Origin: Trypanosoma brucei
Lineage: Eukaryota
NCBI GenBank assembly: GCA_000002445.1
Contig: CM000208.1
Span: forward strand, 3,584,001 to 3,648,000
Length of the DNA stretch: 64,000 nucleotides
Reading direction: 5' to 3'
Part shown: in pieces, positions 1 through 64,000 of the stretch
Position numbering within the stretch: the first letter of the stretch is position 1
How the letters are laid out: every line of letters starts with the position of its first letter
Notes under the pieces: model-generated
What the model was told of the DNA's origin: nothing
What the model saw: the letters and a program-made list of their open reading frames with translations, nothing else
The model's database searches: none
Position numbers and translations under genes: made by a program

Positions 1-276
1 ACAGGAAGAGGAGGTTCCGGAGCAAATCCCACTACAACTCCTCGTTCGGAGGAGAAGGGCCAGTCCACCAGCACCAAGGCGAAGAAAGGTGCGAGAGAGT
101 CCAGCAAATGTAGCAGTGTAAAGACGGATGCGTGTGCAGGGGGCGATGTGGAGGCGGAAGCGGTGAAGGAACTGAAGGCAGCGCCACCCGACACATCACC
201 TCAAGAGGCGACGGGAGGCGAAAGGACGGAGCGGGAAGTAATGGAGGCTCCGGAACCTTCTGAGGGAAGTACTTAA
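1..276 (+). CDS. 3' end of an upstream protein-coding gene (partial; the frame is open from nt 1 and stops at TAA 274-276)
   Basis: Frame +1 has no stop from nt 1 to TAA 274-276 (…VMEAPEPSEGST*). It is on the same strand as all other genes and is followed by a purine-rich block like the other post-stop regions here. The competing minus-strand ORF 32-301 is a Pro/Ser low-complexity translation. Confidence 0.4.
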   Translation, partial: TGRGGSGANPTTTPRSEEKGQSTSTKAKKGARESSKCSSVKTDACAGGDVEAEAVKELKAAPPDTSPQEATGGERTEREVMEAPEPSEGST

Positions 277-2085
277 GCTGTTGTAGCGAAAAGCTGGTCA
301 CGTATAGGCGAGTGCCGGGAGACGGAGAGCTGGCCCGGGGGGGGGGGGAGGAAGGAAGGAGGGCGAGTGGATGGTGAAAACAGAAAAAAAAATGAGTAAA
401 ACAGGAGTAGAAAAGGAAAAAAAAAAGAGAGTAGGGCGAGCTGGTGGTATAGTGGATTTAAGAGAGAGAGGGAGAAAAAAAAATTAAACAGCTAACTCAA
501 TTCGACGAGTCTTGAGACAAGGAGGGTAAAAAGAGTTTTTTACTGCGAGATTTGAAATGGACCGCAGAAGGTATTTGAGGGGATTTTTATCGAAAAAAAA
601 AGGTAAGAGGGAGAAAGTTTTTGTTTTACGTGATAGTGAGGAACCGATCGAGCGGAGCGAAGGGGAGCCCTCACGGACATGTGTATTTTTATCCCGTGCT
701 TTATTTACTTTATTTCATCTTAAACTAAGTTTGACGACGGTAAGCGGACGAACCCGAAGGAGGAGGGTGCAAAAGAAGGAAACACTTAACTTTTCAAGTG
801 AAAAAGAAAAGGATTATAAAGCGGTGTGCACATGCCAATCCGCCAAATTGATTAAACCGAACTGGATCGGGGGAAAAAGAAAGGAAGAAAAAAGAGAGAA
901 TGAGCAGTTGTGTTGATCCAAAGATATGGTGCGAAGGGGCAGATATGTTGGAGAAAACATGTTGAGGATCTTGTGGTTATTTTTTTCTTTGTGTTATATC
1001 CAGCACAACTGCATCCCTACATCCCATGCGCTTTCATTTTTATATGTCTTTCTCTTTCTCTTTCTCTCTCTTTCCTTTCATCTTTCTACCCACCCACTCA
1101 AGCCCCTGCTATATGCAGTCGGCAAGTTGCCAGAGAAAATTGTGGAGAGGGCGGGGGAGAGGCAGTTTTTGTTTTTTTTGTTTTTCACTTCATTTCATTT
1201 CATCTCTTTGTTGTTGTTGTTGTTGTCCTGTACTCTTTCCTCTTTCCCTCTCCCTCCATTCTTTTTTTTTTCTCGTGTGGGCGCGATTTTGTTTTTGTTT
1301 TTCTTTTTGTCTCGGTTTGTTTTGCCAACCCTTCCGCACTTTTCTCCTTCCCCTTCTTCTCAGTTTATCTCTTTGTGCGTATGTGTGTTTGCAAGGGGGA
1401 GATGTGAAGGGGGAAGTGGGAATTACTTTTTAAAAAAAATGTGGCGAGTATACATCTCACCTTAACACGTATAAATGTGCGTAGGGACGGACGCACGCAT
1501 ATTTTACTCCAGAATTGAAGTCCCAACAGTATTTCGTAGAAGGTCAAAAAAAATGAGAGGCAGATACATAAATATATATATATAATAACGGCTGAAAAAA
1601 AAAGGTTAAAATGAGACAAATAAAATGAAGCGACAGATAAAGGGGAAATAAGAAATCGAGGAAAACAATGATTAGGTAGGAATCTCGTTGTACTTATACA
1701 TACTTACATATGCTCAGCGTACTCGTGAAGTATAATGCACAAGAGTGTAAGAGTTATTCTACTCACCATTGCAGCACGGATTGCTCCAACACCATGCATT
1801 TGGTGTCTTTTTCCACACTTTTTCAATTTCTGCTGTTTTACTTTCCTTTCCTTTTCACCCCCTTCTTCATTTCTGAATTTTATTTTTCCCTTTCTTACTC
1901 TTGTCAGTTCAACAACAACAAGAACAACAACAAAAAACGATTATCGACAGCCCCCCTCGGTTCCTTTATATCTATACATATATATACCTATATATATATT
2001 TGTATAAATATATATACCATTTTCGTTTCAATTTGCTACTGTTGTTGTTGGCAGTAGCGTAGATGGGATGTGGGTAATGTGAAAC

Positions 2086-2178
2086 ATATACGTATATATA
2101 TATATATATATATGTTTGTATATATATATACACATATACACATATACATATATAAATATGTATATGCATATGCATATG
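2086..2178 (+). repeat. TA/TATACA-rich compound microsatellite
   Basis: atatacgtatatatatatatatatatatgtttgtatatatatatacacatatacacatatacatatataaatatgtatatgcatatgcatatg. Confidence 0.85.
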
Positions 2179-3442
2179 TTTACCACAAGCGTCTATTGCA
2201 TGCGACTGTCTGGTTGCTCTCCTTGTGCCGTCGCTCTCCTGCAAACGCGTACCAAGGGAAAAATTAAACCAGTAAACCCCTTTCATGTACGCGTTTGCGT
2301 AGGCAAGAAAGGATAGTATTAGGGCGGTTTTCTCTCTCTCTCTCTCTTGCTTTTGATATATATATAGATATATATATGTACGTGCATGTGCCGTTCACAT
2401 ATAGCTCTCTGTGCTACCTGTTCAAGTCACTCCTGCTTTTTCCCTTCTTCTTCTTCTTCTTAACTTTCGTGATTTCCCCCCCCCCTAGTGTGTGGTTGTT
2501 CCGACCGGGCGCGCCCTAGTAAACTACTGTCTTTATGTTGGCATTTGGGTCGGGAAGGAGGGTAGAGTCGTTGCACTGAAATCACTACATCAATGACAGA
2601 CGCGTACTGTGCGCTGTTTATTTACATTATTATTATTATTTTTTGTGGGATGTAGGCAACATTTAGCAGGAGTACAACCAGGGAGAATAGGGGTTATTTA
2701 TAAGTTAGAGGTCTGTGGTATTGATGGAACAGTCAGCACTGCCCGTCACGGAAAAGTGTTTGTGTGTGTTAATAAAGTGTCGTGTAATTTTGGGAGATGA
2801 GCAGTGCGGTTCTCACGTTGCTGTGATACAACAACAACAACAACAACAACTATCGTTTCCCCTCTCCCCTCTCTCTCTGTATGTGCGCGACCATGCACTA
2901 ACTGAAGCAGTGTTCGGTGCCTATGAATTGTGCGTTGCGTCTTCCATTTGTTTTGGTCTTGCACATTTTGTCATGTGGATAGCGAGTTGTGTAATGGCAT
3001 TTCTTTTTCTTTCTTTTTTCTCTCTCTCTCTCTCTCTGTCTCTGTCTTTATCGTACTTTTCTTTCATAGGCGTTGGGTGCCGTGTGATTGATCTTTATTT
3101 ACTTTCAGTGTCCAATTTTTTGACCATTGTTTTCTTTTCGTCACTACTCTTTACTTACCCCCCTTTACTAATTTTTGCATTGTCACTAAGGGAGAAAAGG
3201 AGGAGCAAAACAAAAACAAAAGGAAAAGCCACTGAGAATAGGAGGTAATAATATATAACAGAGAGGAAGAACGGTTGAGGAGCAATTCTTGAAGGTTATC
3301 CGTACACTCACAAGCTTCAGCGTATCATAGATTAGGGTGTTTATACACATATTTTTGTTGCTGCCGTTGACTGTTTCTTTATTTGCATTTAATTAAATCT
3401 CAAACAAAAAGAAAAAAATCGTACACTCACAACTACTTTGCC

Positions 3443-5410
3443 ATGACGGATGCCCCAAGGGTCACTATTGCGGCCGATGGCGAGGAAACGTCGAATGGTC
3501 CAACGGCGGGTGCCGGGTTGAGGGAGCATCCACCAAAGATACTCTTCAACGTTTGCAGAAGGGAGTTATTTCACCCAAACAAGGGGTACAAGCAGTTGAC
3601 GCGGCGGCTCCGGCAGTTTTGTACGGTAGATGTTAACAAGGAGGATATCAGCATGGATCGTCTCGCGCCGTATGATATTGTTGTCTTCGGCTCACCCCAA
3701 GAGAGGTTGAGTACGGAGGATCTTTCGGTTATTCGGGAATACGTTCAGCAGGGCGGTTCTGTTATTATGCTCTTCGGAGATGGCCACGGGGGCCGCTACT
3801 CATACCTCAACGGCACGTTGGAGGAGTGGACTGGTATTACACTCAATGAGGATTGCGTGGTTCGTACGGTCATGAACAAGTACCTTCACCCTAAGGAGGT
3901 TTGTGTTGTCAATGGTATAACAAACCGGGCTATCAACAAAGCGGCAGGTAAAAATGTTCCTGGAGTCACCGGCTACCAGGGCTACCGCACGGGTTTTGCC
4001 ATGGGCGGCACCGCCCCGTTTGGAAACCGCGGCGCCCCAACGACGCTCAACCGCACTGCTACGGCTGGTGCTCTCGGCAACGCGGCAACGACGGTCGCAG
4101 CAATGGCTATGCAGCAACAACTAGTGGACGAGGCTGCAGCGGAGGCTCCAACTAACTTAACTTTTGTCTACCCGCACGGTTTGAGTTTCAATGTCAACCG
4201 TTCCGCAGTGCCAATTCTTAGCAGTGGTTTCATGGCGTACCCACTTAACCGTCCCATTGCCGTTGTATGGGAAAATAGTGATGAGGCGGAGCACAATGGG
4301 CGAAGGAAGCGAGGCAAACTGCTCCTCGTTGGTACCGGTCTCCTTCTTGAGGACTCTTGGCTTGGAAAAGAAGAAAATGAGCTGTTATCTACTGTTCTCT
4401 TTGACTATATGAACCATCATATTAAATTAAACCAAATCGATGCTGATGAGCCCGATATAACGGACTACCATCACGTACCTGATATTGCATCCCTTTCGGA
4501 GCGGCTGCGTGTTGCTGTCGAGCAGCAGGAGGAACTCCCACGTGATTTCACTAAATTATTCCAAATCGAGACATTTAAACTTGATACAGATATGATTCCA
4601 GAGGTTGTTGAGGCGTATGAGAAACTTAACGTGAAGCAGGAGCCTCTGACACTTATCCCCCCGGAATTCTTAACACCTTTGCCACCCGTCAAACCTGCTG
4701 TCTTTGAACCAACACATCGCGACCCTATGCAGCCGGCTTTGGATCTTTTCGACCTGGACGAAGAGTTTGCCCCTGATAAAGTGCGGTTGAGCCAGTTGAC
4801 CAACAAATGTAAGGCAGAGGATGTTCACTTTTACATTCTTCAGGCGTCGGAGATCCTTGGTGTCACGAAGAAATTACGGAGTCCACGAAACCGCGACCCT
4901 CGTGCACTTTTAGACCACGTGTTCCGTCATGTGATGCAGTATAAGATGAGTACAGCAGGCCCGAGGAATTCATCAGCCAGTGGGTTAGATGGGATGAACG
5001 CGGATACGAATGCTGCGGCTGCGGCTGCGGCTGGAAGTATGATGAGAGTCATTCGGGTGCTAACCAATGAGAATGGAAATAAGGATGCAACACCCTTCGA
5101 TAACAACGTCCCGTGGATGCTGGAAATCCGGGCGGACTTTGGTAGCGGTGACATTACAGGAAAACTGACACTACAGGAGTCGTCCGACCAATTCCCCGCC
5201 CAGGAAGCCCTCCTTGAAGGAACCATCAGGCCCCCTGGTGAGAGGGAATACCCAATGGAGTACGGCACGGCGCTGCGTGGTGCGGCGGGTGAGCAGGTAT
5301 TCTTTGTGTTCCTTGCTATACTTCAGGGAAATTCACTGCGCGGTGTATGTGAAGTAGCAGGAGGTGTTAACAATTCGCGCCATTTCGTCTATGAAATTGA
5401 GGAGCTTTGA
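3443..5410 (+). CDS. IFT52: Intraflagellar transport protein IFT52 (IFT-B core, GIFT domain)
   Basis: The translation aligns along its length with metazoan IFT52. Matching blocks include KILFNVCRRELF…GYKQLTRRLR, GGSVIMLFGDGHG, VVRTVMNKYLHPKEV, LTFVYPHG, PLNRPIAVVWEN, HIKLNQIDADEPDITDY, IPRDFTKLF, LNVKQEPLTLIPPEF, and LDLFDLDEEF…KVRLSQLTNKC. Start is placed at the MTDAPRV ATG (3443); the ORF is open from 3383. Confidence 0.85.
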   Translation: MTDAPRVTIAADGEETSNGPTAGAGLREHPPKILFNVCRRELFHPNKGYKQLTRRLRQFCTVDVNKEDISMDRLAPYDIVVFGSPQERLSTEDLSVIREYVQQGGSVIMLFGDGHGGRYSYLNGTLEEWTGITLNEDCVVRTVMNKYLHPKEVCVVNGITNRAINKAAGKNVPGVTGYQGYRTGFAMGGTAPFGNRGAPTTLNRTATAGALGNAATTVAAMAMQQQLVDEAAAEAPTNLTFVYPHGLSFNVNRSAVPILSSGFMAYPLNRPIAVVWENSDEAEHNGRRKRGKLLLVGTGLLLEDSWLGKEENELLSTVLFDYMNHHIKLNQIDADEPDITDYHHVPDIASLSERLRVAVEQQEELPRDFTKLFQIETFKLDTDMIPEVVEAYEKLNVKQEPLTLIPPEFLTPLPPVKPAVFEPTHRDPMQPALDLFDLDEEFAPDKVRLSQLTNKCKAEDVHFYILQASEILGVTKKLRSPRNRDPRALLDHVFRHVMQYKMSTAGPRNSSASGLDGMNADTNAAAAAAAGSMMRVIRVLTNENGNKDATPFDNNVPWMLEIRADFGSGDITGKLTLQESSDQFPAQEALLEGTIRPPGEREYPMEYGTALRGAAGEQVFFVFLAILQGNSLRGVCEVAGGVNNSRHFVYEIEEL

Positions 5411-7448
5411 GGTGGAGAGCTCTACTGGTGGAAACAGGAGGCAAAGGTGGGATAGATGAGTACTACTGAAGAATGGAAGGGATAAGAAAGGTGGGTGAAT
5501 ATAGATGGTTTGGGTGTGGAGGGCACAAAAAAAAAGAAAAAAAAGAGGAATACGGAGGGCCATGAGAAAAAAAAAAGAGGAAGTGTGGGTGTGAGCGGGT
5601 GGGATGGGAAAAGTGAAGGAATAAGGGTGATCACTTGTGTTCGTTGCTTTTGTGTGGAGGTTATGTTCGGAACCTGAAGAGGGGGGTTAGCTCCCTTCCT
5701 TCCCTCGTGATTTAGTATATTTTTACTGGGTTACGGTTCAAGTTAATGCAGTGCCTCCAGTTAGGGCATGGACCGCACAACCGGAACTGTTGACTTGTAA
5801 CTTCTGATATGGTAAGTTTTGTCTGCATACATTTTCTAACCACCTGTTGAGCGTGGGCAAACTTCAGCTTGTGTTCGTGTGTGTTCCTTTGATTGAGTTG
5901 TTGCCGCTCATAGTGGAGTGCGTCACTGGATTTGTTTTGCGTTGTTATCTTCCCCTTATTTCCACTACATATTGGTAGCTGCAACTCTTTTTTGGCTCAG
6001 CGCACATCGTTATCACTCGTCGGCGCCGTGAGTTCAGTGAGTATGCCACTTCTGTGCGTCTCTATACGCGAGTCCCCGTTATTTATTTATTTCAGCCCCT
6101 TTCTTATCTTTAGAGTTTTGAGAATACCCGACCGTTTCCTTTTTATTTTTCCTTTACCCCCTCCCCCTTCCCTCCGAGTGTTCGGAATATGTTTAACTTT
6201 ATATCTAATTTACTGCTTTTTCGTTTTTTCTCCCCTCCTCTTCCCCCTTCTATCAACACGGCGCCGATGCCACATGGAGCAGACTGGAAGAAATGAAACA
6301 GGGGAGGAGGTGAAAGCGAAGAAAGGGAATATGGCAACGGCCCGTATAGTTGTGTCTTTTCGTTCAGTATATATTTATATATATTCTCGTGCTTACAAGC
6401 AAAACAACGACAGAGATCAAAGAGGACCCGAATTGTGTGAAAATAGCAAAAACACAACAACAACAACAACAATAACAATCACAAGAAGGGGGGAAAGAAA
6501 AAGAAGACAAAGGTAATGCGGGGTGAGGAGGGGGAGAGAAAGGAAGGGGAAGAGGAATGGGTGTTGACTTTGGGCTGAGTGCAGGATATACAGTTGGCTT
6601 AAGCCGCTAGCTGCTTATATGATCGCTTCGCTTTTCTTTGGTTTTTGTGTGTCGTGTTTTGCTCTGTCCTCGGTGAGTGCCAATTAGACGTAGCAGCATG
6701 CCTTTCTCTTTGCAAACGGGTGTGCGTAGGTGTTTGTGTATGTGTGTTTGTCCGCAATGCTGTGGAATTGCAGAGTTTTGCGGGTGCTTCGGTGACGGAG
6801 AAAAAAAAAAAGATGTTTTCAGCTTCCTCCCCTCTTTTCCAACTGTGCACGTGTTGCCGCGTTGCCTCCGTGCGGGGAGGCACACCCAAGCGCGTATGTG
6901 CACTGCAACACTTATGTGACTGTTTGAAATTCCATACATGTTTTGCATGTTCTGCCACCATTAAAAAACTCTTTTTTCTTTATTGTAATATAATGCTGTT
7001 ATTATGCATGCTAACTTTTCCTTTTTACCTTTCCCCGCTTTTGCTTTGCCACGCCTCTAATATGTAAATGTACCGGTGAAGTGTCGTCAAGAGTGGAGCA
7101 ACAAAGACAAAAGGAAAGAAGAGTTAGAAGGAACACTACTAACAAATAAAGAAGTCGTCAATTTGGTTACCAGCTCCTGGGTGCTTTTGGTGGTTTGCGT
7201 GTGTACGTTTTAGGTGTTTCACTACTGCCACTAGAGGTGACGGGATAATATTTTATATTCGGAAGAAGAAAAAAAAAAGAGGGCTTTTGCTCTGCGGGTG
7301 CACTGAGTGAAGTTGAAGGCAAAGGAAGAATTTCACTCACTGTGTGAAGGTTTCGGCACGTGATCGTTTAGTATAGAGAATCGCAGTGGTGTGGGCGAGC
7401 AGTCGTGCCCTGAGAGACGAGTAGGGTTCGCCAGTGAGAATTTTCTAC

Positions 7449-7472
7449 ATATATATATATATATATATATAT
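7449..7472 (+). repeat. (AT)12 microsatellite immediately upstream of IFT80
   Basis: atatatatatatatatatatatat seen directly, ~45 nt before the ATG at 7517. Confidence 0.9.
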
Positions 7473-7516
7473 TGTTTTTACTTATATTTTGAATCCCCAT
7501 ATTTCCTTGAAAGCAC

Positions 7517-9865
7517 ATGCGGTTGAATATTACGATTCCCAATGAGCACCACGATGATGCCTGCACTTGCGTTGCGGTGTCGTTGACGGGCGATGTGCTA
7601 AGCGCAGGTGATGATTTCGTCTTACGGCGCTGGAGCCCTAACGGGGAGCCGATGGGTAAAGTAAAGGAATTTGATAGCTGCATCACGTACATTGCGTGGG
7701 TGCCGCTACAAGGCGGACGCAAAGGTCGCAGTGCCAATACCGGATCTGTAGAGGGGAAGGGAAATTACCTTGTGGCTTGCGCTGATGGAACAATCTCATT
7801 TATGAATACGTCTTCTGACCGTGTGGAACGTACCATCGACGCGCACACTGGCACGATAACAGGTGTTGTGTACTCTGGAGATACCTCTTCTATCATTTCT
7901 TCTGGTGAGGATGGGTGTGTTAAGGTTTGGTCACAGGCTGGTATCCCTCGCACAACTCTCGTCTCGGCGGGGAGGTGTGTCTATGGCATTTGCTGGGGTT
8001 CGGAGACAACAGAGCTCGGTGGCGATTGTGTGCTTTACTGTGTTGGTAGCGAGGTGACCATCAAACCTCTCAATCCAGCGGTGAAGAAACAGTTGAAGTG
8101 GAAGGCTCACAATGGGATTGTTTTGGCCGCAGACTGGTCACTTATGACAGGGTTCATTGTCACAGGTGGCGAAGACGGGACCTACAAGGTATGGGATCCG
8201 TACGGCCGCAGTATTTACGTTTCCGCTGCAGGTGGACATCCATGTACTGCTGTGAAGTTTTCAGCTGATGGTGAAATGTTTGCGGTGGGGTCCTTTATGA
8301 ACATTCGGGTATGTGACAAGACGGGGTGGAGTCACACATATGAACGACTTTCTGAGGGAAGTGCGCTTTCACTGCAGTGGACCGCTGATGGAACGCAGGT
8401 GGTTATGGGGTGTGGGAGTGGTTCTGTGTGTACTGCCCAGCTTATAGACCGAAAGATGTACTGGAGCCACTTCTGCGTCACTTTGGTAGACGGAAATAGA
8501 CTGCTTGTTCAGGATGTACTCACAGACGCGGTCGAGGAAGTAGAACAACGTGACAAGGTCATCAAAGTAGAAGTGGGTTACGGATACCTTGTTTCATGTA
8601 CCACAACGCAATGCGCATGCTATCCTATTGACCGCCTTTCTGCACCAGTGCAATTTGATCTCCGTGATGTCGTCATTACGCTAATCCTTGGTCAGAAACA
8701 CTTGTTGCTGGCAGATTGCAACTCTGGAATGCAGATTTACTCGTATGAGGGTCGTCTCATTTGCACCCTTCGTCTCCAATCGTTCCTGAGACCAGAGATT
8801 ATGGCGCCCGATCTTGTCTCCCTTTCGCCGGACACAGTTGCAATTCGAAATCCCGCTGATCCAAGAAAAATCCTTTTCTTTGACACCACTAATGGGAAAG
8901 CGATGGAAGATGCAACCATTACTCATCATCTTGACGTCATTTCGCTGGAGTTGTCGCAGCACGGCGAACTGAGTGAGCGCAAGATTGCCTTCGTGGATCG
9001 GAACCGCGACATGCACTTTGGAGCAGTGCATCGCAAAGTTGGAGCTGCGCAAAAAATCAGCACCATGACTTCCAGTTTAGCGTGGCACGGTGAGCATGAA
9101 ATCCTCGTTGCGATTGCGGATGGACGACTCACGACGTGGTACTATCCAACCATTCTGTTTTCCGACAGGGGTCTGCTGCCCACGACAAAGACTGTGAGAG
9201 ATGATGGTGGAGACGAGTTTTCGCGGAATGATCGAATTGTTTCGTTTTCTGGCACCCGAGTAAGCATTCGACGGGGAGTGGATGGCGCCCTCTTAACATT
9301 TAACACCTCACCGTATCCCTCCTTCATTTTCGAGCACGTGGCACGACACGACTTTTCGAGCGCCACGCGCCTCGCGCGCTTCTTGGATGAGAAACCTCTA
9401 TGGGGCATTTTGGCCGGCCTCGCCCTTCGGCACGGTGACCTGAATGTGGTGGAAATTGCATATGGTGCCCTCTTTGAACTTGACAAGGTACGCTATATTC
9501 GGTACCTAAAGAGCATTCCCACACCGGAAGGTCGGCAAGCGGAACTAGCTTTGTTTCAGCGCCGCTCAGCTGAGGCGGAGCGCATTTTACTTCAGGCTGG
9601 TCTCATATACCGCTGTATTGATATGCATACCCGATTGTTCAACTGGGAGCGCGCTTTGGAAGTCGCAGCGGAGCGGAAGACTCATGTAGACACCGTGCTT
9701 GCGAGGCGGCGGAGGTATCTCGATGCTGTAAAGAGGACAGAGGATATTCCTCTCTTTAAGGAGCTCGGTGCGTCTGTCCGTGTAGATTGGGAAACGGTTG
9801 TTGAGAAGGTGAGACAGGAGGAAGAGAAGGAAGCTCAGCGGCCTGGTGCCAAGCCCTACCAGTAG
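7517..9865 (+). CDS. IFT80: Intraflagellar transport protein IFT80 (WD40 beta-propellers plus C-terminal alpha-solenoid)
   Basis: Near-colinear similarity to human IFT80. MRLNITIP matches MRLKISLL, KVWSQAGIPRTTL matches KIWSKTGMLRSTL, and LKWKAHNGIVLAADW, YKVWDPYGR, FAVGSF…RVCDKTGWS, YSYEGR, IAFVDRNRD, WERALEVAAERKTHVDTVLARRRRYL all have counterparts. 782 aa. Confidence 0.9.
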   Translation: MRLNITIPNEHHDDACTCVAVSLTGDVLSAGDDFVLRRWSPNGEPMGKVKEFDSCITYIAWVPLQGGRKGRSANTGSVEGKGNYLVACADGTISFMNTSSDRVERTIDAHTGTITGVVYSGDTSSIISSGEDGCVKVWSQAGIPRTTLVSAGRCVYGICWGSETTELGGDCVLYCVGSEVTIKPLNPAVKKQLKWKAHNGIVLAADWSLMTGFIVTGGEDGTYKVWDPYGRSIYVSAAGGHPCTAVKFSADGEMFAVGSFMNIRVCDKTGWSHTYERLSEGSALSLQWTADGTQVVMGCGSGSVCTAQLIDRKMYWSHFCVTLVDGNRLLVQDVLTDAVEEVEQRDKVIKVEVGYGYLVSCTTTQCACYPIDRLSAPVQFDLRDVVITLILGQKHLLLADCNSGMQIYSYEGRLICTLRLQSFLRPEIMAPDLVSLSPDTVAIRNPADPRKILFFDTTNGKAMEDATITHHLDVISLELSQHGELSERKIAFVDRNRDMHFGAVHRKVGAAQKISTMTSSLAWHGEHEILVAIADGRLTTWYYPTILFSDRGLLPTTKTVRDDGGDEFSRNDRIVSFSGTRVSIRRGVDGALLTFNTSPYPSFIFEHVARHDFSSATRLARFLDEKPLWGILAGLALRHGDLNVVEIAYGALFELDKVRYIRYLKSIPTPEGRQAELALFQRRSAEAERILLQAGLIYRCIDMHTRLFNWERALEVAAERKTHVDTVLARRRRYLDAVKRTEDIPLFKELGASVRVDWETVVEKVRQEEEKEAQRPGAKPYQ

Positions 9866-10649
9866 GAACCTGAAGGTTTTGGATATGGTGTTCGTGATGA
9901 AGGCGGGAGGTTTTGATGCCTATGCGGAGGTGGGTGGAGGGGGGTGGTGAAGGATTGGACAAGGCTGCGTGAAGAAAGGAGGGAAGAGAAGAAGAAGAAT
10001 AGGAAATTGCATTGTGTAGTAGTGCTGGCTGTTAAATCAAGGACCCTATTTGTTAGTGCAGGAGTGTATAGATCAACAACAAGGACAGCGGGAAGTTTTA
10101 TAAAGGAGGAGGAAGGAGAAAGTTTGGGAGTATCATGTGGGGTAAATGGAAGGAAGGGAGAGTACTTGCTTCTGCTCAGCACCTCTTAGCCTTCCTCTCG
10201 TTTTCCCACCGTTTCTTGGTTTTGCGTGCCAACTCTCTTAGAGGTGAATGCTTTTATATTATATTTTACTTTTTAACCTTGTCTTTACTTCTGAGCCTGG
10301 CATCTCTTATTCCTCTACGTTGCTACTAAAGACACGGTGCAAGCGATGCCTTGCGTGCATAATTTGCGGACCTTAACGGATGAATGTCTTGTACCGTGTT
10401 GGAAAGGGAAAAGAATGTGAACATGCGGAGAGAAAACAGTTTTCCCCCCCTTTCCCCGTGACATGTGGACGCTTTTTTATTCTTCTATCTACACAGTCGC
10501 ACGCGGGAGCGCATCCGCACTGCTAGGTTTTTTTCTTTTCGCGCACCGTGAATTGTTTCTTCCCGTTTGTCGAATGACACTTTTGTTTCGGTTTGACGAC
10601 TGAAGTGTGCCAAAGCTGATCAAGACAGAGGAAGGTTGTACATTAGGAG

Positions 10650-12032
10650 GTGTGGAGAGCGAGAACAGCCGGAAATCCAGTGAAGCCAAAGGAACATCTG
10701 CTTATATACTCAGGGACGCGAGAGAGCAAAAGGGTTGGTAGAGGATATTTGGACGGAGCAGCAATGATAGGCGGTCAGCACAAGAAGGAACGCATCAGTG
10801 AGCGGCTCCAAAACTGCCAGAATCAGCCAAAGAACCGCTGCTACCTTCCGGGCACGCAGTTGCTGACAGGCGGATATAGTACCAAAACATTACAGGGTAA
10901 CTGGAGTGAGGAACGGGCGGATGCCGGCTACTACGACGGAAAGGCAATTGTTCCAACACATCTCTCCAAAATTTGGACGACGGAGTACACAGTCATGACA
11001 AACCATGCAATGAAGAGGGCTCAGGAGCAGGCGCCCGTCTTTGATCAGGCAACGTTGGTTGATATTGTGGACCGCAATCACCGTGCATATCCCACTCATC
11101 AGCCGCACCTCGACCCTCAACTTCCAAAATTGAAGGAAGAGGCGTTTAAAACAACAATGAGGACCTCGTTTAACCACCCGCAGGAAGTTAAGCTGCGTGA
11201 GGAGGCGTATGTCCGACCAGTTATCGGAAACACACCTGCCGCCCAGGCCAGGGCAATCATAATGCGCTTTCGGCGGCAGCTGCTGATTTCAATGGAAGGA
11301 CAGTCCGCTTTTCCGGGGAACGTGCTCCGGCAGGTGCGCCTCGCGCTGGAGAGGAATGATGTCGTCGGCAACGGAGTGCTCAACGTTGAGGAGACATTTC
11401 GCGGCTTCACTGAGGCTGGTGTAGAGACGAGTATACCGGAGTGTGTTGCTCTTGTTCGCGGACTTGACATGAAGGGTGATAACATGCTCTCGATTCGTAA
11501 GGTCATGGATGAAATGCGTGGGGAGGAACGGGATCGCCGGTACAGTATTATTGAGGGTGTGTATGAGTTGCTGAAGAAGCTGTGCAGTAATGGGGTTGTG
11601 CGGCTACACCACCTCGTCGATCTGATTGATGTCGACTCCATGGAGTCGGTGTTAAACGGAACTGTGTCTTCTGCTGACGCTCTCCGCGCGTTTACCACCC
11701 AGTGGGATCTGCCTTTGGAGGCACACATCAGCTTTGAAACGTTCCACACCTTTTTTAGAGATTCTTCGTTTGAGCTGAAAACCGATCAGGAATTCGAGAT
11801 CCTCATGCGCAACGTGTGGCACCTTAGTGGAGGTAATGGAAAGAATGTAAACACATCATGCCGGAGATTAAATGTGGTGCATAAGGATGGACGTGCCAGC
11901 GTACAGGAAGTTAAGGATGATCTAGATATCAAAGATGATGACCCGAATTTGATGGAGCGTATTTTGGCCAACCTGGCGACGCAGGGAATAAAGGATGTTT
12001 CCTCACTGACCATCATCCCGAAACGCCGATGA
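10650..12032 (+). CDS. Conserved hypothetical protein with three degenerate EF-hand-like segments (calcyphosine-like); true start may be the ATG at 10764
   Basis: Long + strand ORF preceded by a pyrimidine tract. Candidate EF-hand loops are RNDVVGNGVLNVEETF, LDMKGDNMLSIRKVMDEM and IDVDSMESVLNGTVSSADALRAF. No family could be assigned by eye. Confidence 0.6.
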   Translation: MWRARTAGNPVKPKEHLLIYSGTRESKRVGRGYLDGAAMIGGQHKKERISERLQNCQNQPKNRCYLPGTQLLTGGYSTKTLQGNWSEERADAGYYDGKAIVPTHLSKIWTTEYTVMTNHAMKRAQEQAPVFDQATLVDIVDRNHRAYPTHQPHLDPQLPKLKEEAFKTTMRTSFNHPQEVKLREEAYVRPVIGNTPAAQARAIIMRFRRQLLISMEGQSAFPGNVLRQVRLALERNDVVGNGVLNVEETFRGFTEAGVETSIPECVALVRGLDMKGDNMLSIRKVMDEMRGEERDRRYSIIEGVYELLKKLCSNGVVRLHHLVDLIDVDSMESVLNGTVSSADALRAFTTQWDLPLEAHISFETFHTFFRDSSFELKTDQEFEILMRNVWHLSGGNGKNVNTSCRRLNVVHKDGRASVQEVKDDLDIKDDDPNLMERILANLATQGIKDVSSLTIIPKRR

Positions 12033-12540
12033 GGATTGGATTTCATTCGTTTGTGGTTCCTACCGTTTTTTTAAACCAAAAAAGAAAACAGCTGTTTTTT
12101 CGTGTGTTTAGCTTCAATGCGTGCGCCGGTAGAGGACGGATTTCAATGTAAGGGGTTGTGGGTAGAGAACTAGGCGGGGGAAAGGGCGGGCGAAGGTAAT
12201 TGTTTCTCCGTGATTTTTCTACTTTTGCTTTTCATGTTGTACAACTTTGGAGGTTTTTTCCCCTCTTTTAAGTGCGTTCCCTCGGTGGCAGTTGGGTGTG
12301 CCCCCTCGGTAAAAAGACAGTAGATGCTGTGAGGATGTTGTGGCTGAGCAATCCAATATATGTATAAGTTGAAGTGGTTCGTCTTTCTGCACCGATGCTC
12401 CCTTCGTAGCAGTGCGCAGCTCCCTTTTCCTTGTAGGAAAGTGCGAGAGGTTGCAATGGGGTTTGCAGCGTTGCAGAAGGAGAAAGGAGGAAAAAGAGGT
12501 AGAAAACAAGAGTCTGCTCTGGGTGATTGTACTTACTGGT

Positions 12541-12670
12541 CATCATGTATAGTCATTTGTTTGTTATATCGGTGTTTGAAGTGCCATCCGCGTTGGGTAT
12601 TACCGATGGATAATTATATTTGTTTTGTTTTGCGTCTTCATCTCTCTTCCGCATGCCTGATTTGCCTCTT
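12541..12670 (+). promoter_or_regulatory. Pyrimidine-rich tract / probable trans-splice acceptor region upstream of lipoyl synthase
   Basis: T/C-rich run ending ~150 nt before the ATG at 12827, the arrangement used for SL trans-splicing in kinetoplastids. Confidence 0.4.
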
Positions 12671-12826
12671 CGAAAAGGTTGAAAGAGAGCTTGCCTCACA
12701 CAAGCACTGGGGAAAACAAACGGGATAAAGAGGGGTGCCAAGGAAACACTGTTTTAAAGCAAAGGACGGAAAGTGAGTGAGATAAACTTGACAACCAAGT
12801 AAACATTTACGGAGTATACAGTTGCA

Positions 12827-14056
12827 ATGTTTCAGCGATGGTCGTTTGCCCTGTGTCGACCTATCGTTGCGGCAGCACAGGTATCGCAACAGCAAGTGCC
12901 TCCATCTGAGGAGCCACGGAACGAGTCAGGTGCCGCAAACCCTCCGCTGGTGAAGGAAGAGTTCCTTCGGCAGTTTCGCGAGCGTTTGGCGAATGACAAG
13001 ACGGGAAGAAATTCATTGGAGGGGTTTCTTGACCTTCCGGAGAATCTTCCACCCACCGCCGCCTCAATTGGACCACTGAAGCGAGGTAAGGAGCCTCTTC
13101 CTCCTTGGTTGAAACTCAAAGTTCCTATGGGAGCATCGAGGCAGCCGCGGTTTAACAAGATACGGCGCAATATGCGTGAAAAACGTCTAGCTACTGTGTG
13201 TGAGGAGGCCAAGTGCCCAAACATCGGTGAATGTTGGGGAGGAGGTGATGAGGAAGGGGACGGCACCGCCACTGCCACAATCATGGTGATGGGGGCACAT
13301 TGTACAAGGGGCTGCCGCTTCTGTTCCGTAATGACGAGTCGCACACCTCCACCACTAGACCCAGAGGAACCACGCAAAACTGCTGATGCAGTCGCTGACA
13401 TGGGTGTGGAATATATAGTTATGACTATGGTGGACCGTGATGACTTGGCTGACGGTGGCGCTGCTCATGTTGTGCGCTGCGTGACGGCCGTGAAGGAGAG
13501 GAATCCCGGACTACTTCTTGAGGCACTTGTTGGGGACTTTCACGGAGACCTCAAGCTGGTTGAAATGGTTGCTGGTTCACCTCTCAATGTCTATGCTCAT
13601 AACATAGAGTGTGTCGAGCGAATTACGCCAAACGTACGAGATCGACGCGCTTCTTATCGACAGTCCCTTAAGGTACTTGAGCACGTGAATAATTTCACTA
13701 AAGGAGCTATGCTCACCAAGAGCAGTATCATGCTTGGGCTCGGGGAAAAGGAGGAGGAGGTGCGGCAAACCCTTCGTGACCTGCGGACGGCGGGCGTTTC
13801 TGCTGTGACCCTGGGCCAGTACCTCCAACCCTCACGGACGCGGCTAAAGGTCAGTCGCTACGCCCATCCTAAGGAGTTTGAGATGTGGGAAAAGGAAGCG
13901 TTGGATATGGGCTTTTTGTACTGTGCATCGGGGCCCATGGTACGGAGCTCCTACCGAGCTGGTGAATATTACATTAAAAATATTTTGAAACAGCGGGAGA
14001 CTGTCGAAGCTCCGTCAGTGTCAGATGGAGGGAATGAACCAAAGGATTCCGAGTAG
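12827..14056 (+). CDS. LIPA: Lipoyl synthase (radical-SAM, mitochondrial)
   Basis: Carries the canonical [16 protein letters not shown]…[22 protein letters not shown] auxiliary and radical-SAM cysteine motifs, and is colinear with human LIAS to the C-terminus ([14 protein letters not shown]). The N-terminal extension is consistent with a mitochondrial presequence. Confidence 0.92.
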
Positions 14057-14280
14057 TGATTAGTGTGGTATAAATGCGTAGCTTCCGGGGTCGGGGATGT
14101 CTGTATGACCGTTGGGTTGTGGTTGTGGAGAGGACCGGTGAAGCATGTGGCCGCGACGGAGAAGATTGGGGCAGATTTGCCATTGGTGTTTCTGCTTGAT
14201 CGCTTCTTCAAAGCATATTCATCTACAGTTTTTGCGTCCTTTTTTTTTTAAAAGAAAGTAAATCGTTGTTTTAGCGTACT

Positions 14281-14470
14281 TGTGCTATATTTCTCCTCCC
14301 ATTTATACTTTAGTTTTCTTTCTGCGTACGAGCGGCACAATCAACTTCCCTCCTTTTTTAAAAAAATTTGGTCCATGCTGTATTGCTGGTTGTTTACGTT
14401 ACCTTACGTATCACAATACTTTACTTTTTTTTTTCCGCTTCTTCTGCTCTTGTACCTTTCTACGCATTCG
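14281..14470 (+). promoter_or_regulatory. Pyrimidine-rich tract upstream of the kinase gene
   Basis: Extended CT-rich sequence (…ttttttttttccgcttcttctgctcttgtacctttc…) in the LipA-kinase intergenic region. Confidence 0.35.
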
Positions 14471-15130
14471 CGCGACTCCGCACGGAATCACGTTTGGGGG
14501 TGTAGTAGTGTATTATCCGTACCGTATTGATCATTCAGCACAAGGGGTGGAAAAAGCACATTTCGTTTTTTTTAAAGGTGTTTTACAGGTTGTTGCTATA
14601 AACAAAGTTTCCAGCAGTCCGCTTGCAGACGGCGAGGGTTACGGTCAAGAAAGGCGCGTAACGGCGTGGAGCATCGGCGTTTCGCATTTTTCTGCGGGTC
14701 TTCTTTTTTTTTTTTTCCCTTCCTCCTCTCATTCCTACCTGCATTCTATTTTCCACACGGTTTGTGGTATCCTGAAGCCGCACTTAAAGCGGGGGAGGTG
14801 AATTGGATCTCCAACTACGAAATTGTGTTTGCTCCGTCTTTCTGTGAGTTGCAGGACAGCCCTTGTTTTCCAGGACTACTTCGCTTTTCAGGGAAGGGGG
14901 GTCTGTGGACGTGCACACACTCGCAAATAAGTACATCTCACAGTGCACGAGCCATTTTAATTTTACCGTTCCGTGTGCAACATTGGCAGCGGAGAAGAGG
15001 AAGAGGAGAGGAAAGAGTAGAGTGGTGAAATTGCCCAATCTTGACTAAAGGCTCACGTGTTTCGGCAATAGCGCCGCCACGATACCAAAGTTGTGGTTGG
15101 CAAGGTGTGAGTGGATCCACTAAATAGAAG

Positions 15131-18100
15131 ATGGACGCTGACGAGGGCAGTGCGCCGGACGAGGAGCAGAGTATGGTGGTTGACCGAGTTGCACTCTCAA
15201 TAAGTGATATTTCATGTATGCGCCTTGATGGTTGTCGTGTACCGTCGAGATCCTCCAGAGCGTCGCATAGGTGGTCACATCCACAACGGCCGCACCGTCA
15301 ACCTGTTGGAGATGTTTCCTCGTCGTTGTCGCATGCCGCATCGCAGGGAAGTAGAACGTCACCACCTTCTTTTGTCTTTGCGACTCGCGTGTGCCGAAGT
15401 TTTGACTCAGTGAGTCAATCCGGCGGTGTGTTCGATTCGGTGGTGAGAAATCATGATGGGGAGAGCGTCAGAAGCAACTCAGAGGTAGTTAAGCACAACA
15501 CGTGCTTAGAGCATTCGCAGAAAACATGCCTTTCGTCCGTTTCGCTCCCACCGTTGAGTGAAGCATGCAGGGGGCACGAGGTAAGTTATGGTCTCAGCAG
15601 AAGAAGAATGTCTTTCACTTCATCGTTTTCTCCTCTACCCTGTTCGCCGGTACCGAAAGAACTCTCCCCCGGCCTACTTACATCCATACCGTGGAACCTC
15701 CCGACGCTAGGGTGGAAAGGGATGACACCAACCGCTTCTAACGTGCATGAGGGCCAAGCGACGAATTACGGTGAGGAGCAATGTGGGGAAAGAGTTGCAA
15801 ATGATACCCGCGCGTACAGAATTCTCAATATGAGCAATTCTGGAGGCGCCGTCGCGACCGATGCGAGTGTTTCTAGGGAACGGTGGTTCCACGTGCAACA
15901 TCAGAGCTTCCGCAAACGCTACATAGGGCACCTCAATTGTGTTTACGCAATATACAGGTCTCTCGTGCCAAGGAACTCTCCCCCGGCGGCTTCGCAGAAT
16001 ATTTCTCTCGGAGACACCCCTACCCTTGACCGCCGCGTCCGGTCGGTGGCTCTGTCATCTGCGTCAACTGTTACCGGTGTGGCTGCCGGTTACTACACGC
16101 TGAGTGACAGTGCCTCGACACGGTGCTCAGGCGGGCAAAACGTGCCCGTCGTACCGCGTGCTGTGAGGGGTTTCTCGCCTCGGCGCCGTGGGAGGCAGCG
16201 GGCACTTTCTTCTAGGGAGATGGACCCATTTATTCTAGGACTTATCAAGAGAAGAGTCTTATTCAGGACCACCATATTTTGTGAGTACACATATAACTGT
16301 ATTAAACATTCGGAGGAGCTACGGCTCTCGTCGTCAGAGATAGTCGAACCGTATACTGAGCAGGAATATGCGGTTTCTTCTCATTCGCAAAATGGTAGTG
16401 CTTTTACAACTTCTGTGGGTCGAGCTGAGAGCGACCGTGTGGCTACCAGCGCATCTGACGGGTCGTCTTCCATATTTTTTGATGATACACATAGAACGGC
16501 ACCACCACCAGGGAATGATGGAAAAAGACGAACTTCAGTAGTGTCCCCACCGCATGAAGAAACACCAATGGCTGTTCACCACCGGACGCTAACCCGGCTA
16601 CAAACGTTAACAACAAAGGTCCACAGTGTAGACCGTGTCATGCGCACAGTGGATAATGAGGAGGATGATCTTGTTGTTTATGTAGGTATGATTTTAATGG
16701 GTTGGCTGGAGGTCGTTGATCTTCTTGGATCTGGTACGTTCGGGCAGGTTTTTCTCTGCAAGGACTTGCGAATCGCCAACAAAACTTTTGTACACCCAAG
16801 CCAGATAGAGGGAGATGACTTTCAGTACTGGCAGTGCTCTCACACGTATATACCATTCGGTGATCCCTCAATGGTACCAACCCATACACCACTTGTGGCT
16901 GTAAAGGTTGTCAAAAGCCGCGAACTATTTGAACAGCAATCTGCTCGTGAGGCTGAGATTTTAGTGCACGTCAGTTCGCAAACGGCATCGCAAGAAGAGC
17001 AACCCGCAGAGGAGCAGCAGGCGTTTCCGGCACTGTCCTTTTCAGATCCACCCGTGCCCGACTACCGTTGCGAATATGTGGGTAAGATACTTGCGCACGG
17101 AATATGCTATGGTCATCACTGCATAGTTATGGAACGATATGGTGTTAATTTGTTTGAGTACGCGATGGCACGTGGTTTTAAAGGTCTTCCCATGTATCAG
17201 ATACAGGACATAGGCCGAAAAATCTTGCTGGGGTTAACTCTTTTGCACGAGGAATGCCACGTAGTGCACTGTGACATAAAACCCGAAAACGTTTTAATTA
17301 CACTCGATTCCTGGCTTTCTGCCAATCCAGTCCATATGGCGCTCACGGTCGGTGCTCATACACCGGGTTCTGGTGCCTCCGGAGCCATTTCACTGGATGC
17401 ATCGGCTGGGCAGTTGCATCAATCGTTGAGATGGCCGGCAAGCAATGGCTTACCTCCACTCTCCGATTCGAAATTACCGAATGGCGCTGTGCACTCCCCT
17501 ACACCTCGGCGTATGCAGATTGCTGCTTCCACCGAACGGATGTCGATGTCCTCCATTTTGAGGGAGGTTGCACCAGCTGGTTCGGCGGCAGCGAGCTCTC
17601 CTGGACTGAATAACGGTGCTGAAGATGATCCGAACCTTCCTCGCATTCCTGCATCGCCGTCTCTTTTACCGCTGAACATAAAGCTCATTGACTTTAGCAG
17701 TAGCTCTTACATTGGAAAAGGAATCCATACGTATGTACAGTCCCGCTACTATCGCGCACCAGAGGTCATTGTTGGTGCCGGCTATGGGCCAGCCATTGAT
17801 GTGTGGTCTACTGGCTGTCTTTTGGCGGAACTGCTGTTAGGCCTTCCACTTCTACCGGGAGACTCGGATCATCATCAACTCTCCCTCATTGAGGAAATGC
17901 TCGGGCCGTTGCCTCTTTCATTGTTAGCGAAGGGTGCAGCCACGCTCGAATACTACGATGTGGATGATGTTGAATTGAGAAGTGAAAGTGCAGGCGCGTC
18001 TGCATCAGAGGAAACTCCTGCGGGTCACAAAAAATCACCCTCATTTCGTCTCTTGAGTGAGGAGGAGTATCTTCGCCATCACAGGGATGCAAAACCAACA

Positions 18101-18418
18101 AAGGGAAAACGGTATTTTCAGTTCCACACACTTGCCGAACTAATCAGGAAATGTACAGCTAGCAATGAGGAAAGGTGTATTGCAACAGGGTATAGTCCAT
18201 CCGCTGCCATGGATGCCAACGTGATGGAAATGGTCTCAACGCAGCAACCGAGGAAAGAGATTGCTGACGAGATTTCGCGTCATCGATTCCGTTTTTATGA
18301 TTTACTAAAAAAAATGCTCCACGGCGATCCCGAGAGGCGCCTTACGGCCCGTGAGGCATTGGCACACAGCTTTTTTCAAGAAACACCAAAATATTTACAG
18401 GTATACTCACAACGTTAG
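15131..18418 (+). CDS. DYRK-family-like (CMGC) protein kinase with long N-terminal region and a ~130-aa kinase-domain insert
   Basis: Kinase subdomains are recognisable: LLGSGTFGQV, VAVKVVK, HCDIKPENVL, the IDFSSS variant of DFG, and a YVQSRYYRAPEVIVG activation-loop/APE segment resembling DYRK YxQSRFYRSPE. A Ser/Pro-rich insert lies between the HCD and DFG motifs. 1095 aa. Confidence 0.85.
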   Translation: MDADEGSAPDEEQSMVVDRVALSISDISCMRLDGCRVPSRSSRASHRWSHPQRPHRQPVGDVSSSLSHAASQGSRTSPPSFVFATRVCRSFDSVSQSGGVFDSVVRNHDGESVRSNSEVVKHNTCLEHSQKTCLSSVSLPPLSEACRGHEVSYGLSRRRMSFTSSFSPLPCSPVPKELSPGLLTSIPWNLPTLGWKGMTPTASNVHEGQATNYGEEQCGERVANDTRAYRILNMSNSGGAVATDASVSRERWFHVQHQSFRKRYIGHLNCVYAIYRSLVPRNSPPAASQNISLGDTPTLDRRVRSVALSSASTVTGVAAGYYTLSDSASTRCSGGQNVPVVPRAVRGFSPRRRGRQRALSSREMDPFILGLIKRRVLFRTTIFCEYTYNCIKHSEELRLSSSEIVEPYTEQEYAVSSHSQNGSAFTTSVGRAESDRVATSASDGSSSIFFDDTHRTAPPPGNDGKRRTSVVSPPHEETPMAVHHRTLTRLQTLTTKVHSVDRVMRTVDNEEDDLVVYVGMILMGWLEVVDLLGSGTFGQVFLCKDLRIANKTFVHPSQIEGDDFQYWQCSHTYIPFGDPSMVPTHTPLVAVKVVKSRELFEQQSAREAEILVHVSSQTASQEEQPAEEQQAFPALSFSDPPVPDYRCEYVGKILAHGICYGHHCIVMERYGVNLFEYAMARGFKGLPMYQIQDIGRKILLGLTLLHEECHVVHCDIKPENVLITLDSWLSANPVHMALTVGAHTPGSGASGAISLDASAGQLHQSLRWPASNGLPPLSDSKLPNGAVHSPTPRRMQIAASTERMSMSSILREVAPAGSAAASSPGLNNGAEDDPNLPRIPASPSLLPLNIKLIDFSSSSYIGKGIHTYVQSRYYRAPEVIVGAGYGPAIDVWSTGCLLAELLLGLPLLPGDSDHHQLSLIEEMLGPLPLSLLAKGAATLEYYDVDDVELRSESAGASASEETPAGHKKSPSFRLLSEEEYLRHHRDAKPTKGKRYFQFHTLAELIRKCTASNEERCIATGYSPSAAMDANVMEMVSTQQPRKEIADEISRHRFRFYDLLKKMLHGDPERRLTAREALAHSFFQETPKYLQVYSQR

Positions 18419-18604
18419 GTTCGTTGGGTAGTAGTTGTGGACGCGCGAGACATCGCTGCCTTTACCGATTACCGAAGGAAAAAAATAACGGAAAGATGGG
18501 GAAAGGAGAGAGAGAAGAGAAAAAAAAAGTTCAAATAATAAAAGATTGCAGGGGGGGGGGAGAGTTGAACAGATCATCAGCAGTTGCTTGCGCTGATGTT
18601 TGTG

Positions 18605-18640
18605 GAGGAAGGAAGGAGGAAGGAAGGAGGAAGGAAGGAA
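18605..18640 (+). repeat. (GGAAGGAA/GGAGGAA)n purine microsatellite
   Basis: ggaaggaaggaggaaggaaggaggaaggaaggaa seen directly. Confidence 0.9.
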
Positions 18641-20285
18641 CATGTGTAGCAAAGGGTACATATATATATATTTTTATATATATTGTGTGTGTGTGTGTAT
18701 TTTGAGTACCATAGCTAACAAACGGTGAAGCCCTTTTGAATGGGATTGATGCCAAGATCTAACAATGACAATACCAATAACAGTAACAGTGACAACATGT
18801 TGAGCACCCGTAATAGATGGGTTTATGAAAGAGGTGCAGGAGTGGGTGTTGTCAAATTCATTAATTATACCAATAAAGTGACGGAGTTTCAGTGGTGGGC
18901 AGGTGGTGTGGGTGCATGTGGACACGTTACGCATCACTGATGGGGGTGAAAACAGTGTTGTTGTTGTTGTTTCTCTATTTGCGTAGACGGAAATAACCAT
19001 TCGCTGCAACGCAGCGAGGAGGTGAGAGAAGCGATGTATGTGTTAAGGGGATTAAAAAAAAAAGAAGAGTAAAGGGTGTGAAGGGTGAAAATGAAGTTAT
19101 TGCCGCAGTGGCGGTGCGGAGAAATGACAGTAGTTTTGAATGGAATGTATTAAACTGCGCGACACTTTCAACTTTTCTCTGTTTGTCTGCTTTACTGAGG
19201 CTTACTGGCCCCCTTCCCTCAAACAAAAATTCCCCTTCTTACATTTCTTTTTCTATCTTTCCTTCTTATCCTCCTCCTTTCTGTTCTGTTATGTTCTGTT
19301 GTGTTGCGTTGCGTTGTGTTGTGCTCTGCTATTGTGTTTTGTGTGTGCATGTGTGCATGTGTGCATGTGTGTGTTTTTGTTTTTACGTCTCGCTTTAATT
19401 CTTTTGACTGTACCCTTCTGTTATTATTGTTGTTGTTGTTGGTATAAAAGCAGTGTTGTGCGTTGGGGGAAAAAAATGAATAACCAGGATGGACAGTCAG
19501 CAAAAGTAAACAGGGAGTGTTGTGGGGAGGGAGGGAGGGCGGGGGGAAGAAATAAAATGTTTTTTTTTTCATTTTGAAAGAAGAGTGGTTGAAACGAAGA
19601 GTTTTTGTGTTTTTTTTTTAAAAAAAAAGAGAAAGAGATGTAATGGAGCTTAACCATGTACAGACGCTCAAAGGCAGAGAAGGAGGTGCGAACAGAGAGG
19701 AATAGTGAAGTGAAGAGAAGAGAGGAGGGGAAGTGAATTCTTATGTTTTTTTTGTTTTTACGTGTTTATGTGTGTGTGGGAAATGTTTATTTTCCAGATT
19801 ATTCCCTTTTGTTTTTTCTTTTTGCTTGTGGTTGTGTTTTCCTCTACACGTTCCTCTTCTTCTCCCCCCCCCAAGTAGTCCCTTTTCCTTTTCTTTTCTT
19901 TTCTTTTGCTCTTTCGTTGGACTTTAGTTGGTGTTCCGTCCATGTCCCTGGGGAAATTTCCACCCTAAGTTTAAATCACTTATTTCTTCCTTTCCTCTCA
20001 TACGCAGCTGCGTCCTTTAGTTCCCTCTTGTTTTTTGTCTTTCCTTTTTAGTTTTGTTTTTCAGGAAAAAATATATAAAAAGAACAAATTTATTGCTCTT
20101 TTGTGGTCCTTTTAATTACCTTAAAAGGAGAAAGTGGTGTTGTAACCTTCCTTCATTTTCTACATCTTCCTCCTTCTTTTTATGATTTTTTTTTTACTTT
20201 TCCTATTGTTGCTTTGGTTGCCCCGGTGCCTGCATGCTTCCACGCTCACTTCATTCGCTCATTCGTTCTGACAGCTTCTACTTGC

Positions 20286-20381
20286 ATGATGATGATGATG
20301 ATTATTATTATTATTATGATTATGATTATTATTATGATGATTATCACCTCCCGCCACTCCTCCTCCTCCTCCTCATCCTCC
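20286..20381 (+). repeat. Compound microsatellite (ATG)n-(ATT)n-(ATGATT)n followed by (CCT)n
   Basis: atgatgatgatgattattattattatgattatgattattattatgatgattat … cctcctcctcctcctcatcctcc. It generates the poly-D/Y and poly-M/I artefact ORFs in the track. Confidence 0.9.
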
Positions 20382-21731
20382 ATTTTTTTTTTCTAAATTT
20401 CCCTCATATGTTCTTCGGTTTTGTGTGCCCAATGCGCCGCATGATAGGGGACGGACTCCTACAAAGACATTAGTGCGTATCTGAATACACGATTTCTCTC
20501 TTTCTATTCCTTTAATCCTTGTTTTCTTTTCTCTTCTTCTTTTCTTTTTCTTTTTCTTTTTATGTAGTTGTTGTTCGTAGCTTTGTTTTTTGTTTTTTTT
20601 CTTTTGTGCTCGAAGGAGAAAGCAAGCATTTACTTTCTTTCTCTTTTGTTTTTTTCCTTGCAATTGACAATTACTAATTGTTTCGATGGGATGAGAGAAG
20701 AGAAGAGAGGAGAAAAGAGATGAAGAGAGAAGTGCGGGGTGGGGTCTCGGGATGATTGGGCGAGTGAAGGTTTTTTTTTATTGTTTAACGTGTCCTGGAG
20801 TTATTGTTAAAAAAAAAAAAGAGAGAGAAGGAGGAAAAGAAAGGGATTTAAAAAAAGAAAAGCGACTGATAAGTTTTTTTTTTTTTGAAGGGGGGGGGGA
20901 AGGAGAAAAATAGGCATGGAACTCAAACGGTTAGAAGGCCATCTGGGGACATGCCCCAATTTTTACTTTTTTTTTCTTTTTAATTCCTATAGCGCATATT
21001 TGCGTACTGTGTGTGTACACGCGCAGGGCATTTGGGTTGGTCGTGCATGTATGTGTACGCATTCCATTATTTGGTTGTGGTTAGGTGCGGCTGCCGCAAA
21101 AGTGAGTATATTCATTCACCTGTGCAAAAAGTCAAGGAAGGCCGGTGGATTGTTTTCTTCTTCTTCACCTTTCTTCCTTCTTTCTTTCCTTTCTTTCTTT
21201 CTTTCTTTTCCCCCCTTTTTCTCTTATTTTCGTACCCCACACTTTACTCCCGTTTTGTGGGTATGTTTTTTTTTTCTGTTTGGATGGAGAGTGGTGACTC
21301 CTCCCTCCTGTGAAGTAAAAGTGTTGCGTTGTCGTCAGCCATACCATATTATTTTCCACCTTATCATTTTTCTGTTTCATGGTCTTCCTCGTGAACCTGT
21401 ATTTCATGTCCTTTGTTTTTTTTTTTGTTTCTCTTCTCTATATCTCTTTGAATTCTCCTTTACCAATATATTTTCTAATAACCCATACTGGTCTACTGTT
21501 TGCAGTGGTTGTTGTGGACTATTCGCGGGCAGCCACACAGTTCTTTTTTTTTTTCTTTCGTAGAAGGATTAGCATATAGCTCAAGTGTTAGCGAGCCGGG
21601 TTGTCCTTCCCCACCTGTCCGCCTCCGTTTATTTATTTATTTATTTCACCCGCGTGCGAATAGAGGGAGAAAAGTTAGGGGTAATTTAAAAAAAAAAAGG
21701 AAAGCAATACTTGTGACGGCTCTCCATAACA

Positions 21732-23300
21732 ATGGGGGGAGGCGCTTGCAAAATGGAGCGCCATGACGTGCAGCCGAGGGTTTCCAGTAGTCGGGTCAGC
21801 GATTGCTCCACGCCCAGGCAACAGGGAGTTACTTCCGATTCAAGTGAAACCGTTAAAAAAGAAGAGGAACAGCAACAACAACCGATTCTTATACCAAGAC
21901 AACCTTTGGGACCAGGAGCTACCACACCGCCACGGCCAATGGGTGTTGTTAAAATTGGTGACCCACTGGATATTAGAAGTGGTGTCGGAAGCCCACAATG
22001 TGATGTAACTCTGACAACAAACAACACTTGGAACCACTCAACCTCGGCCTTCACTACGAGGTTACCCCATTTTGTGAACACGGAGGGATTTGATGCCTCC
22101 ACAGGTGTTAGGTGGACGGACAACGATACGGCACCAAACCGTCCTCGATCCCGTCGAACATCTATACTAGTAGAAAAGGAAAGTGCGGCTTATCATAACG
22201 GTTATCCTGCTACATATGATGGTGACAGGCACCAGCGGAGTTACTCTCGTGGAGGAAGTTGGTACAAAAATGCCGAGAACAGTGTTTTCCTCCGTTCCAC
22301 TGATATGCCGTCCTTTGCTGGGAATAGCGCACGTTACCCTGGTGATGAGAATAGGAACAAGTCGTTTGCGTCGGCTGCAAATAGTTCATACTTTTTTGGT
22401 GCCAGTTGCAGCCGTCGGAGCGTTGCCCGCAGCGGGACTTGCGTCGTGAACCTGGCAGAAAGCACGAAAACTTTGAGAGGGGCGATGGCAACCTTAAGAA
22501 AGCATGTTCAGCAGGGAGCGAAACCTCTGTCATTGCGAAGTTCATATCGGGATGTTGGTGGTTCCATGGGTTGCTCTTATAATGACGACGTCCCCAGGTC
22601 GAGACTACCGAGCATTTTTACTGCTAACAACGCTATTACGCCTGCACCGGATGGGTCAATGTATGGTGAGTATAATGCATTTAATCGTGATTATGATGCT
22701 CCGGGGGTGTTGGGTGGTGGAAGGGGCGCGATGTTCCCCAACGTTCCCATCAATGGAGGTTTTAAAAAGTCTTCTGTACCCGCGCCACATGTGGGTTCCT
22801 TGTTAGAGTTAGTGGACACTTCTACCGTTTCAGTGTTTGCAGCGGATTCGCGTGCGGAAAGTACGGACGATGCGAATAAGCAACAGCTGCGACGAGTGGC
22901 AAACAATGTGGGGTGCAGTCCTGTTGTAAAGGTCGCATCACCTCCGCGGCAGGCTCAGAGAAATTGTAGGGTTGTTGTTCGGGAGGATTTGGATGGTGTG
23001 GAGTGGCACACAAAAAATGTCGAGTTCCCCGTAGTTGGTAGCGATGAAGGAAACAAAAGTCGCGAAGTTAGCACCACGTTTGCATTGCCCGGATCAATTT
23101 GTACATTTGGGGCCACTACTGACGTAAGTGAAGATAGTGGTCCACGCGGTTGGGTTGGCGTTGGGGGGGATTTTGGAGTTAGTAGTAGTGATTGGTATGC
23201 ACGGCAACGCAGTAAGTTAATGTCTGATGAGTCCGACGTAAACTCTAAGGATGGTGCAGGTGAAGTTGATTCCAGTGGTGACGCCGCGGAAGAGATGTAG
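21732..23300 (+). CDS. Hypothetical protein, Ser/Gly/Asn-rich low-complexity (522 aa)
   Basis: Only long + strand ORF in the 18.4-27.5 kb region; no recognisable domain. Coding status rests on ORF length and strand consistency. Confidence 0.5.
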   Translation: MGGGACKMERHDVQPRVSSSRVSDCSTPRQQGVTSDSSETVKKEEEQQQQPILIPRQPLGPGATTPPRPMGVVKIGDPLDIRSGVGSPQCDVTLTTNNTWNHSTSAFTTRLPHFVNTEGFDASTGVRWTDNDTAPNRPRSRRTSILVEKESAAYHNGYPATYDGDRHQRSYSRGGSWYKNAENSVFLRSTDMPSFAGNSARYPGDENRNKSFASAANSSYFFGASCSRRSVARSGTCVVNLAESTKTLRGAMATLRKHVQQGAKPLSLRSSYRDVGGSMGCSYNDDVPRSRLPSIFTANNAITPAPDGSMYGEYNAFNRDYDAPGVLGGGRGAMFPNVPINGGFKKSSVPAPHVGSLLELVDTSTVSVFAADSRAESTDDANKQQLRRVANNVGCSPVVKVASPPRQAQRNCRVVVREDLDGVEWHTKNVEFPVVGSDEGNKSREVSTTFALPGSICTFGATTDVSEDSGPRGWVGVGGDFGVSSSDWYARQRSKLMSDESDVNSKDGAGEVDSSGDAAEEM

Positions 23301-24556
23301 GCAAAAGAGTAGCAGAGGTGATTAATTTCTCCTACTTGGGTTCCATTTTATTACCATTATTAATTTAGGAACAACTAAATATTAACGAAATAAAGGAAGA
23401 AAACAAAAAAGAGAACGAAAAAAAAGAAAAAGAAAGAAAGAAGATAAATAAAGGGGACGTGGGAGAGCAGAAGAAAAAAAAAGGAAAAGCAAAAGGAAAA
23501 GAAGCTAGAAAAGTAATGGTGCCCATCACATGATGGCAAAAAGGGAAGTGTGTACGTGCCAATGTGGAGGTGAGGGAAGTGAACTGATCCTTTACTTTTG
23601 TCGCGCAGTTGTTATTATTGTAAGGGTTGACTATCATTATTTTTATTGGTGTTATTGTTACTATTATCATTTCAACGAGTAAAGTGAACGATCAGCAAGT
23701 GAATAAGCACGAGCAAGTAACCATTAATAATTATATTGCATACAGTTGTACAATTATGTGTGTAAATGTACCTGTGTGTACGCGTTTTTTTTCCCCCTTT
23801 ATGCTTGTATGTTCGAATCCGGGGATTTAAGTTGTTGTTTTTGTTGTTGTTGTTGGGGTTTTCAAATGTTGTGGGGGATTTCTTCTTCACTCCTCTTCTT
23901 CTTTTTTTTTCTACTTTTACGTTTGGAAGCTCGGCGATACAGAACGCAGAACTTTTCCTTTTTTTTTTTGGTTTAATGCTTATTATTGGTACTGCTGCTG
24001 CTGTTGTCGCTGTTGTTGTTCATTCTAGTCAACATCCTCTCTCAATCGGCCCTTTCCCGTCCTTTCCATGTTATTTTCATTATTTCCACCGCAGTCGCCA
24101 CCATCGTGTTTTCGATTCCCCATCCCTCTTTCTCTCTTTCTTTCCTTTCATTTTTTTTGTTATTATTACTGTTTTCATTGTTATTGTCTCTGTTGCTGGC
24201 CCTTATTAATCGCAATTGTTACTCTTCTTTTCACCTCCATCCCCCTCTTTTTGTGTGTTGTGTGTTTGTATGTGTTTGGCTGTTGTAATTTGTTTGTTTG
24301 TTCTTTTTTCACCTCCCTCCTTCCAACCCCGCATCTTATATTTCGGGTGTCGGGACTGCAACTTCTTGAAAATACCTTTTTTTTTTAATTTTTTACGTTT
24401 GTCGTCGTTCTTTTGCCTCCCTTTTTTTTTTCCTCACTTCGGTGATACTTCCTCCCTTCCTTCCCTTTCTTTTTCCCTTTCTTTTTTGTTTTTGTATGTG
24501 TCTTATATCCCACTTTTTTTCTTTTTTGAGCAGCAAAATAAAAAAAGAAACACATA

Positions 24557-24557
24557 A

Positions 24558-24600
<43 letters not shown>

Positions 24601-24601
24601 A
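24557..24601 (+). repeat. (CA)n-(TA)n compound microsatellite
   Basis: cacacacacacacacacatatatatatatatatatatatata. Confidence 0.9.
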
Positions 24602-26347
24602 TGATAATAATAACAACGGAAACGATGATGGTGATAATATGTATAGGTGTGGATGTATATGAGGATGTATGCGTACATATATATATATATATATATATGC
24701 ACGGGGGGTTCTGAAAAGGATATAAAAAAAAACGTAGAGGCGTCATAATTTGAGTTTACTTTTTTCTGTTTTTTGAAAGGGTTTCGTCTTATTGTTTCGT
24801 ACTTTTTAAAATATCATGGTAATATGGGTAAGGAGGAAGTTTTTTTTTTTGTTCAAAAATTAACATTATGTCCGACGGTGTGTGGTTTGTGGTGCGATTG
24901 TTGTCTGTTTCGTCCGCGGTGTGCGATTTGGGGTTTGAGGGAAGCAAAAAAAGAAAAGATTTGAAATAAAGGAGGGTGTAATTTCCCACTATGGTGACGT
25001 TATTGTTGTGGGTTTTATCAGATGATTGTTTATTATTACCATTATTAGTATTACTATTACTACTACTTTCCACTGTTTCGCTTTTCTTTTTTTTCCTTTT
25101 TCCTTTTTTTTAAAAATTCTATTCCCCTCCCTTGCATCAGTTTCGATGATTAAACACTTACGTTTTGATCACAAATTTTGTGTGAAGCTTCCTCTCTTTG
25201 ACTTTAGTTTTTTTTTGTTTTTGGCGCTCCCATTTGATTTGATCTCTCTTTTTAAGTTTCGGTTTCCCACTCTGTCACCTTCTCCCCTCCCTTTAAATCC
25301 TCACTTTAGTCTTTTGTTGTATTCGGGTATCCATGTTGCGCTACGCCCAGCTGTTTGGAATATTACTTCGGAAGATGAAAAGTTCGGTTTATTTATTTAT
25401 TTATTATTTTTTTTTACGTTCTTTCTTTCTTTCTTCGACATGTTTGTTTTTTCCTATTCTCGAAATCAAAGGCATCACCAACACCACCACCACCAGCAGA
25501 ATTAAGTGAACACATCCGCGAGTTACTGCCATGTGTTAATCCCTTTGCCTTTCTACCCTTCGATGATTTTAAAAAAAAAATTTCCCTTTCGTTTCATGTT
25601 TTTCATCTATATTTTCTTATTCATCCCTTTCTTTCTTTCTTTCTTTTTTCTTTCTTTTTTTCATCCCTTTACATATATAAATAAATAAATATATATATAT
25701 ATATATATATATTTGAGATGTCTTCTTCCCTCGTATCCTCTGTTGCCCTCATTTTACGCGTCCAGAAACTTCCATCATGAGGTGTGACTGCTTTCTTTCT
25801 CCTTTTTGGTGTTAATATGTCTTCAATTCCCTTATAACTTATTGTAATGTTAATTTACCATTCAAAAGGGTTGAAAGATAGAGGGAATGTGTTTTGTTTC
25901 TGTGATATCCTGCTTTAAATTTTTGTCTTTTAATATCTTATTAAGCTTTCTACTCTCTCTCTTTTTCTTTTTTTTCTTTTTGTCCCCCTCCTTTAAAGTT
26001 TTTTCTCGCATATTTTCTCTTGTCCCGTCATCTTTTTGTGCTGTGGTTGTTGGGTGCCGCACATTTTTATGCATACCTCGTTGATGCGGTGATGAAATGC
26101 TGACTTTTTTTTTTTAAAAAAAAGAATCTATCGCGAAGGAGGCTCGATATGTTTGTTGGTTCATCTGTGTGTAAACACATAAATATGTCTTTTTATGCAT
26201 GATTGCCATCAATTTGTTCGTTTCTTTGTTTGCTCGGTTTGTTTTCGTTACTTTTTGTTGTTCCTCATCAACCCGTGTTCCCTCCTTCCGTGAAGGTGGT
26301 TTTAATCTGTTTGTGAATCCGTTTTGTTTCTGTGTGTTTGTGTGTCT

Positions 26348-26396
26348 TTGTTGTTGTTGTTGTTGTTGTTGTTGTTTTGTTTTGTTTTGTTTTTTT
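26348..26396 (+). repeat. (TTG)n then (TTTTG)n microsatellite
   Basis: ttgttgttgttgttgttgttgttgttgttttgttttgttttg. Confidence 0.9.
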
Positions 26397-27119
26397 GTGT
26401 CATCTCACTTCATCTCCTTCCCCATTTTTTGTCTTTCCATTATGCATGTGTACTTACATTGCGTATTCTTTTTTTTTTCCCCCTCTTCCTTCTTCTCTTC
26501 AGCTCTCGTACTTTTTGTCTTATTTCCTCTTTCCTTCGCTACATTCTGTTTTGGGGTCTGCAGCTGCCAAACATATATATATATATATGTTTTATTTATT
26601 TAAATGGTGTTACATTTCCCGCTGCTTCTTTACGAGCATTCAAAACTCTTCTCTTTTTCTTCTCCCTCTCTTCTCCACTTAATCCGTCTATAAATCTGCT
26701 TCTTCATGTATTTAGGCGTTTACCGGCTTCCCTTCAGTGGTTGCACCTCCTTACCCCACCAAAAAAAAAAAATGATTTTGGGATCGGAGAGGTTTAAAAG
26801 GTTGAAGGGAGACGGTGGGAAGAGGAAAGAGGAAGACAAACAGACAAACAAACAAATGCTCAAATATATAAAGAAAAGTACAAGGGACAAAATGTTAGTA
26901 GCGGTGGTGGCACGAGGAGATAATAAAAGAGGGGAAACCCTTCCGAATCGGAGATACGAGATGGAAATTAGGAAGTGCCACACACGCCGGAGAGCATCAG
27001 CGTAACAAAACGTGATGTCACTAATGCAGTAAGCAGGAATTAACCAGCCAAGCAGCCAGGACTGAATTACCAGAGGAAGTCCCAATAACAACAAAAGGAA
27101 ATTAAAACATTTGGTCATA

Positions 27120-27340
27120 TATATACGCTTGTTTGTTGTATCTACTTCCCTCAGCTGGCGCTTCCTTTTTTTTTTTGGTGCGTGTGTGTGTTTTTGGATA
27201 GTCTCGTGAGCAGGTTTGTGAAAGTAAGTTTACTTTGAGATGCCCATTCTTGGTACAAATTATTATATTCTATTTGCTGTGACAGTTTGGACTATTACAC
27301 CTACTTGACCCGATTTTTTCCCTCTCTCTCTCTCTCACTA
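27120..27340 (+). promoter_or_regulatory. Pyrimidine-rich tract with (CT)n upstream of the 1634-aa gene
   Basis: …cttcctttttttttttggtg… and ccctctctctctctctcact within ~150-350 nt of the ATG at 27466. Confidence 0.35.
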
Positions 27341-27383
27341 CGACCCTTGTTTGTATTTAAATTCACATCCGCATTTATGCGTG

Positions 27384-27416
27384 CACACACACACAAACAC
27401 ACACACACACATACAA
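27384..27416 (+). repeat. (CA)n microsatellite
   Basis: cacacacacacaaacacacacacacacatacaaaca. Confidence 0.85.
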
Positions 27417-27465
27417 ACATTCATTTAAGCATACCTGTGCGGCTCTCGGCCAAACATAACGCCAG

Positions 27466-30400
27466 ATGACGTATAAGGAAGTCGCGCTTTCGTCTCAGTT
27501 AAATGGTGTGTTCCACTGTGCCGCAGTTGTTACCCTTCGAACAGCACCGGCAGACACGCTTCACCACCCGGTGTCGAGCAGTGGGACACACAAGCAAGTT
27601 CCTGATGGAGGTGTGAAATGTGAGGAACTCGAAGGAGATAATCGCCGTAGCCGCAGCCCTTCCATAACTGTTTTCACAGTTTTAAACCCCAAAGCGGCGT
27701 CGTCTTCTCTGCAAGTCCGCCAACTCCCCCAACAACCCCCAGAGGAAATGCGTTGCACGCTGTGGGTAGGAGCAAGTAGCGGTGATATTGAGGTGCGGTC
27801 GGCGGTACAACCTGACCGTGTACTTCGTTTTGTACCAAAAAAGTCGCGGGCCGTTGTTACTTCACTCATTCAAATTGGTTCTAGCCGCGTGGTCGCCGGC
27901 CTTTCCGATGGGTATATTCGTGTATTTGACGCCGTCACGCTGTGCGAGTATCAGCAGACGCGAGCGCACACGTCTGCTGTCAGGTGCCTGATGGCCGTGG
28001 CAACCCCAATAGTACAAGGAGTTCAACCAGAATGTGAATTTACACCTGCCCCAGTTTTCCTGACGGCGTCTTCCGATCGTACAATAGCAAAGTGGGATGC
28101 TGTATCCTTACAGTGTCTCTGTAGGCTGAAGGGACACACGTGTTCCGTTTCAGCATTAGTGTCGACACTTAACGGTGTCTTTGTTTTTAGCGGTGCTGAC
28201 GATGGGTCGCTGCACATGTGGTCGATGGTCGATAATACACAAGTGGTGGGGAGGCCCACTACCGTTGCCAAGAGTGCGGGTAAAAAAAAGCGAACTGGAA
28301 AGGACCTTTTAGGACCTTCTCCTCATCGACAAAAGTCACAATTACCGAAATGTAGCTTGGAGGAACCTCAAGTAAAACAAACGAGCCAAGCGAGCGGTCG
28401 TGGAGCTTCTCAGGCCAGGCCGGGGAAGTGTCGTACGAGTAGGTCCGCTTCCGTAGGAATAATGAAGGTGCGGAGCCTGCTGCGCTCGCCTTCTATCGGA
28501 AGCCCTCAAAGGCATCGGGTTGACGGAGGGGGAACAGGGCGCTCGCGTTCAATTGCAGCCATGCAAAGACATGGTCTCTTGCCAAAAATTAACTGGGGAA
28601 AAGATCTTGCGTTGCCTACCACTGCCGCTAGGGCACCAAATACTGCCACGAGGGATTCTGACAGTGACAGGCAATTTGATGGAAGTTCAGATGACGAAAA
28701 CCTGTTGACTGCGGAGCCTGTTATACCTGTCGATGGCCAAGGCTCAGCAGTTTTCTGTCGGAGTGGGCGAAATGTTGGTGATGGTGTGGGCGCTCCGCGA
28801 GAGGGAAGGAAAGGTCGAGGCAAGCTGAAAAAGAAATCTGCGCAGCAAGTGCAGGTGTCACGCTTCGCGGATGTACTCGCAAAGCTTCAAGGCCCTGTTT
28901 CTGATAGCGCGATGGGTTGCCGCCTGGCGGCGGTGCATTCGGAGCCTGTTGCATCTGGAATAGAGGGTGGTACCCTCCTTTGGCCATTGAAGTGTGAGCA
29001 CGCTAAGCGGATTACTCACCTGGCCATTGTTTGGGACCGGTTTTTGCTAAGTGGGTCGTCTGATGGTGAAGTCAAAGTTTTAGCTCTGCCTTCTGGCCGA
29101 TCAATTCGCACTGTCCACAGAGGTTACACTCCTGTGACAGGTATGACTGTCGATAACGCTCGTTGTTTGCTGTGGATTGCAACAGCGGATGGCTGCTTTC
29201 ACGTGCACAATATGTTGACTCCGGATTTGCAACAACTGCATGCATGGCGAGACCTCAGCACTCCACGACCCCTTTTAGTACCAATGACAACGAATCGCTT
29301 GTTATGTCAGCTTTATCTACTGGCAGCACCTGGAAGTAAGAAGAAGTTGTTTGACAGTCGTAGTGCTGGAAACAAGATCAAGCCAAAGATCAACTTGGAA
29401 AGTAGAAATATCAATTGTAAACGGAAGAAGACGGGACAAGTAGCCCCTACCGACCAAGGAGCCCAGTCTGGGTTAGTTGAACCTGAAGAAGCGGTTCAAG
29501 CGCCGCCTAACGCAACATTGGCGTGTATTCAGGTGGATGATGGGGACGATGAGGCACTGGCCGATATAGGTTCGCTTCGCAAGTTGGACGTTGCTCATAT
29601 GAAAGCGCGCTGTACAATCGCCAAAATGGAATCGAAAGAGGAAGTGTTCCGTAGGGTATTGCGCCGACCTGTAACCGACGATGGCATGGAGTTGCGTGAG
29701 TGTTTGTTAAAGGAGCAAACACGCGTTGTCAACGCCTTATATGGTACTCGCTTTCATTTTTCTCTACGGGATTCGTTTAGGCGCTGGATGGCCTGGTCAA
29801 CGCGGCGCGTTAGACGGTACCAATGTATGCGAAGGGTGCGGTTTCTGGCGGCAACTAATCAGGAGCGCCTACTCGGCTGCTATTTTAGGAAATGGAGGCG
29901 GCACCGTGTCTCACAGAGACTTGTAGAGCAAGACGTGCAGATAAGATCGTTGGAGTCTCGTTCCTTCAGTACAACGGTGGAGCGCTGTGCGAAACCTTGT
30001 GGTGTGGCTCTTGGTGGCAGGGCATGCGTCGCCCTCGCAAGCACACAACGGCGCAACCTGCTGCATCGTTACTACAGATACTGGCTTCATCACGTCGTAG
30101 GTTTACGGCAGGCGCTGTCGCGTTCTGTGGCCTTCAACCGTTTGTTCCTCTCGTTTGACTCCAAAGTGTGTGACAGTGCCTTCGTGTTCCGTCGGTTAGC
30201 AACGACCAACCAGTGCGCACAACGACAAAAGCGGGCGCTACAACTGCTGCTGCTGCGGATGGAGGCTCACTACCGTCAACTGCAGCACCGCTGTATGCGA
30301 AGGTGGTTTTCCTTTCTCCAGGATCAAAGAGAGTCGCGGCAGACATACAATCTCGTGGAAACGCTCACATCTGTGTTAGTCAATGGGGAGGCACTTAGGA

Positions 30401-32370
30401 TGAGTGCCTACTTCAAGTGGTATAGGTTCGCATTGTTTGAAACAAAGCTTCACCGCTTTGATGAAGAGCGCGCGACGCTGCAGCGGGAGTGGATCGTTGT
30501 GCAGAACGCACTAGAAAGTAAGGAAACCGTGGCTAACCTGAAGCAGGAAGAGGTGCAGTTGGAGGTTGAAATTGCCCAGTTAGCATATGAGCGTGATGAA
30601 ATAGACTCACAGAATGTCTCGCTTCGTGCGGATATTGTACACATCCAAATGAGCAAGTCTCTTGACTGTATTCTCGCCGGGTACGTTGACGCGGAGGATA
30701 AACTGAAGACAGTTCCGCGGTTATTACCGGAACCTCCATTTCACAGCCGCCGTTTGTGGACTTCCAGCGGCGAGCGGTTTTCCCCTGTGAATGAGGATGA
30801 CTCGTCTGCTGAGGCAGCGTTACTCAGTCAGCTGTCCGCCGTGTTGCGCGCACTCAAAGCTACGGTTTTACGTTGTAGGCGGCACTGTAGTCTTATCACG
30901 ACATCCCATGACCGGGTGCTGCGAATTCCTATTTGGGACAAGCCGGTTGAAACGCGAGAGTGGAGCTCCGGAGTTTCACATTCATCCGTTGGCGGCGATT
31001 CGTCGGCCCTCCACGGAACGTCAGGGGCTTCTTTATCAGACACACGCTATTCGAGTGAGCGCCGCAGGAGCATCGCCAGCTCCACTCATACGGTGGCGTA
31101 CCTAGCTGATGAGTTTGGTCGAACTGTGGGACGTCTTCGTTTGCTTATTGAGGAGGTCGCCAGACAAGCCGGTGCTGATCTCGAGGAGTCGACGGACCAA
31201 ACCCTGTCCGCCTTCTTGAAACACAAGAATTCCATTGGTATGGGCAGTGAGAGCATTCGGGTGATAAACGCAGAGTGCCCGTCAGTGGAGTGGCTGAATT
31301 TTGTCCCCTCCACCAAACGAGCAGAGATCCTTCCGCTCCTTGCGGATTTGGTGACCATGTATGACTCGTTTAAAGCGCATAGCGATACTGAAATAGAGAC
31401 AGGCGGGAAGACATTGTCAACTAGGGGTGCGCTCACATCTGCACCACTGCCGCTGCGGAGTTTGTGCCGGACGCAAGCGGCGATGTGGCTGGTCCGCCAT
31501 TCCGCCGTAATATTGGAGTTAATGGCACCGGGCACATGGGAAAAGCATTTAAATGTGTGGTTTTTAGCGGATTCGATGAAGGATTCGGTGGCGCTGTTCA
31601 ACCAAAATCTGGACGTAGGGTTGGCAACACCAAAGCGAACGAAAAAGAAGGAGTCATCAGCCGAACTGAAGGACACTTCTTCAATCCTGTCAGACATCTC
31701 CTTCCAGCCATCAAAGGCAGTTGTGAAGGAGAAACGCAAGAAAATTCCCAAGACTGTTGCTAGTGGTAAGGGTACCCCTAGAAAGGCGTCTTCAGTTTCC
31801 TCCCCCATCACGTCACAGCCTAGTGTGGAGAGCACACCCGTAAGATTATGGGCGTCACCCAAAGCGGCGATTGTTCAGCCACAGCGAAAGCCTGCCGTAT
31901 CCTGTAGCAACCTCCACTCTCCGGTTAGCCGCAGCGTGTGTGGACCTCTGGATGGTGAGTTTGTTGTACATGCAGCGCAACGCTCTAATTCGGTTCCCCT
32001 ACGACATCACAGTGCTATCTCGAGCTCAAGGTCTTTTGCTTCTGCTCCGTTGACGCGCCCTTACCTTGGGTTCCGTGTTGCCGTTGGCCGCGACAGCAGT
32101 GGATGTACAACACTATCAATTCAGGAAGTCACCCAAACTTACACCGGAAGTAATGGTGGCGCTGATCTTATGGGTCCAGCGTTTGCTGCCGGATTGCGCG
32201 TCGGTGACCAACTCGTCCGCTTTGCAGGTTACACAGTTACAGAACTGGCTGCGTTCAATACTGTTGTGGCAAGGCACGTGCGACCCTCGGCTTCTATTCC
32301 CGTTGTATTCTCCCGTGATGGCGTAGTAATGTCCGCCACAATTGTGGTTGGTGAGAAAAGAAGGGAGTGA
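27466..32370 (+). CDS. Large hypothetical protein: N-terminal WD40 repeats, central coiled-coil/Arg-rich region, C-terminal PDZ-like domain (1634 aa)
   Basis: WD-repeat signatures are visible (GLSDGYIRVFD, SSDRTIAKWD, GADDGSLHMWS, GSSDGEVKVL). The C-terminal segment GFRVAVGR…LSIQEVTQ…AGLRVGDQLVRFAGYTV…VVFSRDGVVMSATIV has PDZ-like topology. Confidence 0.8.
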   Translation: MTYKEVALSSQLNGVFHCAAVVTLRTAPADTLHHPVSSSGTHKQVPDGGVKCEELEGDNRRSRSPSITVFTVLNPKAASSSLQVRQLPQQPPEEMRCTLWVGASSGDIEVRSAVQPDRVLRFVPKKSRAVVTSLIQIGSSRVVAGLSDGYIRVFDAVTLCEYQQTRAHTSAVRCLMAVATPIVQGVQPECEFTPAPVFLTASSDRTIAKWDAVSLQCLCRLKGHTCSVSALVSTLNGVFVFSGADDGSLHMWSMVDNTQVVGRPTTVAKSAGKKKRTGKDLLGPSPHRQKSQLPKCSLEEPQVKQTSQASGRGASQARPGKCRTSRSASVGIMKVRSLLRSPSIGSPQRHRVDGGGTGRSRSIAAMQRHGLLPKINWGKDLALPTTAARAPNTATRDSDSDRQFDGSSDDENLLTAEPVIPVDGQGSAVFCRSGRNVGDGVGAPREGRKGRGKLKKKSAQQVQVSRFADVLAKLQGPVSDSAMGCRLAAVHSEPVASGIEGGTLLWPLKCEHAKRITHLAIVWDRFLLSGSSDGEVKVLALPSGRSIRTVHRGYTPVTGMTVDNARCLLWIATADGCFHVHNMLTPDLQQLHAWRDLSTPRPLLVPMTTNRLLCQLYLLAAPGSKKKLFDSRSAGNKIKPKINLESRNINCKRKKTGQVAPTDQGAQSGLVEPEEAVQAPPNATLACIQVDDGDDEALADIGSLRKLDVAHMKARCTIAKMESKEEVFRRVLRRPVTDDGMELRECLLKEQTRVVNALYGTRFHFSLRDSFRRWMAWSTRRVRRYQCMRRVRFLAATNQERLLGCYFRKWRRHRVSQRLVEQDVQIRSLESRSFSTTVERCAKPCGVALGGRACVALASTQRRNLLHRYYRYWLHHVVGLRQALSRSVAFNRLFLSFDSKVCDSAFVFRRLATTNQCAQRQKRALQLLLLRMEAHYRQLQHRCMRRWFSFLQDQRESRQTYNLVETLTSVLVNGEALRMSAYFKWYRFALFETKLHRFDEERATLQREWIVVQNALESKETVANLKQEEVQLEVEIAQLAYERDEIDSQNVSLRADIVHIQMSKSLDCILAGYVDAEDKLKTVPRLLPEPPFHSRRLWTSSGERFSPVNEDDSSAEAALLSQLSAVLRALKATVLRCRRHCSLITTSHDRVLRIPIWDKPVETREWSSGVSHSSVGGDSSALHGTSGASLSDTRYSSERRRSIASSTHTVAYLADEFGRTVGRLRLLIEEVARQAGADLEESTDQTLSAFLKHKNSIGMGSESIRVINAECPSVEWLNFVPSTKRAEILPLLADLVTMYDSFKAHSDTEIETGGKTLSTRGALTSAPLPLRSLCRTQAAMWLVRHSAVILELMAPGTWEKHLNVWFLADSMKDSVALFNQNLDVGLATPKRTKKKESSAELKDTSSILSDISFQPSKAVVKEKRKKIPKTVASGKGTPRKASSVSSPITSQPSVESTPVRLWASPKAAIVQPQRKPAVSCSNLHSPVSRSVCGPLDGEFVVHAAQRSNSVPLRHHSAISSSRSFASAPLTRPYLGFRVAVGRDSSGCTTLSIQEVTQTYTGSNGGADLMGPAFAAGLRVGDQLVRFAGYTVTELAAFNTVVARHVRPSASIPVVFSRDGVVMSATIVVGEKRRE

Positions 32371-32800
32371 CGCAAGTAGAAGACAACTCATACCTATTGA
32401 TGTTCTCTTATAATGATTAGGGATACTTTTCATTTTAAAATTCTCTCACGTCGACCCTAATCAATATCTCCCCCTCTCCAAACAGTGTACCGTACTTCCT
32501 AGACAGGCATTAACTCTTCCTTTTTGCCTCTCCTACCCCACTCATTTCCTTTTTGTACTATCCTCATCAAATAGGAACGTTGGTTCACACCTTCACGACA
32601 CGTAAAGCATTCACAATTACACCACAAACATAATAATAACAGCAACTTCCTTCTTTCCTTCCTCTTACAAAATGCTTTTCCTTCTAATTGCCACACTCTC
32701 GTACTTTCATCTGTATTGTTTCTCCATTTGCTCTTTCCTTAAGTTAGCGCAAACGTCACACACTGTGTTTTGAGAAACTTCTACACTTTGTGAAATTACA

Positions 32801-33496
32801 ATGGTGGTCATACATAGTGGACTTGTAACTCCCGTATTGGAAATTATGTCACTAGTTAAGCCGTTACCTTTTGATGTGGATGTGTTGTTGGATGAACATC
32901 CCGATATGACAGTTTATCATCGCCCTCCATTGCGGAGCCGTGGTAGTGGAAGTAAATATATTTGCAATCATCATCCTGTTGAATTGCTTTCTTATGAAGT
33001 GTACTTGTGTGATACGGAAGATGAACCAGTTGTCGATTTTGAAGTGGATAATCAAATTGTCGTACGATATCAACTTAACCCGTATTGTGCTGCTTCAGAG
33101 TTTCCATTTCCTCGTGTGTTTGGAAATACAATCTACCGTAACCAAAGACCTTACCTCCGTCCTGCGTATGTGGAAGTTGCACATGGCTCTGGCGGTTGTT
33201 GTTTCAATGGTAGCGGATCATCATATGGCATTAATGTTTGTGTGGCTCCCACTGATATTTTTGCTGGTTTCCCTCGCTCCAATAATGGTGATGATGCTGT
33301 TATTTACTCTACGGTACCCCACATCAGGAAACTCCTACAGCGGCCCTTTTCCCCCTTTATGGAATGTGGTCCCTTAATTGCGGATGATGTTTTCTTTCAT
33401 TGGGATACCCTTGGTTTGCTTAGTTTGACTGATACGTGTGATTTGGGCATGTTCACAATTGAGGGTGTGTGTGGTGTATCCTCACATATTATGTAA
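32801..33496 (+). CDS. Tandem-array gene copy 1: Cys-rich hypothetical protein (231 aa)
   Basis: Intact ORF preserved in all three units. This copy carries the divergent mid-cassette ASEFPFPRVFGNTIYRNQRP. Confidence 0.75.
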   Translation: MVVIHSGLVTPVLEIMSLVKPLPFDVDVLLDEHPDMTVYHRPPLRSRGSGSKYICNHHPVELLSYEVYLCDTEDEPVVDFEVDNQIVVRYQLNPYCAASEFPFPRVFGNTIYRNQRPYLRPAYVEVAHGSGGCCFNGSGSSYGINVCVAPTDIFAGFPRSNNGDDAVIYSTVPHIRKLLQRPFSPFMECGPLIADDVFFHWDTLGLLSLTDTCDLGMFTIEGVCGVSSHIM

Positions 33497-33999
33497 TTTG
33501 CACTGAAATGCGTCATTACTTAATATGTGAAGGGTGCTATTGTTATTTTATTCCATATATTATTATATCACATGAGTCTCCCGCTACAATCACGTGGCAT
33601 TGTGCTGTGTGTCATCGGGTAGTTTAATATATTTATATATATATATATATTCTTTTTTTCTCCTTCACATAATTATTGTGGACGGTAGTTAATAATGCAG
33701 TATTTTTAATTGATTAGTGTCCTGGGGTTCTTCATCGTATTTGTTGATATGTTTGCTTGTTTGTTTCTATTACTTACATAACTGTTATATATATATATTA
33801 AAATTTTTTCTTACCGTTGTCACTCTTTCATTTTCTTTTCTGCAACCGATTGTTATCATACTTCCTTTGTCTAACTACATCACTAATTGCCACACTCTCG
33901 TACTTTCATCTGTATTGTTTCTCCATTTGCTCTTTCCTTAATTTAGCGCAAACGTCACACACTGTGTTTTGAGAAACTTCTACACTTTGTGAAATTACA

Positions 34000-34692
34000 A
34001 TGGTGGTCATACATAGTGGACTTGTAACTCCCGTATTGGAAATTATGTCACTAGTTAAGCCGTTACCTTTTGATGTGGATGTGTTGTTGGATGAACATCC
34101 CGATATGACAGTTTATCATCGCCCTCCATTGCAGAGCCGTGGTAGTGGAAGTAAATATATTTGCAATCATCATCCTGTTGAATTGCTTTCTTATGAAGTG
34201 TACTTGTGTGATACGGAAGATGAACCAGTTGTCGATTTTGAAGTGAGTAACCGAATTGTCGTACGATATCAACTTAACCCGTATTGTGCTGCTCAACTTT
34301 CACACCTTCGTGGGTTTGAGCCTCTCGTATATCCCTACGAGAGCCGTTACCTCCGTCCTGCGTATGTGGAAGTTGCACATGGCTCTGGCGGTTGTTGTTT
34401 CAATGGTAGCGGATCATCATATGGCATTAATGTTTGTGTGGCTCCCACTGATATTTTTGCTGGTTTCCCTCGCTCCAATAATGGTGATGATGCTGTTATT
34501 TACTCTACGGTACCCCACATCAGGAAACTCCTACAGCGGCCCTTTTCCCCCTTTATGGAATGTGGTCCCTTAATTGCGGATGATGTTTTTGTAAGGTGGG
34601 GAAGTAGCGGTTTGCTTAGTTTGACTGATACGTGTGATTTGGGCATGTTCACAATTGAGGGTGTGTGTGGTGTATCCTCACATGTTATGTAA
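34000..34692 (+). CDS. Tandem-array gene copy 2 (230 aa)
   Basis: Same ORF as copy 1, with mid-cassette AQLSHLRGFEPLVYPYESR and C-terminal variant VFVRWGSSG. Confidence 0.75.
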   Translation: MVVIHSGLVTPVLEIMSLVKPLPFDVDVLLDEHPDMTVYHRPPLQSRGSGSKYICNHHPVELLSYEVYLCDTEDEPVVDFEVSNRIVVRYQLNPYCAAQLSHLRGFEPLVYPYESRYLRPAYVEVAHGSGGCCFNGSGSSYGINVCVAPTDIFAGFPRSNNGDDAVIYSTVPHIRKLLQRPFSPFMECGPLIADDVFVRWGSSGLLSLTDTCDLGMFTIEGVCGVSSHVM

Positions 34693-35207
34693 TTTGCACT
34701 GAAATGCGTCATTACTTAATATGTGAAGGGTGCTATTGTTATTTTATTCCCTTTATTATTATATCACATGAGTCTCCCGCTACAATCACGTGGCATTGTG
34801 CTGTGTGTCATCGGGTAGTTTAATATATTTATATATACATATATATATATTCTTTTTTTCTCCTTCACATAATTATTGTGGACGGTAGTTAATAATGCAG
34901 TATTTTTAATTGATTAGTGTCCTGGGGTTCTTCATCGTATTTGTTGATATGTTTGCTTGTTTGTTTCTATTACTTACATAACTGTTATATATATATATAT
35001 ATATATTAAAATTTTTTCTTACCGTTGTCACTCTTTCATTTTCTTTTCTGCAACCGATTGTTATCATACTTCCTTTGTCTAACTACATCACTAATTGCCA
35101 CACTCTCGTACTTTCATCTGTATTGTTTCTCCATTTGCTCTTTCCTTAAGTTAACGCAAACGTCACACACTGTGTTTTGAGAAACTTCTACACTTTGTGA
35201 AATTACA

Positions 35208-35900
35208 ATGGTGGTCATACATAGTGGACTTGTAACTCCCGTATTGGAAATTATGTCACTAGTTAAGCCGTTACCTTTTGATGTGGATGTGTTGTTGGAT
35301 GAACATCCCGATATGACAGTTTATCATCGCCCTCCATTGCAGAGCCGTGGTAGTGGAAGTAAATATATTTGCAATCATCATCCTGTTGAATTGCTTTCTT
35401 ATGAAGTGTACCTGTGTGATACGGAAGATGAACCAGTTGTCGATTTTGAAGTGAATAACCGAATTGTCGTACGATATCAACTTAACCCGTATTGTGCTGC
35501 TCAACTTTCACACCTTCGTGGGTTTGAGCCTCTCGTATATCCCTACGAGAGCCGTTACCTCCGTCCTGCGTATGTGGAAGTTGCACATGGCTCTGGCGGT
35601 TGTTGTTTCAATGGTAGCGGATCATCATATGGCATTAATGTTTGTGTGGCTCCCACTGATATTTTTGCTGGTTTCCCTCGCTCCAATAATGGTGATGATG
35701 CTGTTATTTACTCTACGGTACCCCACATCAGGAAACTCCTACAGCGGCCCTTTTCCCCCTTTATGGAATGTGGTCCCTTAATTGCGGATGATGTTTTCTT
35801 TCATTGGGATACCCTTGGTTTGCTTAGTTTGACTGATACGTGTGATTTGGGCATGTTCACAATTGAGGGTGTGTGTGGTGTATCCTCACATATTATGTAA
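35208..35900 (+). CDS. Tandem-array gene copy 3 (230 aa)
   Basis: Mid-cassette as in copy 2, C-terminal patch VFFHWDTLG as in copy 1. Confidence 0.75.
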   Translation: MVVIHSGLVTPVLEIMSLVKPLPFDVDVLLDEHPDMTVYHRPPLQSRGSGSKYICNHHPVELLSYEVYLCDTEDEPVVDFEVNNRIVVRYQLNPYCAAQLSHLRGFEPLVYPYESRYLRPAYVEVAHGSGGCCFNGSGSSYGINVCVAPTDIFAGFPRSNNGDDAVIYSTVPHIRKLLQRPFSPFMECGPLIADDVFFHWDTLGLLSLTDTCDLGMFTIEGVCGVSSHIM

Positions 35901-36129
35901 TTTGCACTGAAATGCGTCATTACTTAATATGTGAAGGGTGCTATTGTTATTTTATTCCCTTTATTATTATATCACATGAGTCTCCCGCTACAATCACGTG
36001 GCATTGTGCTGTGTGTCATCGGGTAGTTTAATATATTTATATATACATATATATATATTCTTTTTTTCTCCTTCACATAATTTTTGTGGACGGTAGGTAA
36101 TAATGCAGTATTTTTAATTGATTAGTGTC

Positions 36130-36300
36130 CTGGGTTTCTTTTTTTGTCTTTCTTATTTTTGCTTTTTGTTTTAAAATAAAATTTGATCATTATTTAAGCT
36201 TCCTCAATTGTTCAGTGGTTGGTTGGTTATCGTTTTGGATGATTTGAGGTTGTGTTTTTTTTTTGACCTTTTCTTATTTGAGAAAGGAAAGGTTTGTGTA
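36130..36300 (+). promoter_or_regulatory. Pyrimidine/T-rich tract upstream of RPS13
   Basis: ctgggtttctttttttgtctttcttatttttgctttttgtttt … gttgtgttttttttttgaccttttcttatttgag ends just before the ATG at 36311. Confidence 0.4.
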
Positions 36301-36310
36301 GTTGTAGGCG

Positions 36311-36766
36311 ATGGTGCGCATGCATGGTAATGGTCATGGCAAGGCTGCATCGGCCTTGCCGTACCGCCGGACACCACCGACGTGGTTGAAATCCTCCAGC
36401 CGGGATGTTATCGATGCCGTTTGCAAGTTGGCAAAAAAGGGGCTTTCACCAAGTCGTATTGGCATGCAACTTCGTGACTCGATGGGTATCGCGCAAGTGA
36501 AAAATGTGACGGGCCGCAAAATTTTGCGCATTTTAAAGCACAAGGGCATGGCGCCTGAGATCCCTGAGGATTTGTACTGCTTAATTAAGCGGGCAACTCA
36601 AATGCGTAAACACCTTGAGCGCAACACGAAAGATAAGGATACGAAGTTCCGTCTTATTTTGGTTGAGTCCCGCATTCACCGCCTTGCACGGTATTACAGA
36701 CGTGTGAAGCAACTTCCGCCCACGTGGAAGTACGAGTCCAGCACGGCTTCAGCCATGGTTGCATAA
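36311..36766 (+). CDS. RPS13: 40S ribosomal protein S13 (uS15)
   Basis: [20 protein letters not shown]…[31 protein letters not shown]…[40 protein letters not shown] is a near-invariant S13 sequence. 151 aa. Confidence 0.95.
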
Positions 36767-37296
36767 GCATTTTTTTTACTTGTGTTTCCTGCCTTGTTGC
36801 TTGCGATCTTTTCCGCTCCCTGACATTTTTATTTTGGTAACTTCTAACTCGCATTTTGTTAATACTCAAAAGTGGGTGACGGTCTATCTTGAGGGTTGCG
36901 TCGACATCTCTTGCATTACCGTTGACTTTGTTCGAGTTATCTTCTCTGCGGTATCTGTTTCCCCACATTCTTCCGTTTGTCTTCTAGTAAGCGTATCTTT
37001 ATTTGTGTTGTTAAGGAGGATCAGTGCTGTGGGAGCGGAGAGAAGTCGTCGAAGTCAAGAAGTAGTGCCACTTTGTGCGAAAAGGTTTTTTTCCATTTTT
37101 TTTTTTTTAAAAAGGAGGCCAAGCACCTGGGTAGTGCGGCTTTTTCGGATTAGACAGAAAGCCGGAAGGGGTAAAGGCGGTATTTGTCACGGTACAACGG
37201 CTTTGAGGTATTGGCCACTTTCCAACTGCCTTTTATCGAATTCGCGAAGCGTGGAATTAGGTTCCCTTCATCTTTTTATTTTTATACTCCTAGAAA

Positions 37297-38064
37297 ATGG
37301 CGTCAAAGGGTTGTTTCATTGCCGTTCTTATAGCACGTACGCATGATCATGTCCCTTTGTGTAGTTTTACCGATGAAAACTACGCCAATTGGAATCAGAT
37401 CAGGCAACAGGAGCAGCGTATTCTTGAGCGAATGGAGTCACCGGCGTCGGTACCAGATTCAGCAGGGACGAGAGGAAGTTACTACCAGAGCTTTGACCAT
37501 AAGGACTGTATTTACTTTGCATTTCAGGATGCGGGGACGGGGTTGACGATTATCACCGTTTTAAACAAACTTCTTTTGCGCAATTCCAGTGACGTTACGT
37601 CGACTAACCATCTTGCGTGTAGTCTGTTAGACATGATCTTCTCTGAGTTTACGCAGGCTTACTCCACATCCGAGATTTCAGCCAGGACAGTTCGTCCCTT
37701 TCAGTTTATAAAATTTGAATCCACTCTAGAAAAACTCATACACCGCGTGCAACGCGAACGACAAAACGATGTTGTTAGCGATTCGCACGGTGGACAGCGA
37801 CGTCAGGTTAATACGCAGTACGATGCAATTAAACAGGAGCTAACAGACGTTCACTTCGTTATGCGCAAGAACTTGGAAGACCTTATGGTGCGTGGGGAGA
37901 AACTTGAGACAATGAATCAGTTTAGCGCCCAGCTGGTGGATGAAAGCTCTCGGTTCTACAAGAAGACGGCTCGCATGAACAGGATGCGTTTGTTAAAACT
38001 GTACGGCCCTCCTGCTGTAGTGATTAGCATTCTAGCTCTCTTCTTCTACCTCTACCTGTTCTAA
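37297..38064 (+). CDS. SEC22: Longin-domain R-SNARE, Sec22-like
   Basis: N-terminal longin fold (CFIAVLIART…) and RPFQFIKFESTLEKLI matching Sec22 RPYSFIEFDTFIQK. The SNARE heptads carry a central Arg (DVHFVMRKNLEDLMVRGEKLETM), followed by a C-terminal TM helix AVVISILALFFYLYLF. Confidence 0.85.
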   Translation: MASKGCFIAVLIARTHDHVPLCSFTDENYANWNQIRQQEQRILERMESPASVPDSAGTRGSYYQSFDHKDCIYFAFQDAGTGLTIITVLNKLLLRNSSDVTSTNHLACSLLDMIFSEFTQAYSTSEISARTVRPFQFIKFESTLEKLIHRVQRERQNDVVSDSHGGQRRQVNTQYDAIKQELTDVHFVMRKNLEDLMVRGEKLETMNQFSAQLVDESSRFYKKTARMNRMRLLKLYGPPAVVISILALFFYLYLF

Positions 38065-38813
38065 CGAAACTGTGTAATTATCGCCACGACAGGTGTTGAT
38101 ATTAGTTTGTGCTTCATCATTCCGTGAGAGTAGCGGGAAGAAACGTCGTTTAATATGGTGGGGTCACTGACTCGGTTTTATGAGTAGAGGGAGTCTGGCG
38201 ATATAAACTCGGTTTTGTGCAATTTCGTTCCAAGTCAGGGAAATCAGAAGGTGTTACTTAATTGATGAAGGCCACTCCGTCATGGATGGCGGTTAAGGTA
38301 AGGTGGAAGTGCCACAAAGAAACCGAAGTGACTGTGAAGGAAGGGAATAAGGAAAGGAAATGTGGGTGTTGTACGATAATGGCACTACTGATACTGAGTT
38401 TTTTTAGTTGTGAAGTCCTCAAAAACGTGCATGTGTATCAATGCCTTTCACATTTATCTTTTTAGCTTAGTGTTTTGTGTGCGCCATCATGTACCGGTTG
38501 GGCCTCTCTGCTATCGTGTTTGAGCTGGTCCCCGTGACAGATAACTTTCTGTCTTCCCTCTCCTCGCTCTGTTCCCTGGTTCGTCATTAACTATTAACCC
38601 CTCCCACAACTGCTAAACTGTGCACTGATAGCCAGTCTCGCCTTTTCGTTGCTCTTGTTGTTTTAGTTTTTTTGGAAAGGAACCGAGCTTTATCAACGGC
38701 AGGAAGAGTTGTTTCGAGCACAGTTAGGAAGGAAAGAAGCATCGTTTTTCTCTTTCTTTTTTCCCCTTTTACCCTCTGGGACAGGAAGAAGAAAGCGTAA
38801 ATACTTGGTCTGT

Positions 38814-39188
38814 ATGTCATTGAGGGAGATTGAACTTGCCCAGGTGCAACCACGGGAGCACCTCCTTCACCCGTGTGATGTGATCCAACGAAGCGCATTT
38901 CAGCGTGACAATGCGGAGCGGTTGCATCGTATACGCACGACACTTGGCTGGGGTGCGGCTGCTGATACCGCTCTTACAGAAACAACGCTCCTCTCGTCTC
39001 GCCGTCTCGGTGCATTGCCAAGCAGCTTTGCGTTATATCACCATTACCGCGGTACCGCGTCGGAGTTGACACCGATGGATATATATGGCCAACCGGAGGA
39101 TGATCCCAACGTGCAACCATCATCCCGATCCGTGGTTGAGAAGCTTGTGTATGGGCATGAGTTGACGATGAAGAACATGGGGATGTAG
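38814..39188 (+). CDS. Small hypothetical protein (124 aa; the ORF is open from 38709, but the upstream part translates a pyrimidine tract)
   Basis: + strand ORF between Sec22 and the Pol subunit gene; start placed at MSLREIE. No recognisable domain. Confidence 0.35.
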   Translation: MSLREIELAQVQPREHLLHPCDVIQRSAFQRDNAERLHRIRTTLGWGAAADTALTETTLLSSRRLGALPSSFALYHHYRGTASELTPMDIYGQPEDDPNVQPSSRSVVEKLVYGHELTMKNMGM

Positions 39189-39683
39189 GATGCAGTGGAA
39201 CCTGATCATTGGGTTTGCTTCGTCCTTCTATTTCGCAATGCATCCCACTCACGTGCTCCGTACCTGAAGCGCGAATGTAGCAAGAGATTCTTACGGTTTT
39301 ATTCGCACCTGCACCGTTTGGGCAATTGCGTTTTAGTTCACCTCATCTTTGGTTGTCCAAACGCTTTTATTTGATACTTCCCTCTTCTTTCCGCGTGGTC
39401 TATACTCGTTTCCTCTGCAGTCAGGAGGGGTCACGTTTGGTCATTACGTTGTTGTTGTCTGGACCCTACCTGCTAGGCTGTTATCACAACGGCTCTAACA
39501 CTTCATATCACTAATCCATTATTTTTCCTCATCGCTTCCCCTACTCTTCTTTTCCTTTCTTATGTCCTGCATCACGGGTAACTGATTTTTTTTTTTCGAC
39601 GGCTGGCACCGAATGATCAGGGCATACATTGCCTTCCCTCCCAAAGGCGATCCCACAGTACTGAGGAGAGGAAGCCTCGGTCC

Positions 39684-40064
39684 ATGTTTTTCTGTCCATT
39701 CTGTGGAACGCTACTGTTGATTGAGCCGGCCTATCCGTGCAATCGTTTCTCATGCTCCAGCTGCCGGTACGTCGTGCCAATTCAGTCACGGCGCCCGCTC
39801 ACTATTAATCATTCGTTCCTAAAGTACAATAAGGTTGTGGATGATGACGATGAGAAGGGAAGCTCAAATACGGTGAAACGAGGCGTGAAAGAGGAGGAAG
39901 AGGTGGATGGAGGCCAGGTGATTACTGTGCGTTGTCAGAATGATGAGAAGCAGTGCGATGGCGACCGGGCACACTACGTGCAGATACAGATGCGCTCCGC
40001 TGATGAACCGGCAACAACGTTCTTCAAGTGTTTGAAGTGTGGCTTCCAGTGGAAGCAGGATTAG
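39684..40064 (+). CDS. DNA-directed RNA polymerase small subunit with TFIIS-type C-terminal zinc ribbon (RPC11/C11-like or RPA12-like)
   Basis: N-terminal zinc ribbon MFFCPFCGTLL…CSSCRY and C-terminal ribbon CQNDEKQC…RSADEPATTFFKCLKCGFQW. The SADE acidic hairpin is characteristic of the cleavage-competent C11/A12.2 subunits. Confidence 0.8.
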   Translation: MFFCPFCGTLLLIEPAYPCNRFSCSSCRYVVPIQSRRPLTINHSFLKYNKVVDDDDEKGSSNTVKRGVKEEEEVDGGQVITVRCQNDEKQCDGDRAHYVQIQMRSADEPATTFFKCLKCGFQWKQD

Positions 40065-40757
40065 GTCGTCAGTTGCCACGTTAACACACTCCCTAACCCA
40101 ACATTTAAACCCCGTGCAATGCACCTGCGGTTGCGGTTCTGTGGGTTGTAGGAACCGTTGCACCGGTGGATGTCCGACTAGAGGTGTGTGCTTCCGTATT
40201 GGGGTACTCGTAACCGTACCTCATGGTTTTGAAAACTTGTTAACAGGTAGCGCCTGGGGTGACGGGGAGTAGAAGGTGGTATATTGTGGTGGCCGACCCC
40301 ATGCACTACATATTGGGAGAAGAGGCTTGTGATGGTGGGGACAAGGCCTAGTGGCAGAGGGGGGTGCACAAGGGGCTGTTTGCCCGTTTACCGTTATATC
40401 CTCAGTTTTAATTGTATATATATATTTTGCTATTTCGCTCTGTTTCCTTGTTTTTTTCTTCGTTCACTTGCAGTAAGTTGTCTATTTCTTTTGTTTTTCT
40501 TGCTTTTACGGTGAAGCTAGCGTAGTAGGTTCGTTTGTACTGTACAGGGAGAAAGGGGCTGCGCAACGGCTGTCGCAGGTGCGCGGTAGGTCGTTCTAAG
40601 GGCAGGAAACCCCATCGATAGTGGTAGTTGAGGGGGAAAGGAAGCAGAAAAAGGGAAGCCAAGGGCGGCTGCGTGGATTCGTTTTGCTTCATTAGTTTTT
40701 ACAGCCCTTTACCCTTTCCAACAGGCTTGGTATTCTCCAATTGACCTCTCGTAGCCA

Positions 40758-43406
40758 TTGTTTCGGACTACGATGCTTGCCGTGAAGTACCTTCTCAAAC
40801 TGTACGAGACGCCCCCGGAGAATGGACACATCTCCGCGTTTGACACGTATGGTAATACAGTTTTCGCCGGCACTGACAGCGGTGTGTTGATGAGGTTCGT
40901 AGTAGAGGGAGCGACCTCACCCGAGATTGTACCAACGGAGGGCTCGCTCTCCGGTGACGCGAGGGACAGGCATATCAGTGGAGGAAATAGTGCTCGCAGT
41001 GCCGAAGCGGGAGGTGTTGGTGAGGAACAGCAAGCACATGAGGAAATGCATGCCGATGATTTTCACGCAGTTTCACAACTCGAGAAGATATACACCACGC
41101 TTGTGCATCACGTCGTCGTGTCGGAAACCCAGAGAAGAGTTGAGCGTATCCAGCACAGCAGAACACACAACATTTTGTTTGTGCTTTGCGAACACAGGCT
41201 TCTGGTGCTTAACTCGATAACCTTTGAACACATCTACACAGTTTCTGATTACGTGGGTACGTTTTTTGTTTCGGATTCGCGGCAGACAAGCTCCCAGCGC
41301 GTGGGGCGGCACGTGATTTGCACAACGGAACCCCACGGAAGGGAGCTTAGGGTATATGAATTTGACATAGCGCAGAACAAACATGTGCGACCGATGGCTC
41401 CACATAAGGTGATGCTTCATGAGCAGGCACAGACACTAGTCACGTACGGCAATATGGTTTGCGTGGGAATGCGGAGAGGCGGATATCGCTTGCTGTCGTT
41501 ACCTGACGGAAACACATGTAGTGTACTTCCGCTTTCTGGAGATATGCAGCCGTTACTGGCGGTGGGCGACGGCGAGGTCTTCATGCGCTATGATCATTCT
41601 ATTTTTTCAGTTTCGATGCGCTCCATGCCTTCTGGCCGCGTGCTTGGACGCACTATTCAGCTCGAGGATGAGGTCCGTCATATGATTGCAAGACACCCGT
41701 TTTTGTTTGCCTTCACTGAAAGTTACTGCGATGTCTACTCCCTCTACGATGATGACGTATCGGAGCGCTTGCCCATGAGCGGATGCCTCTTCGGCTCGCA
41801 GCTTGGTGGAGGGGATTTCCTTTACGCTGCCAGCGCAACAAAAATATGGATGGCTGGGTTGCATCCCCTGCGTCACCAGTTAGCCGACCTGGTTGAGCGG
41901 TTCAAGGTGGAAGAAGCTTTTCATCTGCTTAGCACTCAACGCTCGCGGAACTCCCTTGATTGGCAGGCGATCGAATTGGAGCTTCATGTTATGGTAGGCT
42001 TCGCTTACCTTCACCGTTGCCGCCCGAAGGAGGCAATGTTACATTTTAACGATCACATAGATCCAAGAGACCTACTTTTACTCCTCCCAGAGTGTATACC
42101 TCCAGGCCCCGATGAGTATAGTTCCGAGTTGCGGGGGTTGCTAAAGGGGGACTGCGTTGGGGAGACAAGAACGTCGTCGGATGGCGTTGATTTTGCATCA
42201 AAGGACGAGGATGTGGTGAATGTACCGGTCGGGGGAAATAATGTTGAGCCGTTACTCGCAAAATGCGGACCAGACATTGGATGTTGGGACGGTGGATTCT
42301 GGGAGGAGTGGAGTGGTTGCTGCCCATATAATACCTACATTGGAGAATTGGAGAAGGCCTGGTTGGAGACATTTGAGACTTTTCCTACAGTTCCGCGGAG
42401 CACCGACCAGGCAGACGGGGTAATCCACCGACAGGTTATGGAGTGGGGTTGCATTACCGCGGAAGGGTTTCTCGAGCGCTCATGGGAAGCACTAAAGGAC
42501 GAACTTGTAGTGTATTTCCGCTCACGTCTGGATCAAGCATCGCCCGTCCATGCCCGTCCAATGGAGTACGCCCTGCTGGTGCTTGCGCTTGAGGCTCGCG
42601 ACCATCGGGAGGCCTATCAGATTGTAGTCAAGAGCTCATCCTTGAGCGTGGAAGACTGCTACGACCTACTCTGTTCGTTGCACGAGTATCGGCTGTTGGC
42701 TTGTCTTCTGTACTGCCGCGGGTACACACAGGATGCCGATCGATTGCTGAGGCAACGTGTGTGCGTCTCAAGTCTGCTCCCTCCGTGGCTGCCGGGACGG
42801 TGTAACAATAGCAAACAATCCCCGGCGTACATGAATGTGCCCGCGGCTTTACACAGTCAGCTAACCCGCCTCCTAACGCCACTTCCTAAGAACGAATGTC
42901 TCGTTGTAGCTGATTTATCCAGTCCTAGAGGAGCACACTCGCCTAACGACGTGGACGAAACCCATACCATAAACCTGCCTTTGTCACTTTCGTTGCCTAT
43001 GTACCTCGTTAGTCATTTAAACATTCCCGCCCTGCAGGAGTTGTTGGCTGAGGATCCAGATGCTGCAGTGATCACTGATGAGGAGGGTTGTACGCTGCTG
43101 CACGTACTTTTCAGCCTTTTCATTTCGGTGAGGGACCTTACAGAAGGCGAAGCCATGACGAAAGGTAGTGCGCTAGTCGGTTTGGTGTTGTCATGTGCGG
43201 TGCTGCTTCTGGACCATGGCGCGGATGTCGCCGCGCCGAATGTTCATGGTATTACTTGTTTGGACGTACTTGCCATCGCCGCAGGTGGCGTTTTTTTTGA
43301 CATTGTTGTTTCCGCGTTGCTGGCAGACCGTGATGTTAGGAAGGCAGCTGCATTTACCAACAAGGATGACAATACGTTGGTGAACGGCTTCATCCCCATC
43401 GCATAG
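40758..43406 (+). CDS. Vps39/Vam6/TGFBRAP1-family protein (N-terminal CNH beta-propeller, clathrin-heavy-chain-like helical region) with C-terminal ankyrin repeat
   Basis: Colinear with the human VPS39 N-terminus. LLKLYETPP…VFAGTDSGVLMRFVV matches ILEKLPLQ…LLVGTKQGHLLLYRI, ILFVLCEHRLLVLNSITFEHIYTVSDYVGTFFV matches ILVSLLENNIYVHDLLTFQQITTVSKAKGASLF, and VCVGMRRGGYRLLSL matches ICVGFKRDYYLIRVD. The C-terminal GCTLLHVLF…LLLDHGADVAAPNVHGITCLDVLA segment is ANK-like. Confidence 0.6.
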   Translation: MFRTTMLAVKYLLKLYETPPENGHISAFDTYGNTVFAGTDSGVLMRFVVEGATSPEIVPTEGSLSGDARDRHISGGNSARSAEAGGVGEEQQAHEEMHADDFHAVSQLEKIYTTLVHHVVVSETQRRVERIQHSRTHNILFVLCEHRLLVLNSITFEHIYTVSDYVGTFFVSDSRQTSSQRVGRHVICTTEPHGRELRVYEFDIAQNKHVRPMAPHKVMLHEQAQTLVTYGNMVCVGMRRGGYRLLSLPDGNTCSVLPLSGDMQPLLAVGDGEVFMRYDHSIFSVSMRSMPSGRVLGRTIQLEDEVRHMIARHPFLFAFTESYCDVYSLYDDDVSERLPMSGCLFGSQLGGGDFLYAASATKIWMAGLHPLRHQLADLVERFKVEEAFHLLSTQRSRNSLDWQAIELELHVMVGFAYLHRCRPKEAMLHFNDHIDPRDLLLLLPECIPPGPDEYSSELRGLLKGDCVGETRTSSDGVDFASKDEDVVNVPVGGNNVEPLLAKCGPDIGCWDGGFWEEWSGCCPYNTYIGELEKAWLETFETFPTVPRSTDQADGVIHRQVMEWGCITAEGFLERSWEALKDELVVYFRSRLDQASPVHARPMEYALLVLALEARDHREAYQIVVKSSSLSVEDCYDLLCSLHEYRLLACLLYCRGYTQDADRLLRQRVCVSSLLPPWLPGRCNNSKQSPAYMNVPAALHSQLTRLLTPLPKNECLVVADLSSPRGAHSPNDVDETHTINLPLSLSLPMYLVSHLNIPALQELLAEDPDAAVITDEEGCTLLHVLFSLFISVRDLTEGEAMTKGSALVGLVLSCAVLLLDHGADVAAPNVHGITCLDVLAIAAGGVFFDIVVSALLADRDVRKAAAFTNKDDNTLVNGFIPIA

Positions 43407-43910
43407 GTTTTTTTTATTTTGAACTCATGGCGGTTGATTAGGTACTGGCTGTATTCAAACAAATGCGGTTTTGCGCTAGTTGCTTCATAATTGGAAATTT
43501 AGCCTAGTTTTTCCATGTTTGCTTACTTATCTAACCGTCCAGTAGCCTCGTGCTTCAGCAACAATCGTTCGTTGGTTGGTTGAGGTTTGCCTCGCTGTTG
43601 TTCGTTTTCTTTACTGAACTGTACAGTGAAAAGCAGTTGTGTTTTCCGGTTATGCGCGTTTATGGATGTTTGCTTGCAGGTGCTTCAATGCAGGGGCGTT
43701 TAATCGTACCCGAATCGCCTCTTCAGTTTAAACCTTCGCATACTTATTCTCTGTTTTTGGCCTTTAGATTGCGCTCCACCTGGTGGGGAGTACACCCTGC
43801 GTGTCTTCCAACCAAAACTATGCACTACTTCATTTCGCTCTTTTACGACAACTTATGAAAGAAACAGAAAAAGGAAGAAGAGAGAGAGCAGTCTGCTAGT
43901 TGGAGGAAAC

Positions 43911-45998
43911 ATGTCCTCCCTGACATCCGTCCAACGGCGCTTGCTCAAGTACGCCTTAGAGGACAAAGAGTCCAAGAAGTTATTGAAGCGCAAACGTGCG
44001 GAGGATGTTGCACCAGCGCTGCACCAACGCGAAAAGAAACGGACATGTGGTCACGTATGTGAGGCAGATACCACGCAGGATACGGAAATGACTCCACTTT
44101 GCCCTGAATTGCTTGACTTTGTGCGGCAGAAATGCCCCAGCGCGCCACGGAAGCTTCGCAAGGGACAGCTACACGTCATTAATGCTCTCAGTCGGGGTGC
44201 CGTAAGTGGTAAGGATGATGACGCTATAAATCGTTGTGGTGCCAGAGGCGCGTTTTCCGTAAAGCGGCTGGAAATGAAGGATCTCCCGTTTGCTTTTTCC
44301 ATCTTGGGATTGGCAGCGCTGCAGCGGCGATTATTATTTGACCAGAAAGTGAAAAATGGAACCTCGCTCCTGGTACTAACGGAGGACGAAGAGGACGCTA
44401 ACTCAGTTGCTCTTCACTTGAAGGAAACGTATCGTGGCGTCCACGTTTTAGTGCTCGACGGGTCGCGTTTTCCGTCGTTCCCCAACATTCCCAACGAGGA
44501 GGATAATGACGGAGACGCTACCAACAATACCTTTGCCGAGCGTACTGTGGTATTAGTGTCGTCGCTACAGGCCTTTCTTTCCTCCGACGGGCGGAGTGCA
44601 ATATGGAAATTTGTGGGGGCATACGTTGTTATTTTGAGGGAGTTGACTAACAGCACCTGTGTAGCAATGAAGGGTATGAAGAGAATGGAGCGGCAGGAAT
44701 TTTTGAAAAAACTGTGCGAGAAGAGGTGGCTTTGTTTGGATCACACACCAGTGGCTGCCGTGATAGCTCCTGCCCGCCACGCTCTCTTCACACCATTGGC
44801 TGATGCACTTACAATTTCTGTGCCCGTAGCGGGAGAGGATGCTGGAGAAGCGAAGACCGTTGACAAAGGGGAGGTCCGTGACTCCCATGATGAGAACCAA
44901 AGTAAGAAAAAGAAGGGGCTTCCAGTTGATACGTTGCGTGACCCTGTCACTGTACACTACACCGTGGTTGAAGGTCAACATCGCTTCCACACGTTGTATG
45001 CATTAGTGATGAATGCTCGTGCGGGCCAGGGCATTGTTGTGCATGTTGCCACCAAAGAAGTCTGCCAATTCCTCTATGATGTTCTACACGCACTCGGAGA
45101 TCTTCCACCATCACTTTTACTACTTACGGACTACGCGGGCCCCAGTGTGCACGCCTCAGTCCGTGACAGTGACGAAGACCGACAGAAAGTATGTGACAAG
45201 TTCGACGATATTGTTGTGAACTCCGACAAATCACTAGCAGGCAGTGGAAAAAGGGACCGTGTGGTCCTAATTTCTTCATTTGGCCTTGTTCCTCAAAGGG
45301 GGACCGTTTTCGTTCAGTACGACATCATTGTTGATATTGCGAACTTTTCCCAATTTGTCAGCGACGTGCTCACACCCGCGGCTTACGCGAACTTAGCGGC
45401 ATCACAGTTACCCCGTTTGGGTGGTCGTGCTGCACCGGGGGTTACTTCTGCAAGGCGGTCAAGATCTGTCTCCCCCAGCAAAAGCGTTTCTCCACCAAGG
45501 CCAACGCAGGTTCGTGCCATGTACCGTCACGTGCTGCTGTTACTCCGTAAAAACGAGCTTCAGGGGGCGCTTGAGCACTTCAACAGGTCTGCCAACAGGC
45601 TTCACATAACATACAAGCCTATGAAGCAAATGCCCTCTGCCACTCGATTCCTATTAGCGGTGCAGAAATTGCAGTCCCTGAACAAAAAGCAGTTTGCGGT
45701 CCAAAATGCTGCGTATGCCGCTTACAGAGCAACAATGTTGTTGTACTCCGTCATAAGCAGCAGCAAGGAGGTGTACGACGAGCGCAATGTTGATCTCAAA
45801 CTAGTTGCGCAGGAGTTCGGATATTCGGACGCTCCTATTGTCGATTTGCGCACACGTGACACAGCATTTCGACCCAAGGAGAATATCTTTCGCGCAGCGT
45901 GCAAAAGAGCAGCGCGTGACCGCCGTTTGCTGCTGCGCCCCCCTGCTGAGGAAGGCAGTCCCGAGGTGTCACAGCCACAGAGGGAGGAAAACCAGTAG
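43911..45998 (+). CDS. DEAD-box helicase-like protein with degenerate catalytic motifs (putative pseudo-helicase)
   Basis: RecA-1/RecA-2 architecture is recognisable, but Walker A is GARGAFSV instead of AxxGxGKT. The motif II position reads HVLVLDGS instead of DEAD. The helicase-C region is retained (VVLISSFGLVPQRGTVFVQYDIIVD). 695 aa. Confidence 0.65.
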   Translation: MSSLTSVQRRLLKYALEDKESKKLLKRKRAEDVAPALHQREKKRTCGHVCEADTTQDTEMTPLCPELLDFVRQKCPSAPRKLRKGQLHVINALSRGAVSGKDDDAINRCGARGAFSVKRLEMKDLPFAFSILGLAALQRRLLFDQKVKNGTSLLVLTEDEEDANSVALHLKETYRGVHVLVLDGSRFPSFPNIPNEEDNDGDATNNTFAERTVVLVSSLQAFLSSDGRSAIWKFVGAYVVILRELTNSTCVAMKGMKRMERQEFLKKLCEKRWLCLDHTPVAAVIAPARHALFTPLADALTISVPVAGEDAGEAKTVDKGEVRDSHDENQSKKKKGLPVDTLRDPVTVHYTVVEGQHRFHTLYALVMNARAGQGIVVHVATKEVCQFLYDVLHALGDLPPSLLLLTDYAGPSVHASVRDSDEDRQKVCDKFDDIVVNSDKSLAGSGKRDRVVLISSFGLVPQRGTVFVQYDIIVDIANFSQFVSDVLTPAAYANLAASQLPRLGGRAAPGVTSARRSRSVSPSKSVSPPRPTQVRAMYRHVLLLLRKNELQGALEHFNRSANRLHITYKPMKQMPSATRFLLAVQKLQSLNKKQFAVQNAAYAAYRATMLLYSVISSSKEVYDERNVDLKLVAQEFGYSDAPIVDLRTRDTAFRPKENIFRAACKRAARDRRLLLRPPAEEGSPEVSQPQREENQ

Positions 45999-46440
45999 CG
46001 AGCACGTGAATACAGTGGAGATCAATATGTGAAGTGCGAGGGAGAAGGGAAGCGGAAAGAAAGAAAAAAGGAAAATAATAACATTAACGGTTAACAGGTC
46101 GTGCGATCTTCCTTCATCCTGGTGGTGGGCATGCGTCATAACAAACTGACGACGGAAGGGGTGGAGACAGCATTTCTTTGTCGAATACCTGTAATAGTAA
46201 TTTAAAAAAAAAGAAAACAGCAGTGACAAAGGTACTTGAAGAAAGATGAAGAGGGTACGGTTTCACCAGACGGTTTCGGTACATTGGTTACGTGTGTGCA
46301 CAAGCGCACACAAAATATACCAGTGGTAGTTTGAAGGAAAGGTGTGAGTAGTGAACGCTCATGTTGCTCCGTTGAATTTTATTTACGGCACCGTCCCGTT
46401 AACAGTGGTAAGGATTTTGACATAAGTTACCCTGCCCGCT

Positions 46441-46630
46441 GTGCTGCTGCCTCCGGTTACTCTCTTCTTTTCACACTTTCTCTGTTTTGTCTCTGTGAGT
46501 CGGTTTAATTGGTTTATTTACATCTGCCGCATACTAAAATTCAAAGATTTCTGTCCCACCAGTACCATCTAAAACTTTTCCACCTTCTTCACTCTCTCCT
46601 CTCCCGCCACCGCCGCTCTTGTTGTTAGCA
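46441..46630 (+). promoter_or_regulatory. Pyrimidine-rich tract upstream of NAP gene
   Basis: …ctctcttcttttcacactttctctgttttgtctctg…ccaccttcttcactctctcctctcccgccaccgccgctcttgttgttag. Confidence 0.35.
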
Positions 46631-46845
46631 CCCAAGAACGGGATACGACGTAGCGAGCAGGAGTACGCCTGCATTTTGAACGGAAGTCGCAGGGCTTCAG
46701 TAAGCAAGTAAGAGGGAGCAGAAAAGAAAGTAAAGTGGGTGTTAAGAAGGACAGCATTAAATAGTAACCTAACGGGGAAAGAGGCGGAAAAAGGAGCGCG
46801 AAACGTGAAAGCAAACTTTTCCAAGGGAAGTGAACGGGCAAGGGA

Positions 46846-47793
46846 ATGCCGCCGAAGCGAAAATCAGCTCAGCACCAACGGGATGACGATGATGATATGT
46901 CGTCCCAGTGGGTGGAAGGTAACTCAACGCCCTTCCAAAAATACTTCAACACGAAGTACTCCTCCGAGTTCATGGGAAGCCTTCCCGAACGAATTCGTCA
47001 GCGCGCCCAGGTTCTCCTGTACTACCATGAGAAATGTGAGAGGATCCGGAAGGACTTTGAGGAAAAGGAAACGGCGCTGCGCCGCAAGTATGATGAGATT
47101 TACGCACCTCTGCTGGACAAGCGGAAGGAGATCATTACAGGTGCGCATCTGCCAACAGACGAAGAGGTAAGGAAAGGACTCCCTAGCGAGCACGAGGGGA
47201 AGGTAAGTGTTACCACTGATGCCGATGTGGGGAAAGGACTTCCTGGTTTCTGGCTGCGCGTGTTGAAGCACCATGTTCTTTCCGCTTCCATGATTCGAGA
47301 TCACGATGAACCTGTTCTTATGCATTTAATAGACGTGCGCTCAGGCGTTGTGGACGGTGGTTATGGGAGTATTGCCGTTGCGTTTGTTTTCGAGCCGAAC
47401 CCATTCTTCCAAGAGGAGACCCTAATTCTGAAGCTTGTCCAGGGGGACGACGGGGCGACTGTCACCCGTACCCCCATCACGTGGAAACCGGGGAAGGATG
47501 TAACGGTGAGGACGGAGAAGGTAAAGAAGTCAGGGAAACGTGGGCAAGGGGGGAAGGTAAAGACAATCACTGTTCCGCAGCCCTCGTTTTTCAACACTTT
47601 TAAGGAGAATGGTGGGTCGGGTGCCGCCACCGCTCACGATGATGATGATGAGGATGATGAAGATGAAGATGAGTGGACTGAACAGCTTCTTCAGGTGCTT
47701 CATACAAGCATCATTCCGTCCGCTGTCCACCACTACACCGGCGAAGCCCCGGATGGCGCTAGTGATATTGATACTGACTACGATGATGATGAT

Positions 47794-47828
<35 letters not shown>

Positions 47829-47946
47829 TGATGACGACGATGACATACCTCCCCAGAGAGGCCGCAGACAGCAAGGCGGTGCTTTCGGCAGGGGAAGTGG
47901 CAAGCAATCACAGCAGCAACCTCAGCAACAATGCAAACACCAGTAA
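46846..47946 (+). CDS. Nucleosome assembly protein (NAP1/SET family) with poly-Asp/Glu C-terminal tail
   Basis: NAP-domain signatures are present: YYHEKCERIRKDFEEKETALRRKYDEIYAPLLDKRKEIITG, GFWLRVLKHHVLSASMIRDHDEPVLMHLIDV, and PNPFFQEETL. The tail is [22 protein letters not shown], encoded by a (GAT/GAC)n tract. Confidence 0.9.
47782..47844 (+). repeat. (GAT/GAC)n coding trinucleotide repeat (poly-Asp tail of NAP)
   Basis: gatgatgatgatgacgacgatgacgatgacgatgacgacgatgatgatgatgacgacgatgac in frame within the NAP CDS. Confidence 0.9.
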
Positions 47947-48931
47947 GGGGACTGGTGAACTCTTGTTCAGTTCCCAGCGCTGACATTTAATCATAAAAGG
48001 TTAAGAAGTGAAAGGAGCCGGGGAGGCGTTAATTGAGAAGGAGCCGAGGAAGGAGAAGAAGTGCACCCCACAAAAAGGGTTGTGTGGAGCGAGAAGACGG
48101 GAAAGTAGCGACGGCATATGCCCCGTACCGCAAGCCATTGTTTTCTTCCTCTGTTGAGGGGAGGGGTGGAGGGTACATCGGGGGCTTTGTGCCTGCGTCG
48201 AGTCTCACCGTGAGTATGGGATGAAAAACAATTTGACAGGGTAAACATACATACAGGCTTGAGGGAGGAGGTCAAGTGGATAGTGCGGTTCCTCCTGAAA
48301 AGGCACTACCTCACCCGCTGCAACACAAAATCAGCATTCTGTTTGTTTTCGTAAGATATGGAGGGCACCTTCGTCATCCACATCGTTTACCCAAACGAAG
48401 AAGAAGAGAGAACATTGTAGGAGGTAACTTTGCAGCCCTGTCTTCCCCTCTCTTTTCCCTCTTCTCATCCACCCACCTGTTTGAATTCGTTTCGCTATTG
48501 GCCGACGTCCGCACTTACTTTCCTTGACGTACGCCACATACCTCTTTATCTCTTCGTCATTCCTGCATCTTCCTTTTTTTTTGTTTTCGTTTTTTATTCT
48601 GAGTTCATATGAGAGGAGTTGCCACTTTTTGAGTGGCTGAAAACCATATAAATCAATAAAACAACACCCCAGTTTACTGATATAGGGGTATCATTTTATC
48701 TCCTACCTCTATCCATGTAAAGCCCCCTTTTCTCCATCTAATTCTGATCGAAGAGACAATAGAAAATAGATTCTGCTTGAAGAAATATAGTATAGAGTTA
48801 AAAGAGCGACAAACGGCGCCTTCCCGTGTACACAAGGGTTGTTGGGACAGCGTGGAGTCAGCCCCCTCGTTTCCACGTCTGAAAGTCAGAATAGAGCGAA
48901 GGAAAAATACCGTTTTTAAGCCACACGTGGG

Positions 48932-50917
48932 GTGATGGAAGGTGCTGCAAGGACGGTACCCGCTCAGTTTGCCCGCCTACCACCAACGGAACATGCACTT
49001 CTTTTAAACAGGTTTAAGTTTCTTAACCTGGTGCAACGCATTGCTGCTGCCGATGTGGCGGAGATGATCGATACCGTTGGATTAGAAGCACTCACATTCA
49101 AGGGGACTCTGGAGAAACTTTCTCTGGAAGGCTTTCCTGCAAGTGGTGTGTCGCGGAGTCCTCACATCATGGGAACTGACACTGTTCACGGGTTCGGGAG
49201 TCACATGAAAGATGAGATACATGGCAAAGGACATCTTACGGGCCGCGTACGCGGAAAGGGAGCACGGGAAAGAAGATTCTCTTCTCCAAAAGAGGAAAAG
49301 GAGTTTATCAACCGCCTAGCGCGACCACGAAACTATCGCAACCAATTTGGTACGGATTGGAGGAGGTATCCGCAGGGCACCCCGACCTCTGAACCTGCGC
49401 ATGTTCCAGGTGACCCCTCAGCGCAGTCCGTTTGGCACCGGAAGAAAAGTGATGTGTCTGCAGATTTGTATGATAATCGCTTGCGGGTAAGTAACGATGA
49501 GGATGATTTGTACGGAGACAACGTCGTCATCGAATCCTCTGACGACCGGCTGCAGCAGCATGACGGTGGGGCGCATAATGCGACGTGGAAGTCCTTCAGG
49601 CAGCCTGATCAGGAAGGTTTCCGCGATGATGCGATCCATGGTGGTGAGAGATGTAACATAGGAGAGTCTGCGGGGGGGTTTGCTGATGCTCCTCCCAGCA
49701 ATACCGTTGAAGGGATTTCTACGTTAGGAGCACAAAAGAGAGAGAACATAAATGCACCCTCGATCCTTTCCAAAGGCGCTTGGACCAAGAACCAGCCTGG
49801 TGCCCCCGGAGGGCAGTTTGTAGCTTTCGACGCAGCGTCAGCGCATACCATGAATTCTGCACGCAGGAATCGTGCCTCATTCGCACCAAAGGCCAAGCCC
49901 AAAGCGGCGCCTGATGTTCAACGCGTTCCTATGGAGGTCATCCGCCAAGCATCATTGTTATTGGCAGACAAACAGGTGGCAGAGCCGCTTCAACAACCGC
50001 CACCACCGCAGATTCCGCCGTCAGGAGCACAAAATCCAACGCAAAGCAACACACTCTCCGCGTATGGCAGTAACTTCCGTGGGAGCGGTTCGCAGGTGCA
50101 AGTGCCATCATCCGGTTCCCTCAACAGCAAAAAAGAGGTTGATAGTTCGTGCATTGTTCCCAAGCGTGTATCGGACGATACCCTTGCTGAGCTGACATTG
50201 TGCGTTGAGAAGATGTTGCAGGACCACCGAAAGGTACTTGAGGGTATTCTGAAGGATGAACGCCCTGCGCCTGATGATCCTCCAGCGGTGGTGAGGCGGT
50301 CAGAACAAGGCGGTCGCGGCGGTGTCGCCGATGGGGGCATTAACATGACGCGAGAGAAGACGTCCGTTAAGGAGCGTAAACCCTCGCCCAAGAGCACTCA
50401 CGGGGTTTCCGGTTCCACGATGGGTCGTATTAATGATTTGCTTGAGGACATCAGTGATGAGGAGGACGAGCTGCTGCTTGTTAACCGTATCCAACGAAAG
50501 ATTGGGGCTATGGATCGCGACATAGAGGCTATAGAAGCACGGGGTAAACAGGTTCACGGTTCCTTGGGTGAAAACGATGGTGATCACGAAGGAATATATG
50601 ATCGGGAAACTAGTTCAAAGAATACCAACCGCCGCGTCGCGTTTGCAGACACAATATCTTCTAGTCGGCGCCGAGGTCGTCGGCGAGGTGAAATGCCTCG
50701 CGCAATCGTTGAGCGTATTCGGTCTTTCCAAAAGGAGAATCACGAGTACATTCAATACACAGAGAGGCTTTGGAACACTTCAAAGGTGACGGAACAGGTG
50801 TTTGCGTACCGCCTTACAGAGAGTCTCTTAGATGACGCTCTCTGTGAGGTAATTAGTGAGGTGGGAGGCATACTCGACACATACGTAGAGGGTTTAACCC
50901 ATCACGAATTACAGTAA
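48932..50917 (+). CDS. Hypothetical protein (661 aa), no recognisable domain
   Basis: Long + strand ORF with non-repetitive composition, flanked by purine-rich and pyrimidine-rich blocks like the other genes. Confidence 0.7.
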   Translation: MMEGAARTVPAQFARLPPTEHALLLNRFKFLNLVQRIAAADVAEMIDTVGLEALTFKGTLEKLSLEGFPASGVSRSPHIMGTDTVHGFGSHMKDEIHGKGHLTGRVRGKGARERRFSSPKEEKEFINRLARPRNYRNQFGTDWRRYPQGTPTSEPAHVPGDPSAQSVWHRKKSDVSADLYDNRLRVSNDEDDLYGDNVVIESSDDRLQQHDGGAHNATWKSFRQPDQEGFRDDAIHGGERCNIGESAGGFADAPPSNTVEGISTLGAQKRENINAPSILSKGAWTKNQPGAPGGQFVAFDAASAHTMNSARRNRASFAPKAKPKAAPDVQRVPMEVIRQASLLLADKQVAEPLQQPPPPQIPPSGAQNPTQSNTLSAYGSNFRGSGSQVQVPSSGSLNSKKEVDSSCIVPKRVSDDTLAELTLCVEKMLQDHRKVLEGILKDERPAPDDPPAVVRRSEQGGRGGVADGGINMTREKTSVKERKPSPKSTHGVSGSTMGRINDLLEDISDEEDELLLVNRIQRKIGAMDRDIEAIEARGKQVHGSLGENDGDHEGIYDRETSSKNTNRRVAFADTISSSRRRGRRRGEMPRAIVERIRSFQKENHEYIQYTERLWNTSKVTEQVFAYRLTESLLDDALCEVISEVGGILDTYVEGLTHHELQ

Positions 50918-51648
50918 GTCCTATTCAGCCAGTTCAGTTTCAAACACTCTGCTTGACCCCCGCGTCCTGCTTTGGCAGTGCAGCACATTAACGGAAGTCT
51001 ATATTATTCCGGGTATGGAGATGCATACACGTGGGTTTATTATGACGGTTTACTTACGTACCGCGTGAGGGTGTGCGGGACCGTACTGAACTGGCCCTCC
51101 TCGTCTCGGCGGTTGTTAAATTGTTTACTGACCCTCATCACCGGTTTATGCCGGCCTTTGCTCGCTCTCACTAGAGATTTTAATACTGTGTTCCTCCCTG
51201 AGTTCGGATCCCTTTTACCTACCTGTTTTTCTCACTCTTTTTTTATATTGATGAATGCAAACTGAGCTAGTGTGAGTGGCTTCACTCAAATAGAAAAAGG
51301 GAGGGAGGGGAGCGTGCATCACTTGTAGCACTTCTGACGACCCCCGCCTTCGGGCTTTCCCTCTCATTCTCATTCTGGACAGTGGTTGAATAGGGTCCAG
51401 GTAAAGAAATAAAGACAAAGGACTTTAAAAGGCAAAAGCGGGTGACAGAGGACCAGCACACATCATTTCCGCTACCGGTACCGTCCGTTGCATTTTCTTT
51501 GTTTTCTTGCTATTATACTTGATAATATTGCACCTCCGGGGGGTGGCCTTTTGCTAATTACCACGAGTATTTCGTGGGAAGGTGTGCGGTTAGGAGGGCA
51601 TTTTGCTAACCGTACCGTTTGTGTGTCAGGATAGTGAATTAGGGTGGA

Positions 51649-52368
51649 ATGGCAGGCGGATCTACCTCCCCGGCCGTACGGGCACAGCAGATGATGAAAA
51701 CTGCGGACTTGGTGAACAAGTTCGTCATATCAACAGCACAGTTCTTGAATAGGTTTGCTGCGTATTGTGAAAGTAAGCTGCTTGAAACAAACCGGTCACT
51801 TCAGCGGTTGGAGACTCTTACACTGTTATTGGAAGCCAAAATCGCGAGCGTGGACGATGAGCTTAAGGAGACCCAACCGCAGACTGTTGAAGGTCAGACT
51901 ACCGTGAAGGCCCTAGGCGACAATGTGGCAAGGCTGATGATACCCGACCGCCAGGTTCCTCCACCCATGCCCGGGCTTTCGCCGGAGGGCGGCCAGCGGA
52001 GGTTACCACCACCACCGCCTTCGCATCAAAACCGGAAGGGTCCTCCCCCACCCCCGGGTTCAGCGGCACCAGCCGTCAAAGCCCCTCCTCCCCCTCCGGT
52101 GCCGCTTCCACCCCTGATGCCCGGGCCTCCACCACCGGGTGCGCTGCCGGTGCAACCCCCACCGATGCCACTAATGGGTGGCGTGCCAATGAGGTCCCAC
52201 CCACGACTTGCCGGTTATTATCAGATGCTGGCCTTGAGGGTTCCGGCGGAGGTCATAAAGGAGAAAATGCGATCAGATGGGTATCAACCCGAGTGGTTGG
52301 ACACCCCTGATGCCGTGTCTCCATCAGCACTGCCAAGTAGAAAGAGGGACATGTACGATTCCGATTAG
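51649..52368 (+). CDS. WASH complex subunit 3 (CCDC53/WASHC3)-like protein with central polyproline region
   Basis: The N-terminus FVISTAQFLNRFAAYCESKLLETNRSLQRLETLTLLLEAKIASVDDEL matches CCDC53 FVVHTVQFLNRFSTVCEEKLADLSLRIQQIETTLNILDAKLSSIPGLDD. The C-terminus YYQMLALRVPAEVIKEKMRSDGYQPEWLDTPDAVSP matches CCDC53 YLKMVQVGVPVMAIRNKMISEGLDPDLLERPDAPVPD. The middle is PPPPP-rich. Confidence 0.7.
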   Translation: MAGGSTSPAVRAQQMMKTADLVNKFVISTAQFLNRFAAYCESKLLETNRSLQRLETLTLLLEAKIASVDDELKETQPQTVEGQTTVKALGDNVARLMIPDRQVPPPMPGLSPEGGQRRLPPPPPSHQNRKGPPPPPGSAAPAVKAPPPPPVPLPPLMPGPPPPGALPVQPPPMPLMGGVPMRSHPRLAGYYQMLALRVPAEVIKEKMRSDGYQPEWLDTPDAVSPSALPSRKRDMYDSD

Positions 52369-52838
52369 ATGCACAACATCTATCCTAATCTCTTTATTCG
52401 TTGAAGGTATCGGCCAAGGTTGTGTCTATGATATGGATGTGGTGCATTTTGCAGTTGAATGGCGTTAGGCTTGCTTCGCCGTCGGCCTACGTGTACCGGG
52501 GAAGGTTCATAATTTCTCTGCGCGTTGGTGTGGGTTTTTTCTTGTTATATTGTTGGGTGATTTCCGTTGTACCCAGACCTTAATGCAGACACATGCGTGC
52601 ATACAGGAAAACACATGTGAGTGGTAATATTATTATTACTTTTATTTTTATTATTTATTCCATTTACTCTCCCCGATTACTTCAAAGTGCGTGGCTGTGA
52701 GAGAGGTATACAAGTTGTTACCCACACGGCAATACGTGAAGAAGGTTAAAGAGACCCTGCCGTTGCGGCAGTTTGTACCTGAGGTTGTACGTTACACGGG
52801 TGCAGGGGCGGCACAAAAAAACATAAATTAGCGTAAAG

Positions 52839-53702
52839 GTGCGCGGAGCTTTGTTTAAAACAAGTTCATCTACTGCGAAACATAACACAATGCGACGGGG
52901 AAGTGGATTTGTGCACCTCAACACACCGGCGGCAATCTCCTACTCTCCAGGGCAACAAGTCTCTCTATCGGATCTCCGACAAAAGCGCCGCCGTGAGGAA
53001 TGTGTCGTATTACCCCCTATTATGACCGTGTGGCGGAGCGCCTTTAGTCAATACACGAAGATGTGGGGTTTAACTAAGTTTGCAGGCGATATCGAAGCTG
53101 AACGGGAAGGTGAGGGACCAATTTTACCACCCATAAGGGAGGAAACAGTGGTCAAGTCAACCACTCACAGTTTCAAAGGGAAAAGTACGACCGTAGCCGC
53201 TGCCGTTGCTACCCCACCAGGGGAAAAAGGTATCGAAATCGTGTCACACCACAAGCTTTGTGGTAAGCAGAGGTTTGTTTATCCTGATCATGATGGTGTG
53301 CTATCATCGGGAATAGTACCGAAGGTTGTGATATCAAAAGAGGAAGAGGAGGAGATGGAAGCGAACAAAAAATACTATATTTCCCCACAGGAAATGACTG
53401 AAGAGGAGCGGAATGCTTTCGAGGAATTGGATGCAATGTGGAAGAGCTACGCCCGTGGCCGTAGCGAACAAGGGGCAAGACACAGGGCATTTGCTGGCAC
53501 CGTTACACCCGGGGATGCCATGACAGAAGTTGAAGAAGAAACGGGGAACAACCGTGGAAATGCACGACGAAGGCTAGAGTCTCATACACCAAGGCAGCAC
53601 CCACAGGAATCTGCTGCGGAGGGTAATTCGGTAGCACATAATACTGAAGAGGCGCTAGATGATGCACTGCGGTTAATTGATGAACTGTTAGAGTTCAACT
53701 AA
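52839..53702 (+). CDS. Hypothetical protein (287 aa; alternative start at MRRGSGF, 52890)
   Basis: + strand ORF with acidic C-terminal half; no domain recognised. Confidence 0.55.
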   Translation: MRGALFKTSSSTAKHNTMRRGSGFVHLNTPAAISYSPGQQVSLSDLRQKRRREECVVLPPIMTVWRSAFSQYTKMWGLTKFAGDIEAEREGEGPILPPIREETVVKSTTHSFKGKSTTVAAAVATPPGEKGIEIVSHHKLCGKQRFVYPDHDGVLSSGIVPKVVISKEEEEEMEANKKYYISPQEMTEEERNAFEELDAMWKSYARGRSEQGARHRAFAGTVTPGDAMTEVEEETGNNRGNARRRLESHTPRQHPQESAAEGNSVAHNTEEALDDALRLIDELLEFN

Positions 53703-54298
53703 CATCGTGGTGGAGCGCGCTGCCACTGGGATCCGCATGAAGATACCTTCCTTTGAACCGCATACGTTGCGTTCGGGACGTTTCCTCAAGGGTACTGGTC
53801 GACAGCTTTTTTTTTTTTGTAATCCACAATTACCTGTTGCTTTCACCAGCTGCTCCAGGTTTTTCGGGTTCTTTGCGCAGCCGCGTGCTCCCTTGCCTTT
53901 TTGTTGTTGATCATTCCAAATTCCATCGACACGTGCGTACATCTGCAGGTAGGTTTATGCGTGTGCAAAACCTGATTGTTGACGGAGGCGAGATATGCGT
54001 TTGTCCTCGGATAACAACTTTATTTGGAGGAATTTTTAAGTGTTTTTGCTAAAGAGCATATTCCCCCTTTAAGCTGTTCTTCACATTATTGTTGCTGCCG
54101 CCGCTATTTAGTGGTGTGTTAGGCCACAAAAAAAAAGGTTTGATACCCTCCCCCCACCCGCATGAAATACTCTGCTCACATATTCTGTTTGGTTCAATAA
54201 ATGACATTAAATTAAGCGAACATGAGTTTGGTTTACCTCTATTTTTCTTCTGTCGAAGGGAAAGTTGTATTCAAAGTGGAGGGATAGCCCATAACATC

Positions 54299-54883
54299 AT
54301 GTATCGGCTCATGGTTCCGCACAAAACAGCAAAATGGGCCTCTGCAAGTGCTCCGAGAGCATTCCGGAACGCATTCCGGCGATGTAGCACTCAAGAGGGT
54401 GAGGCTGCTGCGGCATCCCGCACGGGTAAATCAACAGTCGGAGACACTTCAGCTGGATGCCAACAGACGGGACCTCAACGCAAGGATTGGCGTACAGGAA
54501 AAGAGGTTGTGTACGTCAAGGGTGTGCCAGTGAAGGGACCGCTACGGAAGTTACCACGCAAAGAACAAATACTTGTGTGCGTTATCTTCTCCATAACGGG
54601 GAGCGCTGCGGTGTATTTTGTTCGACCAGTCATAAGGAATTGTGTAACCAATGGGTTTCTCGGCCTCCCGGAGGACAGCAGTTGGTCAAATGGGCCGTGG
54701 CTTTATCGATTATTGTACGTGTCAATCATGTACCCATCTTACTCCTTTCTGTTGTTTGTTATTGGCTCCCTATTCGGACGCCGTGTGTGGTTTTCCTTCA
54801 TGATCCACAAAATGTGGTCACGTTTCTTGCCAAAGAAGGCCGCAAAACGACTCAAACACATGCTTGATTTGCAACATTACTAA
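54299..54883 (+). CDS. Hypothetical membrane protein (the ORF is open from 54089; start placed at MYRLMVPHK)
   Basis: Basic/amphipathic N-terminus that may be a mitochondrial presequence, and two predicted TM helices (ILVCVIFSITGSAAVYFV; LLYVSIMYPSYSFLLFVIGSLF). The upstream 70 codons translate pyrimidine-rich DNA. Confidence 0.5.
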   Translation: MYRLMVPHKTAKWASASAPRAFRNAFRRCSTQEGEAAAASRTGKSTVGDTSAGCQQTGPQRKDWRTGKEVVYVKGVPVKGPLRKLPRKEQILVCVIFSITGSAAVYFVRPVIRNCVTNGFLGLPEDSSWSNGPWLYRLLYVSIMYPSYSFLLFVIGSLFGRRVWFSFMIHKMWSRFLPKKAAKRLKHMLDLQHY

Positions 54884-55625
54884 CGTCTTGCCGCATCCGC
54901 TTGAGCTACAGGTGGACGTGTGTGCCTTTGAGGAGCGTGGAAAAAATTAAACGGGTGGCGGGGTAGAAGGTTCCTTCCGGCGCGCCGTCACTTTCGTGCA
55001 GTTTCACGCTCAGTTTCAGTGGACGTTTCGTGCAGACATATGACTCGAACATTACAGAGAGGGAAAAATGTAACACAGATTTATTAACTTCTAAATGCCT
55101 GCCGCAGGCAATGAATAGGAGTATGGGTAAATATCTTCGGACGCCTAGGCGCCGTGCCGTACGTTTTTGTATGGAGCGGTGGAAGCGGCTGTTATTTATT
55201 GTTTGTCTTACATTATTCGTTGATTGCAACGTATTTACCGCACGTGTGTTTTGTCTTTGCTTCCAAAATGGGATTCACTAGGGAAGTGATTTCGTTACGG
55301 CATCGCGTTCAACTGTACACTGCTTTTTCTGCTTGTTTTGCTTTCTCCCTGCTGGTGTGATTCAATTTTTTACAATGGCATGTATATATTTGCATGCGTG
55401 TCGACTACCTCTGTTTTCTTCTATAAGTTGTTGGAAGGAAGTGGGGAGAAGAGAAACTCTACCCACTGTTAACGATTCGTGAAGCGTCGCAGCAAAAAAA
55501 AAAGTAGTAGTAGGTTTATCAAAAAGTTTGCTGTCGGTGAATAGAGGGGCGCGGGCTGAAGTGGAGGGGTGACAAGTGCGGAGTATTAGAAAGAGAAGCA
55601 ATAGAGCAAATTTGAGTCAATAACA

Positions 55626-56438
55626 ATGTCAGATTGGAAGGCCGCTGCGAATGTGTTTGGCCGAGGAACGGCTGCCGGTGACGCCATTTACCGGTGCTAC
55701 GCCCGGCCAGTTAAGGAGAGTACCTTAGACCCGGTGCTGTTAGAACATTTCAAGAAGTTGAGGCGACAAAGAGAGGAGGAAGAAGCCCAAATGTATCGTC
55801 CAAAACCCATTCCAAAATCCAAAGCCATGATCAACCGGCCTCGCCCGTGTGCTGGGCCAAGATTGACAGCAGAGGAGATTGCGAGACGGCGACTTGCAGC
55901 CATACCGCGTAAGAAGCCAGAAAGTGTCATTCAGCGGGAGTTGAGCAGCTTCGCGCCACTGCCAATGCGGAAGTTTAACCGACCGCCTTTGAACGATAAT
56001 GAGAAGGAACGGCTCGGACAAATATTTCAGTTTGGTGAGGTCCCCGGCAAACCAAAGGAGTTCACGGGGGTTATCCGCTCCCGCTATGCCGCGTTGGATA
56101 AACGGTATGGACTGAAGGAAAAATTCGAGGCACTTGCGAAAAAGGTTTTGGAGCTGCGAGAAGAGCTTAACAAGATGCAGGAGGAGCGCCTCTCTGCATC
56201 ACCCCATCACGATGTAGAGACGACAAAAGGAAGGGGACGGGGCGCTTTCAACCTCCTCAGGCGCAACCCGCTTAAAGTGGCGGGGCTGCAGTTACGTGAA
56301 CAGGATATACAGAATGAGATCAGTAATTGCCTGACCGAGATGAAGACACTGGATGCGGAGATTCGCAGACTTAATATAAGGGAGTCGAAGGATCACGGTG
56401 TGGAAATCGGTGGGGACAGTGTTGAGGCCATTCCATAG
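55626..56438 (+). CDS. Hypothetical coiled-coil protein (270 aa)
   Basis: + strand ORF beginning MSDWKAAANVFG with a C-terminal heptad-rich region (KFEALAKKVLELREELNKMQEERL). No family assigned. Confidence 0.65.
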   Translation: MSDWKAAANVFGRGTAAGDAIYRCYARPVKESTLDPVLLEHFKKLRRQREEEEAQMYRPKPIPKSKAMINRPRPCAGPRLTAEEIARRRLAAIPRKKPESVIQRELSSFAPLPMRKFNRPPLNDNEKERLGQIFQFGEVPGKPKEFTGVIRSRYAALDKRYGLKEKFEALAKKVLELREELNKMQEERLSASPHHDVETTKGRGRGAFNLLRRNPLKVAGLQLREQDIQNEISNCLTEMKTLDAEIRRLNIRESKDHGVEIGGDSVEAIP

Positions 56439-57099
56439 AAATATTTCACTGGGGAAAGTAAAAAGGGCGAAAACCCTTCCTTCTTTGATGGTCCCCCCGT
56501 TCCTACTTTTAACTTTTAATTCCACGCTAGCATTTCCATTTCCGGAAGTGTCCTCGGCCCCTGTTATTAGCACCGAGTGAAATTCAGGATAGGCAAGGAG
56601 TGTGCAGCGGTGACAATCGAGAACAACGAGGATGGGATGAACATGACGGGCATGCGGATCCGCGAAAATTGCTTATTTATTCTTCTGTTTTCTAAGTCGG
56701 ACTAGTGATTGAATCGAGGAGGGAAGAAAGGAAAAAAGGGGGACGAGGGGAACCTACTTTTTTAGTGAGGTGACGATTCCATGGTACTGTTTTTTTTTTC
56801 CTGTATTCATAGCGGTTCTAGAGCCCCTCCAACGGGGATACCAGTTCACAGCGGTTGGGGTGGTCTAAGAGAGACCAAGCGCGTGTGCATTGATGCTTGT
56901 TTGTGTAACATACAGTAAGTTTGTGAGTGTGTGTGTGTGTGGGGGGGGGGCGAAAAGCCAGTCGCACGTGTTGATCTTCTACCACTTACCTATTTTTTCT
57001 ACGTTTTGTAACTGTACTGCATCTTCTGCCATAGGGCGAAGTGCGGCTTGTAGGTCGCAACCGCACCTGTAACCCCTGCCAGGTACAGTTGTTAGGCGA

Positions 57100-60000
57100 A
57101 TGCAGAGCGCGGGAAGCGATGGGGAGCCGGCAGCTTGTACCAGTGCCATTTCAGCGTTGCAGCTTACCAACAGCTCTGCAGCTGTACTCTGTGGTGAAAA
57201 AGCACCCGAGATGTCCATCACACTGCTAGATGAAATAGTGCAGTTCCTGTCACCACTTCAGCTGCAAGGGTACATCTCCCGAATCATTGATGTTTGTGGT
57301 ACGCAACGAGTTGAGGAGCTCATACTGTGTGTTAGGTGCGAGAAGGATGTGGAAAACTTACTTGGAGAGCGATCGTCTCTGCAACAGCGACAAAATATGT
57401 GGAAGGGTTTGTGCAAGTATAAAAAGCTAGCTGCAAAGCGCCTGCAGCAGGAGATGAGGAAGAATGTGCCTCCCAAACGAACCCGTGTTGGTGTATTGAA
57501 CCCTACTGCTGGTCTCACCGGCGGTGCCACAACAACGACAAGTAGTGGAATCGGAGCCCCACCTCTGCGCCCGAAGCCTTTGTTCGATGCGTCAATTGGG
57601 TTCATTAATCGGTTAGCGTTTGCAGGGTACCAAGACAGTGGAGCTGACTTGGAGAAGCAGGACTTACCTCTAAATGTAGACAGCTTTCAGAAGACTTCTC
57701 TTGAGCTCGGTAATGGGGTACAGGATGTGGTAGCTCCACTTCAACTCAGTTTGCAGACGTTAAGTTCCTTGGGTTCCTCGCACATTTCGTTGAGTAGTCC
57801 GACCTCTTCTGGGGAGAAGCGCTACCGCCATGAGCGAGTACCACTTGTTTCGCTGTGTACCGCGGGGAAAGCGGGCGACGACCCCGAACATGGGGGTGCA
57901 GTGTATTGTGGTGAAATGTGGAGCTGTTCAAGTGAAGAGGATGAGGGGGTTGGGGCAGCACCCACCACGACATCATCACCGGAAAGGCCTGACTCTCACG
58001 TGAAGGAAACCATGGAACTGTGCAAAGCACAGTTAGATCAGCTGAGGAGAACGTTGAATGCAGCCGTTGAAGAAGCCGTATCGGTGTATAACAACGGGCT
58101 GCAGATACTGCAGGCGTGCCTAAAGGACGCGGTTGGTGACGTTTTGCCAGGAATTAGCAGTATCGCTACCGATGAAATTCGTGTCGAAGTGTTAGCTTTT
58201 ACTCAAACCCCGAGGCTGCGAGTGGAATTACACCCCCAGGAGCAACTCTGTGCTCTGGCACCGGACGATGCGATGAAAGCTACTTCGTCAGAAACGGCCA
58301 TGAAAGAGGCGCCTAATTCGCCTTGTCACAATCAAAGTTGTACTGGACCTCCGTCCGTGGGGGAACGGGGCGCATTAGAAGAGATCATTGCTGACGATGC
58401 GCCTATTTCCTTACCAGTGAGGGCAAGGGAACCCTCGTGTTCTTCTACCGTCGTTCCCAGCAACGCAGTCGGTTCATTTCATCCGCAGGTACCGAATGCA
58501 TGTGGTGAAAGCAACGCCACGCGAAAGAGCCCCCAAAACGAGCGTAATCATATGTTTCAAGAGATCTCTTGCAACGAACCAGGCGCTGTGTTGGAAAACA
58601 ATGCCACTGTCGAGTGCGGGGAGGACAGTTGTCGAAGTGTGCGCGTGTCAACCCCCACTGTTGTTGCCGTACCGTCTATTAGGAATACCGAAGCAACTCC
58701 TACGAGTGGCCCAGGTGGTGTGCGCTGCCGAGAGGCGATATTAATTTCGAGTGCGAGTAGGACGAGCGGTAGTTCCACTGCGCTCAATCATGTGGGTCAT
58801 GTAGGGGTGAGCACGACACCCGATGGAAACGGCGACTGTAATGTTGTTGAGGGAGCCGAAACTTCCGAGCCGTTTGATACTTCTCCTTTAGGTGAGTTTG
58901 GTCTGCATGCCATTCCACGCCCTGCTGACGTCAGAACCGTGCTTTTTGACTCACCGCAATGGCACATTGTTACACGGCAGGGGAATGAAGACTACTCGCA
59001 GATCATCGCTGGGAGTCAGGTTATTTATGTGGATGATGCCTCATCTAGCGTAACTGCTGCGGTAGGGCCAAAAGATACTACTAAACAGTTTGGCAATGTT
59101 GTTGATGCCCACTGGAACATGAACAAGTGTGGTGTTGGCTCCCCGGAGGCGACTACGATGGGCGGCACCTCGCTTCGACAGCGAAGCCTTTCCATAGTGG
59201 AAGATACCATGCCCATACAGGAATTGCATGATGTTGAGCAGGAAACGGTGTGTCAACGACAAAACGGTTTGGACTCATACTTACCCTTGTCGGAATCGTC
59301 AAATACAACAGGAGTCGTCGAGCGCTCTCTCGAGCCGTACGAATCCACCACTGCTTTTGAATTGTCCGTAATGGAGAACGCGGGCCCCAGCAGTCATTCC
59401 CAAGGAATCTCCGGACGGGGAAGTGATACGAATGCGGTCGAGTTTCTTGACGGAGAGCACTGTGGCAACGCCATGGCGCCAACCCGGTTTTTAACTGACA
59501 TACTTACCCCTACGACGTCCCCGCGACCGCCTGGTACATGGAGTGCAGTGGAGACGCCAGAGAAGGATAATTCGACTCAGATTAACATGGTGGAAGGTTT
59601 GATGGGAGAAGACATCAATGCATTGGATTATGATACCTTGAAGGATTTGTGCGGCAAGCTGGGTCTTAAGGTCCCCGGTGACTATACTTTTGGCGATTGT
59701 GATGATGAGAGTCAGTTTATTGGCAGCGCGTTCAGTCACCAAAATGATGAAATTTGTGACTCCACAGGGCTGTCTGGTGATAACGGCAATAGTTGCCCTG
59801 CGCACGATGCGGTTAATGGGGCGTTTGCGGTGTGTGGTGGTGATGCTGGAAATGAGGAAACACTTCAGCAACCACCGCATGGACAAAAGGGTTACACACC
59901 TCAACTGAGTGGGTTGTTGACGCGAGATGAAAGTGAGAACTGTGGTAAGAGGTCAGCTGCCACACCTCCCTTCTCCATGGATGCAGAGGATTCCGAGTGG

Positions 60001-60744
60001 TATGATGCGCAACGTACTGCGAAAGAAGGGCAAATGCGGGAAGTGCTTCGACTGTTCATTACGCGGCATTTCTTCATGCAAGATGTGGCAGCGTTTTTCC
60101 TCCATCGTTTGCCACGGTTCTCGGGTGGATCTGCATATAAACGACTTCGGGTCAGCGATTTCTTGAAAACGCGCTTTGTTTTAACCCAGGGGGAGCTTGA
60201 GGAGGAACGACGTGTTGCGAGAGTTAAGGAGTTGGAAGAGATGAACTGCTGTGTTCTCTCTAGTCTTGCTGGTGACTCGGCCGAGCGTGTTGAAAGGCAA
60301 GCACTTAATTTCTTGAGGAATAATACGGCGTCTCTCGGCGATCAACAACTAGACTCATCACTTATATTCGATCCAAATCGCTCATCCAGCCAGGTGGACA
60401 ACGCGGATCAAGATGAGCTTTCGCTTTATGAAAAACTGCTTCTCATGGAACCAACTGATGTTCATACTGTAACGGGACTTGTGCAAACGGACTTTCCACA
60501 TGTGACTCGACATCGCGTGGAGACACTTATGAGGGAAGCCGGTGTTCCTATAATCTGCTTGCAGCGTGTTCACAACACTCAGGGACCTGCTGACGGCGAT
60601 GTCGATGTGACCCAGCGCCCAACTACACCCACTTCACCGACAGGGAGTTCACGTACTGAAGTAACCCAGCGCAATCAATTTCACAACCGGAAAAAAAAAT
60701 TCTTTGCCCAACGCACTTTGTTCACACGTGCGCGCGATCGATAG
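57100..60744 (+). CDS. Large hypothetical protein (1214 aa), Ser/Thr-rich middle, conserved-looking C-terminal region
   Basis: Uninterrupted 3.6 kb + strand ORF of non-repetitive composition; no domain recognised by eye. Confidence 0.7.
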   Translation: MQSAGSDGEPAACTSAISALQLTNSSAAVLCGEKAPEMSITLLDEIVQFLSPLQLQGYISRIIDVCGTQRVEELILCVRCEKDVENLLGERSSLQQRQNMWKGLCKYKKLAAKRLQQEMRKNVPPKRTRVGVLNPTAGLTGGATTTTSSGIGAPPLRPKPLFDASIGFINRLAFAGYQDSGADLEKQDLPLNVDSFQKTSLELGNGVQDVVAPLQLSLQTLSSLGSSHISLSSPTSSGEKRYRHERVPLVSLCTAGKAGDDPEHGGAVYCGEMWSCSSEEDEGVGAAPTTTSSPERPDSHVKETMELCKAQLDQLRRTLNAAVEEAVSVYNNGLQILQACLKDAVGDVLPGISSIATDEIRVEVLAFTQTPRLRVELHPQEQLCALAPDDAMKATSSETAMKEAPNSPCHNQSCTGPPSVGERGALEEIIADDAPISLPVRAREPSCSSTVVPSNAVGSFHPQVPNACGESNATRKSPQNERNHMFQEISCNEPGAVLENNATVECGEDSCRSVRVSTPTVVAVPSIRNTEATPTSGPGGVRCREAILISSASRTSGSSTALNHVGHVGVSTTPDGNGDCNVVEGAETSEPFDTSPLGEFGLHAIPRPADVRTVLFDSPQWHIVTRQGNEDYSQIIAGSQVIYVDDASSSVTAAVGPKDTTKQFGNVVDAHWNMNKCGVGSPEATTMGGTSLRQRSLSIVEDTMPIQELHDVEQETVCQRQNGLDSYLPLSESSNTTGVVERSLEPYESTTAFELSVMENAGPSSHSQGISGRGSDTNAVEFLDGEHCGNAMAPTRFLTDILTPTTSPRPPGTWSAVETPEKDNSTQINMVEGLMGEDINALDYDTLKDLCGKLGLKVPGDYTFGDCDDESQFIGSAFSHQNDEICDSTGLSGDNGNSCPAHDAVNGAFAVCGGDAGNEETLQQPPHGQKGYTPQLSGLLTRDESENCGKRSAATPPFSMDAEDSEWYDAQRTAKEGQMREVLRLFITRHFFMQDVAAFFLHRLPRFSGGSAYKRLRVSDFLKTRFVLTQGELEEERRVARVKELEEMNCCVLSSLAGDSAERVERQALNFLRNNTASLGDQQLDSSLIFDPNRSSSQVDNADQDELSLYEKLLLMEPTDVHTVTGLVQTDFPHVTRHRVETLMREAGVPIICLQRVHNTQGPADGDVDVTQRPTTPTSPTGSSRTEVTQRNQFHNRKKKFFAQRTLFTRARDR

Positions 60745-61183
60745 GTCGCACTAAGGACTCGCAAAATGCGGAAGAAATTCTGGGTGTGTCGCAGGAAATG
60801 CAAAAAAAAAAGAATGTTGATGAACCTGTCTTGCGATCGGAATCTGGTTCCCTCCTCTCTCTTCTTTTTCAGTTCACATTCTGTTTTTGTAACGGGTTAT
60901 CGAACACATGTCCCTGTACTTCTTTTGTTCTGTTCGTGAGCTGCCTCTTTAACACGTACTTTTTGCTTCCTCGCCTCTCTTCACTTTTCATTGTTACTCT
61001 TCTTGTTGACAACCGTTACATACGTATACATGTGCGTCTGTAACAACGTTGTTCCAAGTGTAAAAAGTTGAAGCAAAAGTTTGCTCAGTTTTTTTTTTTC
61101 GTTGCAACGGGCGTGGATCTCGCTGTTGTGCGTTTTGTATCGTGGTGCATCATTAAAAGAGAAGGTTCTTACGGGGTTCAACA

Positions 61184-62641
61184 ATGGCAAGTTCTACAGC
61201 AACCGCCGACGATGAATTGGTACCATACCATGCATTCCACAATAATGATGAAAAAATGTTTCCCATGCTAACCCTTTACTGTCCACCAGTGCCACCGTCA
61301 ATGCTTGTGGGCCGCTACAAACCTCCGCAGAAACCCCCATACAAATACCTGAACGACATATCAACTGCAGGGCTCCGTGAACACATGGCTCAAGCTACAA
61401 TTGCACGCATGTGGCGGGGTCTTCTAACCCGTCGCCGTTTAAATAATGAGGCGGTTCACCGCTACGTGCGTCAGGTATTCGCTACAAAGATCCAATGCTG
61501 GTGGCGGTTCCTCATCGCTGGGTGGAGGCGGGACAAGTTGTCCAAGATAAAACAACAGTGGGTTGAAGAGCAGAAGAAAAACTTTTTGGAGAAGCGCTTG
61601 TCCGGTCAAGCGGCCATGAGAACATGGCAGCGAAGGCGTTTTGAGGACGCCGTTATGAAAATACAGCGTGTATTCCGTTGGTACCTCAGTCGACGAGACC
61701 TTTTATTCGCTGATGAGGAAGCCAAGTCGAAGGTTCTTCCCTTCCCGGTGGATTACAAACCTAAGGTGTATTTCCCCTGGCGCCGACGTCGGGAGGAAGC
61801 GGTCCAAAAGGTAGGGGAGAAGTTTGAGACTGCAGAGGACTCCGAAGGGCTTACAGGCGGATTCCAATTCCGCAAAACACCAAAGTACCCCAGTCCACCA
61901 ACGATTGAAGAGGTCAAGGAAATTAACGATGCGATGCGCCTTCGTGAAGCGAGGCTCGCGGAGATTCTCGATCAACCGGAGGTACATGAACGCAGACAGT
62001 GGAAGATTGATGGTCTTCGGGAAGATGACTTTGACCACAATGCGGGTATGATTCAGCGTTTTGTTAAGTACAGATGGGACGACGCGAAAAGGACAACGCT
62101 GAAGCTCACGTCGGAATACTTTGAAAAGAAGGCTCGCATCATTCAGCGCTCCTTCCATTTGTATAAGACGTTCTGCAGAATGCGGCAAAGCCGTAGGCTC
62201 AATGAAAAGGCTGCAGCGCGGCTGAACACCGGCTATGCGCGAGAGAGGTTGTCCGAGCTGGAAAAGGAGCTGGCGTGGAAGAAGATTCTCCTTAATAATG
62301 CCGCCCTGACGATTCAGAAATGCTGGGCGTTCTACAAGTACAAGTTGACTGCGCATGATCCCTTCTACGCTGCCGCGAATGAGGGAGAAAAGCAAGAAGT
62401 GGATGTTGAGGTTACCGTGCCCACAGCCCCACCATACCGGCTGATTGATGATCATATCCAACGTGAAGCTCAGCTCCGCAACGCTGCTTGCTCAAGGATG
62501 GCTAGGGAAATGGAAGAAATGGTACAGGCGAGGAAAAAGACATGCGGCCAACGATTCAAACCGAAAAAACTGATTATCGCTAGTGAGGAGATGGTTTATT
62601 GCCGCCGGTGCAGTGACAGCGAGGAGAACCCAGAGATGTAA
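61184..62641 (+). CDS. IQ calmodulin-binding-motif protein (485 aa)
   Basis: At least four IQ-like motifs are present: TIARMWRGLLTRRR, ATKIQCWWRFLIAGWRR, VMKIQRVFRWYLSRR, ARIIQRSFHLYKTFCRMRQSRR, and ALTIQKCWAFYKYK. Confidence 0.7.
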   Translation: MASSTATADDELVPYHAFHNNDEKMFPMLTLYCPPVPPSMLVGRYKPPQKPPYKYLNDISTAGLREHMAQATIARMWRGLLTRRRLNNEAVHRYVRQVFATKIQCWWRFLIAGWRRDKLSKIKQQWVEEQKKNFLEKRLSGQAAMRTWQRRRFEDAVMKIQRVFRWYLSRRDLLFADEEAKSKVLPFPVDYKPKVYFPWRRRREEAVQKVGEKFETAEDSEGLTGGFQFRKTPKYPSPPTIEEVKEINDAMRLREARLAEILDQPEVHERRQWKIDGLREDDFDHNAGMIQRFVKYRWDDAKRTTLKLTSEYFEKKARIIQRSFHLYKTFCRMRQSRRLNEKAAARLNTGYARERLSELEKELAWKKILLNNAALTIQKCWAFYKYKLTAHDPFYAAANEGEKQEVDVEVTVPTAPPYRLIDDHIQREAQLRNAACSRMAREMEEMVQARKKTCGQRFKPKKLIIASEEMVYCRRCSDSEENPEM

Positions 62642-64000
62642 AAAAAAAAAAGAAAATAATAATGTATCAATGCAACAAGTAGATGGGAAAGAGAGCGGTG
62701 ATGCGAAGTAATATCAAAAGAGAGATATAGGAAAGAAGGAGATGAGGGATTTGTGTATGTGTGTGTGTGTGTGTAGAGTACGAAATATTGTCAACCAGGG
62801 GATGAGGTTTTAGGAAGAGGTTAGGAATCACTGTTGCTGTTATTACTATTATCACCATTAATAGAATTATATGGGCGACCCGGTACGCAGTGGCTACTCT
62901 TGTGCAAAGAAAAAAAAATGCAAATTCAATCTCGTCAGTTCAAGGGAAGGAATAAACTCCCAGTTTATTGGCTGAAATAATTGAGTTGAGTGAGCAAGAA
63001 AAAAAAAAAGACAATGTGGGTGTTGAATAGGATATGACAGTACTAAAGTCGCAGTAGACAGCGCTGAATCCGACTGCTTCTCGATTTTATCCGCCTCCTT
63101 CTCCCTTTATGCTTTGGGTGAATCGACTCTTCAGTCTTCACACTCGGACTCAATCTTTTATTTCCTTCCTTCCCTCTCAACTCACCCCGCAGATGTGATG
63201 CAGCTTGAGTCTGCCTGTGTATTTGCATATCTCGCGAACTGTTTGTTTTTCTTTAAATTCACTAGGTGCCCTCTCACAGTTCTATCTATAACTATCACTT
63301 CAATTTTACGACTTGATCATGCAGAGTCGTTATTATTATTGTTATTATTATTGTATTTTCATTGCGTGGAGGCCACACCGAAACGTTCGTTGGAGCATGA
63401 AGTAACCGCAAAATGAGAAAGAAACCGAGAAAGAAAGCGGAAAGAATGAGAGACCCGGCATTTGAAGGACTTGAACCTTCAAAATATCCTACAGGAAGAG
63501 AAAGAATTGAGATGTATATAACTTTGTTTGCCTGTGTGAATGACATCCCTTGTACATCTATATAAAAGTCTACAACTATTTTCTGAGAGCTCCTTTCATT
63601 CCTTTTCTCTCGGTTCGGCCCCATTCCATTTTTCTGCCTGTGCAACTGTCCTGTTTTTTTTTTTTTTACGTGTGGACGGAAAGAAGGAATGTAATATGAA
63701 AGAGAGAGAGAGAGAGGAATGATAAGAGGGGTGTCACCGTCAACAACACAGTTTATCCCTTTGTGATGTGCTGCCAAGGACACGCTTGTCGTACACTTCA
63801 ATGATGTGTAGTAATATGAAGGTGGCGGACGAAGCAGAAGAGAAAGAAGTGAAAAGAAAGGAGTGGATTGTGTTTTGTGTTTGTATGTATGTGCCCTTCA
63901 TTGCAGGCTTTTTTTCTTCTACGCTCATTAACTGGATGACTGGTTTGTTTGAGAAGGTCTTTCAGCAGCTGTCCCTCTTATATATATATATATATGTATA

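What the first reader, a model, noticed from the sequence alone, without database searches (positions are those of the whole stretch)
18419..27465. ~9 kb gene-poor, strongly pyrimidine-skewed stretch containing only one low-complexity ORF
Between the kinase stop (18418) and the next solid gene (27466) the only long ORF is the Ser/Gly-rich 21732-23300. The remaining ~7.5 kb is T/C-rich on the + strand. It carries dozens of microsatellites, including (TG)n, (GGAA)n, TGTGCATG x3, (ATG/ATT)n, (CCT)n, (CA)n(TA)n and (TTG)n, and G10-13 homopolymers (18551, 20891). All six-frame ORFs here are repeat translations. Possible explanations are exceptionally long regulatory UTRs, an unannotated long non-coding RNA, or a decayed insertion.
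Basis: seen in the sequence. Interest (0 to 1): 0.5.

Follow-up and report, generated by a model that had tools for sequence, protein, structure and literature searches.

The report
Two long trypanosome mRNA tails
The 9-kb "empty" stretch is mostly the several-kilobase untranslated tails of two neighbouring Trypanosoma brucei messenger RNAs, one of them for the quorum-sensing kinase TbDYRK; this kind of regulatory sequence is known and already annotated, so it is ordinary for this organism.

Summary
The window is T. brucei TREU927 chromosome 10, with every gene on the + strand of one polycistronic unit. The kinase ending at 18418 is TbDYRK/YAK (Tb927.10.15020). The 522-aa ORF is Tb927.10.15040. 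The next gene is WDR1 (Tb927.10.15080).

The sequence features are real. The two intergenic regions, 3.3 and 4.2 kb, are the longest in the window (median 0.73 kb). They are T-rich, and 14% of their bases lie in simple repeats, against 1% in shuffles.

Two points in the description are overstated. The pyrimidine skew is patchy and alternates with purine-rich islands. The 522-aa ORF is not low-complexity and has syntenic orthologues in T. vivax and T. conorhini, plus a T. congolense homologue.

Published long-read-curated annotation assigns 18419-~21398 to the TbDYRK 3'UTR (2,980 nt) and 23301-~26513 to the Tb927.10.15040 3'UTR (3,209 nt). An annotated lncRNA, KS17gene_3178a, lies somewhere between Tb927.10.15040 and WDR1. 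All three annotated genes from TbDYRK to Tb927.10.15040 rise 3- to 5-fold when DRBD18 is depleted, and Tb927.10.15040 is a published example of complex alternative polyadenylation.

I found no domain remnants, structured RNAs or conserved small ORFs. This is a known kind of feature, already annotated, and of low interest.

The parts
15131..18418 (+). CDS of TbDYRK/YAK, Tb927.10.15020, the quorum-sensing (stumpy-induction) kinase. Upstream context gene.
   Evidence: Exact match to EAN78866/XP_827978 of T. brucei TREU927. K592, DFS854-856 and H866 match the residues described for TbDYRK in PMC7136023.
18419..21398 (+). 3'UTR of TbDYRK mRNA, about 2,980 nt. Purine-rich start (18474-18640), then alternating U-rich polypyrimidine blocks and A/G-rich islands with many microsatellites. 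The end coordinate is accurate to about 8 nt.
   Evidence: Curated 3'UTR Tb927_10_v5.1:3673917-3676896 in Supplementary Data 1 of PMC11405848, annotated from nanopore direct-RNA and poly(A) reads. The offset of about 3,655,498 was checked on four genes.
21399..21731 (+). Processing region plus 5'UTR of Tb927.10.15040. Polypyrimidine tracts at 21409-21439 and 21541-21559. Candidate spliced-leader acceptor AGs at 21504-21505 and 21562-21563. These sites are predicted, not mapped.
   Evidence: Read from the sequence. The spacing of the poly(A) site, about 100-150 nt upstream of a polypyrimidine tract, fits the rule summarised in PMC6597758.
21732..23300 (+). CDS of Tb927.10.15040, a 522-aa conserved hypothetical protein found only in Trypanosoma. 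It is a real gene, not low-complexity.
   Evidence: EAN78867. Orthologues or homologues in T. congolense (E 5e-53), T. vivax, T. conorhini and T. theileri. Syntenic in T. vivax and T. conorhini. The gene ID follows from the start of its curated 3'UTR.
23301..26513 (+). 3'UTR of Tb927.10.15040 mRNA, about 3,209 nt, with several alternative poly(A) sites. Purine-rich start (23384-23504), then long U-rich blocks, (AC)n(AT)n and (TTG)n. The end coordinate is accurate to about 8 nt.
   Evidence: Curated 3'UTR 3678803-3682011. PMC11260167 names Tb927.10.15040 as its example of 'complicated polyadenylation patterns' that change on DRBD18 depletion.
26199..26603 (+). GenBank CDS EAN78868 (134 aa, 'T. 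brucei spp.-specific'). Almost certainly spurious: it is a translation of (TTG)n and pyrimidine tracts lying inside or at the end of the Tb927.10.15040 3'UTR.
   Evidence: Exact look-up. Poly-Cys/Phe sequence that is 40% low-complexity. No called gene in the T. equiperdum contig. The lncRNA neighbour table gives Tb927.10.15040 and Tb927.10.15080 as adjacent protein-coding genes.
26514..27465 (+). Gap between the Tb927.10.15040 3'UTR end and the WDR1 start codon. Holds a polypyrimidine tract (26646-26680) with the first AG at 26714, a purine-rich island (26804-26937), and a second tract (27314-27339) with an AG at 27428. This is my inferred position for lncRNA KS17gene_3178a and the short WDR1 5'UTR.
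   Evidence: KS17gene_3178a has Tb927.10.15040 as its 5' neighbour and Tb927.10.15080 as its 3' neighbour.
27466..32370 (+). CDS of WDR1 (Tb927.10.15080), a WD40 protein. Downstream context gene.
   Evidence: EAN78869. Pfam WD40 hits. Named 'WD40 Repeat 1' with ID Tb927.10.15080. The ID occurs in the CRL4-WDR1 paper PMC5241021.

Best explanation
The stretch is ordinary sequence between genes inside an RNA polymerase II polycistronic transcription unit of T. brucei chromosome 10. It consists of two unusually long 3'UTRs separated by one real gene.

Layout: TbDYRK CDS; a ~3.0-kb 3'UTR; a splice-acceptor region and 5'UTR; the Tb927.10.15040 CDS; a ~3.2-kb 3'UTR; about 0.95 kb that I infer holds the annotated lncRNA KS17gene_3178a and the WDR1 splice-acceptor and 5'UTR; then the WDR1 CDS.

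Mechanism. Steps 1-3 are established for the organism and partly shown for these genes. Step 4 is inferred.
(1) The whole region is transcribed as part of one precursor.
(2) A polypyrimidine tract upstream of each CDS directs spliced-leader trans-splicing. The coupled machinery polyadenylates the upstream mRNA roughly 100 nt before that tract.
(3) The UTRs contain about 50 further polypyrimidine tracts that are potential cryptic processing signals. RNA-binding proteins such as DRBD18 and DRBD3 normally keep these silent, so long UTR isoforms predominate. When masking is lost, proximal poly(A) sites and lncRNA by-products appear and mRNA levels change.
(4) The long tails are dense in U-rich pyrimidine tracts, A-rich purine tracts and (AU)n. 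They keep these mRNAs at low abundance and give many binding sites for stage-specific control of stability and translation. For TbDYRK this is the likely route of the feedback on its own mRNA proposed by Cayla et al.

The T-rich strand bias arises because all these signals act on the sense strand. The microsatellites are slippage products in weakly constrained low-complexity sequence.
For: Locus identity.

Curated, long-read-based 3'UTR coordinates of 2,980 and 3,209 nt cover 83% of the non-coding bases.

All ORFs of at least 150 aa that look like genes are on the + strand.

Both annotated UTR ends lie just upstream of strong polypyrimidine tracts followed by AG, as the trans-splicing/polyadenylation coupling rule predicts.

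3'UTRs over 2 kb that are dense in both polypurine and polypyrimidine tracts are a described class enriched for protein kinases.

In procyclic cells depleted of DRBD18, Tb927.10.15020, Tb927.10.15033 and Tb927.10.15040 rise by logFC 1.58, 2.27 and 2.32, with FDR at most 1e-23. An earlier report found about 4-fold for YAK.

Tb927.10.15040 is a named example of altered multi-site polyadenylation.

Cayla et al. propose 3'UTR-mediated feedback on TbDYRK mRNA.

In T. vivax and T. conorhini the same gene order is kept, and the two corresponding intergenic regions (2,069/2,634 and 1,581/1,711 nt) are again the longest locally, against 0.5-1.0 kb for their neighbours.

Against T. equiperdum, the UTRs show 6-9 substitutions and about 5 indel events per kb, the indels mostly at microsatellites. 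The coding sequences show 0-2 substitutions per kb.
Against: I saw no read-level data. The UTR ends come from one curated table and map to the window only to within about 8 nt.

About 950 nt (26514-27465) is not assigned by that table.

Current annotation lists a 'hypothetical protein' Tb927.10.15033 between TbDYRK and Tb927.10.15040. I could not place it. Its read level (logCPM 5.5) is not obviously that of a passive piece of the TbDYRK UTR.

The two reporter-assay fragments from this region gave no significant positive effect in bloodstream forms (FDR 0.10 and 0.63).

UTR sequence is not conserved between species beyond low complexity.

A regulatory role for these particular UTRs is inferred from class behaviour and knock-down data. 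The knock-down effects could be indirect.
Confidence: 0.88

Rival explanations
1. The stretch is mainly an independent long non-coding RNA locus. One or more spliced-leader-capped, polyadenylated lncRNAs with their own function, for example in differentiation like grumpy, would account for it, rather than mRNA tails.
For: At least one lncRNA, KS17gene_3178a, is annotated between Tb927.10.15040 and WDR1. It rises by logFC 1.29 (FDR 4e-59) on DRBD3 depletion. T. brucei has about 1,490 annotated, mostly intergenic lncRNAs with normal processing signals. The 26.7-27.2 kb segment has the signals expected of a separately processed RNA.
Against: Curated mRNA 3'UTRs cover 83% of the non-coding sequence. 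The DRBD3 study itself reports that many annotated lncRNAs are segments of longer mRNA UTRs or by-products of cryptic splice-site use. No function is reported for KS17gene_3178a. Its neighbours barely change in the same experiment. There is no sequence or structure conservation.
Confidence: 0.1
2. The region hides short protein-coding genes that ORF length filters miss, such as Tb927.10.15033 or EAN78868.
For: GenBank annotates the 134-aa EAN78868 at 26199-26603. Current annotation has a 'hypothetical protein' Tb927.10.15033 between TbDYRK and Tb927.10.15040, with substantial read counts.
Against: All ORFs of at least 50 aa in the two intergenic regions are F/L/S/C- or K/E-rich translations of repeats. 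The four checked are 32-71% low-complexity. Nine of the ten largest are absent from a collection of 15 billion proteins. tblastx against the syntenic regions of T. vivax and T. conorhini gives nothing better than E = 0.003, on repeats, while the Tb927.10.15040 CDS control gives 8e-12. There are no Pfam hits above threshold in six frames. No genes are called here in the T. equiperdum contigs. EAN78868 is not counted as a neighbouring protein-coding gene.
Confidence: 0.05
3. The extra length is a decayed mobile-element or other insertion, such as a RIME/ingi relic, since overwritten by repeats.
For: The T. brucei intergenic regions are 1.2-2.5 kb longer than those of T. vivax and T. conorhini, so sequence was gained in the T. 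brucei lineage or lost in the others. A-rich runs are frequent.
Against: No reverse-transcriptase, endonuclease or any other domain remnant appears in six frames. There is no similarity to any other part of the 64-kb window. The syntenic regions are already the longest locally in two other species. The excess length is explained by about three-fold higher microsatellite and polypyrimidine content.
Confidence: 0.03
4. The gene-poor stretch marks an internal, head-to-tail RNA polymerase II transcription termination and start region between two same-strand units.
For: Such internal sites exist in T. brucei (from my own knowledge of the field, not from a tool result). The region has G10 runs and GT-type microsatellites.
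Against: G+T content on the + strand (0.57-0.60) is within the range of the other intergenic regions of the window (0.45-0.66). There is no tRNA or other RNA gene. Curated mRNA tails run across most of the stretch. The three genes from TbDYRK to Tb927.10.15040 behave coherently on DRBD18 depletion.
Confidence: 0.04

Closest known systems
Several-kb regulatory 3'UTRs of T. brucei regulators: RBP10 (>7 kb), ZC3H20/21/22 (>4 kb) and RDK2; the class of >2-kb UTRs rich in polypurine and polypyrimidine tracts (PMC6597758, PMC11405848)
   Same: Lies downstream of a protein-kinase CDS inside a polycistronic unit. Each UTR is about 3 kb long. Dense alternating U-rich pyrimidine and A-rich purine tracts plus (AU)n. 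The mRNA level changes on depletion of an RNA-binding protein.
   Different: Shorter than the best-studied examples. No dissection of these two UTRs exists. The RBP10 motif UAUUUUUU is not enriched, with 0 and 1 sense-strand copies. The reporter-assay fragments were not significant hits. Tb927.10.15040 itself is not a known regulator.
DRBD18-controlled alternative polyadenylation targets (PMC11260167) and DRBD3-masked cryptic splice sites (PMC12592628)
   Same: Tb927.10.15040 is explicitly shown as a multi-site poly(A) example. TbDYRK, Tb927.10.15033 and Tb927.10.15040 all rise in DRBD18-depleted procyclics. The adjacent lncRNA rises on DRBD3 depletion. Many internal polypyrimidine tracts are available as cryptic signals.
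   Different: Which sites are used, and whether DRBD18 or DRBD3 binds these RNAs directly, was not available to me. For TbDYRK only the change in abundance is documented, not a poly(A) shift.
Processed intergenic lncRNAs of T. brucei: grumpy (KS17gene_3137a) and TblncRNA-23
   Same: KS17gene_3178a comes from the same annotation set. It lies between two protein-coding genes of a polycistronic unit, next to a quorum-sensing gene neighbourhood.
   Different: No embedded snoRNA or other Rfam family was detected. No function is reported. It occupies at most a small part of the 9 kb.

Membership tests
Trypanosome mRNA 3'UTR within a polycistronic unit | Starts at the stop codon of a same-strand CDS and ends at a mapped poly(A) site | tested here: met
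   Curated coordinates from long-read and poly(A) data: 3673917-3676896 and 3678803-3682011, equal to window 18419-~21398 and 23301-~26513. I did not see the reads themselves.
Trypanosome mRNA 3'UTR within a polycistronic unit | Poly(A) site lies roughly 100 nt upstream of a polypyrimidine tract plus AG used for trans-splicing of the next RNA | tested here: met
   The end at ~21398 is followed by tracts at 21409-21439 and 21541-21559, with AGs at 21504 and 21562. The end at ~26513 is followed by a tract at 26646-26680, with an AG at 26714. The rule is quoted.
Long (>2 kb) 3'UTR class rich in polypurine and polypyrimidine tracts (Trenaman et al. 2024) | Length over 2 kb | tested here: met
   2,980 and 3,209 nt.
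Long (>2 kb) 3'UTR class rich in polypurine and polypyrimidine tracts (Trenaman et al. 2024) | More than 20 A-rich polypurine and more than 20 U-rich polypyrimidine motif matches per kb (FIMO, the authors' motifs) | tested here: inconclusive
   The authors' motif matrices were not available. As a proxy, pyrimidine runs of at least 12 nt cover 12.5% and 13.0% of bases, and purine runs of at least 12 nt cover 10.2% and 3.2%, against 4.4% and 4.9% in other intergenic regions. The TbDYRK UTR is clearly rich in both. The Tb927.10.15040 UTR is rich mainly in pyrimidine tracts.
Long (>2 kb) 3'UTR class rich in polypurine and polypyrimidine tracts (Trenaman et al. 2024) | Higher translation in bloodstream forms than in procyclic forms | not tested
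   No per-gene translation-efficiency data were accessible.
DRBD18-regulated transcripts | mRNA abundance changes on DRBD18 RNAi | tested here: met
   Table S5 of PMC12592628 gives logFC 1.58 (Tb927.10.15020), 2.27 (Tb927.10.15033) and 2.32 (Tb927.10.15040). PMC4477658 reports about 4-fold for YAK.
DRBD18-regulated transcripts | Shift in poly(A) site usage on DRBD18 RNAi | tested here: met
   Stated for Tb927.10.15040 in PMC11260167, Fig. 3A text. Not documented for TbDYRK.
T. brucei lncRNA (Ksplice/KS17 annotation) | Annotated spliced-leader and poly(A)-bounded transcript over 200 nt with low coding potential, mapping inside the interval | tested here: met
   KS17gene_3178a has Tb927.10.15040 as its 5' neighbour and Tb927.10.15080 as its 3' neighbour. 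Definition. Its coordinates and length were not obtainable.
Retroposon relic (RIME/ingi/DIRE) | Remnants of reverse-transcriptase or endonuclease coding sequence | tested here: not met
   Six-frame Pfam scans of both intergenic regions gave only two sub-threshold low-complexity hits, DUF6377 at 21.8 bits and DUF2207_C at 16.3 bits.
Retroposon relic (RIME/ingi/DIRE) | Nucleotide similarity to the element consensus, or multiple genomic copies | not testable with these tools
   No trypanosome repeat library or genome was searchable. Within the 64-kb window there is no second copy.
RBP10 target 3'UTR | Multiple UA(U)6 motifs on the sense strand | tested here: not met
   TATTTTTT occurs 0 times on the + strand in the TbDYRK UTR and once (25405) in the Tb927.10.15040 UTR. 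The window total of 9 compares with 5.3 expected.
Structured small RNA genes (tRNA, snoRNA, other Rfam families) | Match at or above the family gathering score | tested here: not met
   There are no tRNAs. The Rfam E-value scan gave only sub-threshold matches on (CA)n, (TA)n and (ATG)n repeats. The best was 38.6 bits against a threshold of 90.

The most novel reading that the evidence does not exclude
The two over-long intergenic regions flanking the Tb927.10.15040 orthologue are kept long in T. brucei, T. vivax and T. conorhini even though their sequence is not conserved. This could mean that TbDYRK and Tb927.10.15040 form a conserved post-transcriptional module. In that module, poly(A)-site choice within the tails, controlled by DRBD18 and DRBD3, would set the dose of the quorum-sensing kinase and provide the mRNA feedback seen by Cayla et al. 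By-products such as KS17gene_3178a or Tb927.10.15033 would either report on that switch or take part in it.
Probability: 0.2. Interest if true: 0.45.

Novelty: already known. Interest (0 to 1): 0.12.

Why it matters
As a discovery it matters little. The stretch is a textbook example of how trypanosomes, which lack gene-specific promoters, put regulatory capacity into very long, repeat-rich 3'UTRs. The UTRs, the lncRNA and their dependence on DRBD18 and DRBD3 are already in the literature.

Its practical value is as a caution for genome scans of kinetoplastids. Multi-kb, T-rich, microsatellite-laden 'deserts' on the coding strand are expected downstream of kinases and RNA-binding proteins. ORFs inside them, such as EAN78868, are usually artefacts.

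The one specific point of biological interest is that one tail belongs to TbDYRK, a central quorum-sensing kinase. Feedback through its 3'UTR has been proposed but never mapped.

Tried and rejected
Rfam E-value scan of 17.5-28.5 kb: only miRNA- or snoRNA-like chance hits on microsatellites.

ARAGORN: no tRNA.

RBP10 motif count: not enriched.

Six-frame Pfam scans of both intergenic regions: nothing above threshold. A first attempt using DNA references failed on stop codons.

blastn (word size 7) and tblastx of the T. brucei intergenic regions against the syntenic ones of T. vivax and T. conorhini: only non-collinear low-complexity hits.

blastn of the region against the rest of the window: no dispersed repeat.

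G+T richness as a sign of a GT-rich promoter: not distinctive.

Word-indexed protein searches with the 522-aa protein, with TbDYRK and with the orthologue alignment returned only the T. brucei sequences. The exhaustive HMMER search was needed to find the other homologues.

The look-up of encoding contigs had no record for the TREU927 copy of Tb927.10.15040 or for the T. congolense homologue.

Supplement look-ups without useful data:
- Guegan 2022, no files held.
- DRBD18 2024, none held.
- ZC3H28, none held.
- The nanopore lncRNA paper, no hits by gene ID or by coordinates.

As a result I could not obtain the coordinates of KS17gene_3178a or KS17gene_3177a, or the position of Tb927.10.15033.

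The UniProt accession search found nothing.

Full report
LOCUS IDENTITY

The three large proteins around the finding match T. brucei brucei TREU927 entries exactly: EAN78866 (protein kinase), EAN78867 (522 aa, 'hypothetical protein, conserved') and EAN78869 (WD40). All are on a 4.05-Mb contig, which is chromosome 10.

The kinase has K592, a DFS motif with S856, and H866. These are the residues described for TbDYRK/YAK, Tb927.10.15020, a component of the quorum-sensing pathway that drives slender-to-stumpy differentiation.

Upstream lie IFT52, IFT80 and lipoyl synthase. All gene-like ORFs in the 64 kb are on the + strand, so the finding lies inside one polycistronic transcription unit.

A supplementary table of Trenaman et al. 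2024 gives chromosomal coordinates. From these, window position is approximately chromosome position minus 3,655,498. I checked this on four genes, and the offset drifts by up to 8 nt. By this mapping the 522-aa ORF is Tb927.10.15040. The WD40 gene is Tb927.10.15080, named 'WD40 Repeat 1' or WDR1.

OBSERVATION

The two non-coding segments, 18419-21731 (3,313 nt) and 23301-27465 (4,165 nt), are the two longest intergenic regions of the window, whose median is 731 nt.

| Measure | Focal intergenic regions | Other intergenic regions | Coding sequence |
|---|---|---|---|
| GC | 38% | 43% | 51% |
| T | 37-40% (A 24%) | 32% | 24% |
| Bases in perfect simple repeats | 14% | 4.5% | 0.4% |

Dinucleotide-preserving shuffles give about 1% of bases in simple repeats.

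The pyrimidine bias is real but moderate, at 54% and 59%. It is patchy: blocks of 64-72% pyrimidine alternate with purine-rich islands, including one directly after each stop codon.

The 522-aa ORF is not low-complexity. Its entropy and SEG content match those of neighbouring genes. It has homologues in T. congolense (37% identity, E 5e-53), T. vivax, T. conorhini and T. theileri. Shared features are an N-terminal MG, an S-T-R-T-L-K-G-A-K-A-T-L-R-K-H block and a C-terminal GW-x-G-I-G...DWYARLR block.

WHAT THE NON-CODING SEQUENCE IS

Trenaman et al. re-annotated 4,703 T. brucei 3'UTRs by hand from nanopore direct-RNA reads and reads filtered for the spliced leader or poly(A). Their table gives two relevant UTRs:
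- Tb927.10.15020: 3673917-3676896, which is 2,980 nt and maps to window 18419-~21398.
- Tb927.10.15040: 3678803-3682011, which is 3,209 nt and maps to window ~23301-~26513.

Together these cover 83% of the non-coding bases of the finding.

Both ends sit just upstream of strong polypyrimidine tracts followed by AG. This is what the kinetoplastid coupling of trans-splicing and polyadenylation predicts, with the poly(A) site about 100 nt upstream of the active tract.

The 334 nt before the Tb927.10.15040 start codon can hold its splice acceptor and a 5'UTR of at most ~230 nt.

The last ~950 nt (26514-27465) has two successive polypyrimidine-AG signals separated by a purine-rich island. This is the arrangement that, according to Clayton's review, yields an extra processed RNA without an ORF. 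A lncRNA from the Guegan et al. annotation, KS17gene_3178a, is listed with Tb927.10.15040 as its 5' neighbour and Tb927.10.15080 as its 3' neighbour. I infer that it lies in this ~950 nt, but I could not obtain its coordinates.

HIDDEN GENES, RNAs AND INSERTIONS

The ORFs of at least 50 aa in the two segments are F/L/S/C-rich (sense strand) or K/E/R-rich (antisense strand) translations of repeats.

Of the ten largest, only one is in the 15-billion-protein collection: EAN78868 (26199-26603, 134 aa). It is a poly-Cys/Phe translation of (TTG)n labelled 'T. brucei spp.-specific'. It overlaps the end of the Tb927.10.15040 3'UTR, is not called in T. equiperdum, and is not treated as a neighbouring protein-coding gene in the 2025 lncRNA table.

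Other negative results:
- Six-frame Pfam scans found no domain remnant.
- tblastx against the syntenic regions of T. vivax and T. conorhini found nothing beyond repeats, while the CDS control scored 8e-12.
- Rfam and ARAGORN found no RNA gene.
- No part of the region recurs elsewhere in the window.

One loose end remains. Current annotation contains a 'hypothetical protein' Tb927.10.15033, which by its number lies between TbDYRK and Tb927.10.15040. I could not place it.

COMPARISON WITH OTHER SPECIES

Gene order is conserved in T. conorhini and T. vivax: lipoyl synthase, DYRK-type kinase, Tb927.10.15040 orthologue, WDR1 orthologue. Orthology is supported by full-length alignments.

| Species | Kinase to Tb927.10.15040 orthologue | Tb927.10.15040 orthologue to WDR1 | Neighbouring intergenic regions |
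|---|---|---|---|
| T. brucei | 3,313 nt | 4,165 nt | window median 731 nt |
| T. vivax | 2,069 nt | 2,634 nt | 499-782 nt |
| T. conorhini | 1,581 nt | 1,711 nt | 503 and 958 nt |

In each species these two are the longest local intergenic regions. Their sequences are not alignable between species. Length, not sequence, is what persists. The T. brucei versions are the longest and the richest in repeats.

Against T. equiperdum (about 98% identity), the UTRs carry 5.8-8.7 substitutions and about 5 indel events per kb, and most indels are changes in microsatellite length. The Tb927.10.15040 and WDR1 coding sequences carry 0-2 substitutions per kb.

HOW IT MOST LIKELY WORKS

Established for the organism:
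- Transcription is polycistronic.
- Polypyrimidine tracts specify both trans-splicing and upstream polyadenylation.
- The median 3'UTR is about 400 nt, but protein kinases and RNA-binding proteins often have 3'UTRs of several kb. These are thought to keep mRNA levels low and to offer many regulatory binding sites.
- 3'UTRs over 2 kb that are dense in both A-rich polypurine and U-rich polypyrimidine tracts form a recognised class enriched for protein kinases.
- ZC3H28 prefers long mRNAs with poly(AU) and polypurine low-complexity 3'UTRs.

Shown for these genes:
- In DRBD18-depleted procyclic forms, Tb927.10.15020, Tb927.10.15033 and Tb927.10.15040 rise 3.0-, 4.8- and 5.0-fold (an earlier report is).
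- Tb927.10.15040 is the published example of 'complicated polyadenylation patterns' that change on DRBD18 depletion.
- KS17gene_3178a rises on DRBD3 depletion. The authors attribute this class of change to unmasked cryptic splice sites.
- Cayla et al. observed feedback on total TbDYRK mRNA that an ectopic copy with an aldolase 3'UTR escaped, and suggested that the native 3'UTR mediates it.

Inferred:
- The roughly 50 internal polypyrimidine tracts of at least 20 nt are the substrate for this control.
- The strand bias reflects sense-strand function of the signals.
- The microsatellites are slippage products in weakly constrained sequence.

Not supportive:
- The two reporter-assay fragments overlapping these UTRs were not significant positive hits (FDR 0.10 and 0.63).
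- RBP10 motifs are not enriched.

VERDICT

For T. brucei, though, this is the expected appearance of the 3'UTRs of a kinase gene and its neighbour. The UTRs, the lncRNA and their regulators are already published.

Novelty: already known. Interest: low, about 0.12.

The residual open points are small. They are the position and reality of Tb927.10.15033, the exact extent of KS17gene_3178a, and whether the conserved over-length of these two intergenic regions reflects a conserved regulatory module around the quorum-sensing kinase.

Noticed in passing
window 21732-23300 (protein): Tb927.10.15040 and all its orthologues start with MG (T. brucei MGGGAC, T. vivax MGSSAS), a pattern compatible with N-myristoylation or palmitoylation. 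They share a conserved C-terminal GWxGIG...DWYARLR block. A table in PMC12592628 lists its tagged localisation as 'cytoplasm[reticulated]'. No Pfam family matches, and its function is unknown.
   Followed up: partly
window 26199-26603: GenBank CDS EAN78868 ('hypothetical protein, conserved' / 'T. brucei spp.-specific') is a poly-Cys/Phe translation of a (TTG)n microsatellite at the end of a 3'UTR. It is very probably an annotation artefact still present in NCBI and UniProt.
   Followed up: yes
between window 18419 and 21731 (exact position unknown): A gene ID Tb927.10.15033 ('hypothetical protein') exists in current annotation between TbDYRK and Tb927.10.15040. It rises 4.8-fold on DRBD18 depletion, with logCPM 5.5. 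I could not find which ORF it is or why it was added.
   Followed up: partly
window 32801-33496, 34000-34692, 35208-35900: Three tandem copies, about 95-97% identical at DNA level, of a 230-231-aa ORF with no Pfam match, separated by ~500-nt T-rich spacers. T. vivax has a single 233-aa gene at the same position after WDR1, followed by a ribosomal protein gene with S13_N/S15 domains, as in the window (36311-36766).
   Followed up: no
window 19524-19547: GGGGAGGGAGGGAGGGCGGGGGG on the sense strand of the TbDYRK 3'UTR is a canonical four-run G-quadruplex motif. G10 runs lie at 18551 and 20890.
   Followed up: no
L001 ~2217-2233 (window 22561-22595) and L001 near window 25969: The T. equiperdum OVI assembly has runs of N inside the Tb927.10.15040 orthologue and inside its 3'UTR. 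This is probably why the gene is not called there. The two T. equiperdum contigs (L004, L001) break inside the TbDYRK 3'UTR near window 20.3 kb, in the (ATG/ATT)n-(CCT)n repeat area.
   Followed up: partly
window 38065-40772 and 1-3442: Two other long stretches (2.7 and 3.4 kb) lack an ORF of at least 150 aa that looks like a gene. The first has high GC (0.48) and almost no simple repeats, unlike the focal regions, so it may hold shorter real genes rather than a long UTR.
   Followed up: no
window 24493-24703 and 27350-27424: Rfam mir-297, mir-466 and mir-3149 models score 27-39 bits on (CA)n and (TA)n microsatellites. These are false-positive-prone families on dinucleotide repeats, not RNA genes.
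   Followed up: yes

Follow-up and report, generated by a model that had tools for sequence, protein, structure and literature searches.

A three-copy Trypanosoma brucei gene array, largely homogenised, with sequence differences concentrated in short patches

The ISG65 and PAD arrays of T. brucei encode membrane or surface proteins of known roles, and VSG mosaics arise by segmental gene conversion between genes of the subtelomeric archive and an expression site, with immune selection acting on a surface coat. A further group, the dosage arrays exemplified by histone H2B, tubulin and calmodulin, encodes abundant conserved proteins. These arrays are near-invariant, with Ds of 0.000 for histone H2B and 0.0056 for calmodulin (Jackson 2007, PMC1855330, Table 1).

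We analysed a 64-kb stretch of T. brucei DNA (the window, whose numbering is used throughout; the units, CDS copies, patches, acceptor region and flanking genes placed below lie on its + strand) containing tandem array 111, which shares properties with each of these systems. Like the ISG65 (Tb927.2.3270-3320) and PAD (Tb927.7.5930-6000) arrays, it consists of tandem copies within one polycistron and exhibits concerted evolution of the flanks, coupled with mosaics that differ between subspecies (PMC2854126). Unlike them, it encodes a protein without predicted signal peptide or membrane features, and what varies in it is limited to patches, two or three in number, that are very short. With the dosage arrays it shares head-to-tail units, a repeated spacer and concerted evolution, but it is set apart from them by having only three copies, a GC3 below that of every other ORF in the window and isoforms that differ. 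Short divergent blocks swapped between related genes also recall VSG; unlike VSG, array 111 is chromosome-internal, lacks predicted surface features and, we infer, is constitutively co-transcribed with housekeeping neighbours.

Locus and architecture of array 111

All three predicted proteins match entries from T. brucei brucei TREU927 chromosome 10 exactly, which places the array on this chromosome and bears out the trypanosomatid origin proposed in an earlier note on this DNA; a separate exact-protein look-up of copy 3 returned no record. We anchored the locus on IFT52 (Tb927.10.14980) and WDR1 (Tb927.10.15080). The latter (27466–32370; 1634 aa, WD40 and PDZ by Pfam) flanks the array upstream, and its ORF contains each of three published phosphopeptides, SPSIGSPQR, DLLGPSPHR and KPAVSCSNLHSPVSR. 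Downstream lies RPS13, encoding 40S ribosomal protein S13 (36311–36766; Pfam Ribosomal_S13_N and Ribosomal_S15). Every Pfam-matching ORF in the window is on the + strand, giving a single direction of transcription. By numbering, the current identifiers of the array would be Tb927.10.15090-15110; Tb927.10.12240-60 were considered and dropped, Tb927.10.12260 being a dipeptidase.

The earlier note implied that the array was novel, but it is already known. Under the older identifiers Tb10.61.1420-1400 it is catalogued as tandem array 111, on chromosome 10, with 3 copies, a 696-bp CDS and a 3100-bp span; the entry shows neither a signal peptide nor a transmembrane helix, and no Pfam domain (Jackson 2007, PMC1855330, Table S3). 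Recombination has been tested across six copies from T. b. brucei and T. b. gambiense, yielding PHI p<0.001 and 5 GARD breakpoints (Jackson 2010, PMC2854126, Table 2), and Tb10.61.1400 is labelled 'mosaic', with no probe, in Jensen 2009. Literature searches using current and old identifiers and UniProt accessions found the array only in the two catalogue tables (PMC1855330, PMC2854126), and its identifiers were not found in the supplement text of TrypTag, Dejung 2016 or Naguleswaran 2018. As far as they were accessible, these papers give the array table rows alone and describe neither the three patches presented below, their synonymous divergence and their coincidence with T. vivax, nor the genus restriction, the absence from Leishmania and the low GC3.

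Self-BLAST and a repeat search delineated three head-to-tail units, as the note had described, at 32684–36171 with 95–97% identity including spacers (E = 0). Unit 1 (32684–33882, 1199 bp), consisting of a 117-nt upstream flank, CDS copy 1 and spacer, and unit 2 (33883–35090, 1208 bp) were delimited by self-BLAST, repeat search and alignment. Unit 3 (35091–36171, 1081 bp), delimited by self-BLAST and alignment, is truncated: similarity stops ~271 nt past the stop codon, where a unique spacer toward RPS13 starts. The ORFs lie 1199 and 1208 bp apart, start to start (1196–1200 and 1208 depending on register), rather than at the periods of 1201 and 1207 bp first given. The claim that all units have the same flanks holds for 117 nt 5' of the ATG and ~271 nt 3' of the stop codon, which are common to all three copies, and fails for the last ~120 nt of the spacer, common only to the two internal spacers. 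An intact 230/231-aa ORF in each unit, (TA)n tracts and a GSGGCCFNGSGSS patch had also been reported, and all are present. Tandem Repeats Finder, for which the longest period is 500, reported no array. The alternative-frame ORFs at 32940–33377, 34256–34573 and 35464–35781 are by-products of the repeat.

The array is not an assembly artefact, because it is found in independent assemblies and strains. There are three annotated copies in an independent T. b. gambiense assembly, at least two in a 4.1-Mb, chromosome-scale record of T. b. equiperdum and 13 on a long 2.9-Mb contig of T. vivax. Short-read assemblies do break or collapse at this locus, as an artefact might lead one to expect: a T. equiperdum OVI contig ends inside the array, and a Logan contig contains a single collapsed unit. 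Against an artefact, or non-coding ORFs, stand these multiple copies, an ORF that is unbroken in every copy and species examined, and a dN/dS of 0.20 between T. melophagium and T. theileri; this explanation is effectively refuted already, and we give it almost no weight. The Logan contig, which encodes an identical protein, was considered as a transcript and set aside as a collapsed genomic unit without spliced-leader sequence.

The predicted proteins and their variable patches

Each copy encodes an acidic protein of ~25.5 kDa (pI about 5) that lacks both a transmembrane segment and a C-terminal hydrophobic tail of the GPI type. The first 19 residues in T. brucei are fairly hydrophobic (mean Kyte-Doolittle 1.8), broken by a Glu, and might still serve as a weak signal or anchor; this stretch is not conserved as hydrophobic across species, and the N-termini of orthologues have charged residues within a conserved (L/V)(I/V)TP(V/L)(F/L)EI motif. 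We counted 9 Cys per T. brucei protein (3.9%), where the note had given ~14. C55 is the only conserved Cys (7 of 9 lineages) and C146 is limited to T. brucei, T. congolense and T. vivax, so 'Cys-rich' does not serve as a defining property. The protein had been said to belong to no family recognisable by eye, and the searches agree: there was no significant Pfam match, no match to a PDB sequence profile and none to a PDB fold. The AlphaFold models were unusable (pLDDT 28 from the single sequence and 36 with a 17-sequence alignment).

Coding identity among the copies had been supposed near-perfect throughout, which it is not. Variable columns number 49 in the 696-nt CDS alignment, and 46 of them are packed into three patches, HV1–HV3 (nt 247–254, 295–350 and 594–612), that together cover 83 nt; the remaining 613 columns hold 3 differences. 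The probability of such clustering is 4e-39 by a binomial calculation, for windows picked after viewing the data. Identity within the patches falls to about 35–45% and their dS is 0.2–1.3, compared with 0–1 synonymous differences per 133 synonymous sites outside them. In copy 1, HV1 occupies 33047–33054 (codons 83–85). HV2 lies at 33095–33150 (aa 97–117) by alignment, with counterparts at about 34294–34346 in copy 2 and 35502–35554 in copy 3, from which it differs by 29 substitutions and a 3-nt indel, with a patch dS of 0.6–1.3. HV3, at 33394–33412 (codons 198–204; aa 198–203 in the protein), contains 13 differences that separate copy 2 from copies 1 and 3. A compensated frameshift was considered as the origin of HV2 and found unsupported; the nucleotide alignment contains scattered substitutions, and its only indel is the in-frame 3 nt.

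Patch typing distinguishes three isoforms in all. Copy 1 (32801–33496, 231 aa) carries DNQ at HV1, form A (ASEFPFPRVFGNTIYRNQRP) at HV2, which resembles orthologues, and FFHWDTL at HV3. Copy 2 (34000–34692, 230 aa) carries SNR, form B (AQLSHLRGFEPLVYPYESR) and FVRWGSS; aligned over 231 positions, it departs from copy 1 at 26, by 25 substitutions and a single indel. Copy 3 (35208–35900, 230 aa), with NNR, form B and FFHWDTL, is a mosaic, since it joins the HV2 of copy 2 to the HV3 of copy 1. Patch variants combine differently across copies and strains, and all four combinations of HV2 with HV3 are found among Trypanozoon sequences. We suggest, tentatively and from the low-confidence AlphaFold models, that the patches could be surface loops between conserved beta-strands; with similarly low confidence, they might tune putative binding to some partner.

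Family distribution and relatives

We detected the family only in the genus Trypanosoma by phmmer and profile search. Nine of the 10 matches from exhaustive phmmer are Trypanosoma proteins; the tenth and weakest (E 3e-5) is a repetitive yeast protein aligned over only 29 residues. The profile search returned matches solely from Trypanosoma. The syntenic slot of L. tarentolae contains no tblastn or HMM trace of the family in 26.5 kb. The gene occupies the syntenic position in T. theileri (1 copy), T. vivax (13, against 3 in T. brucei) and T. melophagium, which has 1 copy at this slot and 2 more downstream. African trypanosomes and members of the T. theileri group have the family, which may be decaying in T. 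cruzi and T. rangeli. The family is under purifying selection, as measured by the dN/dS given above. A second old paralogue lineage, which we call type B, is found at another locus in T. vivax, T. theileri and T. melophagium (P0014, P0015, P0030); no T. brucei type-B gene was detected, though the word-indexed search missed known family members as well.

The concerted evolution read from the T. brucei units extends to the family. The T. brucei copies are 92–97% identical to one another and about 35% identical to orthologues, the T. melophagium copies are 1–3 nt apart, and only 16 of 702 nt vary among the 13 T. vivax copies, which encode 4 protein isoforms. Fourteen of these 16 variable nt fall within 24 of the 702 nt, such that HV1, which varies among the T. 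vivax copies too, and HV3, which is dimorphic there as well, are almost the sole variable sites of the T. vivax array. Of the 8 columns that vary in T. vivax, 7 are also variable in T. brucei (hypergeometric 1.5e-6; effectively two of two patches). Across the core of HV3, copy 2 of T. brucei is nearer to the R-type of T. vivax (7 of 21 nt) than to copy 1 beside it (12 of 21), while the flanks group by species. This sharing across species could be convergence, resting as it does on about 7 codons.

Proposed expression and competing explanations

On the trypanosome model, the three copies would be co-transcribed, each would be trans-spliced at an AG that follows a pyrimidine tract of its own, and polyadenylation would occur in the preceding spacer. 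A predicted trans-splice acceptor region, read from the sequence at 33805–33946, consists of a pyrimidine-rich tract followed by the first AGs, about 55–60 nt 5' of the copy-2 ATG, and equivalent pyrimidine tracts lie 5' of copies 1 and 3. The units would be homogenised by gene conversion or unequal crossing-over; homogenised units that keep diverged patches would thus supply a few distinct isoforms and not extra dosage alone. Taken together, we think it probable that this is a real, co-transcribed, Trypanosoma-only array whose homogenised units carry reshuffled diverged patches and supply isoforms.

Genes expressed at a high level in T. brucei favour GC3 codons. The array ORFs have a GC3 of 0.33–0.35, the lowest among 23 ORFs in the window; the others range from 0.37 to 0.58, or from 0.44 to 0.58 when one 215-aa ORF lacking a Pfam match is left aside, and the adjoining RPS13 has 0.58. 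This disfavours a pure dosage array whose patches are neutral leftovers still unerased by gene conversion. Most T. brucei arrays are interpreted as dosage arrays (Jackson 2007, PMC1855330), the 13 copies of T. vivax are mostly identical and make only 4 isoforms, and homogenisation covers the flanks and the greater part of the CDS, all of which fit that explanation. However, neutral leftovers are not expected to hit codons that T. brucei and T. vivax have in common, nor to persist beside 613 columns so nearly free of differences; moreover, one copy suffices T. theileri, and the T. brucei copies are not invariant. We therefore consider the dosage explanation unlikely. The earlier note had left the choice between high dosage and diversification open; diversification fits better, because no other ORF in the window has so low a GC3 and the differences lie in discrete patches reshuffled between copies and strains.

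Instead of being old alleles kept within the array, the diverged patches might have entered it by ectopic conversion, the donor being a divergent paralogue at an unlinked site such as type B. An old type-B lineage does exist elsewhere, HV2 form B (VYPYESRYLR) and type B (VYESAHLR) have 'ES' in common, and ~43% patch identity resembles replacement rather than gradual drift. Yet form B has the length of type A and, by manual count, is about equally similar to types A and B (roughly 8 of 20–22 residues). Self-BLAST found donor-like sequence nowhere else in the 64-kb window, the searches noted above, one of which missed known family members, detected no T. brucei type-B gene, and ectopic conversion is very rare in such arrays according to Jackson 2007 (PMC1855330), so we hold an ectopic donor to be a little less likely still. 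A Cys-rich secreted or surface protein of a host- or vector-facing family would account for the 9 Cys and the hydrophobic N-terminus of the T. brucei copies, and surface families typically have variable patches. This explanation conflicts with the catalogue entry without signal peptide or transmembrane helix (PMC1855330, Table S3), the charged residues within the conserved motif of orthologue N-termini, the missing GPI-type tail and the lack of a conserved Cys framework beyond C55, and we regard it as very improbable.

Under the isoform-supplying reading, which we prefer, a further and doubtful proposal is that the two or three patches are alternative binding loops, with variants kept side by side in the array since before the split of T. 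brucei and T. vivax. If true, this would be trans-species polymorphism between tandem paralogues, upheld against continuous homogenisation around it, and it would mean that a Trypanosoma-only intracellular protein recognises a partner with two or more forms.

A tandem array as such is routine for T. brucei, and it is the pattern inside this one that could matter: two distant trypanosomes retain old, synonymously diverged islands at matching codons, while the rest is homogenised. If selection maintains the patches, the array would be a compact natural case of selection opposing gene conversion and would help to locate the functional surface of this uncharacterised, Trypanosoma-only protein. The patches provide a concrete experimental handle on a 'hypothetical conserved' protein.

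Array structure and genomic setting

Self-BLAST of positions 31000-38000 returned two off-diagonal alignments, one matching 32684-34966 to 33883-36171 at 96.2% and the other matching 32684-33766 to 35091-36171 at 95.4%, which together define three head-to-tail units on the + strand (32684-33882, 33883-35090, and 35091-36171). Each unit carries one intact + strand ORF: copy 1 at 32801-33496 (231 aa), copy 2 at 34000-34692 (230 aa), and copy 3 at 35208-35900 (230 aa). The ORF calls and the self-BLAST thus agree on the three-unit arrangement proposed in the earlier note. A repeat search gave unit spacings of 1196-1200 and 1208 bp, which upholds the proposed ~1.2-kb repeat and leaves its exact periods, 1201 and 1207 bp, off by 1-2 bp. 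All three copies have in common 117 nt 5' of the ATG and ~271 nt 3' of the stop codon, and the remaining spacer sequence is common to the two internal spacers only. No additional copy was detected by self-BLAST elsewhere in the 64-kb window. Every unit also holds an alternative-frame ORF of 105-145 aa (32940-33377, 34256-34573, and 35464-35781, all +), which we regard as probable by-products of the repeat rather than genes.

The three proteins match the T. brucei brucei TREU927 chromosome 10 entries XP_827982-4 exactly; judging by the gene numbering, they are probably Tb927.10.15090, 15100, and 15110. Directly 5' of the array lies a 1634-aa ORF that is WDR1 (Tb927.10.15080), with WD40 and PDZ matches in Pfam and all three of three published phosphopeptides, and the ORF 3' of the array is ribosomal protein S13 (RPS13; Pfam). 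All Pfam-matching ORFs of the 64-kb window are on the + strand, which places the array inside a single-direction gene cluster. The recognisable genes of the window, all on this strand, are IFT52, IFT80, lipoyl synthase, a protein kinase, WDR1, RPS13, a VAMP-type SNARE, an RPB9-like zinc ribbon, NAP, CCDC53, and CBP30. Cumulative GC skew climbs steadily over 1-64000, and this, together with the one-strand gene order, is compatible with a single polycistronic transcription unit.

Other features of the surrounding sequence were recorded. The 4 kb at 23300-27466 lack any ORF of at least 180 aa and contain several (TA)n tracts (~24576-24700 and 25684-25713); GC drops to 0.34 within 24001-26000, where AT skew falls to -0.35, and the stretch gave no match to a tRNA or to Rfam. 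A 124-aa ORF at 38814-39188 (+; MSLREIELAQ...KNMGM) has homologues elsewhere with no Pfam hit on record, and a gene of the same length occupies the same post-VAMP position in T. vivax, T. melophagium, and Leishmania tarentolae. The 126-aa ORF at 39684-40064 (+), with many Cys pairs, stands where the syntenic loci of T. melophagium, T. vivax, T. theileri, and L. tarentolae have an RPB9/TFIIS zinc-ribbon gene (121-151 aa).

The protein family and its distribution in Trypanosoma

Exhaustive phmmer searching of 1.84 billion cluster representatives yielded 10 matches, nine of them from Trypanosoma; the remaining one, also the weakest (E 3e-5), comes from a repetitive yeast protein aligned over only 29 residues. 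Searching with a profile brought in T. theileri, T. grayi, T. cruzi marinkellei, and more T. melophagium members, with none from outside the genus. The family falls into two old lineages: type A, which contains the T. brucei genes and bears the motif IYRNQRPYLR, and type B, with the motif V(Y/F/H)ESxxLR, which comprises the homologous proteins P0014 (T. vivax), P0015 (T. theileri), and P0030. In T. melophagium, type B resides at a separate, unrelated locus (L002 8001-8741). No type B member was detected in T. brucei or T. congolense, an absence that is not firm given that the word-indexed search also missed known members. Motifs found family-wide are LRYQLNP, LR..(F/Y)(V/L)E, CG(I/V)N(V/L), IYST(V/I)P, and LIVDDVF..W..G..SLNEL.

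Between the type A genes of T. melophagium and T. theileri, dN/dS is 0.20 (dS 0.55, dN 0.107), which identifies a genuine, constrained protein-coding gene whose product is under purifying selection. The T. brucei proteins are ~25.5 kDa with a pI of ~5 and have no transmembrane segment; their first 19 residues show moderate hydrophobicity, with Glu among them, and orthologues have charged residues in this region. We counted nine cysteines per protein, not the ~14 previously claimed, with broad conservation for C55 only. Some family members are annotated as fragments: T. rangeli has entries of 116 and 172 aa with adjacent locus tags (P0016 and P0017), and T. cruzi a 170-aa entry with a scrambled C-terminus (P0018). 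These could be pseudogenes or assembly or annotation errors; the T. cruzi marinkellei protein (P0029) is apparently intact.

The position next to WDR1 is shared by T. brucei, T. vivax, T. theileri, and T. melophagium, with varying copy number. On a 2.9-Mb T. vivax contig, WDR1 is followed by 13 copies (period 1191-1212 bp) and then VAMP. These copies (L004 4001-19103, GCA_021307395.1) have a period nearly equal to that of T. brucei and fall into just four protein isoforms; copies are also present on a second T. vivax contig, of 33.9 kb. T. theileri has one copy between WDR1 and VAMP. T. melophagium has WDR1, one copy, RPS13, and VAMP, followed by two further intact copies interleaved with the conserved 124-aa gene; the latter is triplicated there, and the annotated T. 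melophagium protein P0031 is a fusion of it with the array gene. In L. tarentolae, the WDR1 orthologue is followed by RPS13, VAMP, the 124-aa gene, and an RPB9-like gene, and neither tblastn nor HMM searches found a trace of the family in the syntenic 26.5 kb. This empty slot implies either a Trypanosoma innovation at the site or a loss in Leishmania.

Variable patches within and between species

Units are almost fully homogenized within each species. Among the three T. brucei coding sequences, 49 of 696 columns vary, and 46 of these fall inside three patches (binomial probability 4e-39, for windows picked post hoc): HV1, nt 247-254 (codons 83-85; four variable columns); HV2, nt 295-350 (codons 97-117; 29 substitutions and a 3-nt indel); and HV3, nt 594-612 (codons 198-204; 13 variable columns). 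Nei-Gojobori dS within the patches is 1.32 for copies 1-2, 0.64 for copies 1-3, and 0.21 for copies 2-3 (dN 0.52, 0.31, and 0.13, respectively), whereas the rest of the coding sequence shows 0-1 synonymous differences in 133 synonymous sites, indicating that the patches are old or imported sequence and not fresh mutations.

These deeply diverged patches occur in varying combinations. Copy 1 joins HV2 form A to HV3 FFHWDTL, copy 2 joins form B to FVRWGSS, and copy 3 joins form B to FFHWDTL. Form A goes with FVRWGSS in T. equiperdum OVI and also in one T. b. gambiense copy, completing all four HV2-HV3 combinations, and one T. b. equiperdum copy has a recombinant HV3, FVRWDTL. This fits the recombination signal published for the array (PHI p<0.001; five breakpoints inferred by GARD; PMC2854126, Table 2). 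Form A is orthologue-like, with 14 of 23 residues identical to T. melophagium by manual count from the alignment; form B is divergent, at equal length.

The same sites vary in other species. Across the 13 T. vivax coding sequences, 16 of 702 nt are variable, five of them within nt 247-255 and nine within nt 594-608, and seven of the eight protein columns variable in T. vivax also vary in T. brucei (hypergeometric 1.5e-6, effectively two patches of two). Codon 85 shows a Q/R difference within T. brucei and within T. vivax, and the same difference separates T. melophagium from T. theileri; the T. melophagium copies have three variable sites, one of them codon 199. The two HV3 forms are FFHWDTLG and FVRWGSSG in T. 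brucei and FISWDAAG and FIRWGSVG in T. vivax; in both species one form contains the codons TGG-GGA-AGT, and the other TGG-GAT-(A/G)CC. In the HV3 core (21 nt), copy 2 of T. brucei is nearer to the T. vivax R-type (seven differences) than to T. brucei copy 1 (12 differences); the flanking 21 nt cluster by species (0-1 differences within, 5-6 between). Over its ~7 codons, the pattern suggests either an old dimorphism retained in both arrays or convergence.

Gene dosage, isoforms, and the published record

The array ORFs have the lowest GC3 among the 23 window ORFs (0.33-0.35; the remainder span 0.37-0.58, with RPS13 at 0.58). Abundance of mRNA and protein in T. brucei goes with GC3-rich codons, so the low GC3 would argue against an array of the classical high-expression kind. 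Following established trypanosome biology, the copies would be co-transcribed, with each mRNA trans-spliced at the first AG past a long pyrimidine tract, ~55-60 nt 5' of the ATG, and polyadenylated within the preceding spacer; homogenization would proceed via gene conversion or unequal crossing-over. In a low-confidence structure model, HV1 precedes strand 86-91, HV2 lies between that strand and strand 121-123, and HV3 falls at a hairpin that covers 192-207. The patches may be loops beside conserved beta-strands, and might set partner specificity, in which case the array would provide a small number of isoforms of a binding protein in the cytosol.

The array was catalogued as array 111 (Tb10.61.1420; chromosome 10, 3555423-3558522; three copies of 696 bp), listed as lacking a signal peptide, a transmembrane helix, and any Pfam domain (Jackson 2007, PMC1855330, Table S3); its 3100-bp span corresponds to 32801-35900 in the window. 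T. b. brucei and T. b. gambiense have three copies each (Jackson et al. 2010, PMC2854126, Table 2), and a supplement to Jensen 2009 labels Tb10.61.1400 'mosaic'. Old and current identifiers and UniProt accessions turned up in no other paper of the literature searched. The structure is real, though unremarkable for T. brucei and previously published as a recombining array, so the finding as originally stated is not new. We found no published description of the cross-species patch coincidence or of the genus-restricted orphan protein, and it is in these two features, an orphan protein confined to Trypanosoma and variable patches that coincide across species, that the remaining interest lies.

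Follow-up and report, generated by a model that had tools for sequence, protein, structure and literature searches.

In this work we have analysed a window of 64,000 nucleotides from chromosome 10 of Trypanosoma brucei TREU927, in which three head-to-tail units of about 1.2 kb each are located between WDR1 (Tb927.10.15080), the upstream neighbour, and RPS13. The array lies within one polycistronic transcription unit, every neighbouring open reading frame is on the + strand, as are all the features described below, and the gene order WDR1 – array – RPS13 – VAMP is kept across species. These are, therefore, head-to-tail duplicates in one polycistronic unit in the sense of Jackson (2007, 2010). 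The units start at 32684, 33883 and 35091 (repeat family D1), with start-to-start spacings of 1199 and 1208 bp, and they are 99% identical, non-coding parts included. As delimited by the repeat family and the unit alignment, unit 1 (32684..33882) consists of a 5′UTR, the coding sequence of copy 1, a 3′UTR and a spacer, and is followed by unit 2 (33883..35090); unit 3 (35091..36134) is truncated, since its likeness to units 1 and 2 gives out about 235 nt past the stop codon. The coding sequences are those of copy 1 (32801..33496, 231 aa, XP_827982), copy 2 (34000..34692, 230 aa, XP_827983) and copy 3 (35208..35900, 230 aa, XP_827984), and from their position after WDR1 the gene identifiers should be Tb927.10.15090-15110. 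The gene is a Trypanosoma-specific orphan. In Table S3 of Jackson (2007, PMC1855330) it is array #111 (Tb10.61.1420), given as 3 x 696 bp and as lacking a signal peptide, a transmembrane helix and a Pfam domain; our own Pfam search with the array copies and 14 family members likewise returned nothing.

The differences between the three copies are concentrated in a few places. Their alignment has 59 variable columns out of 1047, and 46 of these fall in three patches that together cover 83 columns; outside the patches only 13 of 964 columns vary, four of which make up one indel. The first patch, codons 83-85, reads GAT AAT CAA (DNQ) in copy 1 (33047..33055), AGT AAC CGA (SNR) in copy 2 (34246-34254) and AAT AAC CGA (NNR) in copy 3 (35454-35462). 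An earlier note on this DNA had reported a D/S/N difference at about codon 82; the three-way difference is there, but at codon 83, and codon 85 varies too. The second patch is a loop, codons 99-117, which occurs as cassette A in copy 1 (SEFPFPRVFGNTIYRNQRP, 33095..33151) and as cassette B in copy 2 (QLSHLRGFEPLVYPYESR, 34294..34347) and, unchanged, in copy 3 (35502..35555). Copies 2 and 3 are identical in the segment aligned to 33095-33150, while copy 1 differs from both in 29 of its 56 alignment columns, including a 3-nt indel. That this mid-gene block is divergent had been recognized before, but the lengths given for it, 75 versus 72 nt, included identical flanks, and the true block measures 57 versus 54 nt. 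The third patch, codons 199-204, is either FHWDTL or VRWGSS: copy 1 (33392..33412) and copy 3 (35796-35816) have F-FHWDTL (TTC TTT CAT TGG GAT ACC CTT in copy 1), and copy 2 (34588..34608) has F-VRWGSS (TTT GTA AGG TGG GGA AGT AGC), so that copy 2 differs from the other two in 13 of 19 columns (33394-33412 versus 34590-34608). Codons 45 (R/Q) and 230 (I/V) are variable as well. The full states of the copies are thus R45, DNQ, cassette A, FHWDTL and I230 for copy 1; SNR, cassette B, VRWGSS and V229 for copy 2; and NNR, cassette B, FHWDTL and I229 for copy 3. Arginine and serine go together in one form (R-W-G-S, S-x-R), and the other is acidic or neutral (W-D-x, D-x-Q). Both the unit and the nucleotide alignment bear out the mosaic described in the earlier note, and the peptides which it quoted are exact.

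Hypergeometric tests on the variable columns gave P=7e-25 for clustering in the loop cassette, P=3e-13 for the C-terminal patch and P=5e-4 for codons 83-85. The patches also differ from their surroundings in age. Over T. brucei and the arrays of T. vivax and T. cruzi described below, patch dS ranges from 0.26 to 1.85 overall, compared with at most 0.007 in the rest of the coding sequence. Patch dS is 0.7-1.85 and dN 0.34-0.58 in T. vivax pairs, in T. cruzi pairs and in those T. brucei pairs with unlike loop cassettes; for copy 2 versus copy 3 of T. brucei, whose differences are confined to patches 1 and 3, patch dS is 0.26 and dN 0.14. Synonymous differences are also found at conserved codons within or beside the patches, and such an excess of synonymous diversity at and beside the patches is seen in all three species. 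Patch dN/dS is about 0.3-0.7 by the Nei-Gojobori method, a crude estimate given that the codons are multiply hit, and no patch value above 1 was found by this method.

According to the earlier note, no single tree explains these differences, and it proposed a recombination check on the copies. Such a check has two sides: permuting the order of the polymorphic sites gave p<=5e-5, but the three TREU927 copies alone are compatible with a single tree, (1,(2,3)), with changes private to single copies. The argument from the tree therefore fails for the window, and the segmental exchange that it was meant to support is nevertheless real. Across TREU927, DAL972, two T. equiperdum assemblies and RNA contigs, A or B is combined with DTL or GSS in all four possible ways, and it is these combinations in other genomes that show recombination. 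Cassette A occupies a different place in the array in different genomes (A,B,B in TREU927 versus B,A,B in DAL972), both forms of all three patches persist in these two strains, and among 10 T. brucei-group proteins all A cassettes are mutually identical, as are all B cassettes. A T. equiperdum OVI copy carries cassette A at 26 of 26 diagnostic sites in a copy-2-like background, with breakpoints within 33054-33095 and 33150-33394, and one protein (P0012) has a break within the C-terminal patch itself (VRWDTL). Recombination in array #111 has been published, with PHI p<0.001 and five GARD breakpoints (Jackson et al. 2010, PMC2854126). Copies are 90-100% identical inside T. brucei, T. vivax or T. 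cruzi and 37-41% identical between these species, and likeness within a species far above that between orthologues, together with recombination among copies, again places the array in Jackson's class.

Could the combinations have been created artificially, by assembly chimerism of a collapsed repeat? Units with 99% identity, in a genome assembled from Sanger reads, invite the question, and there are further signs of difficulty in that the T. equiperdum OVI contig terminates inside the array and the copy number differs between two T. cruzi assemblies. However, four independent assemblies from the T. brucei group contain the same blocks, T. vivax and both T. cruzi assemblies show homologous mosaics, and four RNA-seq assemblies encode copy 2 exactly. 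We consider chimerism, the objection which the earlier note had raised against its own observation, to be almost certainly refuted. In the four independent RNA-seq contigs that encode the copy 2 protein, B and GSS are together on the same contig, and the 3′ end of the spliced leader is present on one of these four. In this copy-2 mRNA the spliced-leader end CTGTACTATATTG runs directly into CGCAAACG at a point 53 nt before the ATG, and the trans-splice acceptor AG is at 33945..33946. At the corresponding place unit 1 has AG (32746-32747) and unit 3 has AA (35153-35154). The contig index contained no match to the exact products of copies 1 and 3.

The syntenic arrays of T. vivax and T. cruzi are also mosaic, and at positions homologous to the T. 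brucei patches. Nine T. vivax copies have all 16 of their variable nucleotides in codons 10, 58, 83-85 and 198-203, and 7 of the 8 variable codons coincide with T. brucei ones (P=1.6e-6). Ten T. cruzi copies have 26 of their 28 variable nucleotides in codons 82-86, 106-117 and 207, with the forms shuffled among copies and the isoform set and order alike in two assemblies. The overlap of variable positions gives P=6.7e-5 for T. brucei and T. cruzi and P=0.004 for T. vivax and T. cruzi, but all these overlap values overstate the significance, because sites within a patch are not independent and effectively three patches coincide. Patch 1 codons vary in T. vivax as VDQ/SGQ/SGR and in T. cruzi as DIQL/NPRP, and Q/R at codon 85 is dimorphic in all three species. 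RWGS and WD-x alternatives occur in both T. brucei and T. vivax, and the R-W-G-S form has the same GGA AGT codons in T. brucei VRWGSS and T. vivax IRWGSV. In the patch-3 core, T. brucei GSS and T. vivax GSV differ at 2 of 9 nt, compared with 6-7 of 9 between the forms within a species; the chance that both species share the Gly and Ser codons is about 0.04, a figure which rests on the 9 nt of this core. The loop forms YRNQRP and YR[YF]xG[AP]x are both found in T. cruzi and both in T. rangeli. The same alternative states are thus present in two or more species, as in trans-species polymorphism. The A/B loop dimorphism of T. brucei, on the other hand, is absent from the single T. vivax array that we looked at, and it resembles the T. 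cruzi loop dimorphism weakly. Changes of D/G, T/S and Q/R recur across the genus, so some of the shared forms may be convergent.

Where did the alternative forms come from? The earlier note regarded cassettes A and B as a replacement rather than point divergence and suggested import from another paralogue. However, both cassettes preserve the reading frame and correspond by homology to one and the same loop of the orthologues, A having retained the ancestral IYRNQRPYLR and B the ancestral GFE. The possibility that cassette B, the GSS patch or both were copied ectopically from a diverged paralogue elsewhere in the genome gains some interest from a second, unlinked lineage of the family, which is represented in T. 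vivax by P0016, in T. theileri by P0017 and in T. melophagium by P0030, and whose loop (..QLQP.R...VVFESVFLR, IVYESAHLR) is nearer to cassette B (QLSHLR..PLVYPYESRYLR) than cassette A is. This resemblance, though, spans only about 8 of 19 residues, and GFE, which cassette B retains, is a lineage-1 motif. The second lineage has WCSLG or WGTLG in place of RWGS, which rules it out as the source of patch 3. Searches by tblastn and short blastn found no other paralogue or cassette donor within the window, and no T. brucei paralogue outside the array was found among 5.8 billion proteins or 1.84 billion representatives. Ectopic import therefore appears improbable to us.

Two ways of making cassette B out of A were considered and rejected. 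A compensated frameshift does not fit, since the differences show no preference for any of the three codon positions and the frame is kept throughout the alignment, and an inverted or templated copy does not fit either, as a reading of cassette A reveals no complementary arms. In copy 2, cassette B contains an 8-bp perfect inverted repeat, CTCTCGTA-N6-TACGAGAG (hairpin z=-2.74). A hairpin of this kind could mark a templated multi-nucleotide mutation, and the patch positions are among the most variable between species; both observations would suit a recent burst of local hypermutation or positive selection, arising independently in each species at unconstrained or mutable positions. Yet cassette A, read by eye, has no imperfect palindrome able to template B. 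Each form is unchanged from one T. brucei subspecies or strain to another, which argues against ongoing hypermutation, and the roughly 100-fold synonymous excess is beyond what low constraint explains. In addition, dN/dS stays below 1, and the GS form has the same two-step codons in T. brucei and T. vivax. We find this burst very hard to believe in.

The alternative that deserves most attention is a neutral one. The patches could be relics of an old duplication or of old alleles, in which blocks dense in mismatches abort the heteroduplex and conversion tracts stop at their edges, with no role for selection. Homologous recombination in T. brucei is sensitive to mismatches and to substrate length. 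Saturated synonymous divergence in the patches beside identical flanks, dN/dS below 1 and breakpoints in the identical DNA that separates the patches would all be expected. However, whole patches do change background, so the barrier must be leaky, and drift should then have fixed one form in an array of three copies; instead, both forms of every patch are still present in TREU927 and DAL972. In T. vivax and T. cruzi, too, alternative states occur at the homologous positions. Moreover, the forms of T. brucei patch 1 and of T. cruzi residue 207 differ by 1-4 nt, which is too few to block recombination. We judge the purely neutral explanation to be unlikely. Dense mismatches can nevertheless slow homogenization, so part of the persistence of the forms could be mechanical.

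The explanation which we favour, and believe to be probably correct, is that concerted evolution homogenizes the units while old patch forms are kept, in all likelihood by selection, and are reassorted by recombination. Homologous recombination, as gene conversion and unequal exchange involving both copies and alleles, would hold the coding sequences, UTRs and spacer of one species at about 99% identity. Codons 83-85, the loop 99-117 and the turn 199-204 would escape this homogenization, each with two or a few old and stable forms. These forms would travel as intact blocks, through short conversion tracts or crossovers whose ends lie in the identical DNA separating the patches, and each genome would in this way encode a small combinatorial set of isoforms. 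Selection for more than one isoform could take the form of balancing selection or of the retention of subfunctionalized paralogues. The homologous positions also vary in T. vivax and T. cruzi, with some of the forms shared, and for this reason we infer that the forms are maintained by selection and not by a recombination barrier. The earlier note had spoken of diversifying selection on a surface patch; the dN/dS values do not bear this out in its usual sense, but the variation of the same positions in the other two arrays speaks for selection that keeps alternative forms. More tentatively, and with somewhat less than even confidence, we suggest that the array exists throughout Trypanosoma and that selection has kept two-state micro-cassettes at three positions since before T. 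brucei and T. vivax split, with recombination reassorting them. At some positions the forms may even be older than the split of the T. brucei – T. vivax group from the T. cruzi clade.

A profile search of PDB sequences gave 0 matches at E<=10. AlphaFold2 models built from 6 and 14 sequences reached pLDDT 37 and 40 and are unusable for mapping the patches, and a Foldseek comparison of the better model with the PDB had a best E of 0.96, which is meaningless. A weak hint from secondary structure puts the patches at strand ends or in loops. We infer that they form surface loops which may act on a binding or regulatory interface. The protein, read by eye, has no hydrophobic stretch at the N- or C-terminus, and thus appears to lack the signal peptide together with a GPI signal or transmembrane anchor that marks variant surface antigen families (VSG-like, ISG, BARP). 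Literature searches with the protein and UniProt accessions of the T. brucei, T. b. gambiense, T. congolense, T. vivax, T. cruzi and T. theileri members returned nothing.

The array can be compared with several well-known systems. In the MHC, trans-species polymorphism is combined with short-tract conversion that shuffles old motifs, and the T. brucei array is similar in having old motifs in short segments, raised synonymous diversity, many combinations and some forms common to different species. MHC variants, however, are alleles of one locus, whereas here they are tandem paralogues of one array, and the array protein has neither a signal peptide nor a transmembrane helix, nor does its dN/dS exceed 1. 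The primate L/M opsin genes and RHD/RHCE are tandem paralogues that gene conversion homogenizes except at functionally critical residues. Array #111 is like them in that its flanks are homogenized while a few diagnostic segments stay distinct, probably under selection; unlike them, it has no two fixed paralogue identities, and its patch states recombine into all combinations. T. brucei itself builds mosaic VSG genes by segmental gene conversion. Short blocks are likewise copied between related genes in our array, in the same organism and presumably by the same homologous-recombination machinery, but the array is in a chromosome core and of housekeeping type, with no surface antigen and no silent archive, and instead of the constant novelty of VSGs its forms are few, old and stable. 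The closest relatives are the mosaic tandem arrays of T. brucei (PMC1855330, PMC2854126), to which array #111 belongs and with which it shares concerted evolution and sequence mosaics. Each of these surveys gives it one table row. In their passages on the array, and in literature searches by accession and gene ID, we found no account of three separate patches, of a synonymous divergence roughly 100-fold older there, or of the return of such patches at homologous positions in T. vivax and T. cruzi.

The mosaic phenomenon in T. brucei arrays, and recombination in array #111 itself, were therefore already known. New is a Trypanosoma-only protein whose three variable micro-patches recur in species as far apart as T. 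brucei, T. vivax and T. cruzi, in surroundings that are homogenized, and this makes the array a clean natural experiment on the interplay of selection and gene conversion in tandem arrays. If two-state micro-cassettes have indeed been kept since before the T. brucei/T. vivax split, the patches would be specificity-determining or regulatory sites of a lineage-specific function. They might, for instance, act as a charge or phospho switch, with R-W-G-S plus S-x-R as one state and W-D-x plus D-x-Q as the other. In any case, the patches pinpoint the residues most likely to set the function of an orphan family that is conserved in each of the three major pathogenic trypanosome lineages, and these residues are open to isoform-specific tagging, knock-out and complementation.

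Three head-to-tail open reading frames (ORFs) at 32801-33496, 34000-34692 and 35208-35900 exactly match XP_827982, XP_827983 and XP_827984, which are annotated as 'hypothetical protein, conserved' of T. brucei brucei TREU927 chromosome 10; their position suggests the gene IDs Tb927.10.15090-15110. A row of Table S3 of Jackson 2007 (PMC1855330) lists the array as #111, 'Tb10.61.1420', with three copies of 696 bp and without a signal peptide, TM helix or Pfam domain. Since every large ORF of the window lies on the + strand, the array belongs to one polycistronic unit. Upstream of it is the 1634-aa WD40/PDZ gene WDR1 (Tb927.10.15080; 27466-32370, +), recognized because published WDR1 peptides are found within this ORF, and downstream are RPS13 (36311-36766, +) and then a longin/synaptobrevin SNARE (37297-38064, +). 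IFT52, IFT80 and lipoyl synthase, identified by Pfam at 3383-5410, 7517-9865 and 12827-14056, are ordinary context genes further upstream in the polycistron.

Successive units start 1199 and 1208 bp apart. Their identity is about 99%, 5'UTR, 3'UTR and spacer included, which is the mark of concerted evolution. The 59 variable columns among the 1047 of the aligned core are extremely clustered in space (polymorphic-site order permutation, p<=5e-5). They are concentrated in codons 83-85 (patch 1; 4 of 8 columns, hypergeometric P=5e-4), in a loop cassette of form A or B at 33095-33150 (patch 2, codons 99-117; 29 of 56, P=7e-25) and in a C-terminal patch at 33394-33412 (patch 3, codons 199-204; 13 of 19, P=3e-13), while the remaining 964 columns hold 13 differences, four of which are one indel. 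The mosaic described in the earlier note is thus real and the peptides it quoted are exact, but only 57 versus 54 nt of its 75- versus 72-nt block are truly divergent, and what it placed at about codon 82 is the variable codon 83, with codon 85 varying too. Its statement that no single tree explains the differences is not demonstrated within the window. With three sequences each site pattern is a change private to one copy, and the tree (1,(2,3)) is compatible with all of them: cassette A in copy 1, the VRWGSS form of patch 3 (GSS; the other form being FHWDTL, or DTL) in copy 2 and the rest as scattered singletons. The (TA)n/(AT)n microsatellites of the 3'UTR and spacer also vary in length by unit (33634-33642, 34827-34842 and 36035-36050; also 33759-33800), and most of the variation outside the patches comes from this, as an ATAC indel of 4 nt and a TA difference of 8 nt.

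It is in other genomes that the claim of recombination is borne out. Ten different proteins of the T. brucei group fall into the 90% cluster; their sources are TREU927, T. b. gambiense DAL972, two T. equiperdum assemblies and one Logan assembly. In their alignment all A cassettes are mutually identical, as are all B cassettes, and all four combinations of A or B with FHWDTL or VRWGSS are present, together with five states of codons 83-85 (DNQ, SNR, NNR, NSQ and DSQ). One protein reads VRWDTL, a break within patch 3. Cassette A is in the first copy of the TREU927 array and in the second of the DAL972 array. At the DNA level, a copy from T. equiperdum OVI matches cassette A at every one of 26 diagnostic sites, within a copy-2-like background, with breakpoints confined to 33054-33095 and 33150-33394. 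Blocks have therefore been transferred between backgrounds, with breakpoints in identical DNA. A table row in Jackson et al. 2010 (PMC2854126), covering Tbb and Tbg copies of this array, gives PHI p<0.001, five breakpoints by GARD and none by LRT.

The copy 2 protein is encoded exactly by four RNA-seq assemblies (ERR7929157, ERR7929161, ERR7929163 and ERR7929164), and one of the four contigs opens with the 3' end of the spliced leader, attached 53 nt before the ATG, which shows that the gene is expressed. These contigs make the combination of cassette B with GSS independent of the genome assembly, and chimerism of collapsed repeats is effectively excluded. The trans-splice acceptor itself varies by unit. 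Unit 1 (32742-32747) has two AGs, TTAAGTTAG followed by CGC; unit 2 (33941-33946) has the downstream AG only, TTAATTTAG, which is used in the spliced-leader-bearing contig; and unit 3 (35149-35154) has the upstream AG only, TTAAGTTAA. The 5'UTRs of the copies should consequently differ by 4 nt.

The cassettes are not foreign insertions, and the earlier reading of replacement instead of point divergence is not supported. The orthologue loop at this site reads ..PPxLPPPPGFExxIYRNQRPYLR.., of which cassette A retains IYRNQRPYLR and cassette B GFE, and both are in frame and one codon apart in length. By the Nei-Gojobori method, patch dS and dN are 1.85 and 0.58 between copies 1 and 2, 0.72 and 0.34 between copies 1 and 3, and 0.26 and 0.14 between copies 2 and 3, against a dS in the rest of the coding sequence of 0.000, 0.007 and 0.007, respectively. 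Conserved codons within or beside the patches also differ synonymously (N84 AAT/AAC, Y112 TAC/TAT, F198 TTC/TTT). The patches therefore coalesce deeper than the sequence on either side, by roughly two orders of magnitude, and the alternative blocks are old and stable. A patch dN/dS below 1 does not indicate a recent burst of positive selection; what stands of the proposed diversifying selection is an inferred selective retention of the forms. Their invariance among subspecies argues against ongoing hypermutation. A perfect inverted repeat of 8 bp, CTCTCGTA-TATCCC-TACGAGAG, lies in cassette B at 34322-34343 and 35530-35551. The folding of the 81-nt region is better than that of shuffled sequences (z=-2.74; 2 of 200 shuffles); cassette A is without such structure (z=+0.52).

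The pattern recurs at homologous positions in three species. In T. vivax the stretch examined holds at least nine copies that repeat about every 1200 bp, and RPS13 and SNARE come after them. This RPS13 (11191-11643 of the T. vivax record; 89% amino-acid identity by tblastn) is uncalled as a gene there; its presence means that T. brucei, T. vivax and T. cruzi share the order WDR1 - array - RPS13 - SNARE. All 16 variable coding nucleotides of T. vivax fall in codons 10, 58, 83-85 and 198-203, and the states VDQ, SGQ and SGR at 83-85 and ISWDAA or IRWGSV at 198-203 are mixed across copies. The T. cruzi array, with the same synteny as in T. brucei, has at least ten copies repeating every 1368 bp, and 26 of its 28 variable coding nucleotides lie in codons 82-86 (DIQL or NPRP), 106-117 (FED..NQRPR or RNN..YCGAH) and 207 (A/D). 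Six different patch combinations occur within one array, and every combination is seen among 15 distinct T. cruzi proteins. A second assembly has the same isoform set and order, with at least eight copies. Along the arrays (425-13459 and 1793-12091 of the two T. cruzi records) the states switch in spatial blocks: NPRP in the first six copies and DIQL in the last four; FED once, RNN six times and FED three times; A and D alternating. Neighbouring genes of T. rangeli carry the two loop forms, T. c. marinkellei has an RKN..YRYFGAH form, and T. melophagium copies differ at the counterpart of T. brucei residue H/R200. When codons variable within each species were placed on a common alignment, T. 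brucei shared seven of the eight variable T. vivax codons (expected 0.99, P=1.6e-6) and ten with T. cruzi (expected 2.85, P=6.7e-5), and T. vivax and T. cruzi shared four (expected 0.81, P=0.004), P-values which are generous, since sites within a patch are non-independent and effectively three patches coincide. Variation at codons 83, 84, 85 and 202 is common to the three species. The age contrast repeats as well, with patch dS of 0.86-1.02 in T. vivax and 0.71-0.74 in T. cruzi against <=0.006 and 0.006 elsewhere.

Could the forms themselves predate the species? The GS core of patch 3 differs at two of nine nucleotides between T. brucei (GGA AGT AGC) and T. vivax (GGA AGT GTC) and the D core at four (GAT ACC CTT, GAT GCC GCC), versus six or seven between GS and D inside one species and a flank divergence of 0.43 between the two species. 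GAT to GGA and ACC to AGT take two steps each, and the two species would share both the Gly and the Ser codon by chance with a probability of about 0.04. These very few sites tentatively favour descent of the GS form from the common ancestor of T. brucei and T. vivax. D/G, T/S and Q/R toggles occur elsewhere in the genus too.

We infer that the alternative forms are retained by selection, either for diversity of isoforms or for a pair of paralogue states that are partly subfunctionalised. The main rival, that mismatch-dense blocks simply resist homogenisation, is weakened because whole patches are demonstrably mobile, because both forms of all three patches are kept in a three-copy array in two subspecies, and because patches only 1-4 nt different persist as well. 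As to ectopic import of cassettes from elsewhere in the genome, the family divides into two lineages. Members of the syntenic array come from T. brucei, T. congolense, T. vivax, T. theileri, T. melophagium, T. rangeli, T. cruzi and T. grayi; the unlinked lineage 2 is represented in T. vivax (P0016), T. theileri (P0017) and T. melophagium (P0030). The lineage 2 loop, VVFESVFLR or IVYESAHLR, somewhat resembles LVYPYESRYLR of cassette B, but lineage 2 has no T. brucei or T. congolense member in either protein collection searched (1.84 billion representatives; 5.8 billion proteins), and import is unlikely.

The full HMMER scan of the 1.84 billion representatives gave ten matches, nine of them Trypanosoma proteins. 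The tenth, P0021 (576 aa), is highly repetitive, with units of about 55 aa (..NPLRGCIPL..GISVRTHC..), and its weak profile match to family positions 62-154 (E=1.2e-4) is probably spurious. The profile search of the 5.8 billion proteins added members in T. cruzi, T. grayi, T. c. marinkellei and T. melophagium. One T. melophagium gene model (P0004/P0050) fuses an N-terminally truncated copy to a homologue of the window ORF 38709-39188 (..LLHPCDVIQR..MKNMGM); this is probably an artefact of annotation or assembly, or else a terminal copy in decay. The family has no match in Pfam and no relative among PDB sequences. Two AlphaFold2 models have pLDDT of 37 and 40, too low to map the patches, and Foldseek with the better one gave no meaningful match; strands at about 86-92, 118-129, 198-201 and 205-208 in both models are a weak hint that all three patches lie at strand ends or loops. 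A pairing of Arg with Ser marks one form of patches 1 and 3 (S-x-R, R-W-G-S), and acidic or neutral residues mark the other (D-x-Q, W-D-x), which may be functionally relevant.

Mosaic tandem arrays in T. brucei are already known, as is, from the table row in PMC2854126, recombination in this one. What is resolved here is the anatomy: three micro-patches whose synonymous divergence is roughly 100-fold older and whose positions are the same in T. brucei, T. vivax and T. cruzi. No account of it came from the sections and table rows covered in the two Jackson surveys, or from literature searches by accession and gene ID. The array is a moderately interesting candidate for the long-term maintenance of a dimorphism among copies that evolve in concert, and the patches are a pointer to functional residues of an orphan trypanosome protein.

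Follow-up and report, generated by a model that had tools for sequence, protein, structure and literature searches.

A CCDC53/WASHC3 gene and a putative WASH complex in Trypanosoma brucei

The WASH regulatory complex is made up of WASH1, FAM21, SWIP, strumpellin, and CCDC53, the last being the smallest of the five subunits. A small open reading frame (ORF) at positions 51649..52368 of the T. brucei DNA analyzed here, a stretch of 64,000 nucleotides that we refer to as the window, was originally predicted to encode a CCDC53-like protein. This raises the question of whether the ORF is a genuine CCDC53 gene and, if so, whether its product has a WASH complex to work in.

The CCDC53 gene and its surroundings

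The ORF listing of the window placed the reading frame on the plus strand at exactly 51649..52368, as in the original prediction. It runs from an ATG to a TAG stop codon, which is included in these coordinates, and encodes 239 amino acids; the ATG is the earliest possible start codon downstream of an in-frame stop. By exact look-up, the translation is identical to XP_827993.1/EAN78881.1/Q387Z1_TRYB2 of T. brucei, which is deposited under the name "hypothetical protein, conserved" from chromosome 10 of Trypanosoma brucei brucei TREU927. Its 90% cluster also contains a near-identical protein of T. equiperdum, which bears the name "coiled-coil domain-containing protein (DUF2360)." The integrity of the gene is thus directly supported and, together with the full-profile family match described below, its sequence identifies 51649..52368 as a genuine, complete gene for CCDC53/WASHC3, the small WASH-complex subunit. 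Scanning the intergenic region upstream for sequence patterns, we detected a polypyrimidine tract (51493-51508) and a first AG at 51566-51567, 82 nt upstream of the ATG. By the usual rule of mRNA processing in trypanosomatids, we take this pair (51493..51567, plus strand) to be the candidate trans-splicing signal of the CCDC53 gene.

Of ten window ORFs looked up, nine match TREU927 proteins exactly. All ORFs of at least 180 amino acids that had matches lie on the plus strand of the window, which fits the expectation for a trypanosomatid polycistronic unit. IFT52 (3383-5410, plus strand; GIFT, central, and C-terminal domains) lies close to IFT80 (7517-9865, plus strand), and these two genes, along with a weak CFAP68-like ORF (10650-12032) and a paraflagellar-rod/IQ protein (61184-62641), make the window rich in flagellar genes. 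An AT-rich stretch at 24001..26000 (GC, 0.34; negative GC and AT skew) contains no ORF of at least 180 amino acids and is set in coding-dense surroundings of roughly 50% GC. A tandem array at 32801..35900 (plus strand) comprises three ORFs of about 230 amino acids each (32801-33496, 34000-34692, and 35208-35900) that are 90-92% identical to one another and matched no Pfam family; the first copy is set apart from the second and third by a single block of ~19 residues, which looks like a compensated frameshift. A membrane-trafficking gene, encoding a longin/synaptobrevin R-SNARE (37297..38064, plus strand; PF00957, E = 9e-13; weak Longin match), lies 13.6 kb upstream of CCDC53 in the same polycistron, an arrangement that is probably coincidental. 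Directly downstream of CCDC53, the ORF at 52839..53702 (plus strand) encodes CBP30 (PF19041, E = 1.9e-131), a subunit of the trypanosomatid nuclear cap-binding complex. This ORF is listed from a GTG, and its true ATG is probably further in.

Family membership and protein architecture

We scanned the whole CCDC53 protein against Pfam. It matched PF10152 (CCDC53, WASH complex subunit; formerly DUF2360) with an E value of 1.1e-37 and 130.2 bits, the gathering cut-off of the family being 24.6 bits. The match forms one stretch in which residues 22-218 align to profile positions 1-147 of 147, and no Pfam family other than PF10152 was matched at E values up to 10. The profile search that had been proposed as the check on the original prediction was therefore strongly positive. 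As a control for a proline-driven artefact, the protein was also scanned in three separate pieces. Residues 1-101 alone scored 72.9 bits (E = 5e-20; profile positions 1-62) and residues 176-239 alone scored 47.2 bits (E = 4e-12; profile positions 108-147), whereas the proline-rich linker scanned alone had no Pfam match. Because the two terminal blocks are each significant by themselves and the linker is not, a proline artefact is excluded. With both blocks past the threshold independently, the CCDC53-like character that had been ascribed to the N-terminal helical region and the C-terminal ~35 residues was confirmed. The accompanying claim that the PPPPP-rich linker is itself CCDC53-like stood only in part: homologues do share a proline-rich, PPPPPG-type linker, but the segment is of low complexity and gives no profile signal alone.

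We searched 5.8 billion clustered proteins and obtained 43 homologues, every one of which (43/43) carries a precomputed PF10152 domain. Identity to the T. brucei protein was 68% for T. congolense, 48-52% for T. theileri, T. cruzi (48%), T. rangeli, and T. melophagium, and 35-38% for Leishmania (35-41% for Leishmania and Leptomonas together). T. grayi was also among the species with a homologue, and the T. melophagium homologue bears the name "WASH complex subunit 3." Named matches beyond the kinetoplastids, all of them WASH complex subunit CCDC53/3, came from Acrasis kona, Planoprotostelium fungivorum, and the sponge Halichondria. Besides occurring across the trypanosomatids, CCDC53 orthologues are thus present, according to the protein search, in heteroloboseans, amoebozoans, and sponges. 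That T. brucei possesses the CCDC53 subunit, as originally predicted, is well supported by the family assignment of all homologues and by the WASHC3/CCDC53 names of those outside the kinetoplastids.

An AlphaFold2 model, built with a 22-sequence homologue alignment, divides the protein into three parts. The N-terminal part (residues 8-74; 51670..51870, plus strand) is predicted with high confidence (pLDDT, 90-98) as one long amphipathic helix that carries a QFLNRF motif and resembles the assembly helix of BRICK1/HSPC300. In the alignment, F32, L33, and N34 are invariant and Q31, R35, and F36 almost invariant, within the wider motif VNxFxxxxxQFLNRF. The linker (residues 75-179; 51871..52185, plus strand) is 33% proline with several PPPP(P) runs and is predicted to be disordered, without secondary structure (pLDDT, 47-66); its length and sequence differ among the orthologues. 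The C-terminal part (residues 180-225; 52186..52323, plus strand) is a conserved module with the sequence pattern HPRLxGYxxM..VP...K.KM..DG..PEWLDTPDA, modeled as a compact arrangement of three small helices (residues 188-195, 200-209, and 214-217; pLDDT, 89-95). The isolated module also folds when modeled by itself, with helices at 17-24, 29-39, and 43-46 in the numbering of the fragment. Identity to T. brucei CCDC53 ranges by region over 43-94% for the N block, 24-72% for the C block, and 16-62% for the linker. Conservation is thus highest in the assembly helix, which reaches 94% identity with T. congolense. Identity in the C-terminal module is 54-72% among the kinetoplastids versus 24-41% with nonkinetoplastid WASHC3, and its alignment motif, (H/D)PR(L/Y)xxY(F/Y)xM...VP....K.KM...G..P..L, is kept from kinetoplastids to a sponge.

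Compared with known CCDC53/WASHC3 proteins, the T. brucei protein matches the full-length profile and has the same succession of FLNRF assembly helix, disordered proline-rich linker, and PR..(Y/F)..M...VP....KM...G..P module; its gene is likewise single copy and co-occurs with WASH1 in related trypanosomes. It differs in having a longer linker than the aligned amoebozoan and other nonkinetoplastid homologues, and the linkers of Leishmania are much longer again and acidic or arginine rich in the 22-sequence alignment. Kinetoplastid CCDC53 proteins have HPRL and WLDTPDA where others have DPRY and IL.TPDA.

CCDC53 is held to be the WASH-complex counterpart of HSPC300/BRICK1, and some sequence homology between subunits of the WASH and WAVE complexes has been described (PMC3298513). 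In agreement with this view, the CCDC53 alignment profile searched against all PDB sequences matched human BRICK1 of the WAVE complex (3p8c_E, E = 9.7e-4) and Dictyostelium Brk1 (3pp5, E = 1.8e-3). Both matches cover the N-terminal helix, and an FLN.F motif is common to all. As a single sequence, the T. brucei protein matched BRICK1 at E = 0.24, and the proline tract drew spurious PDB matches (e.g., BTK and SS18). A Foldseek search of the full model against the PDB gave no meaningful match, and no WASHC3 structure was found among the PDB entries searched by sequence, family profile, and fold. These sequence comparisons point to BRICK1/HSPC300 as the expected distant relative of the CCDC53 family, with a homologous or analogous N-terminal helix and presumably the same role, that of a small helix in a three-helix bundle heading a nucleation-promoting factor (NPF) complex. 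The similarity is marginal, at E ~1e-3 with the profile. BRICK1 is also much shorter (~75 amino acids versus 239), lacks the linker and the C-terminal module, and belongs to the WAVE complex, which is absent from Euglenozoa.

WASH partners and alternative readings

The remaining ORFs of the 64-kb window encode no further WASH subunit. Kollmar et al. (2012; PMC3298513) reported that WASH is the sole WASP-family protein of Euglenozoa, which lack WAVE, and that Trypanosoma WASH is without a WH2 domain and retains the CA region. The reported lack of WH2 in the partner is a further difference from the known CCDC53/WASHC3 system. The supplement of that study (the WASH.fas alignment) contains a curated full-length T. 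brucei sequence, TbWASH. Degapped, it has 575 amino acids with an acidic C-terminal tail ending in W, and it matches Pfam PF11945 (WASH_WAHD) with an E value of 1.5e-30; a WAHD-containing WASH partner therefore exists in Trypanosoma. In a phmmer search, the WAHD region matched an orthologue with 75% identity in T. congolense and one with 63% identity, named WASH1, in T. melophagium, followed by metazoan WASHC1. According to the protein searches, T. congolense and T. melophagium thus encode both CCDC53 and WASH1.

Neither exact look-up nor the phmmer search with the WAHD region found a T. brucei WASH1 protein record in a collection of 15 billion sequences, so that the evidence for WASH1 in T. 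brucei is the sequence curated by Kollmar et al. Among named trypanosomes, the WASH1 search returned only T. congolense and T. melophagium; T. brucei, T. cruzi, T. theileri, T. rangeli, T. grayi, and others were returned for CCDC53. WASH1 may be unannotated or miscalled in many trypanosome genomes, perhaps owing to its long polyproline tracts; alternatively, the word-index search may have missed the records. Strumpellin has been reported in Leishmania (LmjF.27.1660, PF10266) and Trypanosoma (PMC11684767); a query concatenated from the human/Leishmania MEME motifs of that study returned only short unnamed PF10266 fragments. For SWIP and FAM21, our literature search yielded no trypanosome report. 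The reviews, dating up to 2025, speak only of a "weak" homologue of WASH-1, in Leishmania. The original prediction would have fallen had there been neither a profile match to CCDC53 nor any other WASH subunit in the genome; the data instead comprise the PF10152 match at E = 1.1e-37, TbWASH, and the reported strumpellin.

Three other readings of the ORF were weighed against a CCDC53 subunit that works in a WASH complex. Low-complexity tracts such as a linker that is one-third proline do draw spurious matches, BTK and SS18 among them, and a chance ORF or polyproline artefact might be suspected on that account. The linker alone has no Pfam match, however, and it is the two nonproline blocks that score 72.9 and 47.2 bits; in addition, orthologues are kept across the Trypanosomatida and beyond, and the folded elements are confidently predicted. 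This reading has next to no probability, and we excluded a chance ORF on the strength of the full-length PF10152 match, the 43 homologues, and the piecewise Pfam matches. No more credible is the idea that the protein is an orthologue of BRICK1/HSPC300, a WAVE/SCAR subunit, instead of CCDC53. The similarity of the N-terminal helix that favors it is weak (E = 0.24 for the single sequence and ~1e-3 for the profile), whereas the Pfam search up to an E value of 10 gave PF10152 alone, and BRICK1 chains of 73-75 amino acids consist of the helix only. The length of 239 amino acids, the CCDC53-specific C-terminal module, the Pfam result, and the absence of WAVE from Euglenozoa (PMC3298513) rule out BRICK1 identity.

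The most substantial alternative, although still an improbable one, accepts the protein as a true CCDC53 homologue and supposes that the WASH complex around it has degenerated, leaving an orphan or repurposed protein, perhaps a homo-oligomeric coiled-coil scaffold or a profilin-binding adaptor. BRICK1-type helices are known to form homotrimers, and Dictyostelium Brk1 (3pp5) is among the profile matches. Such a reading would also accommodate the missing T. brucei WASH1 record in the 15-billion-sequence collection, the reported lack of a WH2 domain in Trypanosoma WASH (PMC3298513), and the "weak" Leishmania homologue of the reviews. Against it, TbWASH is a full-length sequence that has both a strong WAHD domain and the acidic tail ending in W, and two related trypanosomes, T. 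congolense and T. melophagium, possess both CCDC53 and WASH1. Moreover, no part of CCDC53 is better conserved than the assembly helix (94% versus T. congolense), as would be expected if its partners had been retained.

Proposed function and significance

We consider it very probable that the T. brucei ORF encodes a CCDC53/WASHC3 orthologue working in a WASH complex along the lines proposed here, the assembly and endosomal role being attributed by homology. By analogy with known complexes, the helix of residues 8-74 would pack against N-terminal helices from WASH1 and a FAM21-like subunit to form a helical bundle, much as BRICK1/HSPC300 does in the WAVE complex together with WAVE and Abi. The bundle would dock onto a platform of SWIP and strumpellin and stabilize the complex, with the Arp2/3-activating C terminus of WASH held in check on endosomal membranes. 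The complex would in turn drive the formation of branched-actin patches, leading to cargo sorting and recycling. The proline-rich linker may serve as a flexible tether and is a plausible docking site for profilin-actin, and the C-terminal three-helix module is a further putative interaction surface. In Leishmania, endosomal sorting needs the poly-Pro binding of profilin (PMC10907219). Because Trypanosoma WASH reportedly lacks WH2 (PMC3298513), the complex may differ from a canonical NPF in its action. Our search of the full-text literature found no experimental or functional study of T. brucei CCDC53.

The assignment of the ORF to CCDC53 is right but ordinary, in that the protein is a member of a known family in the reference T. 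brucei proteome. Its sequence, the precomputed Pfam domain, and the names "DUF2360" or "WASH complex subunit 3" in related trypanosomes were already public, and kinetoplastids had been known to possess WASH since 2012 (Kollmar et al., PMC3298513). The suggestion that a WASH-type complex, or at least its CCDC53 subunit, is present in this lineage is supported by the PF10152 match, the WAHD domain of TbWASH, and the strumpellin report, but its novelty was overstated, as both were on record.

Trypanosomatid nucleation-promoting factors are still experimentally uncharacterized, and no WASP-family nucleation-promoting complex other than WASH is predicted in trypanosomes. For bloodstream T. brucei, endocytic recycling is a central element of immune evasion, and CCDC53, being small and well conserved, would be a convenient bait with which to purify the WASH complex of the parasite.
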